From Thermoanaerobaculia bacterium (GTDB lineage: Bacteria; Acidobacteriota; Thermoanaerobaculia; UBA5066; Gp7-AA6): a stretch of DNA of 64,000 nucleotides. The notes beneath the pieces were generated by a model. The model was not told where the DNA came from. It saw only the letters and a program-made list of their open reading frames with translations, and did not search any database. The position numbers and the translations under genes are program-made. The stretch spans positions 7,899-71,898 of the forward strand of contig JBBRFL010000008.1 in NCBI GenBank assembly GCA_038224325.1, given 5' to 3'. Shown piece by piece: positions 1 to 64,000 of this stretch; within the stretch, counting starts at the first letter, position 1, and each line of letters begins with the position of its first letter.

Positions 1-1926
1 GATCTCGACGATTTCCTGGACCCCGGCGAGGCCATCACGTGCACGGCGACTTACGTCGTGACCCCGGCAGACGTGTCGGCGAAGTTCGTCACGAACGTTG
101 CCTTCGCCACCGTATCCGGCGTCAACTCGCCGACCGACAGTCGGACCGTGCCGCTGCTGGCTCCGCCGACGATCGGGAAGTCGTTCGCGAGCTCGACCGT
201 CGCGCTGGGGGCCAACGTCAACATGAACCTGGTCTTGACCAACCCGGGCGGCTCAACGCTGACCGGGTTGTCCTTCATGGACACGCTGCCAACCGGACTG
301 ACCGCCCCGAACGGGACGACGGCAACCTGCGGGGGAAGCCTCGTCATCACCGGCAACAGCCTCTTGAACTTCTCCGGTGGGACGTTGGCCGGCGGCGCCA
401 GCTGCACGATCACCGTGAGCGTGACCGGAACTACCGCCGGGGTAAAGAACAATACGACCGGACCAATCAGCTCGAATGAGACGGGTGTCGGGGCTACGTC
501 GAACACAGCGACGGTCACGGTCCTCGCGCCGCCCACGGCGGTCAAGCTGTTCGCGCCCAACCCGATCGTGACGAACGCGGTCTCGGTCCTCACGATCACG
601 CTGTCGAACGCGAATCCGCTCGCGATCACCGGCGCCGCCTTCAACGACGTCTATCCGGCTGGCCTGATCAACGCGACGCCCGCCAATCCCCTGACGACCT
701 GCCCGGGCGGGACGGCGACTGCCGCCAACGGCGGCAACTCACTGTCGCTCTCGGGCGCGACGGTTCCTCCGGCGGGCAACTGCGCGGTCACGGTCAACGT
801 GACTAGTGCCACCGCGGGAAGCTACCTTAACGCCACCGGACCGATCACTACGGGAAACGCCGGGACCGCAGCCTCCGCGAGCGCGACGCTGGTCGTCAAC
901 ACACCCACACCCACACCCACGCCCACTCCGACAGCGACCCCCACCCCGACGGCGACGCCGACTCCGACCAGCACCCCGACGAGCACTCCCACACCGACGC
1001 CGACGAGTACGCCAACGAGCACGCCGACCAACACACCCACGAATACTCCGACCCACACGCCGACCCTCACTCCAACCAATACCCCGACCAACACTCCGAC
1101 CAATACACCCACCCATACGCCGACCGCGACCCCGACTCTCACGCCGACGAACACTCCGACGAACACGGCGACCAGTACGCCGACGAACACGCCCACCGAT
1201 ACGCCCACGACCACTCCGACTCAGACGCCCACCCGAACGTTGACCAGCACCCCGACCAACACGACCACCAATACGCCCACGACCACTCCGACACTCACTC
1301 CCACTGCCACCGCGAGTCCGACTCAAAGCCCCAGCCCGAGCTCGACACCGACGGTGACGAACACGGTCACCCGCACTCCGACCACGACGCCGACGGCCGC
1401 GCCCGGCACGCCGACCGCGACTCCGACGGTGGGATCCGGAACCCCCACGCCCAGCCCGACCCCCGCCGTATCCGCGGATCTCGCGATCGAGAAGACGGCC
1501 TCTCCGGACCGTCCGATCCCCGGGGCGGACCTCGTTTACACCTTGACGGTGACGAACCTGGGGCCGGCGGTCGCGACCGGCGTCCAGGTCACCGACCCGC
1601 TCCCCTCCGGAGTGACCTTCGTGAGCGCGACGCCGTCTCAGGGGACCTGCACCGGCGGCACGACGGTCTCGTGCGACCTCGGCACCCTCGCGTCGGGCTC
1701 GACGGCGACGATCTCGATCGTCGTGCACGTCGGGATCGGGGGCCCCTTGGTCAATCGCGCCACGGTAAGCGGAAACGAGCCGGATCCCAACGGTTCCAAC
1801 GATTCCTCGACCGCGATCACGACGATCGAGGGGTCCAGCATCCCGACGCTCTCGGGCCTGGGGCTGCTCGTCCTGGCCGCCGGCCTTCTCGGCATCGCGC
1901 GCCTCCTGCTGCGCGGCGGCGAGTAG
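1..1926 (+). CDS. Secreted cell-surface repeat protein, 5-prime partial, with tandem Ig-like/DUF11-type modules, a Thr/Pro linker of about 190 aa and an IPTL-CTERM-like sorting signal
   Basis: Frame 1 is open from nt 1 ([20 protein letters not shown]...), so the listed ATG at 58 is internal. There are repeated modules of about 120 aa ([10 protein letters not shown]...TLPTGL...TCGG...[13 protein letters not shown] and [10 protein letters not shown]...[12 protein letters not shown]). A DUF11-like module follows ([12 protein letters not shown]...[32 protein letters not shown]...[15 protein letters not shown]). The C-terminus is [28 protein letters not shown]: motif, hydrophobic helix, then basic tail. 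Confidence 0.8.
901..1465 (+). repeat. Imperfect tandem repeat encoding a (T-P-T-x)n low-complexity linker inside the surface protein
   Basis: The translation reads [72 protein letters not shown]... for about 190 residues. The DNA shows a 6/12-nt period (acNccgacc-type units). Confidence 0.9.
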
Positions 1927-2033
1927 AGCGCTCGGCGAGCCCTCTCTCCCCCCGACTCATTCGTCCGGTCTTCCTCTCGAAGTGATAGGTAGAGAGCCCG
2001 CAGTTCCCCAGACGACTACAGGAAGGAGAGAAC

Positions 2034-2519
2034 ATGGCTGAAAACGTCAAACCCATTCCGGAGGGCTACCACCGCGTGACGCCGTACCTGGTCGTCCAGG
2101 GAGCGGCCGACGCGATCGCTTTCTACAAGAGGGTTTTCGGCGCGATCGAGACCGTGCGGATGCCGGCGCCGGGAGGAAAGGTCGGCCACGCGGAGATCCA
2201 GCTCGGCGACTCGACGATCATGCTCGCCGACGAGGTGCCGAACATGGGACACCGCGCCCCGAAGTCGCTCGGAGGTTCGCCCGTCTCGCTGGTCCTCTAC
2301 GTCGAGGACGTGGATCGCACGGTCGAGCAGGCCGTGGCGGCCGGGGCCCGGCTGACGCGCCCCGTCGCCGACCAGTTCTATGGCGACCGGACCGGCGGGC
2401 TCGAGGACCCCTTCGGCCATCAGTGGTACATCGCGACCCACATCGAAGACGTCTCTCCCGAGGAGATGAAGAAGCGCGCGGCGGCTGTGGCCGACACTTC
2501 GTCTTCAGCCGCCGGATGA
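2034..2519 (+). CDS. VOC (glyoxalase/bleomycin-resistance/PhnB-like) family protein
   Basis: 161-aa ORF with a strong SD (ggaaggagagaac-ATG). The sequence IPEGYHRVTPYLVVQGAADAIAFYKRVFGA...GHAEIQLGDSTIMLADE...DRTGGLEDPFGHQWYIATH is typical of PhnB-like VOC proteins. Confidence 0.8.
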   Translation: MAENVKPIPEGYHRVTPYLVVQGAADAIAFYKRVFGAIETVRMPAPGGKVGHAEIQLGDSTIMLADEVPNMGHRAPKSLGGSPVSLVLYVEDVDRTVEQAVAAGARLTRPVADQFYGDRTGGLEDPFGHQWYIATHIEDVSPEEMKKRAAAVADTSSSAAG

Positions 2520-2572
2520 CGGTAGGGACTCAGGCCCGAAGGATCTTGCGGCCCCAATAACTCTTCGCTCCG

Positions 2573-2592
2573 GTCGGCGCGTCGAGCGCCGC
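2573..2592. repeat. Copy 1 of a conserved intergenic hairpin element (GTCGGCGCGTCGAGCGCCGC)
   Basis: The 20-nt core is identical to 19571..19590. The flanks are also similar (2561-2600 versus 19559-19598). The core folds as a 6-bp stem CGGCGC/GCGCCG with loop GTCGA. Confidence 0.7.
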
Positions 2593-2607
2593 TCAAAGAG
2601 TCGTACC

Positions 2608-3663
2608 ATGGACCGCATGGACGCCGTTCTCGAAGAGCTCGAGAGGGCCGCAGCGACCGGCCTGATCCCCCCCGGCAGCACCGTGCTGCTCGCCGTCTCC
2701 GGAGGAGCCGACAGCATGGCGCTCCTGCACGGAGCCGCGGAGTCGGCGCCACGCACCGGCTGGCGCCTCTCGGTGGGCCACGTGCACCACGGCTGGCGGG
2801 GGCGCGCCGCGGATCGCGACCTCGCCTTCGTCGCGGACCACGCCCGGCGGCTGCGGCTCGCCTTCGCGTCCCGCCGCCGCGACGCCCGGAGGGCCGCCTC
2901 CGAGCTCGGGCTGTCCCCCGAGGCCGGCGCGCGGCACGTCCGCTACGCGGCGCTGGCGGACATGGCAAGCGCTAACGGCGCGAGCCGGATCGCCACGGCC
3001 CACCAGCGAGAGGACGCGATCGAGTCCCACGCGATCGCCGTCGAGCGGAGCGGCGGGCTCGCGGGACTGGCGGGCCCGCGCGAACGGCGGGAGGACGGCG
3101 TCGTGCGCCCCCTCCTGTCGGTCTCGCGGACGCAGATCCTGGCCTTCCTGGCCACGCGCGGGCTCGGCTTTCGCCGCGACGCCTCCAATGGGGACCTCCG
3201 CCTGACCCGCAACCGCGTCCGGAGAGCGCTCGCCGCGGCGCCGGAGGAGACGCTCGCCGCGATGGCGCGAGAGGTCGCGCGCCTGTCGGTCGAGCGGACG
3301 CGTCTCGATCGGGATTGCGCCCGGGTCCTCGCAGACGTCCGGGCGGCGGGCGGGGCCGTGATCGCCGACGCGGAGACCCTCGCGCGATGCCCGGAGCAGC
3401 TCCAACGCGTGGCCCTCGAGCGGCTCGCGGCGGCATTCGCGCGCCCCGGGCGCGCCCCCATGACCGGCCGGGAGCGCGAACAGATCCGGGAGCTCCTCGC
3501 GTCCGGCCGCGATTTCCGCTTCGAGGCGGGCCGTCACATTCGCTTCGAGCGGCGTGGGCGCGATCTCCGAGTGGGTCCGCGGACGTCTTCGATTCGGGCG
3601 GCGGTGTACCATCGCCCGGCCAGGACCGCGACCGAGGCGGAGGCCGGAGAAGGGGCACCGTGA
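2608..3663 (+). CDS. tilS: tRNA(Ile)-lysidine synthase
   Basis: PP-loop motif LLAVSGGADSMALLH. It has the right length and the classic tilS-hpt-ftsH synteny. Confidence 0.9.
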   Translation: MDRMDAVLEELERAAATGLIPPGSTVLLAVSGGADSMALLHGAAESAPRTGWRLSVGHVHHGWRGRAADRDLAFVADHARRLRLAFASRRRDARRAASELGLSPEAGARHVRYAALADMASANGASRIATAHQREDAIESHAIAVERSGGLAGLAGPRERREDGVVRPLLSVSRTQILAFLATRGLGFRRDASNGDLRLTRNRVRRALAAAPEETLAAMAREVARLSVERTRLDRDCARVLADVRAAGGAVIADAETLARCPEQLQRVALERLAAAFARPGRAPMTGREREQIRELLASGRDFRFEAGRHIRFERRGRDLRVGPRTSSIRAAVYHRPARTATEAEAGEGAP

Positions 3664-4175
3664 AGCTCGAAATGCGCCATGATTCCCGCCGGATCGCGGA
3701 GCGCGTTGAGGCCGTGGCCGGGGAGATCGACGGACAGCTCCGCGGCCGCTCGCTCGTGCTGGTGTCGATCCTGAAGGGATCGGCATTCTTCATGGCGGAT
3801 CTGGCTCGGAGGCTCCACGGCTCCTTCTCCTGCCAGTACCTCCACGTGCGGCGCGTCGAGGGGGCCCACGACGTCCTCCAGATCGACTTCACGACGGGAT
3901 TCACCGTGCGCGAGCGGCACGTCGTGCTGCTGAAAGACGTCGTGCACACGGGGGTCATCGAGACGTATTTGATGGACCAGCTCCGATCGGAGGGAGCCGA
4001 GTCCCTGTCGCTGGCCGCCATCGTGGACAAGCCGCTCGACCGCAAGACCAACGTGTCCGTGGACTTTCCCCTCTTCCAGGCGGAGGGGGGCGGGGTCTTC
4101 GCTGGATACGGAATGGAATACGAGGGCCTCTATGGGCATCGGCCCGACATCTTCGAGGTCCTTCCGGAGCAATAA
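3660..4175 (+). CDS. hpt: Hypoxanthine phosphoribosyltransferase
   Basis: The GTG at 3660 overlaps the tilS stop (GTGA). An ATG at 3672 is an alternative start. PRTase motifs VLLKDVVHTGVIETYL and LVSILKGSAFFMADL are present. The upstream part of track ORF 3315..4175 is Arg/Pro junk. Confidence 0.85.
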   Translation: MKLEMRHDSRRIAERVEAVAGEIDGQLRGRSLVLVSILKGSAFFMADLARRLHGSFSCQYLHVRRVEGAHDVLQIDFTTGFTVRERHVVLLKDVVHTGVIETYLMDQLRSEGAESLSLAAIVDKPLDRKTNVSVDFPLFQAEGGGVFAGYGMEYEGLYGHRPDIFEVLPEQ

Positions 4176-4232
4176 ACTCCCGCCGGAGTCCGTTATGCTC
4201 AGAGGTCGGGACCACCCCGGGAAGGAGACCTG

Positions 4233-6146
<1,914 letters not shown>

Positions 6147-6150
6147 GCGC

Positions 6151-6642
6151 ATGGCCTTCGCCGAGACCTTCCTTCCCGAGTTCGACTTCGAGATGAAGTC
6201 GACGCGCAGGCTCTTGGAGCGCGTCCCGGCGGACCGGCTGGACTGGAAGCCGCACCCGAAGTCCCGGAGCCTGCGCGAGATGGCCACCCACGTCACGGAG
6301 CTGCCGCGCTGGGGGGTTCGGTTCGAGAAGGAGAGCTTCCAGGTCGGAAGCGAAGCGGCGCCGAAGATGTCCAGCGCGGCGGAGTTCCTGGCGCGGTTCG
6401 ACCAGAACGTCGCGGACAGCCGCGCCGCCATCTCCCGCCGGACGGACGAGGAGCTGCGAGGAGACTTCCGGGTCCTCAAGCCGAATGGAGAGACGTTCTT
6501 CCACGGACCGCGACAGTCCCTCATGCGAAGCGCGCTGCTGAGCCATCTGATCCACCACCGCGGCCAGCTGACGGTCTACCTGCGGCTATGCGACGTGCCG
6601 CTGCCCTCCGTCTACGGCCCGACCGCCGACGAACCCCTCTAG
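6151..6642 (+). CDS. DinB-family (DinB_2-like) four-helix-bundle protein
   Basis: 163 aa. The sequence FEMKSTRRLLERVPADRLDWKPHPKSRSLREMATHVTELPRW...LLSHLIHHRGQLTVYLR fits the DinB-superfamily His pattern. Confidence 0.7.
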   Translation: MAFAETFLPEFDFEMKSTRRLLERVPADRLDWKPHPKSRSLREMATHVTELPRWGVRFEKESFQVGSEAAPKMSSAAEFLARFDQNVADSRAAISRRTDEELRGDFRVLKPNGETFFHGPRQSLMRSALLSHLIHHRGQLTVYLRLCDVPLPSVYGPTADEPL

Positions 6643-6887
6643 CTCCTGGCGGGCAACGCGCCCCAGTTCCTCGGCGGCGGCGCGGCTCGCGACGTCCCGA
6701 TGGTCGGTCAGCGTTCCGGAGTCGAGTCGGGACAGCTCCGCCTCCAGGCGCGAGAGCGCAGCGCGGTCGCCGCGATAATCGGCGGACCGGACCTCGGCGA
6801 CGAGGTCGGAGAGACGGGACTGCGTCTTCTGCGCCGCCGGAGACGGCGCAAGGAGCGAGAGGGCGGGTGTCGATGCGCGAGGTCCAT
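6586..6887 (-). pseudogene. Possible small coiled-coil protein gene interrupted by a frameshift, or a sequencing indel
   Basis: The ATG at 6887 has a strong SD 6 nt upstream (caGGAGGactccgATG). Its own frame gives Arg-rich junk ending at 6708. The adjacent frame is open from 6987 to 6589 without any ATG/GTG/TTG. It encodes a plausible peptide: ...LSLLAPSPAAQKTQSRLSDLVAEVRSADYRGDRAALSRLEAELSRLDSGTLTDHRDVASRAAAEELGRVARQ.... One added base would join the two frames. Confidence 0.3.
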
Positions 6888-7019
6888 CGGAGTCCTCCTG
6901 AGCGCTCTTATAGTGCCTCGCGCGCCCGAGGAACGCCGCCTCTCGGCGAAGGGGGCCTCTGCTCGCCCGGCGTGGCGGGACGGGAGATCAACGGCGCCGC
7001 CATCCACTAGACTCCGGCC

Positions 7020-8162
7020 GTGACCCTGCCGGCCGATCTCGTCATTCCCGCGGCCGACATGGCCCTCCTCAGGGAGATCGCGTCGTGGGACTCCGTCCGG
7101 CTGGCGAGCTTCGCCGCGTCCGACTTCCCGGTCGACGTGGTCCGGTTCGAGGGCTCCACGTCGCCTCCCGTGGCCGTCTCGCGGGCCCGGCGCGCCGAGA
7201 CCCTCAAGGCGATGCCGGCGAGCCTCCGCGAGCGCGCGCAGGCCGCGTTCGATCGGGCCGCCCGCGCCCCGGCTCACCTCGCGCTTGCCCACGGCCGCCA
7301 CCTGGACCTCTCCGGCGGCCCGGCCGTCATGGGGGTCGTCAACGTCACTCCGGATTCCTTCTCGGACGGAGGCCTGCATCTCGATCCCGCGCGCGCGATC
7401 GAACGGGCCCTCGAGATGTACGCGGAGGGAGCGGCCATCGTCGACGTCGGCGGGGAATCCACGCGGCCGCCGGCGTACGGCGAGGCGGTGGAGCTGTCGG
7501 CGGACGAGGAGACCTCCCGCGTGCGACCCGTGATCGCCGGAATCCGCGCCCGAACGGACGCCCCGCTGTCGATCGACACCCGCAAGGAGGCCGTGGCCCG
7601 CGAAGCGCTGTCGGCCGGGGCCGACCTGGTCAACGACGTCTCCGGAGGCCGGTACGACGAGACCCTGATCGCCGCCGTCGCGGAGCACGGCGGTGGCGCT
7701 ATCCTCATGCACATGAAGGGCACCGATCCCCGCCGGATGCAGGACGACCTGCGCTACGACCATCCCCTGGGCGATGTCGCCTCGTATCTTGCGCGGGCGG
7801 CGGACCGAGCGATCGGCGCGGGGGTCTCGACCGGCGCGATCGCCGTGGATCCCGGCCTGGGCTTCGGCAAGAGCCTCGAGGGAAACCTCACCCTCCTGCG
7901 CCACCTCGCGGCCTTTCGCTCCCTGGGCTTTCCCCTCTGCGTCGGAGCGTCGCGGAAGGGGTTCGTCCGCCGATTCTCCGGCGTCACGGAGGACGGGCCC
8001 GTCGCCGACCGCCTCCCCGGTTCCCTGGCAGCCCTCGCGGCGGCCGTCGCCGGCGGCGCCGCGATCGTGCGCGTGCACGACGTGCCGGAGTCGGTTCGAT
8101 TCGTGCGCATGCTGCTCGCGATCGACCGGACGTCTCCGGCAGCCGAGGCGCCCGTCCGGTGA
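7020..8162 (+). CDS. folP: Dihydropteroate synthase, with an N-terminal extension of about 100 aa if the GTG at 7020 is used
   Basis: Contains MGVVNVTPDSFSDGG, DVGGESTRP, SIDT, NDVSG and GASRKGF. An in-frame stop lies at 7008-7010. An internal ATG at 7212 is an alternative start. Confidence 0.9.
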   Translation: MTLPADLVIPAADMALLREIASWDSVRLASFAASDFPVDVVRFEGSTSPPVAVSRARRAETLKAMPASLRERAQAAFDRAARAPAHLALAHGRHLDLSGGPAVMGVVNVTPDSFSDGGLHLDPARAIERALEMYAEGAAIVDVGGESTRPPAYGEAVELSADEETSRVRPVIAGIRARTDAPLSIDTRKEAVAREALSAGADLVNDVSGGRYDETLIAAVAEHGGGAILMHMKGTDPRRMQDDLRYDHPLGDVASYLARAADRAIGAGVSTGAIAVDPGLGFGKSLEGNLTLLRHLAAFRSLGFPLCVGASRKGFVRRFSGVTEDGPVADRLPGSLAALAAAVAGGAAIVRVHDVPESVRFVRMLLAIDRTSPAAEAPVR

Positions 8163-8941
8163 TTCAGGACCTCCACTCGCGTTTCGGCGGCCTGGCCCAC
8201 CTGAACTTCAGCTGGCGGGACGCCCTCGACATCCTGATCGTCGCGGTCATCACCTACGGGTTGCTCCGCCTGATCCGAGGAACGCGCGCGGTGCAGATGG
8301 TCCTGGGCCTCTTCGTGATCCTGCTCGTGTACGCCGGCGCGAGCTTCCTGCGGCTCATCGCGCTGACGACGCTCCTGAAGGCGCTCATCTTCTACTTCCC
8401 CTTCGCGATCATCGTGCTCTTCTCCCACGAGCTGCGCCGCGCCCTCGCGGCGTTCGGCCACACCCCCTTCTTCGCGCTCTTCTCCGGGTACCACGCGGAG
8501 GAGACGATCTCCGAGATCGTCCTGGCGATCACGTCACTCTCGGCCCGGCGAGTCGGCGCGCTGATCGTGCTGGAGCGGCGCGAGGGGCTGAAGACGTACG
8601 TGGAGAACGGGTCCCCGATCGACTCGGTCGTCTCCTACGAGCTCCTCGTCACTCTCTTCGCCCCGGGGACGCCCCTCCACGACGGCGCCGTCATCGTCTC
8701 GGGCGACCGCGTGGCGGCGGCCGCCACCTTCCTGCCCCTCTCGCTCAAGGAAGACCTCCCCAAGCGTTACGGCACGCGCCACCGCGCGGCGATCGGGATC
8801 ACGGAAGAGACCGACGCCCTGGCGATCCTCGTGTCCGAGGAGAGGGGGACGGTCTCGCTGTCCCGGGGCGGCGAGCTGCAGGAGGATCTCGACGCGAAGT
8901 CGCTCCGGGACCTCCTCTTCCGCGAGTTCGCGACGCGCTGA
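8159..8941 (+). CDS. cdaA: Diadenylate cyclase CdaA (c-di-AMP synthase)
   Basis: The GTG at 8159 overlaps the folP stop (GTGA). The N-terminus carries three TM helices. The DAC domain has HDGAVIV and GTRHRAAIG. Confidence 0.9.
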   Translation: MIQDLHSRFGGLAHLNFSWRDALDILIVAVITYGLLRLIRGTRAVQMVLGLFVILLVYAGASFLRLIALTTLLKALIFYFPFAIIVLFSHELRRALAAFGHTPFFALFSGYHAEETISEIVLAITSLSARRVGALIVLERREGLKTYVENGSPIDSVVSYELLVTLFAPGTPLHDGAVIVSGDRVAAAATFLPLSLKEDLPKRYGTRHRAAIGITEETDALAILVSEERGTVSLSRGGELQEDLDAKSLRDLLFREFATR

Positions 8942-8943
8942 CG

Positions 8944-9654
8944 ATGCAGATCTCACGCCTCCTCTTCCGGAACCCGGGCACCAAGCTCCTGGCCCTCGTC
9001 ATCGCGTGCGCGGCGTGGTACGTCCTCTCCGGCGAGCGGCGCGAGCGGACCTCGGAGCGGAGCTATCGGATCCCCCTGTCGATCGTGAACATCCCCGCCG
9101 GCACCGTCATCGTCTCTCCCCTGCCCGACGCCCTGGACGTCCGGATCCGGGGATCCTTCACGACCCTCCGCCAGCTCGAGCCGGCCAAGCTCGAGGCCGT
9201 CATCGATTTACTGGGAGCCTCCCAGGGCGAGAAGCGGTACCCGCTGGAGCCGGAGGACATCAACGTACCCCGGGGCGTCGAGGTCATCGCGATCGCTCCC
9301 TCCGAGCTGCGGATCTCTCTCGACGCGGTCGCGGAGAGGATCCTTCCCATCGTGCCGGAGATCACGGGCTCCTCGGTGCCCGGGTCGAACGTCGAGGAGA
9401 TCGCGGTCGAGCCGCGGAACGGCCGCGTGAGCGGGCCCGCCCGGACGCTCGCGCGCCTGACCGCCCTGCGGACCGAGCCGGTGTCCGTCGAGGGCCGGGA
9501 CGGCCCGTTCACGGCGACGACGATCCTGGCAACCCAGCCCGCCGGGGTCCGCGTGCGCGAGGGACAGCTCGTCACGGTCCGCGTCCGGATCCGGCCCGCG
9601 CCGCCGCCGGCTCCGACTCCGCATCCGAGGCCGACGCGCAGGGCGCGACCGTGA
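8944..9654 (+). CDS. cdaR: YbbR-domain CdaA regulatory protein
   Basis: ATG at 8944, 2 nt after cdaA. It has an N-terminal TM helix followed by YbbR-like repeats (RIPLSIVNIPAGTVIVSPLPDALDVRIRG..., VPEITGSSVPGSNVEEIAVEPRNGRVSGP). It occupies the canonical position between cdaA and glmM. Confidence 0.75.
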   Translation: MQISRLLFRNPGTKLLALVIACAAWYVLSGERRERTSERSYRIPLSIVNIPAGTVIVSPLPDALDVRIRGSFTTLRQLEPAKLEAVIDLLGASQGEKRYPLEPEDINVPRGVEVIAIAPSELRISLDAVAERILPIVPEITGSSVPGSNVEEIAVEPRNGRVSGPARTLARLTALRTEPVSVEGRDGPFTATTILATQPAGVRVREGQLVTVRVRIRPAPPPAPTPHPRPTRRARP

Positions 9655-10982
9655 AGCTCTTCGGAACCGACGGGATTCGCGCCCTCGCAGGGGAGTTCCC
9701 TTTGGATCCCGCCTCGATCCGGCTGCTCGGCCGCGAACTCGGGCGCCGGCTCGCGGAGCGGGGAGGCGGGCGGCGGGTCGTACTGGGAGGCGACACGCGC
9801 GAGTCGACTCCGCGGATCGTCGCGGACCTCGCCGCGGGCCTACGCGAAGGCGGCTGCGGGGTCGCCGCCGCGGGCATCATCACGACGCCCGGGGTCGCGG
9901 AGCTCGTGCTCGAGCTCGAGGCGTCCGCGGGCGTCGCCGTGTCCGCCTCGCACAATCCGTACGACGACAACGGGATCAAGATCTTCGGCGCCGACGGGCG
10001 CAAGTGGCCCGACGACCAGGAGGAGTACCTCGAGAAGAAACTGGTCGACGCCCGCTCGGAGCCCGAGGTCGTGACGACACCGCCGCCGCCCGATCCGGAT
10101 CCGGGCCTCATCGCAACCTACGTCTCGCGCCTGAAGGGAAGCGTCCCCGAGAGTCTCCGCGGGCTCCCGGTCCTCCTCGACGCCGGCAACGGCGCCGCGT
10201 TCCAGATCGGGCCGCGCGCGTTCCTCCGCGCGGGCGCCGCGGTCACGTCGATCCACGACGCTCCGGACGGGCGCAACATCAACCGCGACTGCGGGGCGCT
10301 CCACCCGGAGGAGATGGCATCGCAGACGCGCGAGTCGGGGGCGGCGCTCGGGGTCGCGTTCGACGGCGATGCCGATCGGTCCATCTTCGCCGACGAGACC
10401 GGGCGCGTCCTGGACGGCGACGACGTTCTCTGGATCATCGCCCGCGACTGGAAGCGGCAGGGACGCCTGACTCCGGGCGGAGTCGTGGGGACGGTGATGT
10501 CCAACTTCGGGCTCGAATCCGCCCTGGCCCGGGAGGGAATCGCGTTCCGCCGGGCGTCGGTCGGCGACCGCAACGTCGCGAAGACGATGGACGAGTCGGG
10601 AGCCGTGCTCGGCGGCGAGAACTCGGGGCACATCCTGCTCGCTCCCCTGTCCCCGGCGGGCGACGGGATCCTGACCGCGCTCGTGCTCGCTTCGATCGTG
10701 CGCTCGAGCGGCGGGGCGCTCTCGGAGCTCGCCACCCTGGAGAAGGTGCCGCAGACCCTCCGCAACGTCCGCGTGACCCGCCGCGTCGCGATCGAGGACA
10801 TGCCCGCGGTGCGGGAGGCCCTGGCCCGCGCCGAGGACACCCTCCGCGCGCGGGGGCGCGTCTTCCTGAGGTACTCCGGCACCGAACCCCTGCTGCGGAT
10901 CCTGGTCGAGGGCCCCGACGCCGCCGAGGTCGGCGCGATCGCCCGCGACCTCGAGGCGGTGGTCCGGGCCGAGCTGACGTGA
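9651..10982 (+). CDS. glmM: Phosphoglucosamine mutase
   Basis: The GTG at 9651 overlaps the cdaR stop. The N-terminus is VKLFGTDGIRALAGEFPLD. The active-site loop SASHNPYDDNGIK and the motif GGENSGHIL are present. Confidence 0.95.
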   Translation: MKLFGTDGIRALAGEFPLDPASIRLLGRELGRRLAERGGGRRVVLGGDTRESTPRIVADLAAGLREGGCGVAAAGIITTPGVAELVLELEASAGVAVSASHNPYDDNGIKIFGADGRKWPDDQEEYLEKKLVDARSEPEVVTTPPPPDPDPGLIATYVSRLKGSVPESLRGLPVLLDAGNGAAFQIGPRAFLRAGAAVTSIHDAPDGRNINRDCGALHPEEMASQTRESGAALGVAFDGDADRSIFADETGRVLDGDDVLWIIARDWKRQGRLTPGGVVGTVMSNFGLESALAREGIAFRRASVGDRNVAKTMDESGAVLGGENSGHILLAPLSPAGDGILTALVLASIVRSSGGALSELATLEKVPQTLRNVRVTRRVAIEDMPAVREALARAEDTLRARGRVFLRYSGTEPLLRILVEGPDAAEVGAIARDLEAVVRAELT

Positions 10983-11689
10983 GGGGGATCCGCGCGATCC
11001 TCTTCGACGCGGGCGGCACGCTCATCCACATCGACGGGCCGCGCTTATGCGAGGCCGCGGGGCTGACCTGGGAGCCGGAGGGGTTTCGCCGCGCGGAGGC
11101 GGCGGCGGTGACCGCGTTGCGGGCGTTCGTGCTCGAGAATCCGGCCGCGCGCGACTCCGTGCGATTGCCCCGCTACCTCTCCGAGATCCTCGGCGGCCTG
11201 GGGCTCGACTCACCCGCGGCCCGAACCGAGGCGGGGCGCCGCGTGGAGGCCGAGCACCGCCGCGCGAACCTCTGGTCGCGCCCGGGACCCCGCGCGGCGG
11301 AAACGCTCGCCGCCCTCTCCGCGCGAGGCTACCGGATCGCCGTCGTCTCCAATGCGGACGGGCGCGTGCGCGCTCTCCTGGACTCGGCCGGCCTGTCCCC
11401 GTGGCTCGAGTTCGTCGTCGACTCGGCGGAGGTCGGCGTCGAGAAGCCGGATCCCCGGATCTTTCACGAGGCGACGGGCCGGCTGGGAGTTCCCCCGTCG
11501 GCCTGCGCCTACGTCGGAGACATCTACGAGATCGACGTCGTCGGGGCGGCCGCCGCGGGCCTGACGCCCGTGCTCATCGGCGGCGGCCCGGCTCCCGAGC
11601 AGGTGCTGCGGGTGGCGGGTCTCGACGAGCTCCTCGGCCTGTTCCCAGGCGTCCCCCGCGAACGCGCGGCGCCGTCTCCGGCCCCGTGA
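10979..11689 (+). CDS. HAD-superfamily hydrolase
   Basis: The GTG at 10979 overlaps the glmM stop. HAD motif I (ILFDAGGTL), motif II (VVSNADG) and motif III/IV (YVGDIYEIDVVGA) are present. Confidence 0.8.
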   Translation: MRGIRAILFDAGGTLIHIDGPRLCEAAGLTWEPEGFRRAEAAAVTALRAFVLENPAARDSVRLPRYLSEILGGLGLDSPAARTEAGRRVEAEHRRANLWSRPGPRAAETLAALSARGYRIAVVSNADGRVRALLDSAGLSPWLEFVVDSAEVGVEKPDPRIFHEATGRLGVPPSACAYVGDIYEIDVVGAAAAGLTPVLIGGGPAPEQVLRVAGLDELLGLFPGVPRERAAPSPAP

Positions 11690-11699
11690 TCGCGGGGGT

Positions 11700-11912
11700 T
11701 CAGTACCGTTCCACGTCCGGCGGAGGTCCGCCCACGACGTTGGGCTCCTGGAAGACGACGGCGGAAGCGGCGATCGGGACGTACACCGTATGGTTACCCG
11801 CTGCAAGGTCCACGCGGCACTCGTAGTAGCCCTGCGGCGAGACGCTCATCAGGAGCGCAGGCTTGTTCTTGAAGTCGAGCATGGGGCAGAACAGGATGAC
11901 CTTGCTGAGCAT
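11700..11912 (-). CDS. Small hypothetical protein (70 aa) coupled to ligA
   Basis: The ATG lies 6 nt after the ligA stop, with aggag inside the ligA 3-prime end. Third-position GC is high. I recognise no family. Confidence 0.5.
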   Translation of the reverse strand: MLSKVILFCPMLDFKNKPALLMSVSPQGYYECRVDLAAGNHTVYVPIAASAVVFQEPNVVGGPPPDVERY

Positions 11913-11918
11913 GTCTCC

Positions 11919-13997
<2,079 letters not shown>

Positions 13998-14032
13998 CTA
14001 TCCCTTCGCCGCGTTGCGATAGAGTCTGCTCA

Positions 14033-16003
14033 ATGTCTCCGGCACAAGTGCGGGCGCTCCTCGCGCTCCTCGGAGCCGCGGCCCTTCCGCTTCGCGCGCA
14101 ACCCTTTCCTTCCCCCGTCGCGTCCTACCAGATCACGTGCCGGCTGGACGCCGACGCGAAAACAGTCGAGGGCACCGAGGTGCTCACCTGGAAGAACACC
14201 ACGTCGCGGCCGGCCGCGACCCTGCGGTTCCACCTCTACCTGAACGCGTTTCGCAACACGCTTTCCACCTTCCGGAGGGAGTCCCGCGGGGACCATCGCG
14301 ACGGCCCTCTGCCCGACTCGTGGGGATCCGTCGAGATCCGACGCATGACGGCCTCCGACGGCGCGGACCTGCTTCCGGCCCTGCGATACGTCTCCCCCGA
14401 CGACAGCAACCCGGACGATCGAACGGTCGCGGAGGTCATCCTCGGCAAACCCGTCGCGCCGGGCGAGACCCTGTCGGTCGCGATCGACTTCCTCTCGCGA
14501 CTCCCGCGGGTTTCGGTCCGCACCGGCTACAAGGACGACTTCTTCATGGTCGTGCAGTGGTTCCCCAAGATCGGGGTCTTTCAGGAGGACGGCTGGAACT
14601 GCCACCAGTTCCACGCGTCGAGCGAGTTCTTCTCGGATTTCGGCAACTACGACGTCTCCCTCGATCTGCCGCTGCGCTTCCGGGGGAAGGTCGGCGCGAC
14701 GGGCCGCCGGATCGACGAGCGCGAGACCTCCGGCGGGCGCGTCCTGTACCGCTTCCAGCAGGACGGCGTCCACGACTTCGCGTGGACTGCGGATCCCGGC
14801 TACGTCGTGCGCGAGGACGCCTTCCGGGAGGCGGGCCTGCACGACGTCCAGCTCACGCTCCTGCTCCAGCCCGAGCACGCGGGCCAGGCGGAGCGGCACT
14901 TCCGCGCGGCGAAGGCGGCCCTCTCCGGGTACGGGCGAATCCTGGGCACCTACCCCTACGGGACGCTCACGATCGTCGATCCGCCTTGGGGCGCCCACGG
15001 CGCGGGCGGGATGGAGTACCCGACGCTGATCACGGCCGGTACGGCCTGGAGCGCGCCGCGAAGCGTCCAGCGGCCCGAGGGGGTAACCGTCCACGAGACC
15101 GGCCACCAGTTCTTCTACGGCGTGATCGCCTCCAACGAGTTCGAGGAGGCCTGGCTCGACGAGGGGTTCAACACCTACATGACCGACCGCGTGATGCAGG
15201 CGACATACGGGGACGATCACGTCGAGCTGACCGTCTTCGGCCTGCACTTCCCGCTCGGGATCGACATCCACCATCCGCTGGACACCGACCGCCGCTACTT
15301 CGAGACTGCCGACTGGGACGTGCTGGCCTCCCCGAGCTGGAAGTTCCGCAGCCGCAAGTCCTACGGCAGCCTGATCTATTCCAAGACCGCCCTCACCCTG
15401 GCGACCCTCGAGCGCCTCATCGGCACCCCGGCGATGGACCGGGTGTGGCGGCTCTACGCCGAGCGCTGGCGGTTCCGGCACCCGCGCAGCTCCGACTTCA
15501 TCGCCGCCGTGCGGGACGCGACGGGGCAGGACTGGGGCTGGTTCTTCGATCGGACCTTCTTCTCCTCCGGCGTGGTGGACTACGCGGTCGAGGAGGCGGT
15601 CAGCACGCCCGCGAAGCCCCCGCGCGGACTCTTCGAGAAGGAAGGGAAGCTCGCCGAGGGAGCGCCCTCCCCGCTCTCCCGCGCGAAGGGATACGACAGC
15701 GAGGTCACGGTCGTTCGCCGCGGCGACGTCGCGATGCCGGTCGACATCCTGCTGCGATTCGACGCCGGGCACGTCTATCGCAGTCACTGGAACGGGGAGG
15801 CGCGCTGGACTCGCTTTCGCGTGGCGGGCGGGCCCCGCCTGCAGGAAGCCACCGTCGATCCGGAGGAGAAGATCCTGCTCGACGCGGACCGCACCAACAA
15901 CGGCCGCCGGCCCGAGGCGGACCCGCGCGCGGCGACGCGCTGGACGGCGCGGGCGGTCTTCTGGGTCCAGAACATGATCGACTTCATGACGGTGGGCTGG
16001 TGA
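14033..16003 (+). CDS. Secreted M1-family zinc metallopeptidase
   Basis: HETGHQFFYG...WLDEGFNTY gives the HExxH-18-E signature. I prefer the ATG at 14033 because it produces a signal peptide (MSPAQVRALLALLGAAALPLRA). Confidence 0.85.
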   Translation: MSPAQVRALLALLGAAALPLRAQPFPSPVASYQITCRLDADAKTVEGTEVLTWKNTTSRPAATLRFHLYLNAFRNTLSTFRRESRGDHRDGPLPDSWGSVEIRRMTASDGADLLPALRYVSPDDSNPDDRTVAEVILGKPVAPGETLSVAIDFLSRLPRVSVRTGYKDDFFMVVQWFPKIGVFQEDGWNCHQFHASSEFFSDFGNYDVSLDLPLRFRGKVGATGRRIDERETSGGRVLYRFQQDGVHDFAWTADPGYVVREDAFREAGLHDVQLTLLLQPEHAGQAERHFRAAKAALSGYGRILGTYPYGTLTIVDPPWGAHGAGGMEYPTLITAGTAWSAPRSVQRPEGVTVHETGHQFFYGVIASNEFEEAWLDEGFNTYMTDRVMQATYGDDHVELTVFGLHFPLGIDIHHPLDTDRRYFETADWDVLASPSWKFRSRKSYGSLIYSKTALTLATLERLIGTPAMDRVWRLYAERWRFRHPRSSDFIAAVRDATGQDWGWFFDRTFFSSGVVDYAVEEAVSTPAKPPRGLFEKEGKLAEGAPSPLSRAKGYDSEVTVVRRGDVAMPVDILLRFDAGHVYRSHWNGEARWTRFRVAGGPRLQEATVDPEEKILLDADRTNNGRRPEADPRAATRWTARAVFWVQNMIDFMTVGW

Positions 16004-17013
16004 ACGCCGACGGGCCGCGGGCGTTCGCCTGCTTCCTGCGGGGCCTGAGGCTCTCTTTCTCCAAGCCCTACCTCGCCGTCGCGCTGTGGCTCATCCAGCT
16101 CCTGATGGCGGCGGTCCTGATCCTGCCCATCAGCAACTCCCTCCACGCCCTTCTCGACCACTCCCCCGCCGCCGACAAGATGGTCGCGAATCCCGACTAC
16201 GGCTGGTGGGAGACCGTCCGGCGCGTGCATCCGGATCTGCTGGGCAACTTCCCGGAGCTCGCGACGGGCCTGCTGACCTCGGACGGGATCAAGTGGACCG
16301 CGCTTCCCGAGATGCGGGGAATCGGCGCCGCCGCATTCTCCCTCGCGCTCCTCGCGACGGTGCTTCACGCCTTCGGTCTCGGAGGAATGCTCGGAGCGCT
16401 TCGGGAGCCCCAGAGCTCGCTCGTGACCTTCGGGCGGGAGGGAATGCGCCGATTGCCGGCGTTCCTCGTTTTCACGTTCGCCGCCCTCGGGTGCGCATTC
16501 GCCGCCTATGAGTGGATCTACGAGAGATCCGGAGAGGCGATGCGCGACCGGGTTCGCGCGCTGCCGACCGAGCCCATGGCCCTCGCCGTCACCGGAATTC
16601 GACTCCTGGCGCTCCTGCTGGCACTCTCGATCATCAAGCTGCTGGCCGACTCGGTGCGCGCGGTTTGGGTGGCCCGGCCCGATCTGCCGCCCGTCTCCCG
16701 CTTCTTCTTCGGGATCGGCGGGGCGTTCGCTCGGCCGCTGCGGCTGCTCGGGATCCTCGGCATCTACTCCCTGGTGACTTCGGCCCTCTACGTCGCGTGG
16801 CTCGTGCTCGATCCGTCGGCCGGCGGGGAGGCGCGCTTCGCGCTGGTTCCGCTGATCCTGGCGCAACAGGTGTTCGTGTTCGTCCGCCTCCTGATCAAGA
16901 TCGGCTACTACGCGGGAATCTCCGAGGCGCTGACGCGGACCCCCTCGCCGGAGTACTCCTACGTGGCGTCACCTCCTGCCGGAGGACACGAACCCCCGCT
17001 CGACGAGTCGTAG
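16000..17013 (+). CDS. Hypothetical polytopic membrane protein, translationally coupled to the M1 peptidase
   Basis: The GTG at 16000 overlaps the peptidase stop (GTGA). Several hydrophobic helices are visible (LAVALWLIQLLMAAVLILPI, FSLALLATVLHAFGLGGML, ...). Confidence 0.6.
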   Translation: MNADGPRAFACFLRGLRLSFSKPYLAVALWLIQLLMAAVLILPISNSLHALLDHSPAADKMVANPDYGWWETVRRVHPDLLGNFPELATGLLTSDGIKWTALPEMRGIGAAAFSLALLATVLHAFGLGGMLGALREPQSSLVTFGREGMRRLPAFLVFTFAALGCAFAAYEWIYERSGEAMRDRVRALPTEPMALAVTGIRLLALLLALSIIKLLADSVRAVWVARPDLPPVSRFFFGIGGAFARPLRLLGILGIYSLVTSALYVAWLVLDPSAGGEARFALVPLILAQQVFVFVRLLIKIGYYAGISEALTRTPSPEYSYVASPPAGGHEPPLDES

Positions 17014-18024
17014 CCCCGCGTCGAAGCGAACCCGATAGACGAACGGCTGCCGCCGCAGCCCCTCCGTCCCTCCCGGCTCCCAGGGCCCCGAGAACCACGG
17101 CAGGAACCGGAGGTCCTGCACGATGACCGTCCATCCTCCGTCCGGCTCCGGGTCGACGGTCTCCAGGGGAAACCGCGCGAAGGCCAGGTAAATCCCCCAG
17201 TCCGGAATCGCGCGGGCGGCGGACAGCGCCGCGGAGGGCGGCGGCTTGGCGAAGCGCTGGATCCGGGCCCGCTCCGGCGGCGGGTAGTAGTCGCCGAGGC
17301 TTCGCAGGATCTCGGACCATTTCCGCGGCGGCCGCGGATCGGCCGTCCCGCGGGCGAAGGGCCCGATGTCGAAGAACGCGACGTCGATCTCCTCGCCCCG
17401 ATCGGTCAAGCCCAGCCAACGGAAGGGCGAGAGGAACTGGGGCAGCACGGCGGCGTTGGCGCCGAGCGGCACGGCGTCGATGCGCTTCCACTCCGCGAGA
17501 GCCCGGGCGTGGAGGACGGCGCAGCCCGCGATGTAGAGCCCCAGGAGGGCGGAGCCCGCCGCGCTGATGCGCCGCGCCCGCGTCGGGAACAGGAGCGCGG
17601 CCGTCAGCGACAAGAGCACCGTCCCCGTGAAAATGGGATCCAGGATGAACACCCAGTCGAGCGAGTACCGCGCGCGGGTGGCCGGCGTCCAGAACATCGT
17701 GCCGAAGGACGTGATCCAGTCGAAGAGGATGTGGGACCCGACTCCGACCGCGGCGAACAGCCACAGCACCGGAAGGCGCGCCCGGCGGAAGAGAAGACGG
17801 GCGAGCAGCGCGATCGCGAGGGACAGGAACGGAAGGACCAGAAAGGAATGCGTCCAGCTGCGGTGGTCCCGCAGGTAGTTGAGGTGGCCCGAGATCAGAA
17901 GGAAGTCGAGATCCGGGACCATGGCCGCCACCGCGCCGACCCAGAACGCGGCGCGCGCCTCCGATCGATCCGTGAAGACGCGGGAGAGGACCGAGCCGGC
18001 GAGCCCGTGGGTGACGGTATCCAT
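16969..18024 (-). CDS. Membrane-bound metal-dependent hydrolase (YdjM/YbcI, DUF457 family) with an extra C-terminal domain
   Basis: Start chosen at MDTVTHGLAGSVL...VPDLDFL...HRSWTHSF, the family signature. The track ORF starts 67 codons earlier in Arg/Ser-rich sequence. Confidence 0.75.
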   Translation of the reverse strand: MDTVTHGLAGSVLSRVFTDRSEARAAFWVGAVAAMVPDLDFLLISGHLNYLRDHRSWTHSFLVLPFLSLAIALLARLLFRRARLPVLWLFAAVGVGSHILFDWITSFGTMFWTPATRARYSLDWVFILDPIFTGTVLLSLTAALLFPTRARRISAAGSALLGLYIAGCAVLHARALAEWKRIDAVPLGANAAVLPQFLSPFRWLGLTDRGEEIDVAFFDIGPFARGTADPRPPRKWSEILRSLGDYYPPPERARIQRFAKPPPSAALSAARAIPDWGIYLAFARFPLETVDPEPDGGWTVIVQDLRFLPWFSGPWEPGGTEGLRRQPFVYRVRFDAGLRLVERGFVSSGRR

Positions 18025-18070
18025 GCGGGGCCGGATGATAGCTCGCCGGATAACTGATAACTTTCTCCCG

Positions 18071-18787
18071 ATGGAGCAGTCGCTGAGGGGAAAGGTCGCG
18101 CTCCTGACGGGAGCCTCTTCCGGGCTCGGCCGCGCGTTCGCGACCGCGCTCGCCTCGGCCGGGGCGAAAGTCTTCCTCGTCGCCCGGCGCGAGGAGAGGC
18201 TACGCGAGGTCGTGCGCGAAATCACGGATGCGGGCGGGGACGCCGCGTACCACGTCGCGGACGTTCGGGTGGTGCCGGCGCTCTACGACCTCGTGGACGT
18301 CGTCCTCTCGCGGCACCGCCGGCTCGACATCCTGATCAACAACGCGGGCCTCGGATACCGTTCGCCGCTCCTCGAGACGAAACGGTCCGAGATCTGCGAG
18401 ATGCTCGAGACGGATCTGCACGCCGCCATCTTCCTGACCCAGGCGGCGCTGAACGCGCTCCTGAAGAGCGTCCCCTCCGACATCGTCAACGTCGCCTCCA
18501 TCGCCGGTCTCGAGGGGTTTGCGGAGGGCACGGTCTACTGCGCCGCCAAGGCCGGGCTCGTGGGGTTCTCTCGCGCGCTCGCCGCGGAGCTGAAGCCGGC
18601 CAACGTCCGCGTCACGGCCCTCTGCCCGGGGTCGGTCGACACCGAGTTCTTCGAACGCTACCAGCCGACCATAGATCGCCCGCGGATGCTCTCCGTGGAC
18701 GACGCGGTGCGGGCGCTCCTCTACGTCCTGACCTCGCCCTCGAACGTCGTTCACGGCGAGGTCGTGCTTCGACCCCGCGTGGTCTGA
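18071..18787 (+). CDS. SDR-family oxidoreductase
   Basis: Contains TGASSGLG, NNAG and YCAAKAG (YxxxK). Start chosen at MEQSLRGKVALLTG. Confidence 0.9.
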   Translation: MEQSLRGKVALLTGASSGLGRAFATALASAGAKVFLVARREERLREVVREITDAGGDAAYHVADVRVVPALYDLVDVVLSRHRRLDILINNAGLGYRSPLLETKRSEICEMLETDLHAAIFLTQAALNALLKSVPSDIVNVASIAGLEGFAEGTVYCAAKAGLVGFSRALAAELKPANVRVTALCPGSVDTEFFERYQPTIDRPRMLSVDDAVRALLYVLTSPSNVVHGEVVLRPRVV

Positions 18788-18842
18788 GTCCGGATCGGGA
18801 AGTCGGCGCGTCCCGTCCCTCACCCGTATAATTCGCCAGTCC

Positions 18843-19535
18843 ATGCCCTCCATCCTCCTTGTCGACGACAGCGGTCTGTTTCGAGGGGCGGCCAAAGAGG
18901 TCCTGAGCCGAACCGGCTGCCAGACCATTGCCGCCTCCGGGGGAACCGAAGCGCTCGACATCGTGCGCCGCGAGCGGCCGCAGATGCTCGTGGTCAGCTC
19001 CGGAATGAAGGGCATGACGGGGCTGGACCTCTGCCGTGTCCTGAAGGCGGACCCCGCGTTCTCCCGGATGCCGATCGTCCTCGTGTGCGCCTCCGGAACC
19101 GAGGAGGCCGCGGCCGAGGCCGGAGCCGACGCCGTCCTCGCCGAGCCCCTGAACCCGGAGGCGATGTTCGCCGCGGTCCGAAGGTTTCTCCAGATCATGC
19201 CCCGGGAGGAGGCGCGGTCTGCCGTCGAGTGGTCGATCACCTTCTGGCGGGACGGCCTGCAACACACGGGCACGATCCGGGATCTCTCCCGCGGAGGCTT
19301 CTTCGTGAAGACGCCCGTCCACCAGCCCGTCGGAGCGCGCGTGGAGGTGTCCTTCGACGTGCCGGTCGAGCACGGCGTGCGCAACGTCGTGGCCGAGGCG
19401 ATGATCGTCCGTGTCGGCCGCGAGCCGGACGCGGGGCTGGGTTGCCGGTTCTTCCAGCTCTCCGCGGGCTCGCGGGGCCACCTGGAGGAGTGCCTCACGA
19501 TCCTCGCTCTCGGGGAGACACCCGCCCCGTCCTAG
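18843..19535 (+). CDS. Receiver-domain plus PilZ-domain protein; the receiver appears to lack the phospho-acceptor Asp
   Basis: The N-terminal CheY-like fold starts ILLVDDSGLF. The position of the acceptor Asp reads MLVVSSGMKGMTG. The C-terminal PilZ motifs REEAR...DLSRGG (RxxxR, DxSxxG) are present. Confidence 0.75.
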   Translation: MPSILLVDDSGLFRGAAKEVLSRTGCQTIAASGGTEALDIVRRERPQMLVVSSGMKGMTGLDLCRVLKADPAFSRMPIVLVCASGTEEAAAEAGADAVLAEPLNPEAMFAAVRRFLQIMPREEARSAVEWSITFWRDGLQHTGTIRDLSRGGFFVKTPVHQPVGARVEVSFDVPVEHGVRNVVAEAMIVRVGREPDAGLGCRFFQLSAGSRGHLEECLTILALGETPAPS

Positions 19536-19570
19536 ATTCTCGATCGCGCCGAGAGTCCCTCTCCACTCCC

Positions 19571-19590
19571 GTCGGCGCGTCGAGCGCCGC
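19571..19590. repeat. Copy 2 of the conserved hairpin element (GTCGGCGCGTCGAGCGCCGC)
   Basis: Identical 20-mer to 2573..2592. It abuts the stop codon of the dCMP deaminase gene. Confidence 0.7.
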
Positions 19591-20019
19591 TTAGAGCGAC
19601 AGGTCCACCAGCTCGATCCCCGCCTCCTTCGCCACCTGGATCGATCGCTCGTCGCGATAGAACTCGCCGAAGTAGACGCGGGAGAGGCCCGCATTGGCGA
19701 TGAGCTTGAAGCATGGCCAGCAGGGGCTGGCGGTCGTGTACAGCTCGGCTTCGCCGATCGCGACCCCGTTGCGCGCGGCCTGGATGATGGCGTTGGCCTC
19801 GGCGTGCACGGTCGAGACGCAGTGGCCGTCCTCCATCACGCAGCCGACGTCGCAACAGTGCGGCATTCCCCGGATCGAGCCGTTGTACCCGGTCGATAGG
19901 ATCGTACGATCGCGAACGATCACGGCGCCGACGTGCTTGCGCGGGCAGGTGGAGCGCGTCGCCACCTGGTGGGCGATGTTCATGAAGTACGTGTGCCAGT
20001 CGACGCGTTGTTCCGTCAT
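19591..20019 (-). CDS. dCMP deaminase (ComEB-type cytidine/deoxycytidylate deaminase)
   Basis: Zinc motifs HAEANAI and PCWPCFKLI are present. Start chosen at MTEQRVDWHTYFMNIA. Confidence 0.85.
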   Translation of the reverse strand: MTEQRVDWHTYFMNIAHQVATRSTCPRKHVGAVIVRDRTILSTGYNGSIRGMPHCCDVGCVMEDGHCVSTVHAEANAIIQAARNGVAIGEAELYTTASPCWPCFKLIANAGLSRVYFGEFYRDERSIQVAKEAGIELVDLSL

Positions 20020-20075
20020 CGCGGGGATTATGCCTGACGGGTCAAGCACGGCCCCGCGTATGGCAGAATCGGCGC

Positions 20076-21302
20076 GTGCCACGGGATCGCCGCGTCGTCA
20101 TCACGGGGTTGGGCGCCGTCACGTCGATCGGCGGCTCCGTGGCGGAGTTCTGGCAGAACCTGCTCGCCGGCGCCTGCGGCATCGGGCCCTTCACCCTGTT
20201 CGACTCCTCGGCCTACCGCACCCAGACCGCGGCGCAGGTCTCCCACATCCCCGACGCCTTCTTGACGGCCGGGCAGCGGCGGCGGATGTCGCGCGCCGAT
20301 CGCATGGGCGTCGCGGCCGCGCGCGAGGCGATCCAGGCATCGGGCCTCGACATGGCCCGCGAGGACCCGACCCGCATCGGCGTCATCCTGGGAGGGGGGA
20401 CCTCGGGCCTGATCGACTCGGAGGCCTTCTTCGAGCGATACCTGCGCGGCCGCAAGGCGCGGCCCTCGAAAGTCCTCAACCACCTGCCCGACTCGATCAC
20501 CGACAGGGTGGCGCAGCACTTCGGGCTCCAGGGCGTCAAGTCGACGATCACCACGGCCTGCTCCTCGTCCGCCAACGCGATGGGCTACGCCTTCGACGCC
20601 ATCTCCGCGGGCCTCGCCGACGTCGTCCTGACCGGCGGCTCGGACGTCCTCGCCCGCTTGACCTACGGCGGATTCAACTCGCTGCGGTCCGTGGACCCCG
20701 CCCCGTGCCGGCCCTTCGATCGCGAACGAAAGGGCCTCTCGATCGGTGAGGCCGCCGGCATCCTCGTCTTCGAGGAGGAGGGGCGCGCGCGGCGGCGGGG
20801 CGCGCCCGTCGTGGCGGAGTTTCGCGGCTACGGCGTGACGTCGGACGCGCACCACATGACCGCTCCGGATCCCTCGGGGGAGGCCGGCGGCCGGACCCTG
20901 CGCGCCGCGCTGCGGGACGCGGGCGTCAACGCCGACGAGGTCGACTACGTCAACGCGCACGGCACGGCCACGCCGCAGAACGACTCGGCCGAGACCGCCG
21001 CGCTCAAGAACGCGCTCGGCGACCGGGCCGCCCGGATCCCGATCTCCTCGATCAAGTCGATGATCGGGCACTGCCTCTGCGCCTCCGGGGCGATCGAGGC
21101 CGTCGCGACCGCCCTCACGGTCCGGGACGGAAAAGTGCCGCCCACGATCCACTACGAGAACCCGGACCCGGCCTGCGATCTCGACTACGTGCCCAACGAG
21201 GCGAGGGACCGGGACGTTCGCGTCGCCCTCTCGAACTCCTTCGCGTTCGGCGGCAACAGCTCCGTCGTGGTGCTCGCGCGCTACGACGGCGCGCCCGCCT
21301 GA
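20076..21302 (+). CDS. Beta-ketoacyl synthase (FabF/KAS II-like) with an intact catalytic triad
   Basis: N-terminus RRVVITGLGAVTSIG. The Cys (ITTACSSSANAMG) and both His residues (VNAHGTATPQND, SMIGHCLCASGAIE) are present. Confidence 0.9.
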   Translation: MPRDRRVVITGLGAVTSIGGSVAEFWQNLLAGACGIGPFTLFDSSAYRTQTAAQVSHIPDAFLTAGQRRRMSRADRMGVAAAREAIQASGLDMAREDPTRIGVILGGGTSGLIDSEAFFERYLRGRKARPSKVLNHLPDSITDRVAQHFGLQGVKSTITTACSSSANAMGYAFDAISAGLADVVLTGGSDVLARLTYGGFNSLRSVDPAPCRPFDRERKGLSIGEAAGILVFEEEGRARRRGAPVVAEFRGYGVTSDAHHMTAPDPSGEAGGRTLRAALRDAGVNADEVDYVNAHGTATPQNDSAETAALKNALGDRAARIPISSIKSMIGHCLCASGAIEAVATALTVRDGKVPPTIHYENPDPACDLDYVPNEARDRDVRVALSNSFAFGGNSSVVVLARYDGAPA

Positions 21303-21306
21303 GCGC

Positions 21307-22413
21307 GTGGTCTCGCGGGGCGTGGTGACGGGAACGGGAGCGGTCGGGGCACTGGGCCGGAGCGCCCCGGAGTTCTATCGACGCCTGCGCAACGGCGAGA
21401 CCGCGATCCGCCCGCTCCGACCGGAGGAGCGCGGGGACCTCCAGGCGACGCACGTCGCGCGGTACGACGGGTTCTCGCCGCAGCCGGAGATCCCCGCGAT
21501 GAAGGCGCGGCGTCTGGACCGAGGCAGCCAGTTCGCGCTGATCGCCTGCTCGCAGGCCGTTTCGGAGGCCGGCTACCGGATCGCCGACGCGCCCGAGCAC
21601 ATCGGGATCGCGATGGGGACCGGCTCCGCCGGGGCCGGCGCGCTGACGGAGTTCCTCCGGGTGCTGCTCACCGAGTCGCCCGAGGCCGCTCCCCCGTTTC
21701 ACTTCCCCAACACGGTCGCCAACGCTCCCGCCTCCCAGGTCTCGATCGAGCTCCGGATCCTCGGCCCCAACGTGACGATCACCCAGAAGGACCCCTCCGG
21801 GCTGAACGCGCTCCTCTTCTCCTGCCTCGCCCTGGACTCGGGCCGGGCCCGGGCGATGCTGACCGGAGCCGTGGACGAGTGGAACGCGGCCTACGCCATG
21901 GGCTTCGACCGGGTCGGCGCGCTGCGCGGGGCCCGGCGCGTCTCGGGAATCGTGCAGGGCGAGGGCGCGTTCGTCGTGCTCATCGAGCGCGAGGAGGGGG
22001 CGCAGGCCCGCGGCGCGCGGCCGCTCGCGCGCGTGACGGGGATCGGCACGGCGGGAGTGCCGACCGAGCCCTACCGGTTCGCGCCCGACTCGGGGGCGAT
22101 GGAGCGCGCGATTCGCGGGGCCCTGGATGACGCGAAGGCGGCGCCCGGGACGGTCGACCTCTGGCTGCCTTCCCGCGACGGAGTGATCGAGATGGACCGG
22201 GCCGAGGAGCGGGCGATGGACGCGATCTTCGGGACCGCGCTGCCCGCCGAGATCTCGGTGAAGGACGCCATCGGGGAGATGGCGGCGGCCGGAGGGGCGC
22301 AGCTGGTGGCCGCCTGCCGGGCCCTCGCGGATGGCGGCGCGCGCCGCGCGCTGATCAACTCCTTCGGCGCGGGCGGCAACTTCCTCTCCGCGGTCCTGGA
22401 GGCCGCAGCGTGA
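21307..22413 (+). CDS. Ketosynthase-fold partner lacking the Cys-His-His triad (chain-length-factor-like)
   Basis: It aligns to the upstream KS. The Cys position reads TITQKDPSG (Cys to Asp). His1 reads LPSRDGV and His2 reads AIGEMAAAG. It lies 4 nt after the KS stop. Confidence 0.75.
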   Translation: MVSRGVVTGTGAVGALGRSAPEFYRRLRNGETAIRPLRPEERGDLQATHVARYDGFSPQPEIPAMKARRLDRGSQFALIACSQAVSEAGYRIADAPEHIGIAMGTGSAGAGALTEFLRVLLTESPEAAPPFHFPNTVANAPASQVSIELRILGPNVTITQKDPSGLNALLFSCLALDSGRARAMLTGAVDEWNAAYAMGFDRVGALRGARRVSGIVQGEGAFVVLIEREEGAQARGARPLARVTGIGTAGVPTEPYRFAPDSGAMERAIRGALDDAKAAPGTVDLWLPSRDGVIEMDRAEERAMDAIFGTALPAEISVKDAIGEMAAAGGAQLVAACRALADGGARRALINSFGAGGNFLSAVLEAAA

Positions 22414-22880
22414 CCGAGCCCGGCCGCGCGCCCAAGCCTCCGCTGCGCGGTCTCACGATCGAGATCCCCGTGCGGTTCGCGGAATGCGACCCCTATGGCG
22501 TGGTCTGGCACGGCCACTACGTCCTCTACGTCGAGCACGCGCGGGAGGCGCTGACCGGACGCTTCGGCTTCAGCGCCGCCCGGGCGCTCGAGATGGGCTA
22601 TCGCGTTCCCGTGACCCGCCTGCAGCTGGCCTACCGCGCGCCCGCTCGCCCGGATCAGATCCTCCGGGTCACCGCGCGCCTGCGCCCGCCCGCGGTCGCC
22701 CGTCTCGTCATGGACTACGAGATCCGCTCCGAGACCGGGGAGCTCCTCGTATCGGCCGAGACGGAACAGGTCGTAGTCAACGCGGAGGGGGAGTTGCTGC
22801 TCACGCTGCCGGCGGGGCTCCGCTCGCTCTGCTCGTCCATCCTCGAGTTCCAGGACTCGGCGACGGCCGACCCGCCGTGA
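22410..22880 (+). CDS. 4HBT/YbgC-type hotdog-fold acyl thioesterase
   Basis: The GTG overlaps the preceding stop (GTGA). The sequence VRFAECDPYGVVWHGHYVLYVEHAREAL is typical of the 4HBT family and includes the N-terminal Asp. Confidence 0.75.
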   Translation: MTEPGRAPKPPLRGLTIEIPVRFAECDPYGVVWHGHYVLYVEHAREALTGRFGFSAARALEMGYRVPVTRLQLAYRAPARPDQILRVTARLRPPAVARLVMDYEIRSETGELLVSAETEQVVVNAEGELLLTLPAGLRSLCSSILEFQDSATADPP

Positions 22881-23425
22881 AGGAGGCTCGACCGGAGCGA
22901 TCTGGCAACCGGCGATCGGCGTTCTTCGTGGCCCGATTTCTCGCGCTGCTGGTCGTCCTCTATTTCGTGGTCGCATCCCACCCCGTGAACGACCGGGTCG
23001 TCGTCCCCTTCACCGCCGCGGTCGCGCGCGTCTCCGCGGCGGTCCTCAACGGGTTGGGAGAGCGGGTGACGGTCGCGGGGACGTCGATCCGCTCCCCCCG
23101 CTTCGCCGTCGAGATCGAAAACGGCTGCAACGGGATCGAGACCGCGCTCCTCTTCGGGTCGGCGGTCCTCGCCTTTCCGGCGCCCTGGAGGCGCCGGCTG
23201 CTCGGGCTCCTCCTCGGGTTCGCGGCGATCCAGATCATCAACCTCGTCCGGGTCGTCACGCTCTTCTGGGTCGGCGCGCACAGGCCGGCGCTCTTCAACG
23301 CGTCGCACACCGTCGTGTGGCAGTCGATCGTCGTGCTGTGCGGCGTGCTCCTGTTCCTGCTCTGGGCCGCCCGCGAGGGCCGCGCGGGCGGTGGGGCCGC
23401 GGATGGCGCGCCGGACCCGCGCTGA
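22877..23425 (+). CDS. xrtH: Small exosortase-family protein, most consistent with exosortase H (IPTL-CTERM-specific)
   Basis: The GTG at 22877 overlaps the thioesterase stop. The protein is 183 aa and polytopic. It carries the exosortase signature residues: Cys in FAVEIENGCNGIETALLF, Arg in IINLVRVVTLFW and His in NASHTVVWQS. A protein with an IPTL-type C-terminus is present at 1..1926. The subclass call is from memory of the family definition, not from a search. Confidence 0.6.
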   Translation: MKEARPERSGNRRSAFFVARFLALLVVLYFVVASHPVNDRVVVPFTAAVARVSAAVLNGLGERVTVAGTSIRSPRFAVEIENGCNGIETALLFGSAVLAFPAPWRRRLLGLLLGFAAIQIINLVRVVTLFWVGAHRPALFNASHTVVWQSIVVLCGVLLFLLWAAREGRAGGGAADGAPDPR

Positions 23426-24017
23426 GCGGCCCGCGGCGCCGGCCATCCGGCTCGACGCCGGCGCCGCCCTGCGCGCGGCGATCGGGTTCGGAGCCGCGCT
23501 CCTGGTCTGGTTCGCCTTTTCGGCGCCCTACGAGACCACTCTGGCGGCGGCCGCGCAGGCGGTGATCCGGCTCGGCGAGCGCCCGTCCGTGACGGCGCTG
23601 GCGTCCTCGGGGGGAGAGATTCGCGTCGATCGCGCGGACTTTCCGCCTTCCTCGCCGCGCCCGGGCCTCCCCGCCGCCGACACCCACTTCAACTTCGTCC
23701 TGCTGTCGGCGCTCTTCGCCCTCGCGCCGCATCCCCTGCGGGCGCGCCCCTTCGGGCGCTTCTGGATCGCCGCCTGCCTCCTGTGGGCGATCCACGTCGC
23801 GGCGATGGTGTTCGAGGTGGAGGCGCTGTACGCGACGCGGCTGGGTTCCTGGAGCGAGGCGCACTACGGCCCGGTCGCGCGCAACCTCTGGGCGGCCGGG
23901 TTTCACTTCTACCAGATCGCCGGGCGCTTCGCGGCGCCCTTCGCGTTGTGGTGGATGCTCGGAAGGCCGGAAGAGGAGGCCGTCGCTCCGCGGAGGCGAA
24001 AGGGCGAGAGAGCCTAG
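23391..24017 (+). CDS. Hydrophobic membrane protein downstream of the exosortase (candidate exosortase-associated partner)
   Basis: It overlaps the xrtH 3-prime end by 35 nt. About four hydrophobic segments are visible (AAIGFGAALLVWFAF, FNFVLLSALFALAP, FWIAACLLWAIHVAAMVF, FHFYQIAGRFAAPFALWWML). Confidence 0.6.
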   Translation: MGPRMARRTRAERPAAPAIRLDAGAALRAAIGFGAALLVWFAFSAPYETTLAAAAQAVIRLGERPSVTALASSGGEIRVDRADFPPSSPRPGLPAADTHFNFVLLSALFALAPHPLRARPFGRFWIAACLLWAIHVAAMVFEVEALYATRLGSWSEAHYGPVARNLWAAGFHFYQIAGRFAAPFALWWMLGRPEEEAVAPRRRKGERA

Positions 24018-25114
24018 CCCCGCCGGCCCCGCTCCCGCCGGAGATATCGGTAGTCCGGGATCGCGAACTCCTTGAGCTTGGCGATGAGCGAGCCCCGGGA
24101 GATGTTGAGGATCTGCGCGGCGCGGCTCTGATTCCCCTCGACCCGCCGCATCGCCCGGTCGATCACCTCGCGCTCCACCGTTTCCACGATCTTCTTGAGA
24201 TCGTCGGTCTGGCGCAGGACGTTCTCGGCGGGAGTGGACTCCGGGGCGGCCGCCGCCGGGGCGAGGGAGAGCTCCATCGTCTGTCGAACGCCCGGCTGCA
24301 CCGAGGAGAGGTCCGACACGGACAGTCCCGCGAACGCGACGCCCGCCACCTGGACGAGCTCCTCCAGAAAGAGGACCGCCCGGGCCGCCAGGCGCGGGCT
24401 CTCGCGCACGAGGATCGCGGCGCAGCCCGAATCGCACGACGGTTCGACGATCAGGGTCAGCATGCCGGTCACGGTCTCGGCGCGGGCGAGGCGTTCTCCG
24501 GAGCGCACCTCCTGGACCATGCGGGGCGGCAGCATCGGGTTCTCGCGGAAGGTCGAGGCGAGCGGGCGGAAACCGGCGAGCGCGGAAAACTCGCCGATCG
24601 CCCATTCCGAGGGCGGCAGCTCGCGATCGAGGAAGTCCGTCAGCTCCGTGGCGAGATCCTCGGCGGAACGGGCGCCGCGACAGAGGCGGTACGAGGCCAC
24701 CCTCAGGCCGCGATACTCGACCTCGGTGACGGGAAGGGCGGGGGCCGCGGAAACCGCCGCCGGCGGCGGCGTCGGGGTGTCTCCCCCGGGGAACTCGCCG
24801 ACGGGAGTCGGGCGCATCGCGGGCGCGGTTTCGACCACGATGATCGTGGCCTCGCCGATCGTGATCCGGTCCCCGGGCGCGATCGCTCCTCCGAAAAACT
24901 CCCGCCCGTTGACCTGCACCGTCTCGATGCCCTTGAAGAGATCCAGGTGATACCCGCCGTCGCGCTCGAACAGCCGCAGATGGCGACCGTACACGCCCCG
25001 GGCGCGAACGACGACCTCATTGCCCGACGAGGCGCCGACCGTCGCGCTCGGACCCGCCAGGCGATGAATTTCTGCACTCGTGCCCGGCCGCCGACGAACT
25101 TCCAGAGTGAGCAT
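24014..25114 (-). CDS. FHA-domain transcriptional regulator with a C-terminal Fis-type HTH and no AAA+ module
   Basis: The N-terminal FHA region reads VGASSGNEVVVRARGVYGRHLRLFERDGGYHLDL...TVQVNGREF. The C-terminus is NQSRAAQILNISRGSLIAKLKEF. The central region could be GAF-like but is unverified. Confidence 0.7.
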   Translation of the reverse strand: MLTLEVRRRPGTSAEIHRLAGPSATVGASSGNEVVVRARGVYGRHLRLFERDGGYHLDLFKGIETVQVNGREFFGGAIAPGDRITIGEATIIVVETAPAMRPTPVGEFPGGDTPTPPPAAVSAAPALPVTEVEYRGLRVASYRLCRGARSAEDLATELTDFLDRELPPSEWAIGEFSALAGFRPLASTFRENPMLPPRMVQEVRSGERLARAETVTGMLTLIVEPSCDSGCAAILVRESPRLAARAVLFLEELVQVAGVAFAGLSVSDLSSVQPGVRQTMELSLAPAAAAPESTPAENVLRQTDDLKKIVETVEREVIDRAMRRVEGNQSRAAQILNISRGSLIAKLKEFAIPDYRYLRRERGRRG

Positions 25115-25246
25115 TGGTTGGATCCCCCGTAATCATCTCAACCCTACACACTTTCTGCGGCGCCGCGCAACACCTGTGCGGACATAAGCGAAAGTTTCTC
25201 GAAACTTCGGGTCAGCCCCTGTCCGGAACCCGGCACAGCCGGCGGA

Positions 25247-26917
25247 TCAGAAGAGGCCCGAAACGCGGCCGTCCGCTCCCACGTCGATCGTTTCGGCGGC
25301 CGGATGAGACGGCAGGCCCGGCATCGTCATGATATCCCCGCAAATGGCCACGACGAATCCCGCGCCCGCGAAGAGCCGCGTCTTGTCCACGTGGAGCGTG
25401 AAGCCCGACGGCCGCCCGCCCTTCTTCGGATCGTCCGAAAAGGAGTACGGGGTCTTGGCGATGTTGATCGGAAGGTTCGCGAAGCCCTGCCGCTCGTAAC
25501 GCGCCAGCCGTTGCTCCGCTTCGCGCGAGAACGACACGCCGCCCGCGCCGTAGAGGCGGCGGGCGACGATCTCGATCTTCTCCGCCAGGGGCCGGTCCCA
25601 CGGATAGAGGGGACGGTAGCGCGCCGTGCCCTGGGCAACCTCGCGGAGCACCGCCCGGGCCAGATCCTCTCCGCCGGCCCCCCCGCGCGTGAAGACCTCG
25701 GAGACGGCGGCCTGGACGTCGAGCTCGGCGCAGCGCTTCTCGAGAAATGCGATCTCCGCGGCCGAATCGGTCGGGAAACGGTTGATCGCCACGACGGCGG
25801 GCAGGCCGAAGATCCGCACGTTGTCCAGGTGCCGTTCGAGGTTCAGGACTCCCCGCGAGAGCGCCGCCAGGTCCTCCTGCCCGAGGGAGTCCTTGGGCGC
25901 CCCGCCGTGCATCTTGAGCGCCCGCACCGTCGCCACGAGAACGACCACCGACGGCCACATGTCCCCGTACGCGCACTTGATGTCGAGGAACTTCTCGCCG
26001 CCGAGGTCGAAGCCGAAGCCCGCCTCGGTGACGGCGATGTCTCCGTACCGCATCGCGATCCGGGTCGCGAGGATCGAGTTGCAGCCGTGCGCGATGTTCG
26101 CGAAGGGCCCGCCGTGGATGAGCGCGGGGGTGCCCTCCAGGGTCTGCACCAGGTTGGGATGGATGGCGTCCTTCAGCAGGGCCGCCATCGCGCCGTGCGC
26201 CTTCAGGTCGCGGGCGCGGATGGGCTCCGCGTCCCGCCGGTAACCCGCGATGATCGCCCCGCATCGTTCCTTCAGATCCGACAGATCGCGCGCGAGGCAG
26301 AGGATCGCCATTACCTCGGAGGCCACGGTTATGTCGAACCCCGTCTCGCGGGGAACTCCGTTGACCTTGCCGCCGAGGCCGACGACGATGTCGCGCAGCG
26401 CGCGGTCGTTCATGTCGAGCACCCGGCGAAACGGGATGTCGCGGGGATCGATGCCGAGCGAGTTGCCGTGGTGGAGGTGGTTGTCGAGCATCGCCGCGAG
26501 CAGGTTGTGCGCGGCGGTGATCGCCGGAAAATCGCCCGTGAAGTGGAGGTTGATGTCCTCCATCGGCACGACCTGCGAGTAGCCTCCGCCGGCGGCCCCG
26601 CCCTTCACGCCGAAACAGGGACCCAGAGAGGGCTCGCGCAGGGCGATGATCGCGCGTTTTCCCAGCCGGCAGAGCGCCTGCCCCAGTCCGACCGTCGTCG
26701 TCGACTTGCCCTCTCCCGCCGGCGTCGGCGTGATGGCCGAGACCAGCACGAGGGGCGCCTCGGGACGGCCGTCCCTTCGCGCGATGGCCGAGAGGGCCAC
26801 CTTCGCCTTGTCGCGACCGTAGGGGATGAAATCGGCGGCATCGATTCCCGCCTCCTGCGCGACTTCCTCGATCGGCCGGAGCTTCGCTTCCTGCGCGATC
26901 TCGATGTCGGATTTCAT
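25247..26917 (-). CDS. fhs: Formate-tetrahydrofolate ligase
   Basis: Start chosen at MKSDIEIAQEAKLRPI. The P-loop PTPAGEGKSTTTVGL is present and similarity is family-wide. Confidence 0.95.
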   Translation of the reverse strand: MKSDIEIAQEAKLRPIEEVAQEAGIDAADFIPYGRDKAKVALSAIARRDGRPEAPLVLVSAITPTPAGEGKSTTTVGLGQALCRLGKRAIIALREPSLGPCFGVKGGAAGGGYSQVVPMEDINLHFTGDFPAITAAHNLLAAMLDNHLHHGNSLGIDPRDIPFRRVLDMNDRALRDIVVGLGGKVNGVPRETGFDITVASEVMAILCLARDLSDLKERCGAIIAGYRRDAEPIRARDLKAHGAMAALLKDAIHPNLVQTLEGTPALIHGGPFANIAHGCNSILATRIAMRYGDIAVTEAGFGFDLGGEKFLDIKCAYGDMWPSVVVLVATVRALKMHGGAPKDSLGQEDLAALSRGVLNLERHLDNVRIFGLPAVVAINRFPTDSAAEIAFLEKRCAELDVQAAVSEVFTRGGAGGEDLARAVLREVAQGTARYRPLYPWDRPLAEKIEIVARRLYGAGGVSFSREAEQRLARYERQGFANLPINIAKTPYSFSDDPKKGGRPSGFTLHVDKTRLFAGAGFVVAICGDIMTMPGLPSHPAAETIDVGADGRVSGLF

Positions 26918-27030
26918 CGGGCGCGATCCTAGCAGGGGGCCGACGAACCTACCTGCTATTGGGGACCGAGGAACCGCATACCCCAATAAGTTGTGGCGGG
27001 GGACGGACCCTTTTGCTACATTCTCGCCAG

Positions 27031-30000
27031 ATGCTCCGTCTCCAGCGGGTCGAGATCTCGGGCTTCAAGTCCTTCTACGAGAAGGTCGATTTGTCCTTTC
27101 CGGGGTCGGTCACCGCCGTGGTCGGGCCCAACGGCTGCGGGAAATCCAACATCAGCGACGCGGTCGCATGGGCCCTGGGCGAGCAGAGCGTGAAGGCGCT
27201 GCGCGGGGAGCGAATGGACGACGTGATCTTCAACGGCTCCGCCAAGCGCCGCCCCCTGGGCATGGCCGAAGTGGTCCTGACGCTCTCCGCCTCCAACGGC
27301 GACAGCCACCGCGGCGAGAACGGAACGCTGCGCGTGGGACGGCGTGTCTACCGGGACGGCGAGGGCGAGTACTTCCTGAACGACAAGCAGGTTCGGCTGC
27401 GGGACATCCAGGACGAGCTCCTCGGAACGGGCCTCGGCGTGAGGGCCTACTCCGTCATCGAGCAGGGCCGCATCGATCAGGTCCTCTCGACCAAGCCGCA
27501 GGATCGGCGGCGTCTGATCGAAGAGGCGGCGGGGATCACCAAGTACAAACAGAAGAAACGCCTGGCCGAGGGCAAGCTCGAGGAGACGCGGGGCAATCTC
27601 CTGCGCCTCTCCGACATCATTTCCGAGATCGAACGCAACGTGACGAGCCTGCGCCGCCAGGCCTCGCGCGCTGCGCGCTACAAGGAACAGGCCGAGCTCC
27701 TGCGGCAGCGCAAGGCCGGGCTCACGCGGTCCCGCTGGGACCTGTTGCGCGAGTCGCTCCGCGCGTCGGAGGCGCTGCGGGATGAGCGCCGCGACCAGGA
27801 GGCGCTCGCGTCGGCCGCGCTCGGACGAGCAGAATCCCGACTGACGGCGGCGCGCCTGGCTTCCTCCGAGGCTGCGGCGAGTCGCGACACCCTGCGCGAG
27901 GAGCTCGCGGCCCTGGAGTCCGCGATCGCGCGGGACGACGCGCTCCTCGAATCCAACCGGCGGGCCGCGGCGGACCTCGCCGCGCGCCGGACGGCTCTCG
28001 AGCGGGAGGGCCGGGACTTCTCCGCCGATCAGGCGCGCGCGGCGCGCGAGCTCGCCGAGCTCGAGGAGCGGCTGTCGCGCAGCGTGGCCGAGGCGCGGGC
28101 CAAGTCGCTCGCGCGGGAAGAGGCCGACCGAAGGGCGGCCGAGGCCGCGGCCCTCTGTTCGGCCCTGGAGAGGGAGCTCGACGAGACTCGCGACCGCGCG
28201 CTCGCCGCGGCCGGCGAACGTGTGGCGACCCGCAACGCGAGGCACGAGGTCGATCTGGCGGCCGAACGCGTGGCCGCGTCTCTCGCGCGCCTGGCCCAGG
28301 CCGCCGAGAAGATCGCCGCCGAGCTCGCAGAGCGGGAGGCCGACGCCTCCGAGGCGGAGACGGAGGCGGGGCGCCTTCGCGCGTCGGCGGACATGGCGGC
28401 CGGACGCGTGCGCGCGGTGGAGGCCGAGCTCGCCTCGGTCGTCCGCGATCTCTCGGAGGCCGAATCCCGGCGAGAGACGGCTCGCGCATCCGCCGGCGCG
28501 CTGGAGCATCGGCACGCCGCTCTCGTCGAGCTCCTGCGGGCTCGCGACGTGAGCGTGAGCGCGGTGCGCGACGCGATCCGGGGAGCCGGGCTCTCCGAGC
28601 GCGGCGCCCTCTCCGACCGGATCCGGCCGCGCGACGGCTGGGAAAACGCCGTGGGCCGCGCGCTCGGAACCGACGCCGACGCGCTGCTCGCCTCCGGCAA
28701 CGTTCACCACGCGGTCGACGCCCTGCGCGCGCTGGCGTCGGGGCGCATCGTCCGCGACGACTGGCGCCAGGACGTCCGCTCGCGCTCGATCGCGGGCTCG
28801 CGGGGCTGGGACGAGGTGCTCGAGGGCTACGACGGGCTATCGCCCGCGGAGCGCTCCGCGCTGCCGGCCGCGGCCTTCGTCGAAGACCTCTCCGACGCGC
28901 TCGCGCTGGCGGAGCGCCATCCCGGCGAGACCCTGGTGACGCGCCGCGGCGAGGTCGTTCGCGGGCCGGTCGTCCGCGTCGCGGGAACCTCTGCGCCGGC
29001 CGCCGGTCTCTTCGCGCTGCGCCGGGAAGAGGAAGAGCTCCGGGGAAGGCTCCACGAAGCGCGCCGGACGCTCCACGAGGCCGAGGAGGGCGTCGACGGC
29101 CTGCGCCTCGGCCGGGAGGAGCGCGAAGCCGCGCTCCCGCCGTTGCGGGAGATCGAGCGCGAGGCGCAGGGGCTCCAGCGAGCGTTTTCCGCGCGGCTGG
29201 ATGAGCGCCTGTCCGAGCGCGACCGCCTGCGGCACGAGCGCGACACGGTGGCCGAGGAGCAGCGGACGCTGGCCGAGCAGGCAACCGGGTTCCAGGCCTC
29301 GCGGCGCGGCCTCGAGGAGGAGGAACGCCGGCGAGCCGAGGAGGAGAACATCGCGCACGAGCGCGTCGGCACGCTTTCGGCGTCCCTGTCCGAGGCGCGT
29401 TCGCTCGCGATGGGGGCCGCGGAGGAGCTCGCGCACCGGCGGACCGAGGCGGAAGTCGCCGCCGAGCGGCGCCGCGCGATGGAGGCGGCGCGCGATTCGC
29501 TGCTCGAAACGCGATCGACGCTGGAGCGGCGCCTGGCCGAGGCGAGCGAGGAAGACACGCGAATTCAGGATCGGGGCGCCGAGCTCTCGCAGGAGGAGTC
29601 CGACGCGCGCGAGCGCCAGAAGCGAAACCTCGCCGCGCGGGAGGAGACGTCCGCCAGTCACGCTCTCGCGGCGGAGTCCGCGGCGCGAACCGCCGCCTCC
29701 GTCGAAACCGCCGAGGCAGAGACCCGCGCGGACCGGGCGACCCTCGACGCGGCCCGCGAGGGGCGTTTCGAGGCCGAAGTCTCCGCGACCCGGGTCGCCT
29801 CGGATCTGGAGCACCTGGAGGCGCAGGCCCGCGAAGAGTTCGGGGTCGAACCCGCGACGCTGGAGATGCCCGCAGATACTTCCCCCGAGGGATTGGCCGC
29901 GCTCGACGTCGAGGTGGGCGATCTGATCGCCTCCCTGGAGCGTCTCGGCCCTGTGAACGTGCTCGCCTTCGAAGAGCACAAGGAGATGTCCGAGCGGCTC

Positions 30001-30537
30001 GTGTTCCTGACCGCTCAGCGGGACGACCTCCTGAAATCCATCGCCGAGCTCCAGGAGTCGATCCGCAAGATCAACGCCACATCTTCCGAGCGGTTCGCGG
30101 AGGCATTCCACGCCATCAACGAAAACTTCAAGCAGATGTTCGAGCGCCTCTTCCAGGGAGGCGCCGCGGAGATGAAACTGCTCGACGACAACGATCTCCT
30201 CGAGTCGGGCATCGAGATCGATGCGCACCCTCCCGGCAAGCGGAACCAGTCGATCCTGCTGCTGTCGGGAGGAGAGAAGGCGCTGACCGCGATCGCGCTG
30301 CTCATGGCGATCTTTCGGTACAAGCCGTCGCCCTTCTGCATCCTGGACGAGGTGGACGCGCCGCTCGACGAGGCCAACATCGACCGATTCACGAAGCTGC
30401 TCCGGGACATGACCGAAGAGACCCAGTTCATCGCGATCACGCACAACAAGCGCACGATGGAGACGGCCGACGTGATGTACGGCGTCACCATGGAAGAGCC
30501 CGGCTGCTCCAAGATCGTCTCGGTCCGGTTCGACTGA
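27031..30537 (+). CDS. smc: Chromosome segregation protein SMC
   Basis: N-terminus MLRLQRVEISGFKSF and Walker A GPNGCGKSN. There are long coiled coils, the signature LSGGEKALTAIAL and Walker B ILDEVDAPLD. Confidence 0.97.
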   Translation: MLRLQRVEISGFKSFYEKVDLSFPGSVTAVVGPNGCGKSNISDAVAWALGEQSVKALRGERMDDVIFNGSAKRRPLGMAEVVLTLSASNGDSHRGENGTLRVGRRVYRDGEGEYFLNDKQVRLRDIQDELLGTGLGVRAYSVIEQGRIDQVLSTKPQDRRRLIEEAAGITKYKQKKRLAEGKLEETRGNLLRLSDIISEIERNVTSLRRQASRAARYKEQAELLRQRKAGLTRSRWDLLRESLRASEALRDERRDQEALASAALGRAESRLTAARLASSEAAASRDTLREELAALESAIARDDALLESNRRAAADLAARRTALEREGRDFSADQARAARELAELEERLSRSVAEARAKSLAREEADRRAAEAAALCSALERELDETRDRALAAAGERVATRNARHEVDLAAERVAASLARLAQAAEKIAAELAEREADASEAETEAGRLRASADMAAGRVRAVEAELASVVRDLSEAESRRETARASAGALEHRHAALVELLRARDVSVSAVRDAIRGAGLSERGALSDRIRPRDGWENAVGRALGTDADALLASGNVHHAVDALRALASGRIVRDDWRQDVRSRSIAGSRGWDEVLEGYDGLSPAERSALPAAAFVEDLSDALALAERHPGETLVTRRGEVVRGPVVRVAGTSAPAAGLFALRREEEELRGRLHEARRTLHEAEEGVDGLRLGREEREAALPPLREIEREAQGLQRAFSARLDERLSERDRLRHERDTVAEEQRTLAEQATGFQASRRGLEEEERRRAEEENIAHERVGTLSASLSEARSLAMGAAEELAHRRTEAEVAAERRRAMEAARDSLLETRSTLERRLAEASEEDTRIQDRGAELSQEESDARERQKRNLAAREETSASHALAAESAARTAASVETAEAETRADRATLDAAREGRFEAEVSATRVASDLEHLEAQAREEFGVEPATLEMPADTSPEGLAALDVEVGDLIASLERLGPVNVLAFEEHKEMSERLVFLTAQRDDLLKSIAELQESIRKINATSSERFAEAFHAINENFKQMFERLFQGGAAEMKLLDDNDLLESGIEIDAHPPGKRNQSILLLSGGEKALTAIALLMAIFRYKPSPFCILDEVDAPLDEANIDRFTKLLRDMTEETQFIAITHNKRTMETADVMYGVTMEEPGCSKIVSVRFD

Positions 30538-30606
30538 GCGCTGCCGACGCGGGCCGCTGCGGGGTTTGACGAGCCGCCCGCCTTTCCGTAAGATCCGCGC
30601 TCCCGA

Positions 30607-30682
30607 GCCGATGTAGCTCAGTTGGTAGAGCAGCGGTTTCGTAAACCGCAGGTCACCGGTTCAAGTCCGGTCATCGGCTCCA
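30607..30682 (+). tRNA. tRNA-Thr (anticodon CGT), CCA encoded
   Basis: The cloverleaf is readable by eye. The acceptor stem is gccgatg/catcggc and the D-arm is tagctcagttggtagagc. The anticodon stem is gcggt/accgc with loop ttCGTaa. The T-arm is ggttcaagtcc and the 3-prime end is t-cca. Confidence 0.9.
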
Positions 30683-30756
30683 CACACCCCTCATTCGAAC
30701 CCATCCTTCGAACGCCCCCTGATCACCTCGGGGCGAGTACCCTGCGGGGCTAGCCC

Positions 30757-31256
30757 ATGCGCGGAACGTCACTGCGATTCGCCCTGCCCGCGGTCCTCGT
30801 TCTGTGCGACTGCCTGAGCGGATTTCGAGTCGGGCAGACGCCCGCTCAGGCGCCGCAGTTCCGACCCGAACAGTTCTTCGCGGGCGTCACACACGGTGAA
30901 GGCATCCTCGCCACGCGCGGCAGGGCCGACCGGGCGTTCCTCGTGACGGGCGCCGGCCACAGCGAGAGCGACGGCACCTCCGTGCTCGATCAGAGGTCAC
31001 CTACGCCGACGGCGCCGTGGAGCAACGCGTGAACGAGCACGACTACGTCGGCAGTCTCACGGGCGCGTCCGGCGCCGTCTCGGCCCGCGCGGAAGGCAAC
31101 CGCTTCGACGTGCGCTACACCATCCGAAAGCCCGCCGTCACGAGGGAACAGTGGATTTATCTGCAGCCCGACGGCAAAACCGGGCTCAATGGCGCGACCG
31201 TGAGAGTGCTAGGCATTCCCGTTGCGCATCGATCGGAGACGATCCGGCGGCAGTGA
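30757..31256 (+). pseudogene. DUF3833-like lipoprotein gene split by a frameshift near 30995
   Basis: ORF 30757..31032 (signal peptide, then PEQFFAGVTHGEGIL...FLVTGAGHSESDGTSVLDQR) continues in the -1 frame as VTYADGAVEQRVNEHDYVGSLTG...GNRFDVRYTI...EQWIYLQPDG (ORF ending at 31256). Together the two pieces equal one normal-length protein. Confidence 0.6.
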
Positions 31257-32002
31257 TGCCCAACGCGGCGTGCGCGGTGCCAATAGGGACCATAGGTTAG
31301 TCAGGAAAACTCCCGTAAGCCCAGCCAAGCGTCGTAGGCTTCCACTGAATCAATGGCTTAGGCGCGGGATCTTCGGCCCACCGCGCGGAATCAGCAGACG
31401 CCTGCCCGGACGCCCGGTTTTCGAGATCCAAACCCTACCGTCCACAAACCATGAGCAACGGAAGCCCGCGGCGGCCGCCGCCTCTCCCGAGCGGACGAGC
31501 GAAGTCACCCGGGTCGCCCTGTTCAGGGTCCGATCGTGACGATCGATAGGACCGAGAGTCGCGCCGATCCTGATTTGCAGTGTCTTCGTAGAAAGGGTGG
31601 GGTCGATCATCATCCGCGATCCGGCCGATCGTTTCCGATCGGTGCGTCGTCGGCATCGCGTGAGTCCGATCCCTTCCTGTACTTCTCCAAATTCTTCTGA
31701 GATCCGAACCGGAACGTCGACCGTATCTGATCAATGGGCCTTCGAAGATGTCATCGCCTCGGTCGCTCGCGGCATCGGTGTTGCATGACGTTTTTGTCTT
31801 CGGAGGGCTGAGCGCATCAGCGATCCGCCGGAGCCGACACAGGAAAGAGAGCCGAGCCAGTCTCGGGCGTAGCACAGAAAGACCCACCGGAGCGACCCCA
31901 GGCCCCGCCGACCGGTTCAATTAAGAACAGGAAGGAGACCCATCAGTTTCGGATTAGCGACTCATCGATTTCAACCGTTCTCGTCTCGCAAAAGGAGATT
32001 TC

Positions 32003-33508
32003 ATGAGGTTTCGAAAGGGTCTCATCGCTTTCGCGGGGTTCGTGCTGGCCGGCTCGAGCCTGTTCGGCTCTAGTCACCGGGAAGCGCCGGGAATCACCAA
32101 GACGCCCAAGGTCGACGGCACCGACTTTTACATGTTTCGGAGCTTCGAGAGCGGGCGCTCCGCCTACGTCACGTTTCTGGCCAATTATCAGCCGTTTCAG
32201 GAGGGCGGCGGCCCAAACTTCTACATGTTCGACCCGGACGCCATTTACGAGATTCATATCGACCAGGACGGCGACGCGGTCGAGGATCTGACGTTCCGGT
32301 TCAAGTTCAAGAACGACAACAAGAACTTCACCCTGCCGGTCGGCAATCCCGGACACACGAAGAACGTCGCGATCCCGCTCATCAACAAGGGTCCGATCGG
32401 ACCGGGAAAGGACGACACCGAGAACCTCAACGTCATCGAGAGTTACACCCTCAGGCTGATCCGGGGCGACCGGCGGGAGCTCGGAGATTCCGTTTCGCCG
32501 GTCGTCGAGACCTCGGGGAGCGTCGGAACGTTCTTGAAGCCCGTCGATCGGATCGGGGACAAGACGCTCTCGGCCTATGCCAACTATGCGAACGACCATG
32601 TCTACGACATCCAGATCCCGGGGTGCAATTCGCCCGGCAAGGTTTTCGTCGGTCAGCGCCGGGAGGGGTTCGTCATCAACGTCGATGAGATCTTCGACCT
32701 GATCAACACGGATCCCCTCGGTTCCCCGAGCGGCGAGATCGACGCTCTCGCGGGTAAGAACATCTCCACGCTCGCTCTGGAAGTTCCGATCGCCTGCCTC
32801 GCGAAGCCGGGCCAGCCGATCATCGGTGCATGGACCACGGCGAGCGTCCGCGAGAATTCGCACGGGTCGGACAACGCCTTGGCAGGGCACGGCGAGGACG
32901 ACGAGTTCACGCAGGTCTCGCGTCTGGGCATGCCCCTCGTCAACGAGCTCGTCATCGGGCTCAAGGATAAAGACAGATTCAATGCGAGCGAGCCCAAACA
33001 CGACGCGCGGTTTCTCGACTACGTGACCAACCCGACTCTGCCGGAGCTGATTCAGATCATCGATTCCGCCGTCACGGCGCCCAATATGTTTCCGCGAACC
33101 GATCTCGTCGCGGTTTTCCTCACGGGCATCAGTGGCGTCAACCAGCCTCCCCACGTGGTCCCCGCGGAGATGCTTCGGCTGAACACGGACACCCTTCCCA
33201 AGAGCCCGGCAGACCAGAACCCGCTCGGCGTCATCGGCGCTGACGGCGCCGGCTATCCGAATGGCCGGCGTCCGGGAGACGACGTCGTCGATATCTCGCT
33301 CCGCGTGGTGATGGGTAAGCTCCTTCCCCAGTCCGAGGCGCCTTCGGGCCAACTACCCTTCACCGACGGGGCCTTCATCAACGCGACGGTCGCTTATGAC
33401 CCCGTGACGAAGAGGACGACAACCGACGACTCCCTTCGCCTGTTCCGGGACACGTTCCCGTACTTGAGCACTCCACTCTCCTACTCGCCGGATCCTACCC
33501 ATCAATAG
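32003..33508 (+). CDS. DUF4331-family secreted protein
   Basis: A signal peptide is followed by the family-typical SSHREAPGITKTPKVDGTDFYMF start. An SD (aaaggag) lies upstream. GC is noticeably lower than in the flanking genes. Confidence 0.8.
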   Translation: MRFRKGLIAFAGFVLAGSSLFGSSHREAPGITKTPKVDGTDFYMFRSFESGRSAYVTFLANYQPFQEGGGPNFYMFDPDAIYEIHIDQDGDAVEDLTFRFKFKNDNKNFTLPVGNPGHTKNVAIPLINKGPIGPGKDDTENLNVIESYTLRLIRGDRRELGDSVSPVVETSGSVGTFLKPVDRIGDKTLSAYANYANDHVYDIQIPGCNSPGKVFVGQRREGFVINVDEIFDLINTDPLGSPSGEIDALAGKNISTLALEVPIACLAKPGQPIIGAWTTASVRENSHGSDNALAGHGEDDEFTQVSRLGMPLVNELVIGLKDKDRFNASEPKHDARFLDYVTNPTLPELIQIIDSAVTAPNMFPRTDLVAVFLTGISGVNQPPHVVPAEMLRLNTDTLPKSPADQNPLGVIGADGAGYPNGRRPGDDVVDISLRVVMGKLLPQSEAPSGQLPFTDGAFINATVAYDPVTKRTTTDDSLRLFRDTFPYLSTPLSYSPDPTHQ

Positions 33509-33524
33509 GTTCTCCTTCTCTGGA

Positions 33525-33563
33525 GCCGGGGTCGGGCTCTCGCCCGGCCCCGGCCTTCTTCTC
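33525..33563 (+). terminator. Intrinsic terminator after the DUF4331 gene
   Basis: A 13-bp GC-rich stem (gccggggtcgggc / gcccggccccggc, with one G-U pair) and loop tctc are followed by cttcttctc. Confidence 0.6.
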
Positions 33564-33788
33564 GAAAGGTCCGGAAGGAGTACGAACGAAGGCCATCGTC
33601 TACAAGGGCCCAAGGGGCGGACCCAGAGAATCAACGATTTACCGCTGGGACAGGCGCGGGCGACCCTTGCACCGGCGCGTTGGAATAGAATCTCCGCCTT
33701 GCTAGACTCAGAGCTCCACTCCCCGAAGCCGCCCGTTAAGCCGCCCTCCGCCGGCTTCGAGCACGGCGAACGGTCGGAGTCCTTTCAG

Positions 33789-34811
33789 ATGGGCTCCGTG
33801 GAGCAGCCGCACCGCGAGCGCGCGCAGCGGATTCTCAAGCAGCACCCCGAAGTCCGCCAGCACATCGGAACGAATTCGAACACTTTTTGGATCATGCTCG
33901 CGATCATCGCCGCCGAAGTCGCAATGGCGGCCGCCTTGAGCTCCAGTCCGTGGTGGCTGATTCTCCTCGCGGCCGCGTTCGTGGGCGCGTTCCTCAGTCA
34001 CAACCTCTGGGTCATCATCCATGAATGCACGCATAACCTGGTCTTCCGCTCGCGCGCGGCCAACACGGTGTCCGGCATCATGGCCAACCTGCCGCACCTC
34101 TTCCCGAGCGCGGTGCTCTTCGGGCGCTATCACGCGCGGCACCACGCGTTCTTGGGAGTCTACGAGCTCGACGCGGACCTCCCCTACCGATGGGAGGCTC
34201 GCCTCATCGGACGATCCGCCGTCCGCAAGACGATCTGGATGATTCTCTTCCCGATCGTGCAGTCGATTCGGCCCGCTCGCCTCAAGGAGATCAAGCCCAT
34301 CGATCGATGGGTCGTCCTCAACTTCGCCGCCCAAATCCTCTTCGACATCGCGGTCTGGCGCGTGCTGGGCCCGGGAGCATTCTGGTTTCTCTTCGCTTCG
34401 TTCTTCCTCGCCCTCGGGCTGCATCCGCTGGGGGCCCGCTGGATCCAGGAGCACTACATCTTCGCGGACGGCCAGGCCACGTCGAGCTACTACGGATTCA
34501 TCAATCGATTCGCGCTGAACATCGGCCACCACAACGAGCATCACGACTTTCCGTCCGTGCCGTGGAACAAGCTCCCCGTGCTCCGGCGCACCGCCCCCGA
34601 GGAGTACGACACGCTCCACAGTCACCGGTCCTGGACGCGGGTGCTGTGGCAATTCCTGTTCGATCCGGAGATGTCCCTCTACTCGCGGCAGGTCCGTCCG
34701 CGTCCCGGCCGGGTACGCGTGAACGATGAGAAGAATCACGACGTGGAGCTGATCGAGTCGGACTCGCCGGACCTCGCCGTCTCGCGCGCGACGCCCGCCG
34801 CGACGTCCTAG
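33789..34811 (+). CDS. Sphingolipid (dihydroceramide) delta-4 desaturase homologue, DEGS/Lipid_DES plus FA_desaturase type
   Basis: Full-length collinearity with animal DEGS1 as I remember it. The N-terminus is MGS...QPHRERAQRILKQHPEV. The His boxes are IHECTHN, RYHARHHAFLG, GLHPLGARWIQEHY and GHHNEHHDFPSVPWNKLP. The C-terminus is SWTRVLWQFLFDPEMSLYSR. I prefer the ATG at 33789 to the TTG at 33699. Confidence 0.85.
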   Translation: MGSVEQPHRERAQRILKQHPEVRQHIGTNSNTFWIMLAIIAAEVAMAAALSSSPWWLILLAAAFVGAFLSHNLWVIIHECTHNLVFRSRAANTVSGIMANLPHLFPSAVLFGRYHARHHAFLGVYELDADLPYRWEARLIGRSAVRKTIWMILFPIVQSIRPARLKEIKPIDRWVVLNFAAQILFDIAVWRVLGPGAFWFLFASFFLALGLHPLGARWIQEHYIFADGQATSSYYGFINRFALNIGHHNEHHDFPSVPWNKLPVLRRTAPEEYDTLHSHRSWTRVLWQFLFDPEMSLYSRQVRPRPGRVRVNDEKNHDVELIESDSPDLAVSRATPAATS

Positions 34812-34882
34812 CTCGCTCCGGCTCCGTTTTTGGGAACCCCCGCGCGGGTTCCGGGTTCTTCTCTCGGTGAGGAGGAACCGCC

Positions 34883-35035
34883 ATGTTCGACGACTCGCTG
34901 CTCGAGTCCCGGCCGACTCCGCCCTCCGCCGGAAAGCGACTCGGTTTCCCCCTCGCCATCGGGCTGCAAGCCCTGTTGATCGGAGCCTTCGTGGGCGCCT
35001 CCGCGTGGTTCACGGGCGAATGCCCGAGCCGTTGA
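34883..35035 (+). pseudogene. TonB N-terminal fragment (50 codons), truncated or frameshifted
   Basis: A strong SD (gaggagg) precedes the ATG. The sequence MFDDSLLESRPTPPSAGKRLGFPLAIGLQALLIGAFVGASAWFTGE is a typical TonB N-terminus plus TM helix, followed by a stop. Only about 170 nt remain before the convergent porin gene, so no Pro-rich or C-terminal TonB domain can be encoded. Confidence 0.5.
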
Positions 35036-35206
35036 TCGCGGTGGCTTTCCGGCGTCCGCGTTGGCGCCGCGGGCGCCCGTCGGAGGCGGTGAGGTGGTCC
35101 GGGTGTCGTCGTCGTCGGGCTCGCGGCCGCACCGCCACCCTGCACGGGCGGAGCGTCTCCGTGTATCTCACGGTGACGGTGGATTTCCACCTGAGAAGCT
35201 GAAACC

Positions 35207-36439
35207 TCAGAGGAACAACTGCGCCTGGAGCCGGACGAGCTGGTCGCTGGCCGGCTCTCCGGTGGCTCGCTGCCGGTGCGTCCGCGAGTAGTCGAGCTGG
35301 AGCTTCACGTGGTTGCCCCGGAAGTACCAGGTCGACGCGCCCGTTAAGACCGAGGCCTGGTCGCGGAAAACCGAGCGGTTCGCGTCGACCACGGAGTACC
35401 GCACGGCGAGGTCGAGCGTTCGCGGGATCACCAGGAAGCCCGCCTGTCCGTACCAGCCGTACGCCCGCAGGACGGCGGAGCTCGTGTCGCCCTTCGCGTG
35501 CCCGACAAGGTACTCGCCCTGCACGGACAGCCCCCTCCACTTCAGCTGCAGATCGGCGCTGGCGGACTCGATGGAGACGTTCTCTCCCGTGGCGAAGAGG
35601 CCGAGGCTCTTGCCGAACCAGCCCGTCGCGCTCGCGTAGTTCGGAATGGCGCTCTCGAGGACGCCGTCTCCGGTCTTGCGCAGGGTGTTCGTGAAGCCGT
35701 CGATTCCGACGGAAAGCGCGGGCGTCGCGTGTCCCTCGAGGTCCGCCTCCCCCGACCCCATCGTCCCGACCGGATTGAGGACGATCCGGGCCATCGGCAT
35801 CACGTGGTCGCTCGCGCGCAGAGTGTTCTGTCCGCCGCCGCCGAACACCCCCGCGACGTACGTCACCCGGCCGCCTCCGAGCGATCCGAGGAGGGCCGCC
35901 CCGGTGTCGCGGCCGGGTTTGAAGGCGTCCACGGCGGAGGCTCGCTCCTGGAACTCGATGACGCCGTCGTTGTAGAGCTCGTTGCGGCTATACGGCGTCT
36001 TCGACTCTCCCAGCTGCGCGGACACCTCGTCCCGGAACTTGTAGTTCAGCCAGAGGTCGTCGAGAAGAAGCCTCGTGCTATTGACGTTCTCGAAGGCGAG
36101 CTGCATCCGATAGTTCAGCCGGGGGTCGAAGGCGTACCCCGTGAAGTAGAGCTTGAACCGCCGAACGCGGAACTCGTTCGTGTCCTCGGCGGCGCCCGGG
36201 ATCTGGTCGAAATCGAATCGCGTGAACCGTAGCTGCAGGTTGAAGCCGACCGCCATCTCGACTAGGCGGTCCGGCGTCCGAAAGGCGAATCCCCGCATCG
36301 GGATGTACTCGATGGCCGGCGCCGCGGGCGGGGCCGCCGACGGCTCCGCGGGTGCGGCGGGCTCGGGGACCTCATCCGCCCGGAGGACGCCCGGACCCAG
36401 CATGGCCCCACAGAGGATGGTGGCCGCCCACGTCTTCAT
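35207..36439 (-). CDS. Outer-membrane anion porin (phosphate-selective porin O/P family-like)
   Basis: Start chosen at MKTWAATILCGAMLGPGVLRA (signal peptide; SD aaaggag). The rest shows an alternating beta-strand pattern, for example FNLQLRFTRFDF and RMQLAFENV. Confidence 0.7.
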   Translation of the reverse strand: MKTWAATILCGAMLGPGVLRADEVPEPAAPAEPSAAPPAAPAIEYIPMRGFAFRTPDRLVEMAVGFNLQLRFTRFDFDQIPGAAEDTNEFRVRRFKLYFTGYAFDPRLNYRMQLAFENVNSTRLLLDDLWLNYKFRDEVSAQLGESKTPYSRNELYNDGVIEFQERASAVDAFKPGRDTGAALLGSLGGGRVTYVAGVFGGGGQNTLRASDHVMPMARIVLNPVGTMGSGEADLEGHATPALSVGIDGFTNTLRKTGDGVLESAIPNYASATGWFGKSLGLFATGENVSIESASADLQLKWRGLSVQGEYLVGHAKGDTSSAVLRAYGWYGQAGFLVIPRTLDLAVRYSVVDANRSVFRDQASVLTGASTWYFRGNHVKLQLDYSRTHRQRATGEPASDQLVRLQAQLFL

Positions 36440-36497
36440 GTCTTTCTCCTTTACGAAAGCTCGGGCGGAGCATCTCGATTTTGGTCGCCTCTTGCAA

Positions 36498-36526
36498 ATA
36501 GAATCGGCTTGAATCGCATAGAATCG
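36498..36526. promoter_or_regulatory. Three GAATCG direct repeats at exact 10-bp phasing in the porin / mod-regulator divergent region
   Basis: GAATCG occurs at 36501, 36511 and 36521. ATAGAATCG occurs twice (36498 and 36518). The last copy ends 4 nt before the ATG at 36531. Confidence 0.35.
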
Positions 36527-36530
36527 CCCG

Positions 36531-36941
36531 ATGAGGAAACCGGAAAGCCCCGTCCTCACGGCCGCGCAGGCCGCAAGGGCGCTCGGCGTAAGCTACTCGA
36601 CCGTCAAGCAGTGGATCTACGGGAAGCGGATCCGATCGGTCCGCACCCCCGGCGGGCACCATCGGATCCCGGCGAGCGAGATCCGCCGCCTCGGCGCCGT
36701 CGCTCCCGGCGGAGCCGCCGCCCCCACTGGCCTGGACTCGATCAGCGGCCGCAATCAGCTCCTCGGCACCGTGGCCCGGATTCGCGAGTCCGGGCTTCTG
36801 GCCGAGGTCACCCTCCACGTCGGCGACCAGACCCTGACGGCGATCATCACGAAGGCCGCGGTCCGGCAGCTCCGGCTGAAACCCGGTTCACCCGCCTACG
36901 CGCTGGTCAAGGCCACCGAAGTCATGATCATCCGGGCCTGA
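36531..36941 (+). CDS. MerR/excisionase-type HTH plus TOBE (Mop) domain regulator, putative molybdate-responsive
   Basis: The HTH reads LTAAQAARALGVSYSTVKQWIYGKRIRSVRTPGGHHRIP. The TOBE domain reads SGRNQLLGTVARIRESGLLAEVTLHVGDQTLTAIITKAAVRQLRLKPGSPAYALVKATEVMI. It lies directly upstream of modABC. Confidence 0.8.
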   Translation: MRKPESPVLTAAQAARALGVSYSTVKQWIYGKRIRSVRTPGGHHRIPASEIRRLGAVAPGGAAAPTGLDSISGRNQLLGTVARIRESGLLAEVTLHVGDQTLTAIITKAAVRQLRLKPGSPAYALVKATEVMIIRA

Positions 36942-36956
36942 CGATAGGAGAAACCC

Positions 36957-37715
36957 ATGCGCAAGTCGTGGCTTCTCGCACTCGTCTGTTTCGCATTGCT
37001 CGTCGTCGGAATCGCCGAACCCCGGCCGGAGATCCTCGTCTTCGGCGCGGCGAGCCTGACCGAGTCGCTCGAGGAGCTCGGGAAGTCCTACGGAGAGAAG
37101 TCCGGCACGCGGGTCGTCTTCTCCTTCGGCGCCTCGAGCGACCTCGCCCGCCAGGTCCAGGCGGGCGCTCCGGCCGACGTCTTCTTCTCGGCCGACACCG
37201 CGAAGATGGATGCGCTGGAGAGGGCCGGTCTCGTCCGGGCGGGCGACCGGCGCGAATTCCTCTCCAACGGCCTCGTGGTCGTCGTTCCCTCCGACTCGAC
37301 GCGCAGGGTCTCCAACGCCGAAGATCTCGTGAGCCTGCCGAGAATCGCTCTCGCCGATCCGGCCGCGGTCCCGGCGGGCATCTACGCGAAGAAGTGGCTC
37401 GCCGGCCTCGGGCTCTGGGAGCGCATCGCGCCGAGAGTCGTTCCGACGCTGGACGTCCGGGCCGCGCTGGCGGCGGTGGAGACCGGCGCGATCCCGGCGG
37501 CGGTCGTGTACCGCACCGACGCCTCCACCGCGAGATCCGCGCGCGTCGCCTTCGCGGTGGTAAACGGCCCCGAGATCCTCTACTCGGTCGCCCCGGTTGC
37601 CTCTTCGAAGAACTCACAGGCTGCGGCCGCGTTCGTGGCGTTCCTCGCGGGGCCCGAGGGTCGGGGCGAGTTCACCAAACGGGGGTTCGTGATTCGCGGC
37701 ACAGTGCAGCGGTGA
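36957..37715 (+). CDS. modA: Molybdate ABC transporter substrate-binding protein
   Basis: Signal peptide, then ILVFGAASLTESLEELGK...FSFGASSDLARQVQAGAPADVFFSAD. Confidence 0.9.
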   Translation: MRKSWLLALVCFALLVVGIAEPRPEILVFGAASLTESLEELGKSYGEKSGTRVVFSFGASSDLARQVQAGAPADVFFSADTAKMDALERAGLVRAGDRREFLSNGLVVVVPSDSTRRVSNAEDLVSLPRIALADPAAVPAGIYAKKWLAGLGLWERIAPRVVPTLDVRAALAAVETGAIPAAVVYRTDASTARSARVAFAVVNGPEILYSVAPVASSKNSQAAAAFVAFLAGPEGRGEFTKRGFVIRGTVQR

Positions 37716-38389
37716 GGGCCGACGACTTCTCGATCTTTCTGCTGACCCTCCGCGTGGCGGCGATCGCCACGCTGCTCATCCTGCCGCTCGGAATCTTCGC
37801 GGCGTGGCATCTCGCGCGCAGGGGCGGCGCCCTGCGCACGTTGCTGGAAACCGTTGTCTCGCTCCCACTGGTGCTCCCGCCGACGGCGGTGGGCCTGCTG
37901 CTGCTCGAAGCCCTCCGGACGCACGGGCCGCTCGGCCGCCTGCTCGATCGCGCAGGCATCGAGATTCTCTTCACCTGGAAGGCCGTCGTCCTGGCGACCG
38001 CGGTGATGTCCTTCCCGCTCCTGGTGCGGCCCATGCGCACCGCATTCGAAGAGATCGATCCGCGCCTGCTTGCGATGGGCCGGTCGCTCGGGAGCGGCCC
38101 CGTCGCGGTCTTCCGCCGCGTCGCCCTGCCGCTGGCGTGGCGAGGGACGCTCGCCGGAGTTCTGCTCGCCTTTTCGCGGGCGCTCGGTGAGTTCGGGGCG
38201 ACCATCATGATCGCGGGAAGCATTCCGGGCCGCACGCAGACCATGGCTCTCGCGATCTTCCAGCGTACGCATATCGGTCAGGACGAGGGCGCCATGCGGC
38301 TCGTCGCTGTGACGGTCGTCATCGCCTTTGCGATCGTCTGGACGTCCGAGGTCCTGACGCGCCGCCGCACCCAGCGGACTGCAGCGTGA
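37712..38389 (+). CDS. modB: Molybdate ABC transporter permease
   Basis: The GTG overlaps the modA stop. An EAA-type loop (FSRALGEFGATIMIAG) is present and the context is modA/modC. Confidence 0.9.
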   Translation: MRADDFSIFLLTLRVAAIATLLILPLGIFAAWHLARRGGALRTLLETVVSLPLVLPPTAVGLLLLEALRTHGPLGRLLDRAGIEILFTWKAVVLATAVMSFPLLVRPMRTAFEEIDPRLLAMGRSLGSGPVAVFRRVALPLAWRGTLAGVLLAFSRALGEFGATIMIAGSIPGRTQTMALAIFQRTHIGQDEGAMRLVAVTVVIAFAIVWTSEVLTRRRTQRTAA

Positions 38390-39450
38390 TCGATCTCGAG
38401 ATCGTGCTGCCTCTCTCCACCTTCGAGCTTCGCATCACGGCGATTCTCGCGGGGGACACGGTCGCCGTTCTCGGGCCCTCGGGCTCGGGAAAGACCTCTC
38501 TGCTCGAGACGATCGCAGGCCTGCGGCCGAGAGCCGTCGGGCGCATCGCGATCGCCGGCGAGAAGCTCCTCGATTCCGCCGCAGGCCTCTTCGTTCCGCC
38601 GGAGAGACGTCGGATCGGATATGTCCCGCAGGACGCGTGCCTGTTTCCGCACCTGGACGTCGCGGGCAACGTCCGCTTCGGGATGGGGCGGAGCGCGTCG
38701 GACGAGACCCTGGTCGCGGAGGCCGTCTCGATCCTTGAGATCGGCGATCTGCTCGACCGCTACCCCGCGACGCTCTCGGGAGGGGAGCGCCAGCGCGTGG
38801 CCCTGGCGCGCGCGATCGCGACCGCGCCGCGACTGCTTCTCCTGGACGAGCCGCTGGCCGCGGTGGACCCCGAGTTGAAGGGGCGGATCCTCCCGTACCT
38901 GCTCCGCGTGCGCGACTCGCTGCACATTCCGTTTCTCTACGTGACGCACAACGCGGGCGAGGCCCGCGCCGTCGCGCGGGAGGCGGTCGTCCTCCGGAGA
39001 GGCACCGTGGTCTTCGCCGGCGCTCCGGACGACGCGCTGCGCCCGACGTCGCTGGCCGATCCGGAGGCGCGGTTCGACAACATCCTCACGGGATCGCTCG
39101 AGGACGACCGGTCCGGCGCCGGTAGCGGTGTCCTTCGAGTGGGAGAGTCGCTCCTCGCGGTTCCCCCGGCGGATCGCGAGGTGCCGGCCGAGGGCGTCGT
39201 CTTCTCCGTAGCGCCGGAGGACGTTCTGGTGTCCACGCGGCCGCTCGAGGGGATCTCCGCGCGCAACGTTCTGGCTGGAACCGTCGTCTCCCGCGAGCTG
39301 TCGGGCGCGACGGCGTGGATCCGGGTCTCCGCGCGGGGCATCGAGTGGACCGCCCGATTGACGATCGGAGCCGCCGAGGAGCTCCGCCTGCGGCCCGGGA
39401 TGGCCGTCTGGATCGCCGTGAAGACGCACGCCTTCCGGCGGCTGCGCTGA
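38386..39450 (+). CDS. modC: Molybdate ABC transporter ATP-binding protein with a C-terminal TOBE domain
   Basis: The GTG overlaps the modB stop. Walker A GPSGSGKTS, the signature LSGGERQRVALARA and Walker B LLLLDEP are present. Confidence 0.9.
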   Translation: MIDLEIVLPLSTFELRITAILAGDTVAVLGPSGSGKTSLLETIAGLRPRAVGRIAIAGEKLLDSAAGLFVPPERRRIGYVPQDACLFPHLDVAGNVRFGMGRSASDETLVAEAVSILEIGDLLDRYPATLSGGERQRVALARAIATAPRLLLLDEPLAAVDPELKGRILPYLLRVRDSLHIPFLYVTHNAGEARAVAREAVVLRRGTVVFAGAPDDALRPTSLADPEARFDNILTGSLEDDRSGAGSGVLRVGESLLAVPPADREVPAEGVVFSVAPEDVLVSTRPLEGISARNVLAGTVVSRELSGATAWIRVSARGIEWTARLTIGAAEELRLRPGMAVWIAVKTHAFRRLR

Positions 39451-39547
39451 GCGGCCGGTCCCGGGATTTGCCGGACCGGTCCGGGAAGGCTTGACCCGCG
39501 GAACTCGTCTCCCTAAGGTGGCCGCGAACAGAGGAGAGTCCAAGTAA

Positions 39548-40090
39548 ATGGTCGCGATCCTGCCCGCGCTCATCGGCGTTCTTGCCCTCACCCTGGGCGA
39601 CGCCGATGTCGTCCGTGTCCCCGCGCATCCCGCGGCAAGGCCCACGGCCCCGATCGCCCCCTGCTCCTCCGCACAGCACCGCCAGTTCGATTTCTGGCTC
39701 GGCGAGTGGGAGGTGACCGAAGGCGGGAAGGTCGCTGGGCACAACCGCATCACCCGGATTCTCGGAGGCTGCGCCCTGCGCGAGGAATGGACGGGAGCGG
39801 GCGGCACCAACGGCACCAGCCTGAACGTGTACGACGAGGCGACGCGGCGGTGGCGCCAGTCCTGGGTGGACGACAAGGGAAACGTTCTGCTGCTGGAGGG
39901 CGCACTCTCGGGCGGACAGATGGTCCTCGAGGGCGAGCGCCCCGTCGCCAACGGCAAGACCGCGCGGCAGCGGATCCGGTGGACGCCACTCTCGGGCGGC
40001 CGGGTGCGCCAGCTCTGGGAGAGCTCCGGCGATTCCGGCAAGACGTGGGAAACGGCTTTCGACGGGACCTACTCCCCGAAAAAGCGCTGA
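39548..40090 (+). CDS. Secreted hypothetical protein
   Basis: A signal-like N-terminus is followed by QFDFWLGEWEV...CALREEW...RQSWVDDKGNVLLLEG. Codon bias is coding-like. I cannot name the family with confidence. Confidence 0.6.
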   Translation: MVAILPALIGVLALTLGDADVVRVPAHPAARPTAPIAPCSSAQHRQFDFWLGEWEVTEGGKVAGHNRITRILGGCALREEWTGAGGTNGTSLNVYDEATRRWRQSWVDDKGNVLLLEGALSGGQMVLEGERPVANGKTARQRIRWTPLSGGRVRQLWESSGDSGKTWETAFDGTYSPKKR

Positions 40091-40156
40091 CTCGGGGGAC
40101 GTGGTGGCGGCCAGCGGGGGCCGCCCTCGGGAGGCGACGCGTCCCCCACCCCGCCC

Positions 40157-40507
40157 CTACGAACCGAGCCCCTTGGGTTGGCTCGCCAGCCAGCGCTCGA
40201 TCGCGGCCCGCTCCTCCGGGCCCTTCACTCGCCGCAGGACCCCCTCCGCGTGCGAGGCGACGACCTCGGAGTGATCGAAGGGCATCCGCCCGTACATGAC
40301 CCCGCCGGGCTCATGGCAGGGCGCGCAGTGCGCGAGCAGCACGGGACGGACGGTCGAGGCAAAGAGGTCCAGCGTCGGAGTCGGCGTCGACGAGGGGACG
40401 GCCGCCGAGGCCGGCGGAGGGGCCGCGGCCGTGCTCGAGCAGTTCCGGCCGGGGAGCAGCCAGAAGGGGACGAGAAGACCCGCCGCGGCCGCGAACCGAT
40501 GCTTCAT
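40157..40507 (-). CDS. Small secreted mono-haem c-type cytochrome domain protein
   Basis: It has a signal peptide (MKHRFAAAAGLLVPFWLL) and a single CxxCH motif in LFASTVRPVLLAHCAPCHEPGG. Start chosen at 40507; 40519 is also possible. Confidence 0.6.
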   Translation of the reverse strand: MKHRFAAAAGLLVPFWLLPGRNCSSTAAAPPPASAAVPSSTPTPTLDLFASTVRPVLLAHCAPCHEPGGVMYGRMPFDHSEVVASHAEGVLRRVKGPEERAAIERWLASQPKGLGS

Positions 40508-40678
40508 ACCCCGCCGCATTCTCCCCTCACGGACGCGATACACGAAGGACGGAATCCGGAATCGCACGTTCATCGGGACGAATGCCCGCGGCCCGGGACG
40601 GCGTCGTCGGACTCGTCCCGGAAAACCGGCCCTTTGTCCTGAGATCGTTCCCCGCGGTCCGCCGGACACAGGCGTCGT

Positions 40679-40729
40679 TCCGGAATTTGAATATTTCGTC
40701 CGGATTCTTGGGCCGAAACGATCCGGCAT
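40679..40729. promoter_or_regulatory. Direct TCCGG(A/C)(A/T)T repeats at 20-23 bp spacing upstream of the LytTR regulator (candidate LytTR operator)
   Basis: TCCGGAAT is at 40679, TCCGGATT at 40699 and TCCGGCAT at 40722. A further TCCGGAAT is at 40555. Confidence 0.3.
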
Positions 40730-40800
40730 TTTCCGTAACTCCTTCTGTTTCTTTACGTATCACGCTCCGAAGCGTTACCAGAAAACCGAGGAGGTGGGGG

Positions 40801-41568
40801 ATGAAAATCCGGACGCTCATCGTGGACGACGAGCCGCTGGCTCGGGAATGGGTCCGAAACGGCCTTCAGGACGAGCCGGGCATCGAGATCGTGGGCGAGT
40901 GCGGGGACGGGTTCGAGGCGGTCAAGAGCGTAACGGAGTTGAAGCCCGACCTGATGCTGCTCGACGTGCAGATGCCGGGCCTGGACGGATTCGGGGTCCT
41001 CGCGAGCCTGGAGGCCGAAGACCTACCCGCCGTCATCTTCATCACCGCGTTCGATCGGTACGCGCTCAAGGCGTTCGAGGCGCACGCGGTGGACTACCTG
41101 ATGAAGCCGTTCTCGAGCGAGCGCCTGCACGACGCCGTGGAGCGGGCGCGCGCCGAGGTCGACCGGAGCTCCTCGCACGACCTCAAGGCGACGCTGCACG
41201 CGCTCCTGGAGGACATCCAGCGCGAGCGCGCCTATCCCGAGTGGCTCCTGATCAAGAAGGAGGACCGCAGCGTCTTCCTGCGCGTCGCCGACATCGACTG
41301 GATCGAGTCCTCGCGCAACAACGTGCGCCTGCACGTGGGCAAGGAGATCTACGTCTTTCACGAAACCACGACGGGAATCGAGTCCAAGCTCGACCCCAAG
41401 AAGTTCTTCCGGATCCACCGCTCGACGATCGTCAATATCGAGAAGATCAAGGAAATGCACCCGTGGTTCAACGGCGACTACGCCGTCACTCTGAAGGACG
41501 GGACGAAGCTGACCCTGTCGAGCACGTACCGGGAACGCCTCAAGGAGTTCCGGCGACTGGCCGTGTAG
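40801..41568 (+). CDS. LytR/AlgR-family response regulator (receiver plus LytTR DNA-binding domain)
   Basis: N-terminus MKIRTLIVDDEPLARE and the acceptor region LMLLDVQMPGLDGF. The LytTR domain reads FLRVADIDWIESSRNNVRLHVGKEIYVFHETT...FFRIHRSTIVNIEKI. An SD (gaggaggtgg) lies upstream. Confidence 0.9.
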   Translation: MKIRTLIVDDEPLAREWVRNGLQDEPGIEIVGECGDGFEAVKSVTELKPDLMLLDVQMPGLDGFGVLASLEAEDLPAVIFITAFDRYALKAFEAHAVDYLMKPFSSERLHDAVERARAEVDRSSSHDLKATLHALLEDIQRERAYPEWLLIKKEDRSVFLRVADIDWIESSRNNVRLHVGKEIYVFHETTTGIESKLDPKKFFRIHRSTIVNIEKIKEMHPWFNGDYAVTLKDGTKLTLSSTYRERLKEFRRLAV

Positions 41569-41587
41569 GCCGACCGACGGTTTCATC

Positions 41588-42820
41588 ATGAGGTCGGCGG
41601 CCGCGCTCGGTCCGGACGTATTCGGGGCGGAGCCTGCCGCGCCCCCTCCCCGCGCGGCCGCGCCCCGGAGCGAGATTCCCCCGGGGAGCTCCGAGCCGAT
41701 GCGGCCCGGCCCCTCGCGATCGCGCCGGACCCTGGAGATCCTGATCCTCTGGACCGGCGTCGGCCTCTTCTTCGCCGCGCAGCGTTACCTGCGCGGCCCG
41801 TCGCTCCAGCCGCCGCTCGCCCAGGCCTGGTGGAAATCGCTGACGGGAAGCCTCGTGACCGCGTACATCTGGGCCGCTCTGACCCCTTCCGTGATGCAGG
41901 TCGCGCGGCGCCTCCGTCCCCGGAGCGGCACGCGGATCTGGACGGTCCCGATCCTCGTCATGACGGGCGCCGCCGCCGCCCTGCTGCATCTGACCGCGAC
42001 CAACGTGTTCTGGCAGGCGGTCGAGCCGTCCGACGGGTCCCGCGACTTCGTGGCGACGTTCCTCGCGACGCTCGCGTTCGGCGGAGTGGCGCGGCTGGCC
42101 ACGTACTTCGGCCTGGTCGGCGTGACCTGGGGAATCGACGACTACCGCACGTACCGCGAGAAGGAGCTGCAAGCCTCGGAGCTCGAGCGTGAGCTCGTCC
42201 AGACGCAGCTCGAGGCGCTGAAGCTGCGGCTGCACCCCACGTTTTTGTTCAACGCGCTCTCGACCATCCTCCCGCTGATCCGGAGCGAGCCTCACGCCGC
42301 GGCCCGGACCGTCGTCCAGCTGGGCGACATCCTGAGGCTCGCGCTCCACAACGACGCGACCGGCCTGGTGCCGCTCAAGACCGAGATCGAGTACATCCGC
42401 CTGTACCTCCAGATCGAGCAGACCCGGCTCCGGGACCGTCTGGAGGTCGCGTTCGCGATCGAGCCGGAGACCCTCGACGCGGCCGTGCCGAACCTGATTC
42501 TCCTGCCGCTGATCGAGAGCGCCATCGCCAACGGCGTGTCGGTGCGGCCGGGGAGAGCCCGCATCGCCATCGCGGCCCAGCCGGACGCCGACACGCTGCG
42601 CCTGACCGTCCACGAGTCCGCCGCGGATCCGCTGGAGCCTCCCTTCGCGGTCGCGATCGACGACTCCTTCGTCCGGAAGACGCGGCTGCGCCTGGAGCTC
42701 CTGTATCCCGGGCAGCACGAGGTCGCGATCTCCGACCGGCTGGAGAAGGGGCACGCGGTCGAGCTCATCCTGCCGCTCTCCCCCGCGTCCCACGAGGTCA
42801 CGGCGCTGGGGGCGGTGTGA
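41588..42820 (+). CDS. LytS/His_kinase-family membrane sensor paralogue with degenerate catalytic motifs (probable pseudokinase)
   Basis: It is paralogous to the next gene along its whole length. The H-box reads LKLRLHPTFLFNALSTI (His after Pro replaced by Thr). The N-box reads LIESAIANG (Asn replaced by Ser). The G1/G2 regions read VHESAADP and DDSFVRKTRLRLELLY. Confidence 0.75.
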   Translation: MRSAAALGPDVFGAEPAAPPPRAAAPRSEIPPGSSEPMRPGPSRSRRTLEILILWTGVGLFFAAQRYLRGPSLQPPLAQAWWKSLTGSLVTAYIWAALTPSVMQVARRLRPRSGTRIWTVPILVMTGAAAALLHLTATNVFWQAVEPSDGSRDFVATFLATLAFGGVARLATYFGLVGVTWGIDDYRTYREKELQASELERELVQTQLEALKLRLHPTFLFNALSTILPLIRSEPHAAARTVVQLGDILRLALHNDATGLVPLKTEIEYIRLYLQIEQTRLRDRLEVAFAIEPETLDAAVPNLILLPLIESAIANGVSVRPGRARIAIAAQPDADTLRLTVHESAADPLEPPFAVAIDDSFVRKTRLRLELLYPGQHEVAISDRLEKGHAVELILPLSPASHEVTALGAV

Positions 42821-44040
42821 GGGCGGCTCCGCTCGCCGAGGAGAGGCGCTTTCCCACAGCCGCCTGGCGCTGGAGGACCTCGGCATGGGTCCTCCTGGCC
42901 TGGACGCTCGTGGGCCTCTTCCGGGCCGCCGACCGATACTTCAGCGACCCCTTCGAACGGCAGCGCCTCGAGTTCGGGCTGTGGGAGGCCCTCGCGCAGA
43001 GTCTCCTCTCCTCCTACACGTGGGCCGCGCTCACGCCGGCGGTCGTGGCGCTCGCGCGCCGCTCTCTGCCCCGCCGCGGCGAATGGGCCGCGCCCCTCTC
43101 GCGACTGTTGCTGGCCGGCGTCGCCCTGTCCATCGTCCACATCGCGGCTTTTCAGCTCACGTACCCCCTGCTGATGGGCTTTCCCTGCGTCGTCGCGGTC
43201 CAGCTCGCGGCGGTGCCGCGGCTGCTGCCGATCCTTTTCCCCACCCACTTCGTGACCTACTGCGCCATCGTCGGCGCCACGTGGACGTTCCTCTATTCGA
43301 CCCTGTCCCGCGAGCGCGACCTTCGCGCCTCGCAGATGAAGACCCGGGTCGCGACCGCGCGGCTCGAGGCGCTGAAGATGCAGCTGCACCCGCACTTCCT
43401 TTTCAACACCCTCAACAGCATCCTCCCGCTCGTCTTCCGGGACCGCGACGCCGCGGCGCGCACGGTCGTCCGGCTGGGCGACCTGCTTCGGCTGTCGCTT
43501 CAAAACGAGTCGAGCGACTTGATCTCGCTGCGCAGGGAGATCGAGGTCCTGCAGGTCTATCTCGAGATCCAGCAGACGCGGTTCCAGGACCGGCTCACGG
43601 TGCGCCTGGACATCGAGCCCGGAATCGGCGAGGCGCTGGTTCCCAACCTCATCCTGCAGCCGCTGGTCGAGAACGCGATCAAGCACGGGATCGCCGCGAA
43701 GCCCGGAGTCGGACGAGTCGAGGTCCGCGCGTGGCGGGACGGCGGGCGGCTGCGCCTGCGCGTGTGCGACGACGGGCCCGGCCCCTCCGGCGCGGCCCGG
43801 CGCGGAGGCGGGGAGGGAGTGGGCCTGCGCAACACGCGCGACCGCCTCGAGCTCCTGTACGCCGCGGACCACGCCTTCGCGTTCCAGGGCGCGCAGGGGC
43901 TCGGCTGCGAGGTCTCGCTCAGCTTTCCGCTGACCTTCCCGCCGCCGACGACCCTCGCGCGATCCGTCTCGTCCGGGCGCTCGGGCGACGCGCGGCGCCC
44001 GCCGAACGTCGTGGGCCCGAGATGGGCGCCCTCCGCATGA
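42817..44040 (+). CDS. LytS/His_kinase-family sensor histidine kinase with intact motifs
   Basis: The GTG overlaps the preceding stop. The motifs LKMQLHPHFLFNTLNSI, LVENAIKHG, VCDDGPGP and GEGVGLRNTRDRLELLY are all present. Confidence 0.85.
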   Translation: MRAAPLAEERRFPTAAWRWRTSAWVLLAWTLVGLFRAADRYFSDPFERQRLEFGLWEALAQSLLSSYTWAALTPAVVALARRSLPRRGEWAAPLSRLLLAGVALSIVHIAAFQLTYPLLMGFPCVVAVQLAAVPRLLPILFPTHFVTYCAIVGATWTFLYSTLSRERDLRASQMKTRVATARLEALKMQLHPHFLFNTLNSILPLVFRDRDAAARTVVRLGDLLRLSLQNESSDLISLRREIEVLQVYLEIQQTRFQDRLTVRLDIEPGIGEALVPNLILQPLVENAIKHGIAAKPGVGRVEVRAWRDGGRLRLRVCDDGPGPSGAARRGGGEGVGLRNTRDRLELLYAADHAFAFQGAQGLGCEVSLSFPLTFPPPTTLARSVSSGRSGDARRPPNVVGPRWAPSA

Positions 44041-45215
44041 ACACGCCGCGGCGCCTCCTCGCGCTCTGCCTGGCCGCCTGTCTCAGCGGAGCGGCGGCGG
44101 GCGCGTGGCCCCGCCCCGCCGCCTATGGACCCGCGATCCAGAAGTCCCGCGCCATGCTCGACCAGGTGCTGCAGTTGTACCCCGGCACGGCCGTCGCGGT
44201 CGCGGTCGGCGACGACATCGTCTGGTCGACCGCCTTCGGCTTCGCGGACGTGGACCGGCAGAGGCCGGTCTCCCGGTCGACCCAGTTTCGGATCTACGAG
44301 GTGGCGATGCCGCTGACGGCGACCGTCATGGCGAGGCTCGCGGAGGAGGGGCGCATCGACCTCGACGCGCCGCTGCAGAGGTATCTGCCGGACGTGCAGG
44401 AGATGGCCTCCCCGGTGACCCTGCGGCTGCTCGCGGCGCACCTGGCGGGCGTGCGCGACTTCGCGGAGGGAGAGGAGATCCCGGGCCCGTGCACCGGAGC
44501 CCGCGAGGCGCTCCGAAGCCTTACCTCCCGGCCGTTCGTGCGGCCGGCCGGACTGGCCTACGGGATCTCCCGCCACGGCTACCTGATGCTGTCGGCGGCC
44601 CTGGAATCCGCCACCGGCGAGCGGTTCGCGGACCTCCTGACCCACACACTCTCCGGGCCGACGGGCATGACGTCGACGATGATCGACGATCCGCGCCGGT
44701 GGCTGCCGGGCCGCTCCCTCTTCTACGAACGGGGATTCCTGGGTCTCCTGCGCGCGGCGCGGACGGTGGATACGAGCTGCCGCTCCGGAGCGGGAGGCCT
44801 CGTCTCGACGACCGAGGACCTGGTTCGGTTCGGCGCCGCGCTCCTGCGCGGAGAGATCGTGCGGCGCGACACCGTGGAAACGATGTTCACTCCCCAAAGG
44901 ACCCGCAACGGATCCGATACCGGATACGGGCTGGGCTGGTACGTCAATACCGACGCGCGGGGACGCCGGTACCTGTGGCACGACGGGCGAGGAGTCGGGG
45001 GACGCGCCGCAATCGTCGTCGTGCCGCACGCGCGCCTCGTCACCGTGATGCTCTCCAACATCGAGGGCGAAAGGCTGGACGAGCACGCGCGGCGCATCGC
45101 GGCGTTCTTCCTCGACTCCGACGACTCCGCGGGACGCGATCAGCTCCGCGTCTCGGTTCCGCCGGGACCGGCGCCGCCCTTCGCGTACAAGACCGCCCCC
45201 GCTCCGGGCGAGTAG
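44037..45215 (+). CDS. Secreted beta-lactamase/PBP-fold (serine hydrolase family) protein lacking the Ser-x-x-Lys nucleophile motif
   Basis: The ATG overlaps the kinase stop (ATGA) and a signal peptide follows. The family-typical context FRIxSVSKxFTA...L.LDDP...YLP reads FRIYEVAMPLTATVMARLAEEGRIDLDAPLQRYLPD. The Y-x-N region reads YGI and the KTG/HTG region reads HDG. Confidence 0.7.
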   Translation: MNTPRRLLALCLAACLSGAAAGAWPRPAAYGPAIQKSRAMLDQVLQLYPGTAVAVAVGDDIVWSTAFGFADVDRQRPVSRSTQFRIYEVAMPLTATVMARLAEEGRIDLDAPLQRYLPDVQEMASPVTLRLLAAHLAGVRDFAEGEEIPGPCTGAREALRSLTSRPFVRPAGLAYGISRHGYLMLSAALESATGERFADLLTHTLSGPTGMTSTMIDDPRRWLPGRSLFYERGFLGLLRAARTVDTSCRSGAGGLVSTTEDLVRFGAALLRGEIVRRDTVETMFTPQRTRNGSDTGYGLGWYVNTDARGRRYLWHDGRGVGGRAAIVVVPHARLVTVMLSNIEGERLDEHARRIAAFFLDSDDSAGRDQLRVSVPPGPAPPFAYKTAPAPGE

Positions 45216-45231
45216 CTCCGCCTCCGGGCCC

Positions 45232-45255
45232 GCGTCCGCGTCTGCGTCCGCGTCC
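45232..45255. repeat. Intergenic hexanucleotide microsatellite (GCGTCC/GCGTCT) x4
   Basis: The sequence is gcgtcc gcgtct gcgtcc gcgtcc, lying between the serine-hydrolase-like gene and the next ORF. Confidence 0.8.
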
Positions 45256-45284
45256 GCGCGGTATCATCGACCGGAGACTGTGCC

Positions 45285-45749
45285 GTGCGATCCTCCTCCT
45301 GGCGCGCCCTTGCTCTCGAGGCAGCCGCGGTGCTGGTCATGGCCGCCTCGGTCCTCTCGGGCGGTCTCGCGTTGCCCCGCGAGGTGCGCGTCGCCTTCCG
45401 CGACGCGTGGCCGAGCGTGTTCCCGGGCCAGCTCCAGCAGCAGCTCGCCGTCGTCGAGGCGAGCGTTCCCCCGGGACCGACGCTCCTCCACGTCTCCGAC
45501 TGGGCATCGGACCCCGGCACGGGTTGGTATTCCCGGTTGTGGCAGAGGGCCCTCTACCCCCGCAACGCCGTCATCCTTCTGATGAGGGACATCACGCCGG
45601 AGCGGATCGCGGAGCTCCGACGACAGTATCGGCCCCGCTACGCGATCTCGGTCGGGACCCCGCCGATCGATCCCGGGTTTCTGTGGCATCGCGACCTCGG
45701 AGTCGTGCCGGGATCCCGGCAGACCTGGTTCGGGGAATTGCGCCCTTGA
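45285..45749 (+). CDS. Hypothetical membrane-anchored protein
   Basis: GTG start, one N-terminal TM helix (ALALEAAAVLVMAASVLSGGLAL) and coding-like composition. It is coupled (TTGA overlap) to the next gene. Confidence 0.5.
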   Translation: MRSSSWRALALEAAAVLVMAASVLSGGLALPREVRVAFRDAWPSVFPGQLQQQLAVVEASVPPGPTLLHVSDWASDPGTGWYSRLWQRALYPRNAVILLMRDITPERIAELRRQYRPRYAISVGTPPIDPGFLWHRDLGVVPGSRQTWFGELRP

Positions 45750-47158
45750 GGATCGACCCGCTCGGGCTTGGGGTCGCTCTCACCCTCGCCCTCTCGTTCG
45801 CCGCGCTGGGCGAGGTTATCCTCTGGCGGCGATCGCTCGACCCCTTCTCCTGGAACGAGTCGTTTCTCGTGGGCGCGGGGACGAGCGCCGCGGTCCTCTT
45901 CCCGCTCTCGCTTCTGAGCCCGAGCGGGGCGCTGCGATGCGTCTTCGCGGCGCTCGCCTTCGCGCTGGCGGGAATCGTCATTCGAGAAATCGCCCGGCGG
46001 CCACGGGCTCGAAACGCGGGAGGGAACCGGGCCGGACTCCCCTGGCGCCGGGATCCCGTGGCGCTGGCCTTGCTGGCCGCGCTCGCGCTCGTCGTCGTGG
46101 CGTTCACGGCCCTCGTCCTGAGGTACAGCCACTTCTGGGACGGCTTCCAGATCTGGGCGACGAAGGCCCAGCTCCTGTACTTCCGGGGCGCGCTGAGCCG
46201 CTTCTGGTTCCCGGAAGACGCATACGACTCGCGGATCCTGGAATACCCGCCGCTCGTGCCGCTTCAGGAGGCGCTCCTGAGCATGGGCCGCGGCCGTTTC
46301 GACTTCGACGCCGTCAAGCCCGTGTTCCTGCCGCTCTACGCCTCGATGCTGCTCTCGACCTTCGCCGCCGCCCAGTCGGCGACCGGATCGGTTCGCGCGG
46401 CGCTCGCGGCGGCGCTTTTGCTGGCGCTCCTGCGCCAGGCCTCGGCGGGGACCGCGGCGGGAGGATACGCCGACATGCCCCTGGCGGCGTTCGTCGCGGG
46501 CGCCGTGGCCGCGGGGCTTCGATCGGGCGCGACGAGAGGCGGCGGGAGCGCGGCCCTCCCCTGGCTTGTCGGATCGCTGACGACCGTCAAGTCGGAGGGA
46601 ATCCTCCTCGCCGGGGCGGGCTGCGCGGCCGTCCTGGCGTTCTGGGCCCTGGAGGCACCCCGACGCGCGTTCGCGCGGGCGCTCGCAAGCTGGCGAGGCG
46701 TTGCCGTCGTTCTCGCGTTCGTCGGAATCCGCGTCGCGTATGTCCGCTGGCTGGGCATACACGACATCACGTACGGGCCGCTCGACGCCGCTCACTTCGA
46801 GAGGGCGCGACGGATTCTCGGGACGGTGGCCCGCGTCTGCGCTCGCGTGGCGATGGATCCCGCGTCGTGGGGGTTCTTCTGGCCGGCGTTCCTCGTCGCG
46901 GCGGCTCTCGTCGCGGTGCTCGGCGCGAACCGCGAACGGTCGCTCGCTCTGGCCGTCGGTGGCGCCATCGCGATCGACACGACCATCTTTCTCTTCACGA
47001 ACTGGGACCCGGAGCTTCAGATCACCCAGGCCTATCCCCGCCTCCTCCTCCAGGTCGCGCCCGCGGCGGCCGTCGTGATCGCGACGGGTTACGTCCGCGC
47101 CCGGAAGGCCGTCGCGCCGACCGGCCTTCGGGCGACTGGCGAAGGCGCGTCTCCCTGA
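45746..47158 (+). CDS. Polytopic membrane protein, possibly a GT-C-fold glycosyltransferase
   Basis: It has ten or more hydrophobic segments. One loop (FWDGFQIWATKAQLLYFRG...ILEYPPLVPLQEALL) resembles ArnT/PMT-type GT-C loops. The TTG at 45746 overlaps the preceding stop, so the start is uncertain. Confidence 0.5.
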   Translation: MRIDPLGLGVALTLALSFAALGEVILWRRSLDPFSWNESFLVGAGTSAAVLFPLSLLSPSGALRCVFAALAFALAGIVIREIARRPRARNAGGNRAGLPWRRDPVALALLAALALVVVAFTALVLRYSHFWDGFQIWATKAQLLYFRGALSRFWFPEDAYDSRILEYPPLVPLQEALLSMGRGRFDFDAVKPVFLPLYASMLLSTFAAAQSATGSVRAALAAALLLALLRQASAGTAAGGYADMPLAAFVAGAVAAGLRSGATRGGGSAALPWLVGSLTTVKSEGILLAGAGCAAVLAFWALEAPRRAFARALASWRGVAVVLAFVGIRVAYVRWLGIHDITYGPLDAAHFERARRILGTVARVCARVAMDPASWGFFWPAFLVAAALVAVLGANRERSLALAVGGAIAIDTTIFLFTNWDPELQITQAYPRLLLQVAPAAAVVIATGYVRARKAVAPTGLRATGEGASP

Positions 47159-49497
47159 TGAATTCGGACTACCGCTGGATCGCAAAGCGGAGCTTCCTGC
47201 TCCTCACCGCCCTCGCCCTGATCAATTCGTGGCCGATGCTGTCGGGAAGAGTCCCCTTTCCCGCCGCCATGGTGACGCAGTTCCCCCCGTGGGAAACGGT
47301 GAGGGGACCGAACCTCCACATCCCCCCGCGCAACGAGCTCGGGGATCTCGTCACCGAGCTCTATCCGTGGAAGGCGTTCACCCATCGCGCGATCGCGAGC
47401 GGGACGCTGCCGCTCTGGAACGCGTATCTGCTCCTCGGCGCTCCCTTCGTCGGGGATCTGCAGACCGCGCTCTTCTATCCGCCCCACCTGCTCTACGCTC
47501 TTCTCCCGACTCCCCTCGCCTGGTCCCTCTCGTTTCTCCTGAGGGCGGTGCTCGCCGGGCTGCTCGCCTCGCTTCTGGCTCGAGCTCTCGGCGCGAACCG
47601 GACCGCCTCGATCGGGGCGGGGGTGGTCTTCGGATTCTGCGGGTGGGTGACGGCGTTCCAGGCGCGGCCGCATCTGGACACGTCCCTCTGGCTGCCCCTG
47701 ATCTTCCTCTCCATCGATCGACTGCAACGGCGGCCGGGAGGCGCCGCGGTGGCGCTCGTCGCCGCGGCCTTCGCGCTGCCGGTCCTGGCGGGACAGCCCG
47801 AGAACGCGGCGCATACGACGATCGCCGGCCTCGCGTTCTTCGCGTACCGCCTCGCGATGCCCGGCGGCGCCCCGGGGGCGCCCGGCCGGGCGCGCTTCGC
47901 GGCCCTCTTCGGCGCGGCCGGGTTCCTCGCGATGGGCCTCGCGGCCGTACAGATGCTCCCCGCGCTCGAGTGGATCGGACAGCTCCAACGCGGGTTTCAC
48001 ATGCACTTCGGCCCAAAGCCGCTGCACGAGCTCGCGACGTTTCTCTCCCGGGACCTCCGCGCGAGCCCGAACTCGGCCGGAGTCCAGATTCCGGAGAGCG
48101 CCGGGTACGCCGGAATGCTCGCCCTCCTCGTGGCTCCGCTCGCCCTCCTCCACCGCAACCGGCGCGACGCGATCTTCTTCGTCGTCCTCGTCGCGTGCGC
48201 GCTCCAGATCGTCTACGGCCACGGGCCGATCTACTGGCTGGCGGAGCGCACGCCCGTTCTCAAGGCCATTCCCAACGGGAGACTGCTCGTCGTCATCGAC
48301 CTGGGCCTCGCCGTGCTCGCGGCGATGGGCCTGACGGCGCTCGCGGATCGGCTCGAGGCCGGCGACCGACGGACACGCGAGATCGCCTGGCTCCTCTCCG
48401 GCGCCGCCCTGGTCCCGGCGGCTTTGGGGATCGCCCTCGTCATCGCGCGCGGCCAGGCCCCGACGACGGCGGGGGCGCGGCTCCCGGTCTCGATCCTCCA
48501 GGGGCCGCCGTCCTCCGCCGTGGTCCTCTTCGCCGCCGCGCTGCTCGTGGGCCTCGGGCTCTCCGGCCGGCTTCGAGGCGGCCGCTTCGCCGCGGCGGCA
48601 CTCGCCTTCACGGCGGTCGACCTGGTCACCGCGAGCCGCGGGGCCTTCCCGTTCGCGCGACCCGGCGAGATCTTCCCTCCGGCGCCCACCTTCGACTTCC
48701 TCGCGCGGGATCGCTCGCCGCATCGCGTGGCGTCGACCGATCTCACCTGGGGATCGAACTTCGAGATCATGTACGGCCTGAGATCCGCGACCGGCTACAC
48801 GGTTCCCCTGCGCCGGGCGCGCAGGCTCCTCTCGACCCTCGGGCCGGAGGGCGACGCCACGAGCTTCCAGGCGGGGCAAATCGTCGCGTCGAACAACCGG
48901 GTGCTGGACCTCATGAGCGTGAAGTACCTCGCCGCCAACACGTGGAACGGAAGCGCCGAGACGCTCGCATCGCGGCCGGGCCGCTTTCGCCTAGCGTTCT
49001 CGGACGGGAGCGTGAGGATCTTCGAGAACCTGCGGGTTCTGCCGCGGGCGTTCCTCGTTCCCGCCGCGGGCATCCGGGTCCTCCCGGACGAGGACTCGCA
49101 GCTGGCGCGCCTGCGCGCATCCGATTTCGATCCGGCCACGGAAGTCATTCTCCCGGATCGACCCGTGCCGCCGCGCGACGCGCCCGGAAGCGAGGCGCTC
49201 CGCGGCGGGGAGGTGACCGGCTTCGAGGAGCGCATCAACGACGCGAGGCTTCGGATCCGGGCCGACGGCCCCGGGATTCTCGTGCTCTCGCAGATGCACT
49301 ACCCCGGCTGGAAGGCGCTCATCGACGGCCGGGCGAGCCCCGTTCTCCGGGTCGACTACGCCTTCCTGGGGGTCGCGGTCGAAGCCGGCACCCATGACGT
49401 GCGATGGGTCTTCGCGCCGGGAACGCTGCGAATCGGGGCGCTGCTGTCGGGGGCGGCCCTCATCGCGTGCCTCGCTCTCTGCAGGAAGCGGGGCTAG
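47158..49497 (+). CDS. YfhO-family membrane protein (glycan/teichoic-acid-type glycosylation family)
   Basis: The ATG overlaps the upstream stop (TGATG). The N-terminus reads ELYPWKAFTHRAIASGTLPLWNAYLLLGAPFVGDLQTALFYPP. The C-terminus reads SQMHYPGWKALIDGRASPVLRVDYAFLGVAVEAGTHDVRWVFAP. Both are typical of YfhO proteins. Confidence 0.75.
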   Translation: MNSDYRWIAKRSFLLLTALALINSWPMLSGRVPFPAAMVTQFPPWETVRGPNLHIPPRNELGDLVTELYPWKAFTHRAIASGTLPLWNAYLLLGAPFVGDLQTALFYPPHLLYALLPTPLAWSLSFLLRAVLAGLLASLLARALGANRTASIGAGVVFGFCGWVTAFQARPHLDTSLWLPLIFLSIDRLQRRPGGAAVALVAAAFALPVLAGQPENAAHTTIAGLAFFAYRLAMPGGAPGAPGRARFAALFGAAGFLAMGLAAVQMLPALEWIGQLQRGFHMHFGPKPLHELATFLSRDLRASPNSAGVQIPESAGYAGMLALLVAPLALLHRNRRDAIFFVVLVACALQIVYGHGPIYWLAERTPVLKAIPNGRLLVVIDLGLAVLAAMGLTALADRLEAGDRRTREIAWLLSGAALVPAALGIALVIARGQAPTTAGARLPVSILQGPPSSAVVLFAAALLVGLGLSGRLRGGRFAAAALAFTAVDLVTASRGAFPFARPGEIFPPAPTFDFLARDRSPHRVASTDLTWGSNFEIMYGLRSATGYTVPLRRARRLLSTLGPEGDATSFQAGQIVASNNRVLDLMSVKYLAANTWNGSAETLASRPGRFRLAFSDGSVRIFENLRVLPRAFLVPAAGIRVLPDEDSQLARLRASDFDPATEVILPDRPVPPRDAPGSEALRGGEVTGFEERINDARLRIRADGPGILVLSQMHYPGWKALIDGRASPVLRVDYAFLGVAVEAGTHDVRWVFAPGTLRIGALLSGAALIACLALCRKRG

Positions 49498-52400
49498 TCC
49501 ACTCCCACCTTCGAGGCGACCGCGGCCACGCCGTCGCGGGGGGTGTGGGCCTTCCAGGCCACTCCCCACTTCTTCTCGAAGTACGCCTGGTTCTTCTTCC
49601 AGAGCGCGTCGTAGTCGGCGGGCGAGAGCTTGCGGAAGGCGCCCTGGCCGACGTGGTGCACGTAGGCGTCCTCGGCGCACGCCACGCGGAAGCCGACCTG
49701 GCGCATACGGACCGCGAAGTCGTCGTCCTCGAACATGCCGACGCCGTAGGCCTCGTCCAGGGGACCCACACGCTCCGCGACGCCACGCCGCATGGCCACG
49801 CAGTACATCGCGGCGACCCCGATGTCGAACACGCGCCCGCGGTAGTCCCGGGCACGCCGCGCGGCAAACGCCGGAAGGCCCGAGAGGTCGGCAGAGGAGT
49901 AATCCGGCTCGACGCGCGCCTCGTTGCCGCAGAAGTTCGTCGTGGGACAGAGCAGCCCGATCGAACGATCGCGCTCGAGGTGGGCCGCGAGCCGGCCGAT
50001 CAGGCCCGGCGGCACGACCGTGTCGTTGTTGAGGAGCACCAGGACGTCGCCGAGGGACTCCGCGATGCCCTGGTTGTTGGCCGCGGCGAATCCTCGGTTC
50101 TCGGCGTTCAGAATGCAACGCACGCGCGCGTCCCGCGCCGCCAGCGCGCGGAGGTAGTCGGGCGTGCCGTCGCCCGAGGCGTTGTCCACGACGAGGACCT
50201 CGAGACGCGGCCAGGTCTCCGCGGACAGCAGGGACTCCATGCACGCGCGCGTGAGCTCGAGGCCTCCGTACGTCACGACGATTACCGACACCAGCGGAAA
50301 CGTTTCGGCGAGCCCGCTCGCGATCGTCTCGTACCGGCGGGCCCAGTCGTTCTCCTCGGCCACGCGGCGCCGAGCGGCCCGCCGGGGATCGTTCGCCGGC
50401 TCGGCGAGCGCGGCGTCGATCTTCGCGAGGAAGTCCTCGTGCCCGCGGGCGAGATACGCCAGCGATTCGTACGGGAGCAACTCGGTCAGCGCGGGGGCGA
50501 CGACCGGTTTTCCGCCGTACAGGTACTCGTAAAACTTGACGGGGTTGGTCGCCTCCGTGATGTCGTTGACGAGGAACGGGATGATGCAGGCGTCGAAGTT
50601 CCACAGGAGCCCCGGCATCTCGGCGTAGGGCCGCTGCCCGAGCAGGCGCACGTTCGGCAGCCGGGACAGGGGCGAGAGATCCACGTCGAAGTGCCCTCCG
50701 GCGAGCACGATCGTCGCCTGGGGATGCCGCGCCGCGATCTTCTCGAGCAAAGGCACGTCCACCCACGAGGCGAGCGCCCCGTAGTAGCCGATGACGGGGT
50801 GGGAGACGCCTCCGAGGAGATCGTTCTCGCCGTAGAGCGACCGGTAGTGCTCGCCGTCGATGCCGTTCTTCGCGAGGATCAGGCGGGGCGAGACCCCGCT
50901 CCACTTGTCATGGAGTCGGTCCGCGGAGACGATGGTCGCGTCGGCGCCGCGGACCAGCGATTCCTCGCGCGTCAGCACCGCGCTTCCGAATCCGGGGAAG
51001 TTGGTCCACTCGTCCATGCAGTCGTACGCGATCCGCCAGCCCATTCGCTCGCGCAGGCGCTCGGCGAGCGGCGCCCAGAACGGGATCTGGACCAGGCATA
51101 CCGCGTCCCCCATCGCGAGGTCCGCGGCCATGGCCTCGAAGGCCTCCGCGAGGATGTCGACCTCTCCATCGTCCAGCGATCCCCCGTAGACATCGAGCGC
51201 CCGGCGGGAGCGGATGCGCAGCTCCCCCACGTTCTCGGCCTTGCGCGCGAGATCCCAGGCGGGCCCTCCCTCGGCCAGGAAACGGGTCGTCGAGAGATAG
51301 AGGACGCGATGGCCGTGGCGGCCGAACTGGGTCGCGAGCTGCTGGGGCCTCTGAAATCGGAAGTCCCAGTCGATGATCGAAAACACGATCGCGTCGTACC
51401 GACCCCGGGGCTCCGCCGGCACCGCGTCGAACGGCGGGCTGCCGCCGCCCGGCTCGAGTCGAACGAGCGCGTCGGGCGCCGCGACCGGAGCGAGCGTGCG
51501 GCGCATCCAGCGGGCGACCGGCCGGGGAATCAGCCTTCGGCCCACGGCGAAGAGCGGCGTCCCCGGCGCGGTCGCTTCCCCCACCGCGCGTCGGGCCGCC
51601 GCCGCCGCCGCCCGCAGCCGCTGTGCCCGGTGCCTGAGGCGGCCGAGCCGCGACCGGTCCCAGCGCTCGAGCTCCGCGAGAACCTCCTCGAGGTGACGCC
51701 GGCGCTGCTCCGACTCCGCGGCGATCCGCGCCCGCTCGGCTTCGATGCGGTCGATCTCCGACCGCAGGGCTGCCGACGTGTCCGCGAGAACCTGATCGCG
51801 GCGGGCGACCTCTCCGCGCAGGAATCCCATTCCCTCGAGCTGGACCGCGGCCTCGGCGCGCAGGAAGTGGATTCCCTCCGCCTGCTCCGAGACGATCCGG
51901 TCCAGCCGCCGGATCTCCCGGATCCGCGCGCCGAGAGCCGAGGAGGCCGATTCGGGACCGGGCCCTCTTTCGCCGGCTCCCGGAGAAGTCGCGGGGTGCC
52001 GCGTGGGGATGCGATCGAGCCGTTCTCTAAGCGCCCGGTATCGAATCGACCACGTGTTCTCGAGGGCGATTTCCCGGCGGCGCGCCGCCCGCGCCACGTC
52101 GTCCGGCCTGCGCGAGAGGGCGCGCTCGAGCGCGGCGCCGAACTCGGCGGGCGAGTCGTAGAGCTCGACGAGGTCCGAGAACGGCTCGATCTCGGGCAGC
52201 CGGCGGGCGACGACCGGCTTGCCGGTCGCGAGGTACTCGTAGAGCTTGACGGGGTTGGTGGCCTCGGTCAGAGGAGTCCGTCGAAACGGAATCGTGCAGA
52301 CGTCGAACGCCGTGAGCTGCTCCCCCAGATTCTCGTAAGGGACTTCCCCGGTGCGATGGATGTTTCGCAGCGCATCGAGACGGCCCGGCGATGACCCGTC

Positions 52401-52991
52401 CGCGCGCCCCACCAGCACGAAGGACCAGTCGGGCCGCCGCGAGGCCGCCTGCGCCACCGCGTCCACGTCGAACCACTCGGCGATTGCCCCGTAGTAGCCG
52501 ACGACGGGCCGCGGCAGCCGTGCGAGCGGGCTCGACTCGCGGGCAGGCAACGCCCCGAAGCGCGCGGCGTCGGCGGCGTTGGGAAGGTGGAGGACGTCCG
52601 GTCGCACGGCGCGGATCCGCTCGAGCAGCGGGCGGGAGGTCGCCGTGACGAGATCGCTTTCCCGAATCAGCCTCCCCTCGTCGCGGGCGGTGTTCGGTCC
52701 GTGCGTCCCGAATCCCGTGTGATCGTCCAGGCAGTCGTAGACGATCCTCCACCCGTGGCGCTCGCGCATGCGGCGCGCCAACGGCTCCCACGACGGGTAT
52801 TGCACGATGCAGACCGCCTCGCGGATCCCGTGCCGGCGCGCGAGCTCCTGGATGCCCTCGAACGCCTGATCGAGCGACTCTCCCTCGAGCGTTTCGCCGT
52901 AGAGCTCGAAGTCGAATTCCCCCGGCAGGCCGGCCTCGTAGACGCGGTCCGAGACCGCGCGCAGCGTGGGTTCGTGGTCGAGGCCGAGCAA
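49494..52991 (-). CDS. Three-module glycosyltransferase: two paralogous GT-B-like modules separated by a coiled coil, plus a C-terminal GT2 module. The true 5-prime end lies upstream of 52991
   Basis: There is an internal duplication (module 1 ...IVQYPSWEPLARRMRERHGWRIVYDCLDD...ATNPVKLYEYLATGKPVV; module 2 ...LVQIPFWAPLAERLRERMGWRIAYDCMDE...ATNPVKFYEYLYGGKPVV). The GT2 module reads VSVIVVTYGG...LVVDNASGDGT...ENRGFAAANNQG. Module-2-like sequence (DVFCLPIIEWGFRFQRPQQLLSEFARDGHRVFYLKTG) continues in frame to at least 53102, before the first canonical start. Confidence 0.8.
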   Translation of the reverse strand: MLGLDHEPTLRAVSDRVYEAGLPGEFDFELYGETLEGESLDQAFEGIQELARRHGIREAVCIVQYPSWEPLARRMRERHGWRIVYDCLDDHTGFGTHGPNTARDEGRLIRESDLVTATSRPLLERIRAVRPDVLHLPNAADAARFGALPARESSPLARLPRPVVGYYGAIAEWFDVDAVAQAASRRPDWSFVLVGRADGSSPGRLDALRNIHRTGEVPYENLGEQLTAFDVCTIPFRRTPLTEATNPVKLYEYLATGKPVVARRLPEIEPFSDLVELYDSPAEFGAALERALSRRPDDVARAARRREIALENTWSIRYRALRERLDRIPTRHPATSPGAGERGPGPESASSALGARIREIRRLDRIVSEQAEGIHFLRAEAAVQLEGMGFLRGEVARRDQVLADTSAALRSEIDRIEAERARIAAESEQRRRHLEEVLAELERWDRSRLGRLRHRAQRLRAAAAAARRAVGEATAPGTPLFAVGRRLIPRPVARWMRRTLAPVAAPDALVRLEPGGGSPPFDAVPAEPRGRYDAIVFSIIDWDFRFQRPQQLATQFGRHGHRVLYLSTTRFLAEGGPAWDLARKAENVGELRIRSRRALDVYGGSLDDGEVDILAEAFEAMAADLAMGDAVCLVQIPFWAPLAERLRERMGWRIAYDCMDEWTNFPGFGSAVLTREESLVRGADATIVSADRLHDKWSGVSPRLILAKNGIDGEHYRSLYGENDLLGGVSHPVIGYYGALASWVDVPLLEKIAARHPQATIVLAGGHFDVDLSPLSRLPNVRLLGQRPYAEMPGLLWNFDACIIPFLVNDITEATNPVKFYEYLYGGKPVVAPALTELLPYESLAYLARGHEDFLAKIDAALAEPANDPRRAARRRVAEENDWARRYETIASGLAETFPLVSVIVVTYGGLELTRACMESLLSAETWPRLEVLVVDNASGDGTPDYLRALAARDARVRCILNAENRGFAAANNQGIAESLGDVLVLLNNDTVVPPGLIGRLAAHLERDRSIGLLCPTTNFCGNEARVEPDYSSADLSGLPAFAARRARDYRGRVFDIGVAAMYCVAMRRGVAERVGPLDEAYGVGMFEDDDFAVRMRQVGFRVACAEDAYVHHVGQGAFRKLSPADYDALWKKNQAYFEKKWGVAWKAHTPRDGVAAVASKVGVD

Positions 52992-53195
52992 TCCCGTTTT
53001 CAGGTAGAAGACCCGGTGCCCGTCCCGCGCGAACTCGGAGAGCAGCTGCTGAGGCCTCTGGAAACGGAACCCCCACTCGATGATCGGAAGGCAAAAGACG
53101 TCGAAGCCCCGCGCGGGCGAGACGGACTCGGGGGCTTCGGAGGGTGCCTGGCTCAGGGGCCGTATCTTGCCACGAAAGAAACCGGCCCGGCCTCC

Positions 53196-53593
53196 TCAGG
53201 GCGCCGGGAGCATCAGGTCGACTTCCTCGATCTCTATGGAGGGAGCGCCGCCCCGCTTCTCGACGAGCTCGTACATGCGCTTCCAGACGGCCTCGACCTC
53301 GGCCGGCGCGTTGTCCGGGGTGTCATGGTCGCGCCAGGTCAGGACCTCGCGAAAGTAGGTTCCCCCCCGGTTTCCTTGCCCGCGACCAGAACGTGCGGAA
53401 CCTCGCGGACGAGAGCGAGCCGTCTCAGCAGAGGCCAGTGGTCCTCCCGCAGCAGCTTCTCCATCGCGGCCTCCTTGCCTTCGCGAACGTGAAAGGTGAC
53501 GACGACGGTCTCGGGATCCTTGGGTCCGCCCGCCGCCAGGGCGCAGGGCGCGGCTCCCGCGAGCGCCACAAGCAGAATCGCCGACATCTTCAT
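53196..53593 (-). pseudogene. Small secreted protein gene split by a frameshift in a G7 (plus-strand C7) homopolymer
   Basis: The ATG at 53593 has an SD (gggagga) and a signal peptide (MKMSAILLVALAGAAPCALA). The frame stops shortly after the run at 53362-53368. The shifted frame continues as TYFREVLTWRDHDTPDNAPAEVEAVWKRMYELVEKRGGAPSIEIEEVDLMLPAP and stops at 53196. Confidence 0.6.
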
Positions 53594-53701
53594 GGGGTCC
53601 TCCCGAGTGGGAGTACGGGCCCGCGCCGGCAAGGTTGCGCGGCCCCAAAAAAAGGGCGGGCCCGAAGGCCCGCCGCAACCGAACGGGGATCGATTCGAGG
53701 T

Positions 53702-56650
53702 TCAGAACGAAATGCGGGCTCCAAACCGAACCAGGCGCGGGCTCTGCAGCTCGAAGATGTTGTTGTAAGTGCTCGAGGTGACGTCCGTGACGGTTCCATC
53801 CGAAGCCGTCGCCGTCGCGGGCGTGCGCGCGTTGCGCTGGAGGACGGTCCCGCTGTTGAAGAGGTTGAAGAAATCCGCGGAGAGCGTGATCTGAAGCGGA
53901 CGCACGTCGAGAACCTTCTCGATGCGAAGGTCCGTGTCGAAGACGTTCTTGTAGCGATGGTCGCTGAGCTTGCCGATGATGTTGTCGCGGGGTCCCAGGC
54001 CGTCGCCCGGATCCAACCGCACGTACTGGAGGTAGGGGTAGCCCTCGCGCCCGTAGACGTTCCCGGCGACGGCAAAGCCCAGCGGGAGCTGGTACAGGCC
54101 GCCGACGTTGAACTGCCACCGCGAGTTCAGGAAGACCTCGGTCTTGTTGCCGTAGGCGCCGCCCGGCGCCGCGGCGATGTCATCCAACGCGCAGGTCGAT
54201 CCCGTCGCGACCGGGACCGCGGTGCCGGGCCAGACGAAGCCGTTGCCGCCGCGATTGCTGGTCGGGTCGTAGCACGAGTCGAGGCCGCCCTTCTGCTTCC
54301 AATCCTGATACGTGAAGGAACCGCGGACCATCCACCTGTTGGTCAACCGCTTCTGGAACGTCAGGTCGACGCCGTTGTAGAGCGTCTTGAAGTCCGGACG
54401 GTTGCTCATGGTGATGCCGGCCGGGACCGGGACGTTCGGATCCAGGGCGTAGTACGGCTGATGAAACGTGGTTCCGTCCGCGAGTGTTCCGTCCAGAAAC
54501 CCGGCGACCTGGTAGTCGTCTGCGGTGAGACCGGTGCGGTGCGGATAGATGGATCCGGTGTACCGCCGGTAGGTGTAGCCCACGCCGACGACGAATTCCG
54601 GGAGAACCTCCCGCTCGATGCCGGCGATGATCTCGTGCGTCTTGCCGGCCTTGAGGTTCGGATCGATCACGTTGGGGGAGACGGTCGAGGTGGGGTTGTT
54701 GGGGTCGAGGCCGTAGAAGTAGATGAGCCGAGAGAGGTCGACCTCGTCGCGGGTGATGACGTGGTCGCCGTTGGCGTCGTTCCAGGGGAAGAACTCCGCC
54801 GACAGAGCGCCGGCGTTGGCGAAGGAGATCGTGGCGCTGCCAAGCTGGTCCGCGTACTGCGAATAGCTGGCGCGCAGGAGCGTCTTCTTGTCCTCGCCCA
54901 GCGCGTAGGTCAGGCCGAGGCGAGGCACGACGTTCTTCCACGTGAAAGGCGCAGGCCGGTCGGTCGCATTGATCGTGGGAAGAATGTCTCCGAAGAGCGG
55001 GTTGCCCGGAATGGTCACCCCCTGGAGGTTGCCCTTCTGCACGTCGTACCGGACTCCCGCATTCACGGTCAGGTTGCCCATGGTCAGAGTGTCGGAGAGG
55101 AAACCGGTGTAGTACTTCAGGCCGACGTTGGTGACCGCCTGGCGGGTCAGGGTCGCGACCGGCTCGCCGAAGTTCGCGAGGTCGCCGAAGTTGCCAGCGC
55201 CGGGCCACGACGTGTTCGAGGCCACCCCGGTCTCGCGGTAGCTGAACCCGTACTTCAGCTCGTGACCCATCGCGCCGGTCGCGAAAAAGTAGGAGCCGTT
55301 CGCGTTGGCCTGCTTCTGCGGGCGGACCGTGTTGTAGGAGAAGTAGCTCCCCTGATACACGCCGTTGGGGTCGATGAAGAGGGAATCGAAGGTCGTCCCT
55401 CCCGCCGGCGTCAACGAGAACTCGTTGGCCACGTGCGAGTACGAAGCGGTCATGAAGAGGTTGGAGGAGAAGACCTGCGAAAGCTCGGCCTTCCAGATGC
55501 GCGAGGGACCGTCCTGGTTCCAGGCGGCCGGCGGCGGCCGGAGCGGGCTCACCCCGCGGCCCGACTTGATCTTGTTGCCGTCGGTGAAGGTGCCCGCCAG
55601 GGAGGTCGAGTCGAAGAGCTGCGCGTTCAGCTTGCCGTTCGTGTCCTTCAGGGTCGTGTTGTCCGGGTTTCCGTTGACGTTGAAGAGGTTGACTTGGTTG
55701 CGCCCGTAGGCGCCCCACAGCCAGAGCCGGTCCTTGATGATCGGCCCGCCTACCTCGACGCCGTAGTCCTGGACCTCGTTGACCCGGTTTCCGCCGCGCG
55801 CCGGCGGCACCTGGTCGAGAGCCTCCTGCGGCAGGTTGTTCCACTGCCACGCGCCGTCGGAGAGAAACACGCGGGCGGAGCCGTGGATGTCGTTGGAGCC
55901 GCGCTTCGTGACGAGGTTGAGCTGAACGCCCGGAGCCGCGGCGCTGACGTCGCTGCCGCCTGTCGACGCTTGCATCTCCTCGAACGAGTCGAAGTCGTAG
56001 TACATCGGGGAGCCGCCCAGGGCGCTCATGTCCGTGATCGTGGTCCCGTCGACGCTCCAAGTATTCTGGTCGGCCTGGGCGCCCCGCGCGGAATAATTGC
56101 TCTGCTGACCACTCTCGTTACCGCCGATGTTGACGCGGTCCATCTGCACGCCCGGGACGGACTGGAGGATGACCCAGGGGTCGCGCGCCGTCGGGATCGA
56201 CTTGAGCTGTTCCTGGTCGACGACCGCGCCGTTCTCGACCTTGCGCGTGTCAAGGAGCGACGGCTCGCCCTTGACGACCACGGTGGTTTCGACGCTCGAG
56301 ATCTTGAGTGCGGCGCTCGTGTTCGTGTTCTGGCCGATGGACGCTTGCACGTCGGGCTTGCTGACTTTGGAAAAGCCCTGGAGCTCGTACGTCAGCGTGT
56401 AGTTGCCCGGATCGAGATTGACGAATCGATATTCGCCGCGCGAGTCCGACGTCTGGCTCCTCGGGGCGCCGACGCCGGCGAGGGTGACGGTCACGCCGGG
56501 GAGCCGGCCGCCCTGCTCGTCGGTCACGTAACCGAAGATGTTGCCGGTCAATTGCTGCGCGGGAATTCCTGGAGCGAAGGCGAGCAGTGCCGCGACGGCA
56601 GCCGCCAGCGCCCACGCCCCCACGCGTCGCTTGTTCGTTTTTCCTCGCAT
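53702..56650 (-). CDS. TonB-dependent outer-membrane receptor with an N-terminal carboxypeptidase-regulatory-like domain (Oar-like)
   Basis: Start chosen at MRGKTNKRRVGAWALAAAVAALLAFAP (signal peptide). The CarboxypepD_reg motif reads GNIFGYVTDEQGGRLPGVTVTLAG...SDSRGEYRFVNLDPGNYTLTYELQGF. A long beta-barrel follows, ending RLVRFGARISF. Confidence 0.85.
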   Translation of the reverse strand: MRGKTNKRRVGAWALAAAVAALLAFAPGIPAQQLTGNIFGYVTDEQGGRLPGVTVTLAGVGAPRSQTSDSRGEYRFVNLDPGNYTLTYELQGFSKVSKPDVQASIGQNTNTSAALKISSVETTVVVKGEPSLLDTRKVENGAVVDQEQLKSIPTARDPWVILQSVPGVQMDRVNIGGNESGQQSNYSARGAQADQNTWSVDGTTITDMSALGGSPMYYDFDSFEEMQASTGGSDVSAAAPGVQLNLVTKRGSNDIHGSARVFLSDGAWQWNNLPQEALDQVPPARGGNRVNEVQDYGVEVGGPIIKDRLWLWGAYGRNQVNLFNVNGNPDNTTLKDTNGKLNAQLFDSTSLAGTFTDGNKIKSGRGVSPLRPPPAAWNQDGPSRIWKAELSQVFSSNLFMTASYSHVANEFSLTPAGGTTFDSLFIDPNGVYQGSYFSYNTVRPQKQANANGSYFFATGAMGHELKYGFSYRETGVASNTSWPGAGNFGDLANFGEPVATLTRQAVTNVGLKYYTGFLSDTLTMGNLTVNAGVRYDVQKGNLQGVTIPGNPLFGDILPTINATDRPAPFTWKNVVPRLGLTYALGEDKKTLLRASYSQYADQLGSATISFANAGALSAEFFPWNDANGDHVITRDEVDLSRLIYFYGLDPNNPTSTVSPNVIDPNLKAGKTHEIIAGIEREVLPEFVVGVGYTYRRYTGSIYPHRTGLTADDYQVAGFLDGTLADGTTFHQPYYALDPNVPVPAGITMSNRPDFKTLYNGVDLTFQKRLTNRWMVRGSFTYQDWKQKGGLDSCYDPTSNRGGNGFVWPGTAVPVATGSTCALDDIAAAPGGAYGNKTEVFLNSRWQFNVGGLYQLPLGFAVAGNVYGREGYPYLQYVRLDPGDGLGPRDNIIGKLSDHRYKNVFDTDLRIEKVLDVRPLQITLSADFFNLFNSGTVLQRNARTPATATASDGTVTDVTSSTYNNIFELQSPRLVRFGARISF

Positions 56651-57139
56651 AACTTTCAGACCTCTCTGTTGAAGGTTGCTCTTTCGCGTTCTCTCGAAGC
56701 CTCTTCGTTCTCCTCGCAGGGTCCTCCTCCTTTCCGCCGCGCCGCGTTTCCGCCGACGGCGTGACCTGACGGAGAGCAACGCGAGTGCCACGCGCGCCGC
56801 GGACCACGTTGCACGCCGACGTGTCGAGCGCGGCGATTGCGGGGACGGAGATCGCCGCAAGGCGGACGAGATTTCCGGAGAGAGCGGGCGGCCGCGGCGC
56901 GATCCGGATTGCCGGATCTCGAATCAACGGGTCGGAATCAGAGGACGACCGCGAAAGGAGTGACGAAGCCGGAGCGCCGGAGGCTCAGCCGGAGAATCGC
57001 GCGGACCCGTCGGAGTGGACTCCCGCGATCGACCTCCACGATCCGGGTTTTTGGACCGCGCGCGCCGCGAAGCCGGCCAAACCGCCGACGCGCGCGGCGG
57101 ACGAGATTTTATTTTCGGGTTTTTCTCGGGAAGCTGGAC

Positions 57140-57643
57140 TTAGTGACCGTCGGCGGGCTCCGGCCGCCCCGGGAGCGGCTGCTCGCCGCGCTCGAGACGC
57201 CGGGCGAAGATCGCGTCGAGCGACAACGGACCCGCGCCGTACGCGCCCAGCCAGAGGCAGAGGACGATGTAGAGATACTCGGCGAAGCCGAAGAGATCCG
57301 AGAGCTCGTGGACCTCCGCTCTCTTCGCGGTCACGATCGCGACGAGCATCGTGCCGATCAGCGGAAGGGTGGCCAGCCGCGTGCACAGGCCCAGGAGCAT
57401 CAGCGCTCCGCACAGGAGCTCCGCTCCCGCGGCCAGCGGCGCCTGAAACCGGGGCGCCGGAATCCCGAGCTGCGTGAAGAACGCGATCACCTTGGGAAGG
57501 TTGTTCAGCTTTCCCCAGCCGGACTGGAGGAAGATCCATCCGAGCGTCAACCGGGCCACCGTCGGCGGCAGCCAGCGCAAGCCGGTCGCGACCCGGAGGA
57601 TGAGGCGGCGGAGGCGCGAGATCCGATCGGTCGACGTCGGCAT
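57140..57643 (-). CDS. DoxX-family membrane protein
   Basis: Start chosen at MPTSTD, preceded by the SD aggagg. The sequence LTLGWIFLQSGWGKL...FFTQLGIPAP...APLAAGAELLCGALMLLGLCTRLATLPLIGTMLVAI is typical of DoxX. Confidence 0.8.
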   Translation of the reverse strand: MPTSTDRISRLRRLILRVATGLRWLPPTVARLTLGWIFLQSGWGKLNNLPKVIAFFTQLGIPAPRFQAPLAAGAELLCGALMLLGLCTRLATLPLIGTMLVAIVTAKRAEVHELSDLFGFAEYLYIVLCLWLGAYGAGPLSLDAIFARRLERGEQPLPGRPEPADGH

Positions 57644-57653
57644 GGTGTTCCTC

Positions 57654-60308
57654 CTATTGGCCACTCTGCTGGATCAACTTCGCCACCAGGCCGGTCCAGC
57701 CCGTCTGGTGCGAGGCGCCGATGCCGGCGCCGTTGTCTCCGTGGAAATACTCGTAGAAGAGAATGTGGTCCCGGAAATGGGGATCGCTCTGGAGCTTCTC
57801 GGCGCCGCCGAAGACCGGCCGCCGCCCGTCGCCGTCGCGCAGAAAGATCCGGTTCAATCGGCGCGAAAGCTCCCCGGCGACGTCCCAGAGCGTCAGAAGC
57901 TCGCCGCTGCCATAGGGGCACTCGACCCGGTAGGAGTCACCGAGGTAGAAGTGGAACTTCTGAAGCGACTCGATGATGAGGTAGTTGACCGGGAACCAGA
58001 CGGGCCCGCGCCAGTTGGAGTTTCCGCCGAAGAGGCCGGTCGACGACTCCGCCGGCTCGTAGCCGACGCGATGCTCGGTACCCATGACGTCGAGAACGTA
58101 GGGGTGATCGCGGTGATGCCGGGAGACGGCCCGGACTCCGTGGGGCGACAGAAACTCGTTCTCGTCGAGCAGGTAGCGGCAGATCTGCCGGAGCCGATCC
58201 CGGTTCACGAGCGAGAAGAAGCGCTTGACCTGTCCGTCGGAGGTCGTCTCGGTCTCGACGTGCTGGCCGAAGTCGGGACGGTTCTCCAGGAACCACTGCA
58301 TGCGGCGCTTGAAGCCGGGCAGCTTGTCCACGACCTTCGACGAGAGGGTCTCGACGGCGAACAGCGGGATCAGGCCCACCATCGAGCGGACCTTCATCGG
58401 AAGATTCCGGCCGTCGGGCAGGTCCAGGACGTCGTAGTAGAAACCGTCCTCGCGGTTCCACAGCTCGATTCCCTTTCCCCCGATGTTGTTCATCGCCCGG
58501 CAGATGTAGACGAAGTGCTCGAAGAACTTCGAGGCGACGTCCTCGTAGGCGGAGTCGTCGCGGGCGAGCTCGAGCGCGATCGCGAGCATGTTGAGGCAGT
58601 ACATCCCCATCCAGCTGGTGGCGTCGGACTGCTCGATGTGGCCGCCCGTCGGGAGCGGGGCGCTGCGGTCGAAGACGCCGATGTTGTCCAGACCGAGGAA
58701 CCCTCCCTGGAAGACGTTCTTTCCGTCGGCGTCCTTCCGGTTGATCCACCACGTGAAGTTGAGCAGGAGCTTGTGGAAGACCCGCTCGAGGAACTTGCGA
58801 TCGCCCTGGCCGCTGCGCTTCTTGTCGATCTTGTAGACCCTCCACGCCGCCCACGCGTGCACTGGCGGATTCACGTCCCCGAAGGCCCACTCGTAGGCGG
58901 GCAGCTGGCCGTTGGGGTGCATGTACCACTCGCGCAGGAGGAGCACGAGCTGCCGCTTTGCGAAGTCCGGGTCGACGAGCGCGAGCGGAATGCAGTGGAA
59001 GGCGAGGTCCCACGCGGCGAACCACGGGTACTCCCACTTGTCGGGCATCGAGATCACGTCTTCGTTGAAGAGGTGCGTCCACTCGGAGTTGCGCCCCTGC
59101 AGCCGCTCGGGCGGGGGCTCGGGCCCCTCCGGATCGCCCCGCAGCCAGCGGGAGACGTCGTAGTGGTAGAACTGCTTGGACCAGAGGATACCCGCGAACG
59201 CCTGGCGCTGCACCGCTCGAGCGTCCGCCGTCAGGTCCGGGGTCGCCAGGGGCGCGTAGAACCGGTCGGCCTCGCTCAGGCGTTGCTCGAACACGCCGTC
59301 GAACGCGGAGCCGAAGGCGTCCTGCGGAAGGGAGCTCGCCAGCCGCAGGCGTACCGTCGCGGACTCGCCCGCCCGGATCCTGAGCCGGTACCGCGCGGAC
59401 GCCTTGGAGCCGACCGGCTGCGGGTTGACGGCCTCCTTCACGCCTCCGACGACGTAGTCGTGAATCCCGTCCTTGACGTGAGGCGACTCGTTCTCGCCGC
59501 CCCAGAGACGTTTCGCGTTGGACTCGTTCTCGGTGAAGAGGAGCTCCGGAGAACCCTCGCACGCGAGGGCCAGCGGCCCGTAGTACTCGCTCTCGATGTC
59601 GATGCGGCGGGCTCCGGCCTCGGAGTCCGCCGCCCGCAGACGCTGGCGGCGCGATCCGAGCCCCCACGACCACGTGTTGCGAAACCAGATCGTCGGCAAC
59701 AGGTCGAGCGACGCCTCCTCCGGGCCCCGGTTGAACACCTGGATGCGGACCAGGACGTCGTCCGGCCCGGACTTCGCGTATTCCGTGAAGACGTCGAAGT
59801 AGCGATTCTCGTCGAACGCCCCCGAATCGATCAGCTCGAACTCCGGGTCGCCGCGCCCGCGGGCCCGGTTCTCCTCGAGCAGGCGCGCATAGGGGTACTC
59901 GCGCTGCGGGTACTTGTAGAGCGCCCTCATGTACGAGTGCGTCGGCGTCGAGTCGAGGTAGTAGTAGGCCTCCTTGACGTCCTCGCCGTGGTTGCCCTGG
60001 TTGCCGGTCAGCCCGAACAACCGCTCCTTGAGGATCGGGTCATGCCCGTTCCACATCGCCACCGCGAAGCAGACGTACTGGTGCCGGTCGGAGATCCCCA
60101 TCAGGCCGTCCTCGCCCCACCGGTAGGCGCGCGAGCGCGCCTGGTCGTGCGGGAAGAAGTCCCACGCGGCGCCGTTCGCGCTGTAATCCTCGCGCACCGT
60201 GCCCCACTGCCGCTCCGAGAGATACGGACCCCAGCGCTTCCAGTTTTTCTTGCGCTGCGAGTCCTCGGCCAGTCGGAGCCGCTCGGGGTCCAGCGTCTCG
60301 GGGAACAT
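57654..60308 (-). CDS. GH63-like glucosidase (MGH1/YgjK-type glycoside hydrolase)
   Basis: 884 aa. The sequence [55 protein letters not shown]...[13 protein letters not shown] is the characteristic N-terminus of this bacterial glucosidase family. A C-terminal (alpha/alpha)6 region follows. Confidence 0.75.
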
Positions 60309-62266
60309 CAGCGTGCCCTCCCTTCATCCGCCACCGCCGCCGGGGCGAGGATCACCCGATCGATGCGCAGCACTTCGCCGACCGACCACGCCTGGAAGGG
60401 ACAGCCGCCCGGCGCGTGCGGCAAGTCGCCGTCGACGACCTCGGAGACGTGCGAGAGCCCCGCCTCGTCCAGGTGAGCGACCAGGGGGGCGAGGAAGCGC
60501 TCGCGCGCCCCTCTCTTCGCCTCCTCCGACCCCCCGCGAACCCGGACCCAGGCCTCGACGAAGGCGCCCGCGAGGTACGGCCAGACGGTCCCCTGGTGAT
60601 ACGCCCCGTCGCGTTCCACGACTCCGGCAGCGTAGTGGGGGTGGTACCGGGGATCGTCTCGCGGCAGCGTGCGAAGGCCGAGCGGCGTCGCGAGCCGCGA
60701 CTCGACGACGTCCACCAGGCGACGCGCGCGTTCGCCCTCCAGGAGCGGAAACGGCAGGCCTCCGACCGCGAAGATCTGGTTGGGCCGAAAGGTCGGGTCG
60801 ACGGATCCCGGTACGTGGTCGCAGTCGACGACGTCGTACAGGCAGCCCTCCGACGCGTTCCAGAACCGGCGCGCGAAGGCGTCCGTCGCGCGTTGAAGCA
60901 GGCTTCGGAACTCGTTCGTGAATCCATCGGCGATCCGGAGCGCGTTGATCCAAAGCGCCTGGATCTCGACCGGCTTCCCGATGCGCGGGGTCACCGCCCG
61001 ATCGCCGACCTTCGCGTCCATCCACGTCAGCTGCACGCCCGGCTCCCCCGCGGCGACGAGGCCGTCGACATCGGCGCCGATCCGGAACCGGGTCCCGCGA
61101 GCGTACCCGGAGAGGATCGCGCCGAAGGTGTCCTGGAGCTTCCTCCGGTCGCCCCGGCTCACTGTGCGTCCGGCAGCGCCCATCGCCTCGAGGTACTCAT
61201 GCATCGCGATCAGATACCAGAGCGAGGCGTCGACCGAGTTGAATTCCGGACGGATTCCAGCTTCGGGGAAGAAGTTCGGGATCATGCCCTCGGAGACGGC
61301 TTCGGACCATCCCCCGAGGATCCGTCCCGCGTCCGCAAGTCGGCCGGTGGCGAGGCAAAGACCCCGCATCGCGATGAACGTGTCCCGGCCCCAGTCTGTG
61401 AACCACGGGTACCCCGCGACGATCGTCTGGCCTGTTCCCCGCTTTACGATGTACGCGTCGGCGGAGCGGTCGAGCCGGCCCGGAAAGCGCTTGCGGCGCC
61501 GGCCCTCGGCCAGACGGATCGTGTCGAGGGCAGACTGAGGGGTGCCCGCGCCGACGGCTCCCTCGTGGCCCTCGGCGGCCATCAGCAGCACCGCCTCGCC
61601 GCCGGACAGCTCGAAGCGGAACACGCCGGGGGACGCCAGGTCCTCCGAAAAGTCCAGGCCCCGGGCTCGCTCGTGGGCATAGAGGAAGTTGCGATACCAG
61701 AACGGCGCGTGCGCGTAGGCCCCGTTGGAGCGCAGGACGAGGGACGGCACACCCGCATAGGGCCGGAATCGCGTGGCTCCCCCCGGCTCCGTCTCCGTCT
61801 CGAAGCGGAAGGCGGGATTCTCGTGATGGAGCGAATGCGAGTCGCGCCCCGACAGGAACGGGCGGACCTCCAGAGTCACGGGCCCCGTTCTCGCGAGGAG
61901 CCTCCAGGAGAGCGCACAAGCCGAGGCGCCCCGCGGCACCAGGAGCTCATGCGCGATGCGCGTGCCGTCTTCCAACGTGAAGGTCCAGGAGGGCCACGGG
62001 TCCGTCTGGAATTCGGTCAGACGCCGTGCGCCGTCCGGGGCCGTCACCCCGGGCGTGTAGGCCTGAGACGTGATCGCGAATCGCCCCGCCGGCGTCTCGA
62101 CCCAGGCGTCGAAGCCGTTGACCAGGACGAAGCGGCCCGCCGGAGGAGTTCGCGCCGTCACGAGGAGGGCGTGGTAGCGGCGGGTGCGGACGCCCGACTG
62201 GGTGCCCGAAGCGAACCCGCCGAGGCCGTCGGCCTCGAGCCACTCGCGCATCGACCGATCGCGCAC
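60308..62266 (-). CDS. Glycogen-debranching-enzyme-type amylo-alpha-1,6-glucosidase (GDE_N plus GDE_C)
   Basis: The sequences [51 protein letters not shown] and [14 protein letters not shown] are family signatures. Its stop shares one base with the GH63 start. Confidence 0.8.
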
Positions 62267-62304
62267 GCTGGAGAGCGTATCTCCGACGGGCGGCGCGGCT
62301 CGAC

Positions 62305-63153
62305 CTACGGGGCGATCCGGACGCTTTGGAACATTCCTTCGGCGACCCAGTCGCGCATCCAGCGGAAGAGCTGGTCGCCCGGATTGCCCTGGTGGGCCCG
62401 GGCGGCGTCGGCCACGGCCTTGCCGAACGGGCGGCCTTCGGCGAGGGCGTTGAGGAATCGGTAGGCGGGCCGCGAGAGATCCAGGCGCCAGATTTCGTAG
62501 TTCTTCCGGTAGACGGCGACGAAGGAGGGCGTGCGCGCCGGCTCCGGATGCTCGTGGACGTCGTCCTTCACGGACTGAAGGTATGCGTTGACGGGATACG
62601 CGAACTCGAGGACGCGGAACGCCGCGATGGGCTCGAAGACGGCCGATTCCCAGGCCGACTCGGGCATCCGGGCGATCTCCTCGGCCGGCCAGGCCGGCGA
62701 CTCGGGAGCGTCGAACGCCGCGGTCACGGCCAGCTCCAGTCTCGCGAGGTCGGCGGCGAATCCGCGGCGCCGGAGCCCCTTCGATGCGCGGATGAAATCG
62801 GGAAAGTCGTTTCCGAGGACATTGAACGTGTAGCTGACGGACGGGTGGACCTGCACGTAACGCGTGACGAGATCGGCGAACGCGTCGTTGCCGAGGAAGT
62901 GCGCGACGGCCGAAAAGTCTCCCTCGAGCGCCTCGATCATGCGGAGGAGGTACATCCCGTGGTAGACGCCCACGCGCTCGGCCGCGGTCAGCGACTTCGA
63001 GGGGAGGATCACGCTCGCGATCCTGGCGGGATCGAGCTCCGCGCGCGCCGACGGAGCCTCGATGGCCTCCTCCAGCGGCCCCGGATGCGTGATCACCGCC
63101 TGCATCCAGCGTTGCACGCGCGGGAGAGTCAGATCAGGAGGCGGCTGCGGCAA
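62305..63153 (-). CDS. DUF2063-domain protein (MNIO partner, BufC/MbnC-like position)
   Basis: 282 aa. The sequence LPRVQRWMQAVITHP...LTAAERVGVYHGMYLLRMIEALEGDFSAVAHFLGNDAFADLVTRYVQVHPS matches the DUF2063 pattern. It overlaps the DUF692 gene by 20 nt. Confidence 0.75.
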   Translation of the reverse strand: MPQPPPDLTLPRVQRWMQAVITHPGPLEEAIEAPSARAELDPARIASVILPSKSLTAAERVGVYHGMYLLRMIEALEGDFSAVAHFLGNDAFADLVTRYVQVHPSVSYTFNVLGNDFPDFIRASKGLRRRGFAADLARLELAVTAAFDAPESPAWPAEEIARMPESAWESAVFEPIAAFRVLEFAYPVNAYLQSVKDDVHEHPEPARTPSFVAVYRKNYEIWRLDLSRPAYRFLNALAEGRPFGKAVADAARAHQGNPGDQLFRWMRDWVAEGMFQSVRIAP

Positions 63154-64000
63154 CGGGAGCCTCCTCCCGGCGATGGGCGCGCGCCTTGAGCGCCTCGCCG
63201 TGCACCACCTCGAAAGCGGGGATGTCGGCGTCCCATTCGAGCAGGGTCGCCGCGTTCCCGGTCCGCGCCAACGCGTGCCGGTACAGGTCCCACACCGGCT
63301 CGATCACGTGGTCGTTGTGCGTGTCGATGATGTGCGTGCCCTTGTGTGTGTGGCCGGCCAGGTGGTACTGCGCGACGCGATCGGGCGGAATGGCGTCGAG
63401 ATACTCCTTCGGGTCGAACCCGTGGTTGAAGGAGCTGACGTACACGTTGTTCACGTCGAGAAGCATCCCGCAGTCCGCCTCGTCCATGAGCCGGGCGAAG
63501 AACTCCCACTCCGGCATCGACGAGGCGGCGAACTCCGCGTAGGTCGAGGCGTTCTCGAGGATCAACGGCCTCTCGAGAATGTCGGAAACGGTCTTCACCC
63601 GCCCGATGACGTGGGACAGCGCCTCCTCCGTCAGGGGCATGGGGAGCAGATCGTGGGTGTTCCGCCCGGCGACGCCGGTCCAGCACAGGTGATCGGAGAC
63701 CCAGAGCGCCTTCGTGCGGGCCGCGAGCGCCTTGAGCTTGCCGAGGTGATGGCGGTCCAGGGGGTCGGCGCTGCCGATCGACATCGACACTCCGTGGAGG
63801 ACCACCGGGTAAGCCTCGGCGATCTGGTCGAGCACCCACAGCGGGCGCCCTCCCGTGTCCATGTAATTTTCGGAGAGGACCTCGAAGAAGTCGACCTCGG
63901 GCCGATTCTCCAGGATGTGAGAGTAGTGGACCGTGCGGAGGCCCACCCCGATTCCCAGGTCCGGAAAGCCCCAGCGATTGCGGGAAACGGAGGAATTTGG
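63134..64000 (-). CDS. DUF692 / UPF0276 multinuclear non-haem iron oxidase (MNIO, MbnB/BufB-like), 5-prime end beyond the window
   Basis: The sequences GIGVGLRTVHYSHIL...VDFFEVLSENYM...VLHGVSMSIGS...VSDHLCW...ILENASTY...LLDVNNVYVSS...YHLAGHT...IDTH are family signatures. The frame stays open to nt 64000. Confidence 0.85.
   Translation of the reverse strand, partial: PNSSVSRNRWGFPDLGIGVGLRTVHYSHILENRPEVDFFEVLSENYMDTGGRPLWVLDQIAEAYPVVLHGVSMSIGSADPLDRHHLGKLKALAARTKALWVSDHLCWTGVAGRNTHDLLPMPLTEEALSHVIGRVKTVSDILERPLILENASTYAEFAASSMPEWEFFARLMDEADCGMLLDVNNVYVSSFNHGFDPKEYLDAIPPDRVAQYHLAGHTHKGTHIIDTHNDHVIEPVWDLYRHALARTGNAATLLEWDADIPAFEVVHGEALKARAHRREEAPVAAAAS

Follow-up and report, generated by a model that had tools for sequence, protein, structure and literature searches.

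Ketosynthase, chain-length-factor-like and thioesterase genes beside exosortase H in one clade of Thermoanaerobaculia: a candidate composite operon

No attachment target is known for the substrates of bacterial exosortases. The exosortase A (EpsH1) system is associated with an acyl-CoA ligase, an ACP, a decarboxylase and hydrolases (TIGR03098-TIGR03101). Among condensing enzymes, aromatic chain-length factors (CLFs) have Gln at the position of the catalytic Cys. For the pairing of a dead FabF with an active FabF as a ketosynthase (KS)/CLF heterodimer in lipid synthesis there is a precedent (bioRxiv 10.64898/2026.05.19.726425). In the archaea, artA of Methanosarcina lies in synteny with pssA and pssD, two lipid-synthesis genes whose homologues in Haloferax are required for ArtA-dependent lipid anchoring, and it was by following a gene linkage of this kind that the ArtA acceptor was found to be a lipid (PMC7157517).

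The sequence analysed here (the window) is a stretch of 64 kb from a MAG of the Thermoanaerobaculia (Acidobacteriota). The original prediction placed five co-directional genes in it, joined throughout by 4-nt overlaps or gaps of at most 5 nt, and all five open reading frames are present where it had put them (Table 1). The three upstream junctions agree with this description, as KS and the second KS-fold gene (KSL) are separated by 4 nt, KSL and the thioesterase (TE) gene overlap by 4 nt, and the TE stop lies over the start of the exosortase H gene (XrtH) in a further 4-nt overlap. The last junction, however, does not, since XrtH and the membrane-protein gene overlap by 23 nt when the latter is started at the ATG at 23403, as in the public record, or by 35 nt in the longest reading frame, from the GTG at 23391. 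The KS start is the same in the public record. The operon is bounded upstream by a divergent dCMP deaminase gene, and the FHA/HTH_8 regulator gene converges on the membrane-protein gene, with their ends overlapping by 4 nt. The operon is surrounded by housekeeping genes (tilS-like, ftsH, folP-like, cdaA, ligA, FTHFS and smc); an SDR gene lies 1.3 kb upstream, with two other genes in between. As predicted, ACP, KR, DH and ER genes are absent from the operon; nor did an ACP-like reading frame emerge from a DSL-motif scan of the whole 64-kb window, and Pfam scans of its genes found no PP-binding domain.

Table 1. Coordinates (positions in the window), strand and model matches of the operon genes, their neighbours and the candidate substrate
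Feature	Position	Strand	Matches and remarks
FabF-type beta-ketoacyl-ACP synthase (KS), 408 aa	20076..21302	+	PF00109, PF02801, NF005589
Dead KS-fold partner (KSL), chain-length-factor-like	21307..22413	+	PF00109, PF02801
4HBT hotdog-fold thioesterase (TE), YbgC/FadM-like	22410..22880	+	PF13279, PF03061
Exosortase H (XrtH), 182 aa, short-form exosortase	22877..23425	+	TIGR04177
XrtH-associated membrane protein, 204 aa from ATG	23403..24017	+	Adjoins XrtH; most relatives match NF041730
dCMP/ComEB-type deaminase	19591..20082	-	PF00383; TIGR02571 (155 bits)
FHA-like + Fis-type HTH_8 regulator	24014..25114	-	PF16697, PF02954
Response-regulator receiver + PilZ protein (RR-PilZ)	18843..19535	+	PF00072, PF07238
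Candidate XrtH substrate, repeat-rich surface protein	1..1926	+	IPTL-type C-terminal sorting signal

The first gene encodes an intact ketosynthase, as had been claimed: besides the two Pfam domains, its Cys-His-His triad is complete (motifs TACSSS, AHGTAT and IGHCL). The protein passes the subfamily model NF005589 (424.7 bits, cut-off 387) but stays under the cut-off of the FabF equivalog model TIGR03150 (424.4 bits, cut-off 493.75), and in the PDB it comes closest to FabF (355 bits), followed by 9s5h_B (340 bits). KSL is 27% identical to KS and, in line with the claim that it is without all three catalytic residues, has Asp in place of the Cys and Ser and Glu in place of the two His. It matches the CLF chains 6kxd_B and 1tqy_B, and also 9s5h_C, and with a KS fold that is devoid of the catalytic Cys and encoded beside an active KS it resembles a chain-length factor or KS-beta. 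Five relatives, the most distant of them 44% identical, share its motif GPNVT(I/V)TQKDP. In the clade that carries the three genes KSL is 69-85% identical, and of the five proteins KS (median identity 86%) and KSL (79%) show the highest conservation. The TE is a 4HBT hotdog thioesterase as proposed, with 53.2 bits for PF13279 (4HBT_2; cut-off 25.5) and 39.8 bits for PF03061, although it remains under the cut-off of the narrower TIGR00051 (59.6 bits, cut-off 68.7). Two kinds of polyketide locus were considered and rejected. A minimal PKS with its own ACP is not supported, as the DSL-motif scan gave no ACP-like reading frame in the 64 kb, and an aryl-polyene or highly reducing type II PKS cluster, in which genes for KS, CLF, ACPs, KR, DH, an acyltransferase and an exporter occur together, is ruled out as only KS, a CLF-like protein and TE are found amid housekeeping genes.

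The fourth protein had been called an exosortase-family protein of 183 aa with a Cys/Arg/His signature; family and signature hold, whereas the length is 182 aa. It passes the exosortase H model TIGR04177, the profile check that had been suggested, with 125.2 bits (cut-off 86), the next best models, XrtM (76 bits) and XrtX (73 bits), each staying under their own cut-off, and it scores 59 bits against the signature model TIGR04178 (cut-off 23). In an alignment with 52 diverse relatives (28-51% identity), C84, N122, R125 and H144 are invariant; the AF2 model has a pLDDT of 78. The fifth gene was guessed to encode an exosortase-associated membrane protein, and this is supported by its relatives (25-65% identical to the window copy), 27 of 31 of which match NF041730 (XrtH_assoc; best E-value 9.2e-11), even though the window copy itself gives no match to that model at E <= 1. 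On some close homologues PF28117 is present. An hhalign comparison of the membrane protein with the XrtH family gives a probability of 68% and a score of 37 over 108 columns (11 controls, at most 23.5), and in the AF2 models of the two proteins the secondary-structure elements follow one another in the same order, which suggests that the membrane protein is probably a Cys-less paralogue of XrtH. A candidate for the sorted protein, as foreseen, ends at position 1926; its 5' part is cut by the window start and its domains are three DUF7933 and two DUF11 (Pfam). The C-terminus consists of IPTLSGLG, a hydrophobic, transmembrane stretch and a basic RLLLRGGE, and is the only IPTL-type tail in the window, albeit a weak one against the models (10.4 bits for TIGR04174, cut-off 20.5, and 19.9 bits for NF033207, midcut_by_XrtH).

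The regions around the XrtH genes were compared in 80 species, each of which belongs to the Thermoanaerobaculia or is an unclassified member of the Acidobacteriota. XrtH and its partner gene are adjacent in 78 of the 80 loci, with flanks that vary by lineage (pyrR-pyrB-pyrC, named from sequence reading, SMC, UvrA, DnaE, GuaA or MarC). The KS, KSL and TE genes, in contrast, lie directly upstream of XrtH in only 25 loci. These all come from a single clade with largely conserved synteny, whose members also retain most of a 17-kb block from an M1 peptidase to SMC. Among loci for which 4 kb or more of sequence is available upstream of XrtH, 41 have no KS or TE within 10 kb. The acyl genes are thus not hard-wired to exosortase H in general, contrary to the original prediction, which had named a lack of KS/TE enrichment at XrtH homologues elsewhere as evidence against itself; the observed pattern comes close to this. 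Within the one clade the coupling is tight, with the TE-XrtH overlap of 4 nt kept in 22 of 27 loci; together with the same five-gene order in 25 other species genomes, this places the order beyond chance. In a nested subclade (L020, L024, L027 and L031) XrtH is again paired with its partner, yet the available sequence, shorter than 4 kb upstream in L024 and L027, contains no acyl genes. In one distant lineage (L078) the three genes are found 4.7 kb from XrtH, separated from it by unrelated minus-strand genes (a methyltransferase, glyoxalases, ArsR and a histidine kinase), with the order RR-PilZ, dCMP deaminase, KS, KSL and TE kept; the RR-PilZ gene is therefore syntenic with the acyl genes in both lineages that carry them. 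The FHA/HTH_8 regulator is present in 22 of the 25 loci of the clade, while its position is taken by a longer FHA-sigma54-HTH_8 protein in L078 and by a member of the same regulator family, according to gene clustering, in L065. The association of the acyl genes with XrtH amounts to a single evolutionary event, or two at the most.

These distributions describe a lineage-specific operon and not a general property of XrtH, and the reading that I prefer, though I would give it only about an even chance, is that of a composite operon joining two separable modules. Homology and conservation establish one of them, at the level of sequence, as an exosortase H sorting unit. In it, XrtH would act as a Cys/Arg/His membrane transpeptidase-like protease and pair with the near-universal membrane partner, probably its non-catalytic paralogue, to process proteins that carry an IPTL-type signal, the candidate at 1..1926 among them. 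The other, to judge from the families of its proteins, would build acyl chains with a minimal set of enzymes. The FabF-type KS would pair with its dead paralogue, and the resulting KS/CLF-like heterodimer would draw malonyl- or acyl-ACP from housekeeping fatty-acid synthesis and elongate it to a fixed length, after which the hotdog thioesterase would free the finished chain. In one Thermoanaerobaculia clade both modules appear to have been fused into a single translationally coupled transcript, so that their proteins would be produced jointly, the simplest view being that both belong to one envelope programme. In general XrtH can do without the acyl module, and the data do not require that it uses the acyl product directly. 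Some observations sit less easily with the composite operon. The 4-nt coupling persists over a family-level divergence (SMC down to 61% identity), which also fits a direct functional dependence, the three genes lie within 5 kb of XrtH in L078, which hints at an association older than one fusion event, and the window copy of the partner falls short of NF041730.

Such a dependence would exist if, in this clade, the acyl genes made a bespoke chain or lipid onto which XrtH transfers IPTL-tailed proteins as their acceptor or anchor. The conserved overlap of the TE stop with the XrtH start, the nearness of the acyl genes to XrtH in two distant lineages, the archaeal precedent of artA with pssA and pssD (PMC7157517) and the vacant place of the exosortase acceptor all speak for it. 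I nevertheless find it rather unlikely, as 41 of the 80 XrtH loci, with adequate flanks, do without such genes within 10 kb, the linkage seems to have been lost in the nested subclade, unrelated genes on the opposite strand split the two modules in L078, and most of the neighbourhood in the clade is syntenic, so that adjacency is not independent evidence. The chemistry is not favourable either, because a fatty acid freed by a thioesterase has no amine or hydroxyl head group and hence is no obvious acceptor for transpeptidation, and neither an acyltransferase nor a head-group enzyme is encoded in the operon.

Alternatively, the gene order may be an accident, with the acyl genes serving general or specialised membrane fatty-acid synthesis, unrelated to sorting, and merely happening to lie upstream of XrtH in a conserved housekeeping region, where the loss of an intergenic spacer produced a meaningless read-through operon. 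The housekeeping surroundings and the passing of a FabF subfamily model by KS would suit this, as would L078, where the acyl genes keep dCMP deaminase and RR-PilZ upstream and yet are detached from XrtH. However, that about 25 species keep a stop/start overlap of exactly 4 nt speaks for selection on co-translation, KS does not reach the FabF equivalog cut-off, and a dead partner with a thioesterase is unlike the housekeeping fab layout; I regard an accident as improbable.

No description of a linkage between KS, dead KS and TE genes and exosortase H was found in the literature, as the original prediction had supposed. With its translational coupling of XrtH to a chain-building module, the clade offers a concrete and testable acceptor candidate, and points to a possible lipid link to protein sorting within a single branch of a class of uncultured soil bacteria. 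It is doubtful, though conceivable, that the acyl genes of the clade make a dedicated lipid with which a heterodimer of XrtH and its Cys-less paralogue anchors IPTL-tailed surface proteins; if so, genome data would for the first time give a lead on the acceptor of bacterial exosortases, long unknown. As most XrtH systems work without these genes, any lipid link would be an accessory of one lineage. The hint of a dead paralogue suggests in addition that short exosortases may act as pairs of enzyme and pseudo-enzyme.

With the exosortase H system as modelled (TIGR04177, NF041730, TIGR04174) the locus shares an XrtH above cut-off with its Cys/Arg/His signature, a partner gene immediately downstream and an IPTL-type-tailed protein in the window; it differs in the three acyl-chain genes fused upstream, in its acidobacterial sequences, and in a partner and an IPTL tail that stay under the cut-offs of NF041730 and TIGR04174. 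The exosortase A system likewise encodes acyl-handling enzymes with an exosortase, but has no KS or CLF, belongs to another exosortase subtype and uses a PEP-CTERM sorting signal. The KS/CLF heterodimers of anammox bacteria (amxFabF2/amxFabFmut), of ishigamide (Iga11/Iga12, 6kxd) and of actinorhodin (1tqy) have in common with this operon an active KS beside a paralogue without the catalytic triad, and both KS and KSL match PDB chains of such heterodimers; here, however, the heterodimer is a prediction from the genes, the operon is without a dedicated ACP, KR or DH, and the Cys position of KSL is Asp, versus Val/Thr in amxFabFmut (bioRxiv 10.64898/2026.05.19.726425). Although the partners of archaeosortase ArtA are phospholipid head-group enzymes, whereas those of XrtH are condensing enzymes, linked to it by genome position and absent from most XrtH loci, in both cases a sortase of the same superfamily is encoded beside genes of lipid biosynthesis.

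All five open reading frames of the original prediction are present as described in the window, whose G+C content is ~70%: a ketosynthase (KS), a KS-fold partner without catalytic residues (KSL), a hotdog thioesterase (TE), an exosortase H (XrtH) and a fifth gene, henceforth also the partner. The KS scores 424.7 bits against the FabF subfamily model NF005589, above its cut-off of 387, and 424.4 bits against the FabF equivalog model TIGR03150, below its cut-off of 493.75. Its catalytic Cys-His-His triad is intact, with the motifs TACSSS, AHGTAT and IGHCL all preserved. The KSL, whose family carries the motif GPNVTITQKDP, is only 27% identical to the KS, and it is indeed dead, its Cys, His and His being replaced by Asp, Ser and Glu, while the thioesterase assignment is borne out by the domain match. 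The exosortase assignment likewise stands (125.2 bits against TIGR04177, exosortase H, cut-off 86), although the protein measures 182 and not 183 residues; its Cys84, Asn122, Arg125 and His144 are found without exception in 52 relatives of 28-51% identity.

Features of the window discussed in this section
Feature	Position	Strand	Remarks
Tail of IPTL-type protein	1327-1923		C-terminal; compared with NF033207
Atypical region	9006-11806		codon-position G+C pattern atypical; gene calls unreliable
FabG-like SDR	18212-18787	+	1.3 kb 5' of KS; RR-PilZ (receiver-PilZ) and deaminase genes intervene
KS start and longest dCMP deaminase ORF	20076-20082		overlapping; divergent
KS	20076-21302	+	PF00109, PF02801
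KSL	21307-22413	+	PF00109, PF02801, as in KS
TE	22410-22880	+	4HBT_2 hotdog thioesterase
XrtH	22877-23425	+	182 aa; TIGR04177
Fifth gene (partner)	ATG 23403 (start in the public record) or GTG 23391, to 24017	+	adjoins XrtH
Fatty-acid desaturase	33699-34811	+	sphingolipid-desaturase-like N-terminus; 10 kb 3' of operon
Atypical region	45937-49497		as for 9006-11806
Glycosyltransferase	49494-52991	-	single protein of 1165 aa; group-1 and family-2 domains fused
DUF2063 protein and DUF692 enzyme	62305-63946, with 57140-57664	-	the two adjoin at the right end of the window; the second is of the MbnB/TglH/ChrH type, which modifies RiPP precursors; DoxX membrane protein nearby

The junctions had been predicted to be overlaps of 4 nt or gaps of at most 5 nt, which applies to the first three (a gap of 4 nt between KS and KSL, and overlaps of 4 nt between KSL and TE and between TE and XrtH) but not to the last, where XrtH and the fifth gene overlap by 23 nt or 35 nt, depending on whether the ATG or the GTG is taken as start. 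The operon is delimited by a divergent dCMP deaminase at one end and a convergent FHA/HTH_8 regulator at the other. Because the longest ORF of the deaminase begins 7 nt within the start of the KS, no intergenic promoter space is left between these two genes; the true start of the deaminase is probably further in, as the domains matched in it start only at residue 25-28. The predicted lack of an acyl carrier protein (ACP) extends beyond the operon, since no ACP-like ORF was detected in a scan of the whole 64 kb.

The fifth protein itself had no match in Pfam and NCBIfam searches, and the window copy did not reach E ≤ 1 against NF041730, 'exosortase H-associated membrane protein'. This model is nevertheless matched by 27 of 31 homologues of the fifth protein (best E-value 9.2e-11), which supports its proposed role as an exosortase-associated membrane protein and makes the pairing with XrtH already curated knowledge; some homologues also carry PF28117. 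A profile-profile comparison of the partner and XrtH families is colinear over 108 columns (probability 68%, E-value 4.8e-5, score 37.2), with Asp97 of the partner facing Cys84 of XrtH, whereas none of eleven control profiles, one of them XrtH reversed and the other ten block-shuffled, scored above 23.5 or aligned over more than 39 columns. The AF2 models of both proteins (pLDDT 83.8 for the partner and 78.2 for XrtH) share an identical order of elements, beginning with a long helical segment at the N-terminus and continuing with three short strands, one helix of 16 residues and another of ~32 residues, up to a final long helix, and a Foldseek search of both models against the PDB returned no fold at E ≤ 0.001. 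From these profiles and models, the partner is probably a paralogue of XrtH that lacks the Cys. Conserved residues of the partner include E63, R81 and D83.

How often the acyl module, i.e. KS, KSL and TE, adjoins XrtH was surveyed in one genome per GTDB species, which with a 7-sequence XrtH alignment as query yielded 343 XrtH relatives. The best 80 of these 343 were kept (49-79% identical, all from Thermoanaerobaculia or unclassified Acidobacteriota), so that the survey covers the surroundings of XrtH genes in these groups. As the gene caller (GC1 vs GC2 check) overlooks XrtH in some loci, all locus counts are based on tblastn, with 13 window proteins as queries. The fifth gene lies directly 3' of XrtH in 78 of the 80 loci. 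The KS, dead KS and TE had been called hard-wired to the exosortase; however, they are found directly 5' of XrtH in only 25 of the 80 loci, and are absent within 10 kb in 41 that have at least 4 kb of upstream sequence. The upstream sequence is too short to judge in 12 loci, and two (L078 and L065) are partial or distant cases. In other loci the XrtH pair has unrelated housekeeping flanks, namely pyrR-pyrB-pyrC (names assigned from reading their sequences), SMC, UvrA, DnaE, GuaA or MarC. That XrtH as a rule depends on the acyl module is excluded.

In a neighbour-joining tree of XrtH and partner, only indicative because these proteins are short, a subclade without the module (L020, L024, L027 and L031) is nested within the clade of the 25 linked loci, and L078 falls in a separate clade. 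In L078, RR-PilZ, dCMP deaminase, KS, KSL and TE are followed by 4.7 kb of genes on the minus strand, which encode a methyltransferase, glyoxalases, an ArsR regulator, an AHSA1-like protein and a histidine kinase, and then by XrtH, the partner and an FHA-sigma54-HTH_8 regulator. In its relative L065, XrtH is preceded by two genes for hotdog thioesterases and one HMGL-like gene (7086-8070 of that locus), with no KS pair, which suggests that this locus carries the acyl module only in part. Plasmids searched by tblastn gave only three matches, all XrtM, when XrtH was the query, and only generic KS genes of ~30% identity when the dead KS was. For XrtH, the dead KS and the fifth protein alike, the close named homologues come nearly all from Thermoanaerobaculia or Acidobacteriota MAGs.

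I regard the chances as about even that two separable modules have been joined as one operon in a single lineage. That the acyl module stands beside XrtH by an accident of gene order seems improbable. Most of the 25 linked loci are likewise syntenic from the M1 peptidase through to SMC. In the linked clade, 22 of 27 loci have a TE-XrtH junction of -4 nt, four of the other five lie at most 20 nt from abutting, and the last, an incomplete locus, gives no value. The median identity to the respective window protein is 86% for KS, 79% for KSL, 81% for TE, 73% for XrtH and 66% for the partner, compared with 75% for SMC. Judging by the sequences, co-expression of both modules is real and kept throughout the linked clade.

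Alternatively, the product of the acyl module could be used by XrtH as an anchor within the linked clade. The idea is kept alive by archaeal ArtA, for which lipid anchoring turned out to require the adjoining lipid genes (PMC7157517), but a free acid released by the TE would make a poor acceptor unless additional enzymes took part, of which there are none in the operon. I consider such direct coupling rather doubtful. The literature on XrtH, on IPTLxxWG, or on exosortase and ketosynthase combined yielded nothing relevant. As to a candidate substrate, the IPTL-type protein ending at 1926 carries three DUF7933 and two DUF11 domains and a tail in which IPTLSGLG is followed by a hydrophobic stretch and RLLLRGGE; it scores only 10.4 bits against TIGR04174 (cut-off 20.5). 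Its C-terminal tail also resembles NF033207, 'midcut-by-XrtH protein', weakly (19.9 bits, cut-off 45). Proteins with an IPTL tail seldom adjoin XrtH; the window and L031 have one case each.

The genes upstream of the operon are mostly housekeeping (PP-loop protein, FtsH, pterin-binding enzyme, CdaA, LigA, M1 peptidase, YdjM, SDR and receiver-PilZ protein), and downstream follow formate-tetrahydrofolate ligase and SMC. Farther downstream in the window there are no fatty-acid or polyketide genes besides one desaturase, whose relative position is unchanged in two other loci (L001 and L002). Weak matches to the myxobacterial models gmx_TIGR02266 and EspA pointed to a myxobacterium, an origin that was rejected in view of the close named homologues, which are overwhelmingly from Thermoanaerobaculia or Acidobacteriota MAGs. 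The FabG-like SDR, syntenic in 20 of the 25 linked loci and not detected next to the L078 module, could be a candidate ketoreductase for the acyl module.

Returning to the reading of two joined modules, the closest solved relatives of the KS are FabFs, with further PDB matches to 9s5h_B (340 bits), the actinorhodin KS and the ishigamide KS, while the KSL matches 9s5h_C and the CLF chains 6kxd_B and 1tqy_B. An aryl-polyene cluster was ruled out, as the locus is without ACP, KR, DH or exporter. In anammox bacteria, an active FabF homologue and a homologue without the catalytic triad assemble into a KS/CLF-like heterodimer, which initiates fatty-acid synthesis (bioRxiv 10.64898/2026.05.19.726425, a 2026 preprint). 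By analogy, KS and KSL would assemble a chain of defined length, using a borrowed ACP, and the TE would release this chain. The anammox pair is a direct precedent for active/dead KS pairs in lipid pathways.
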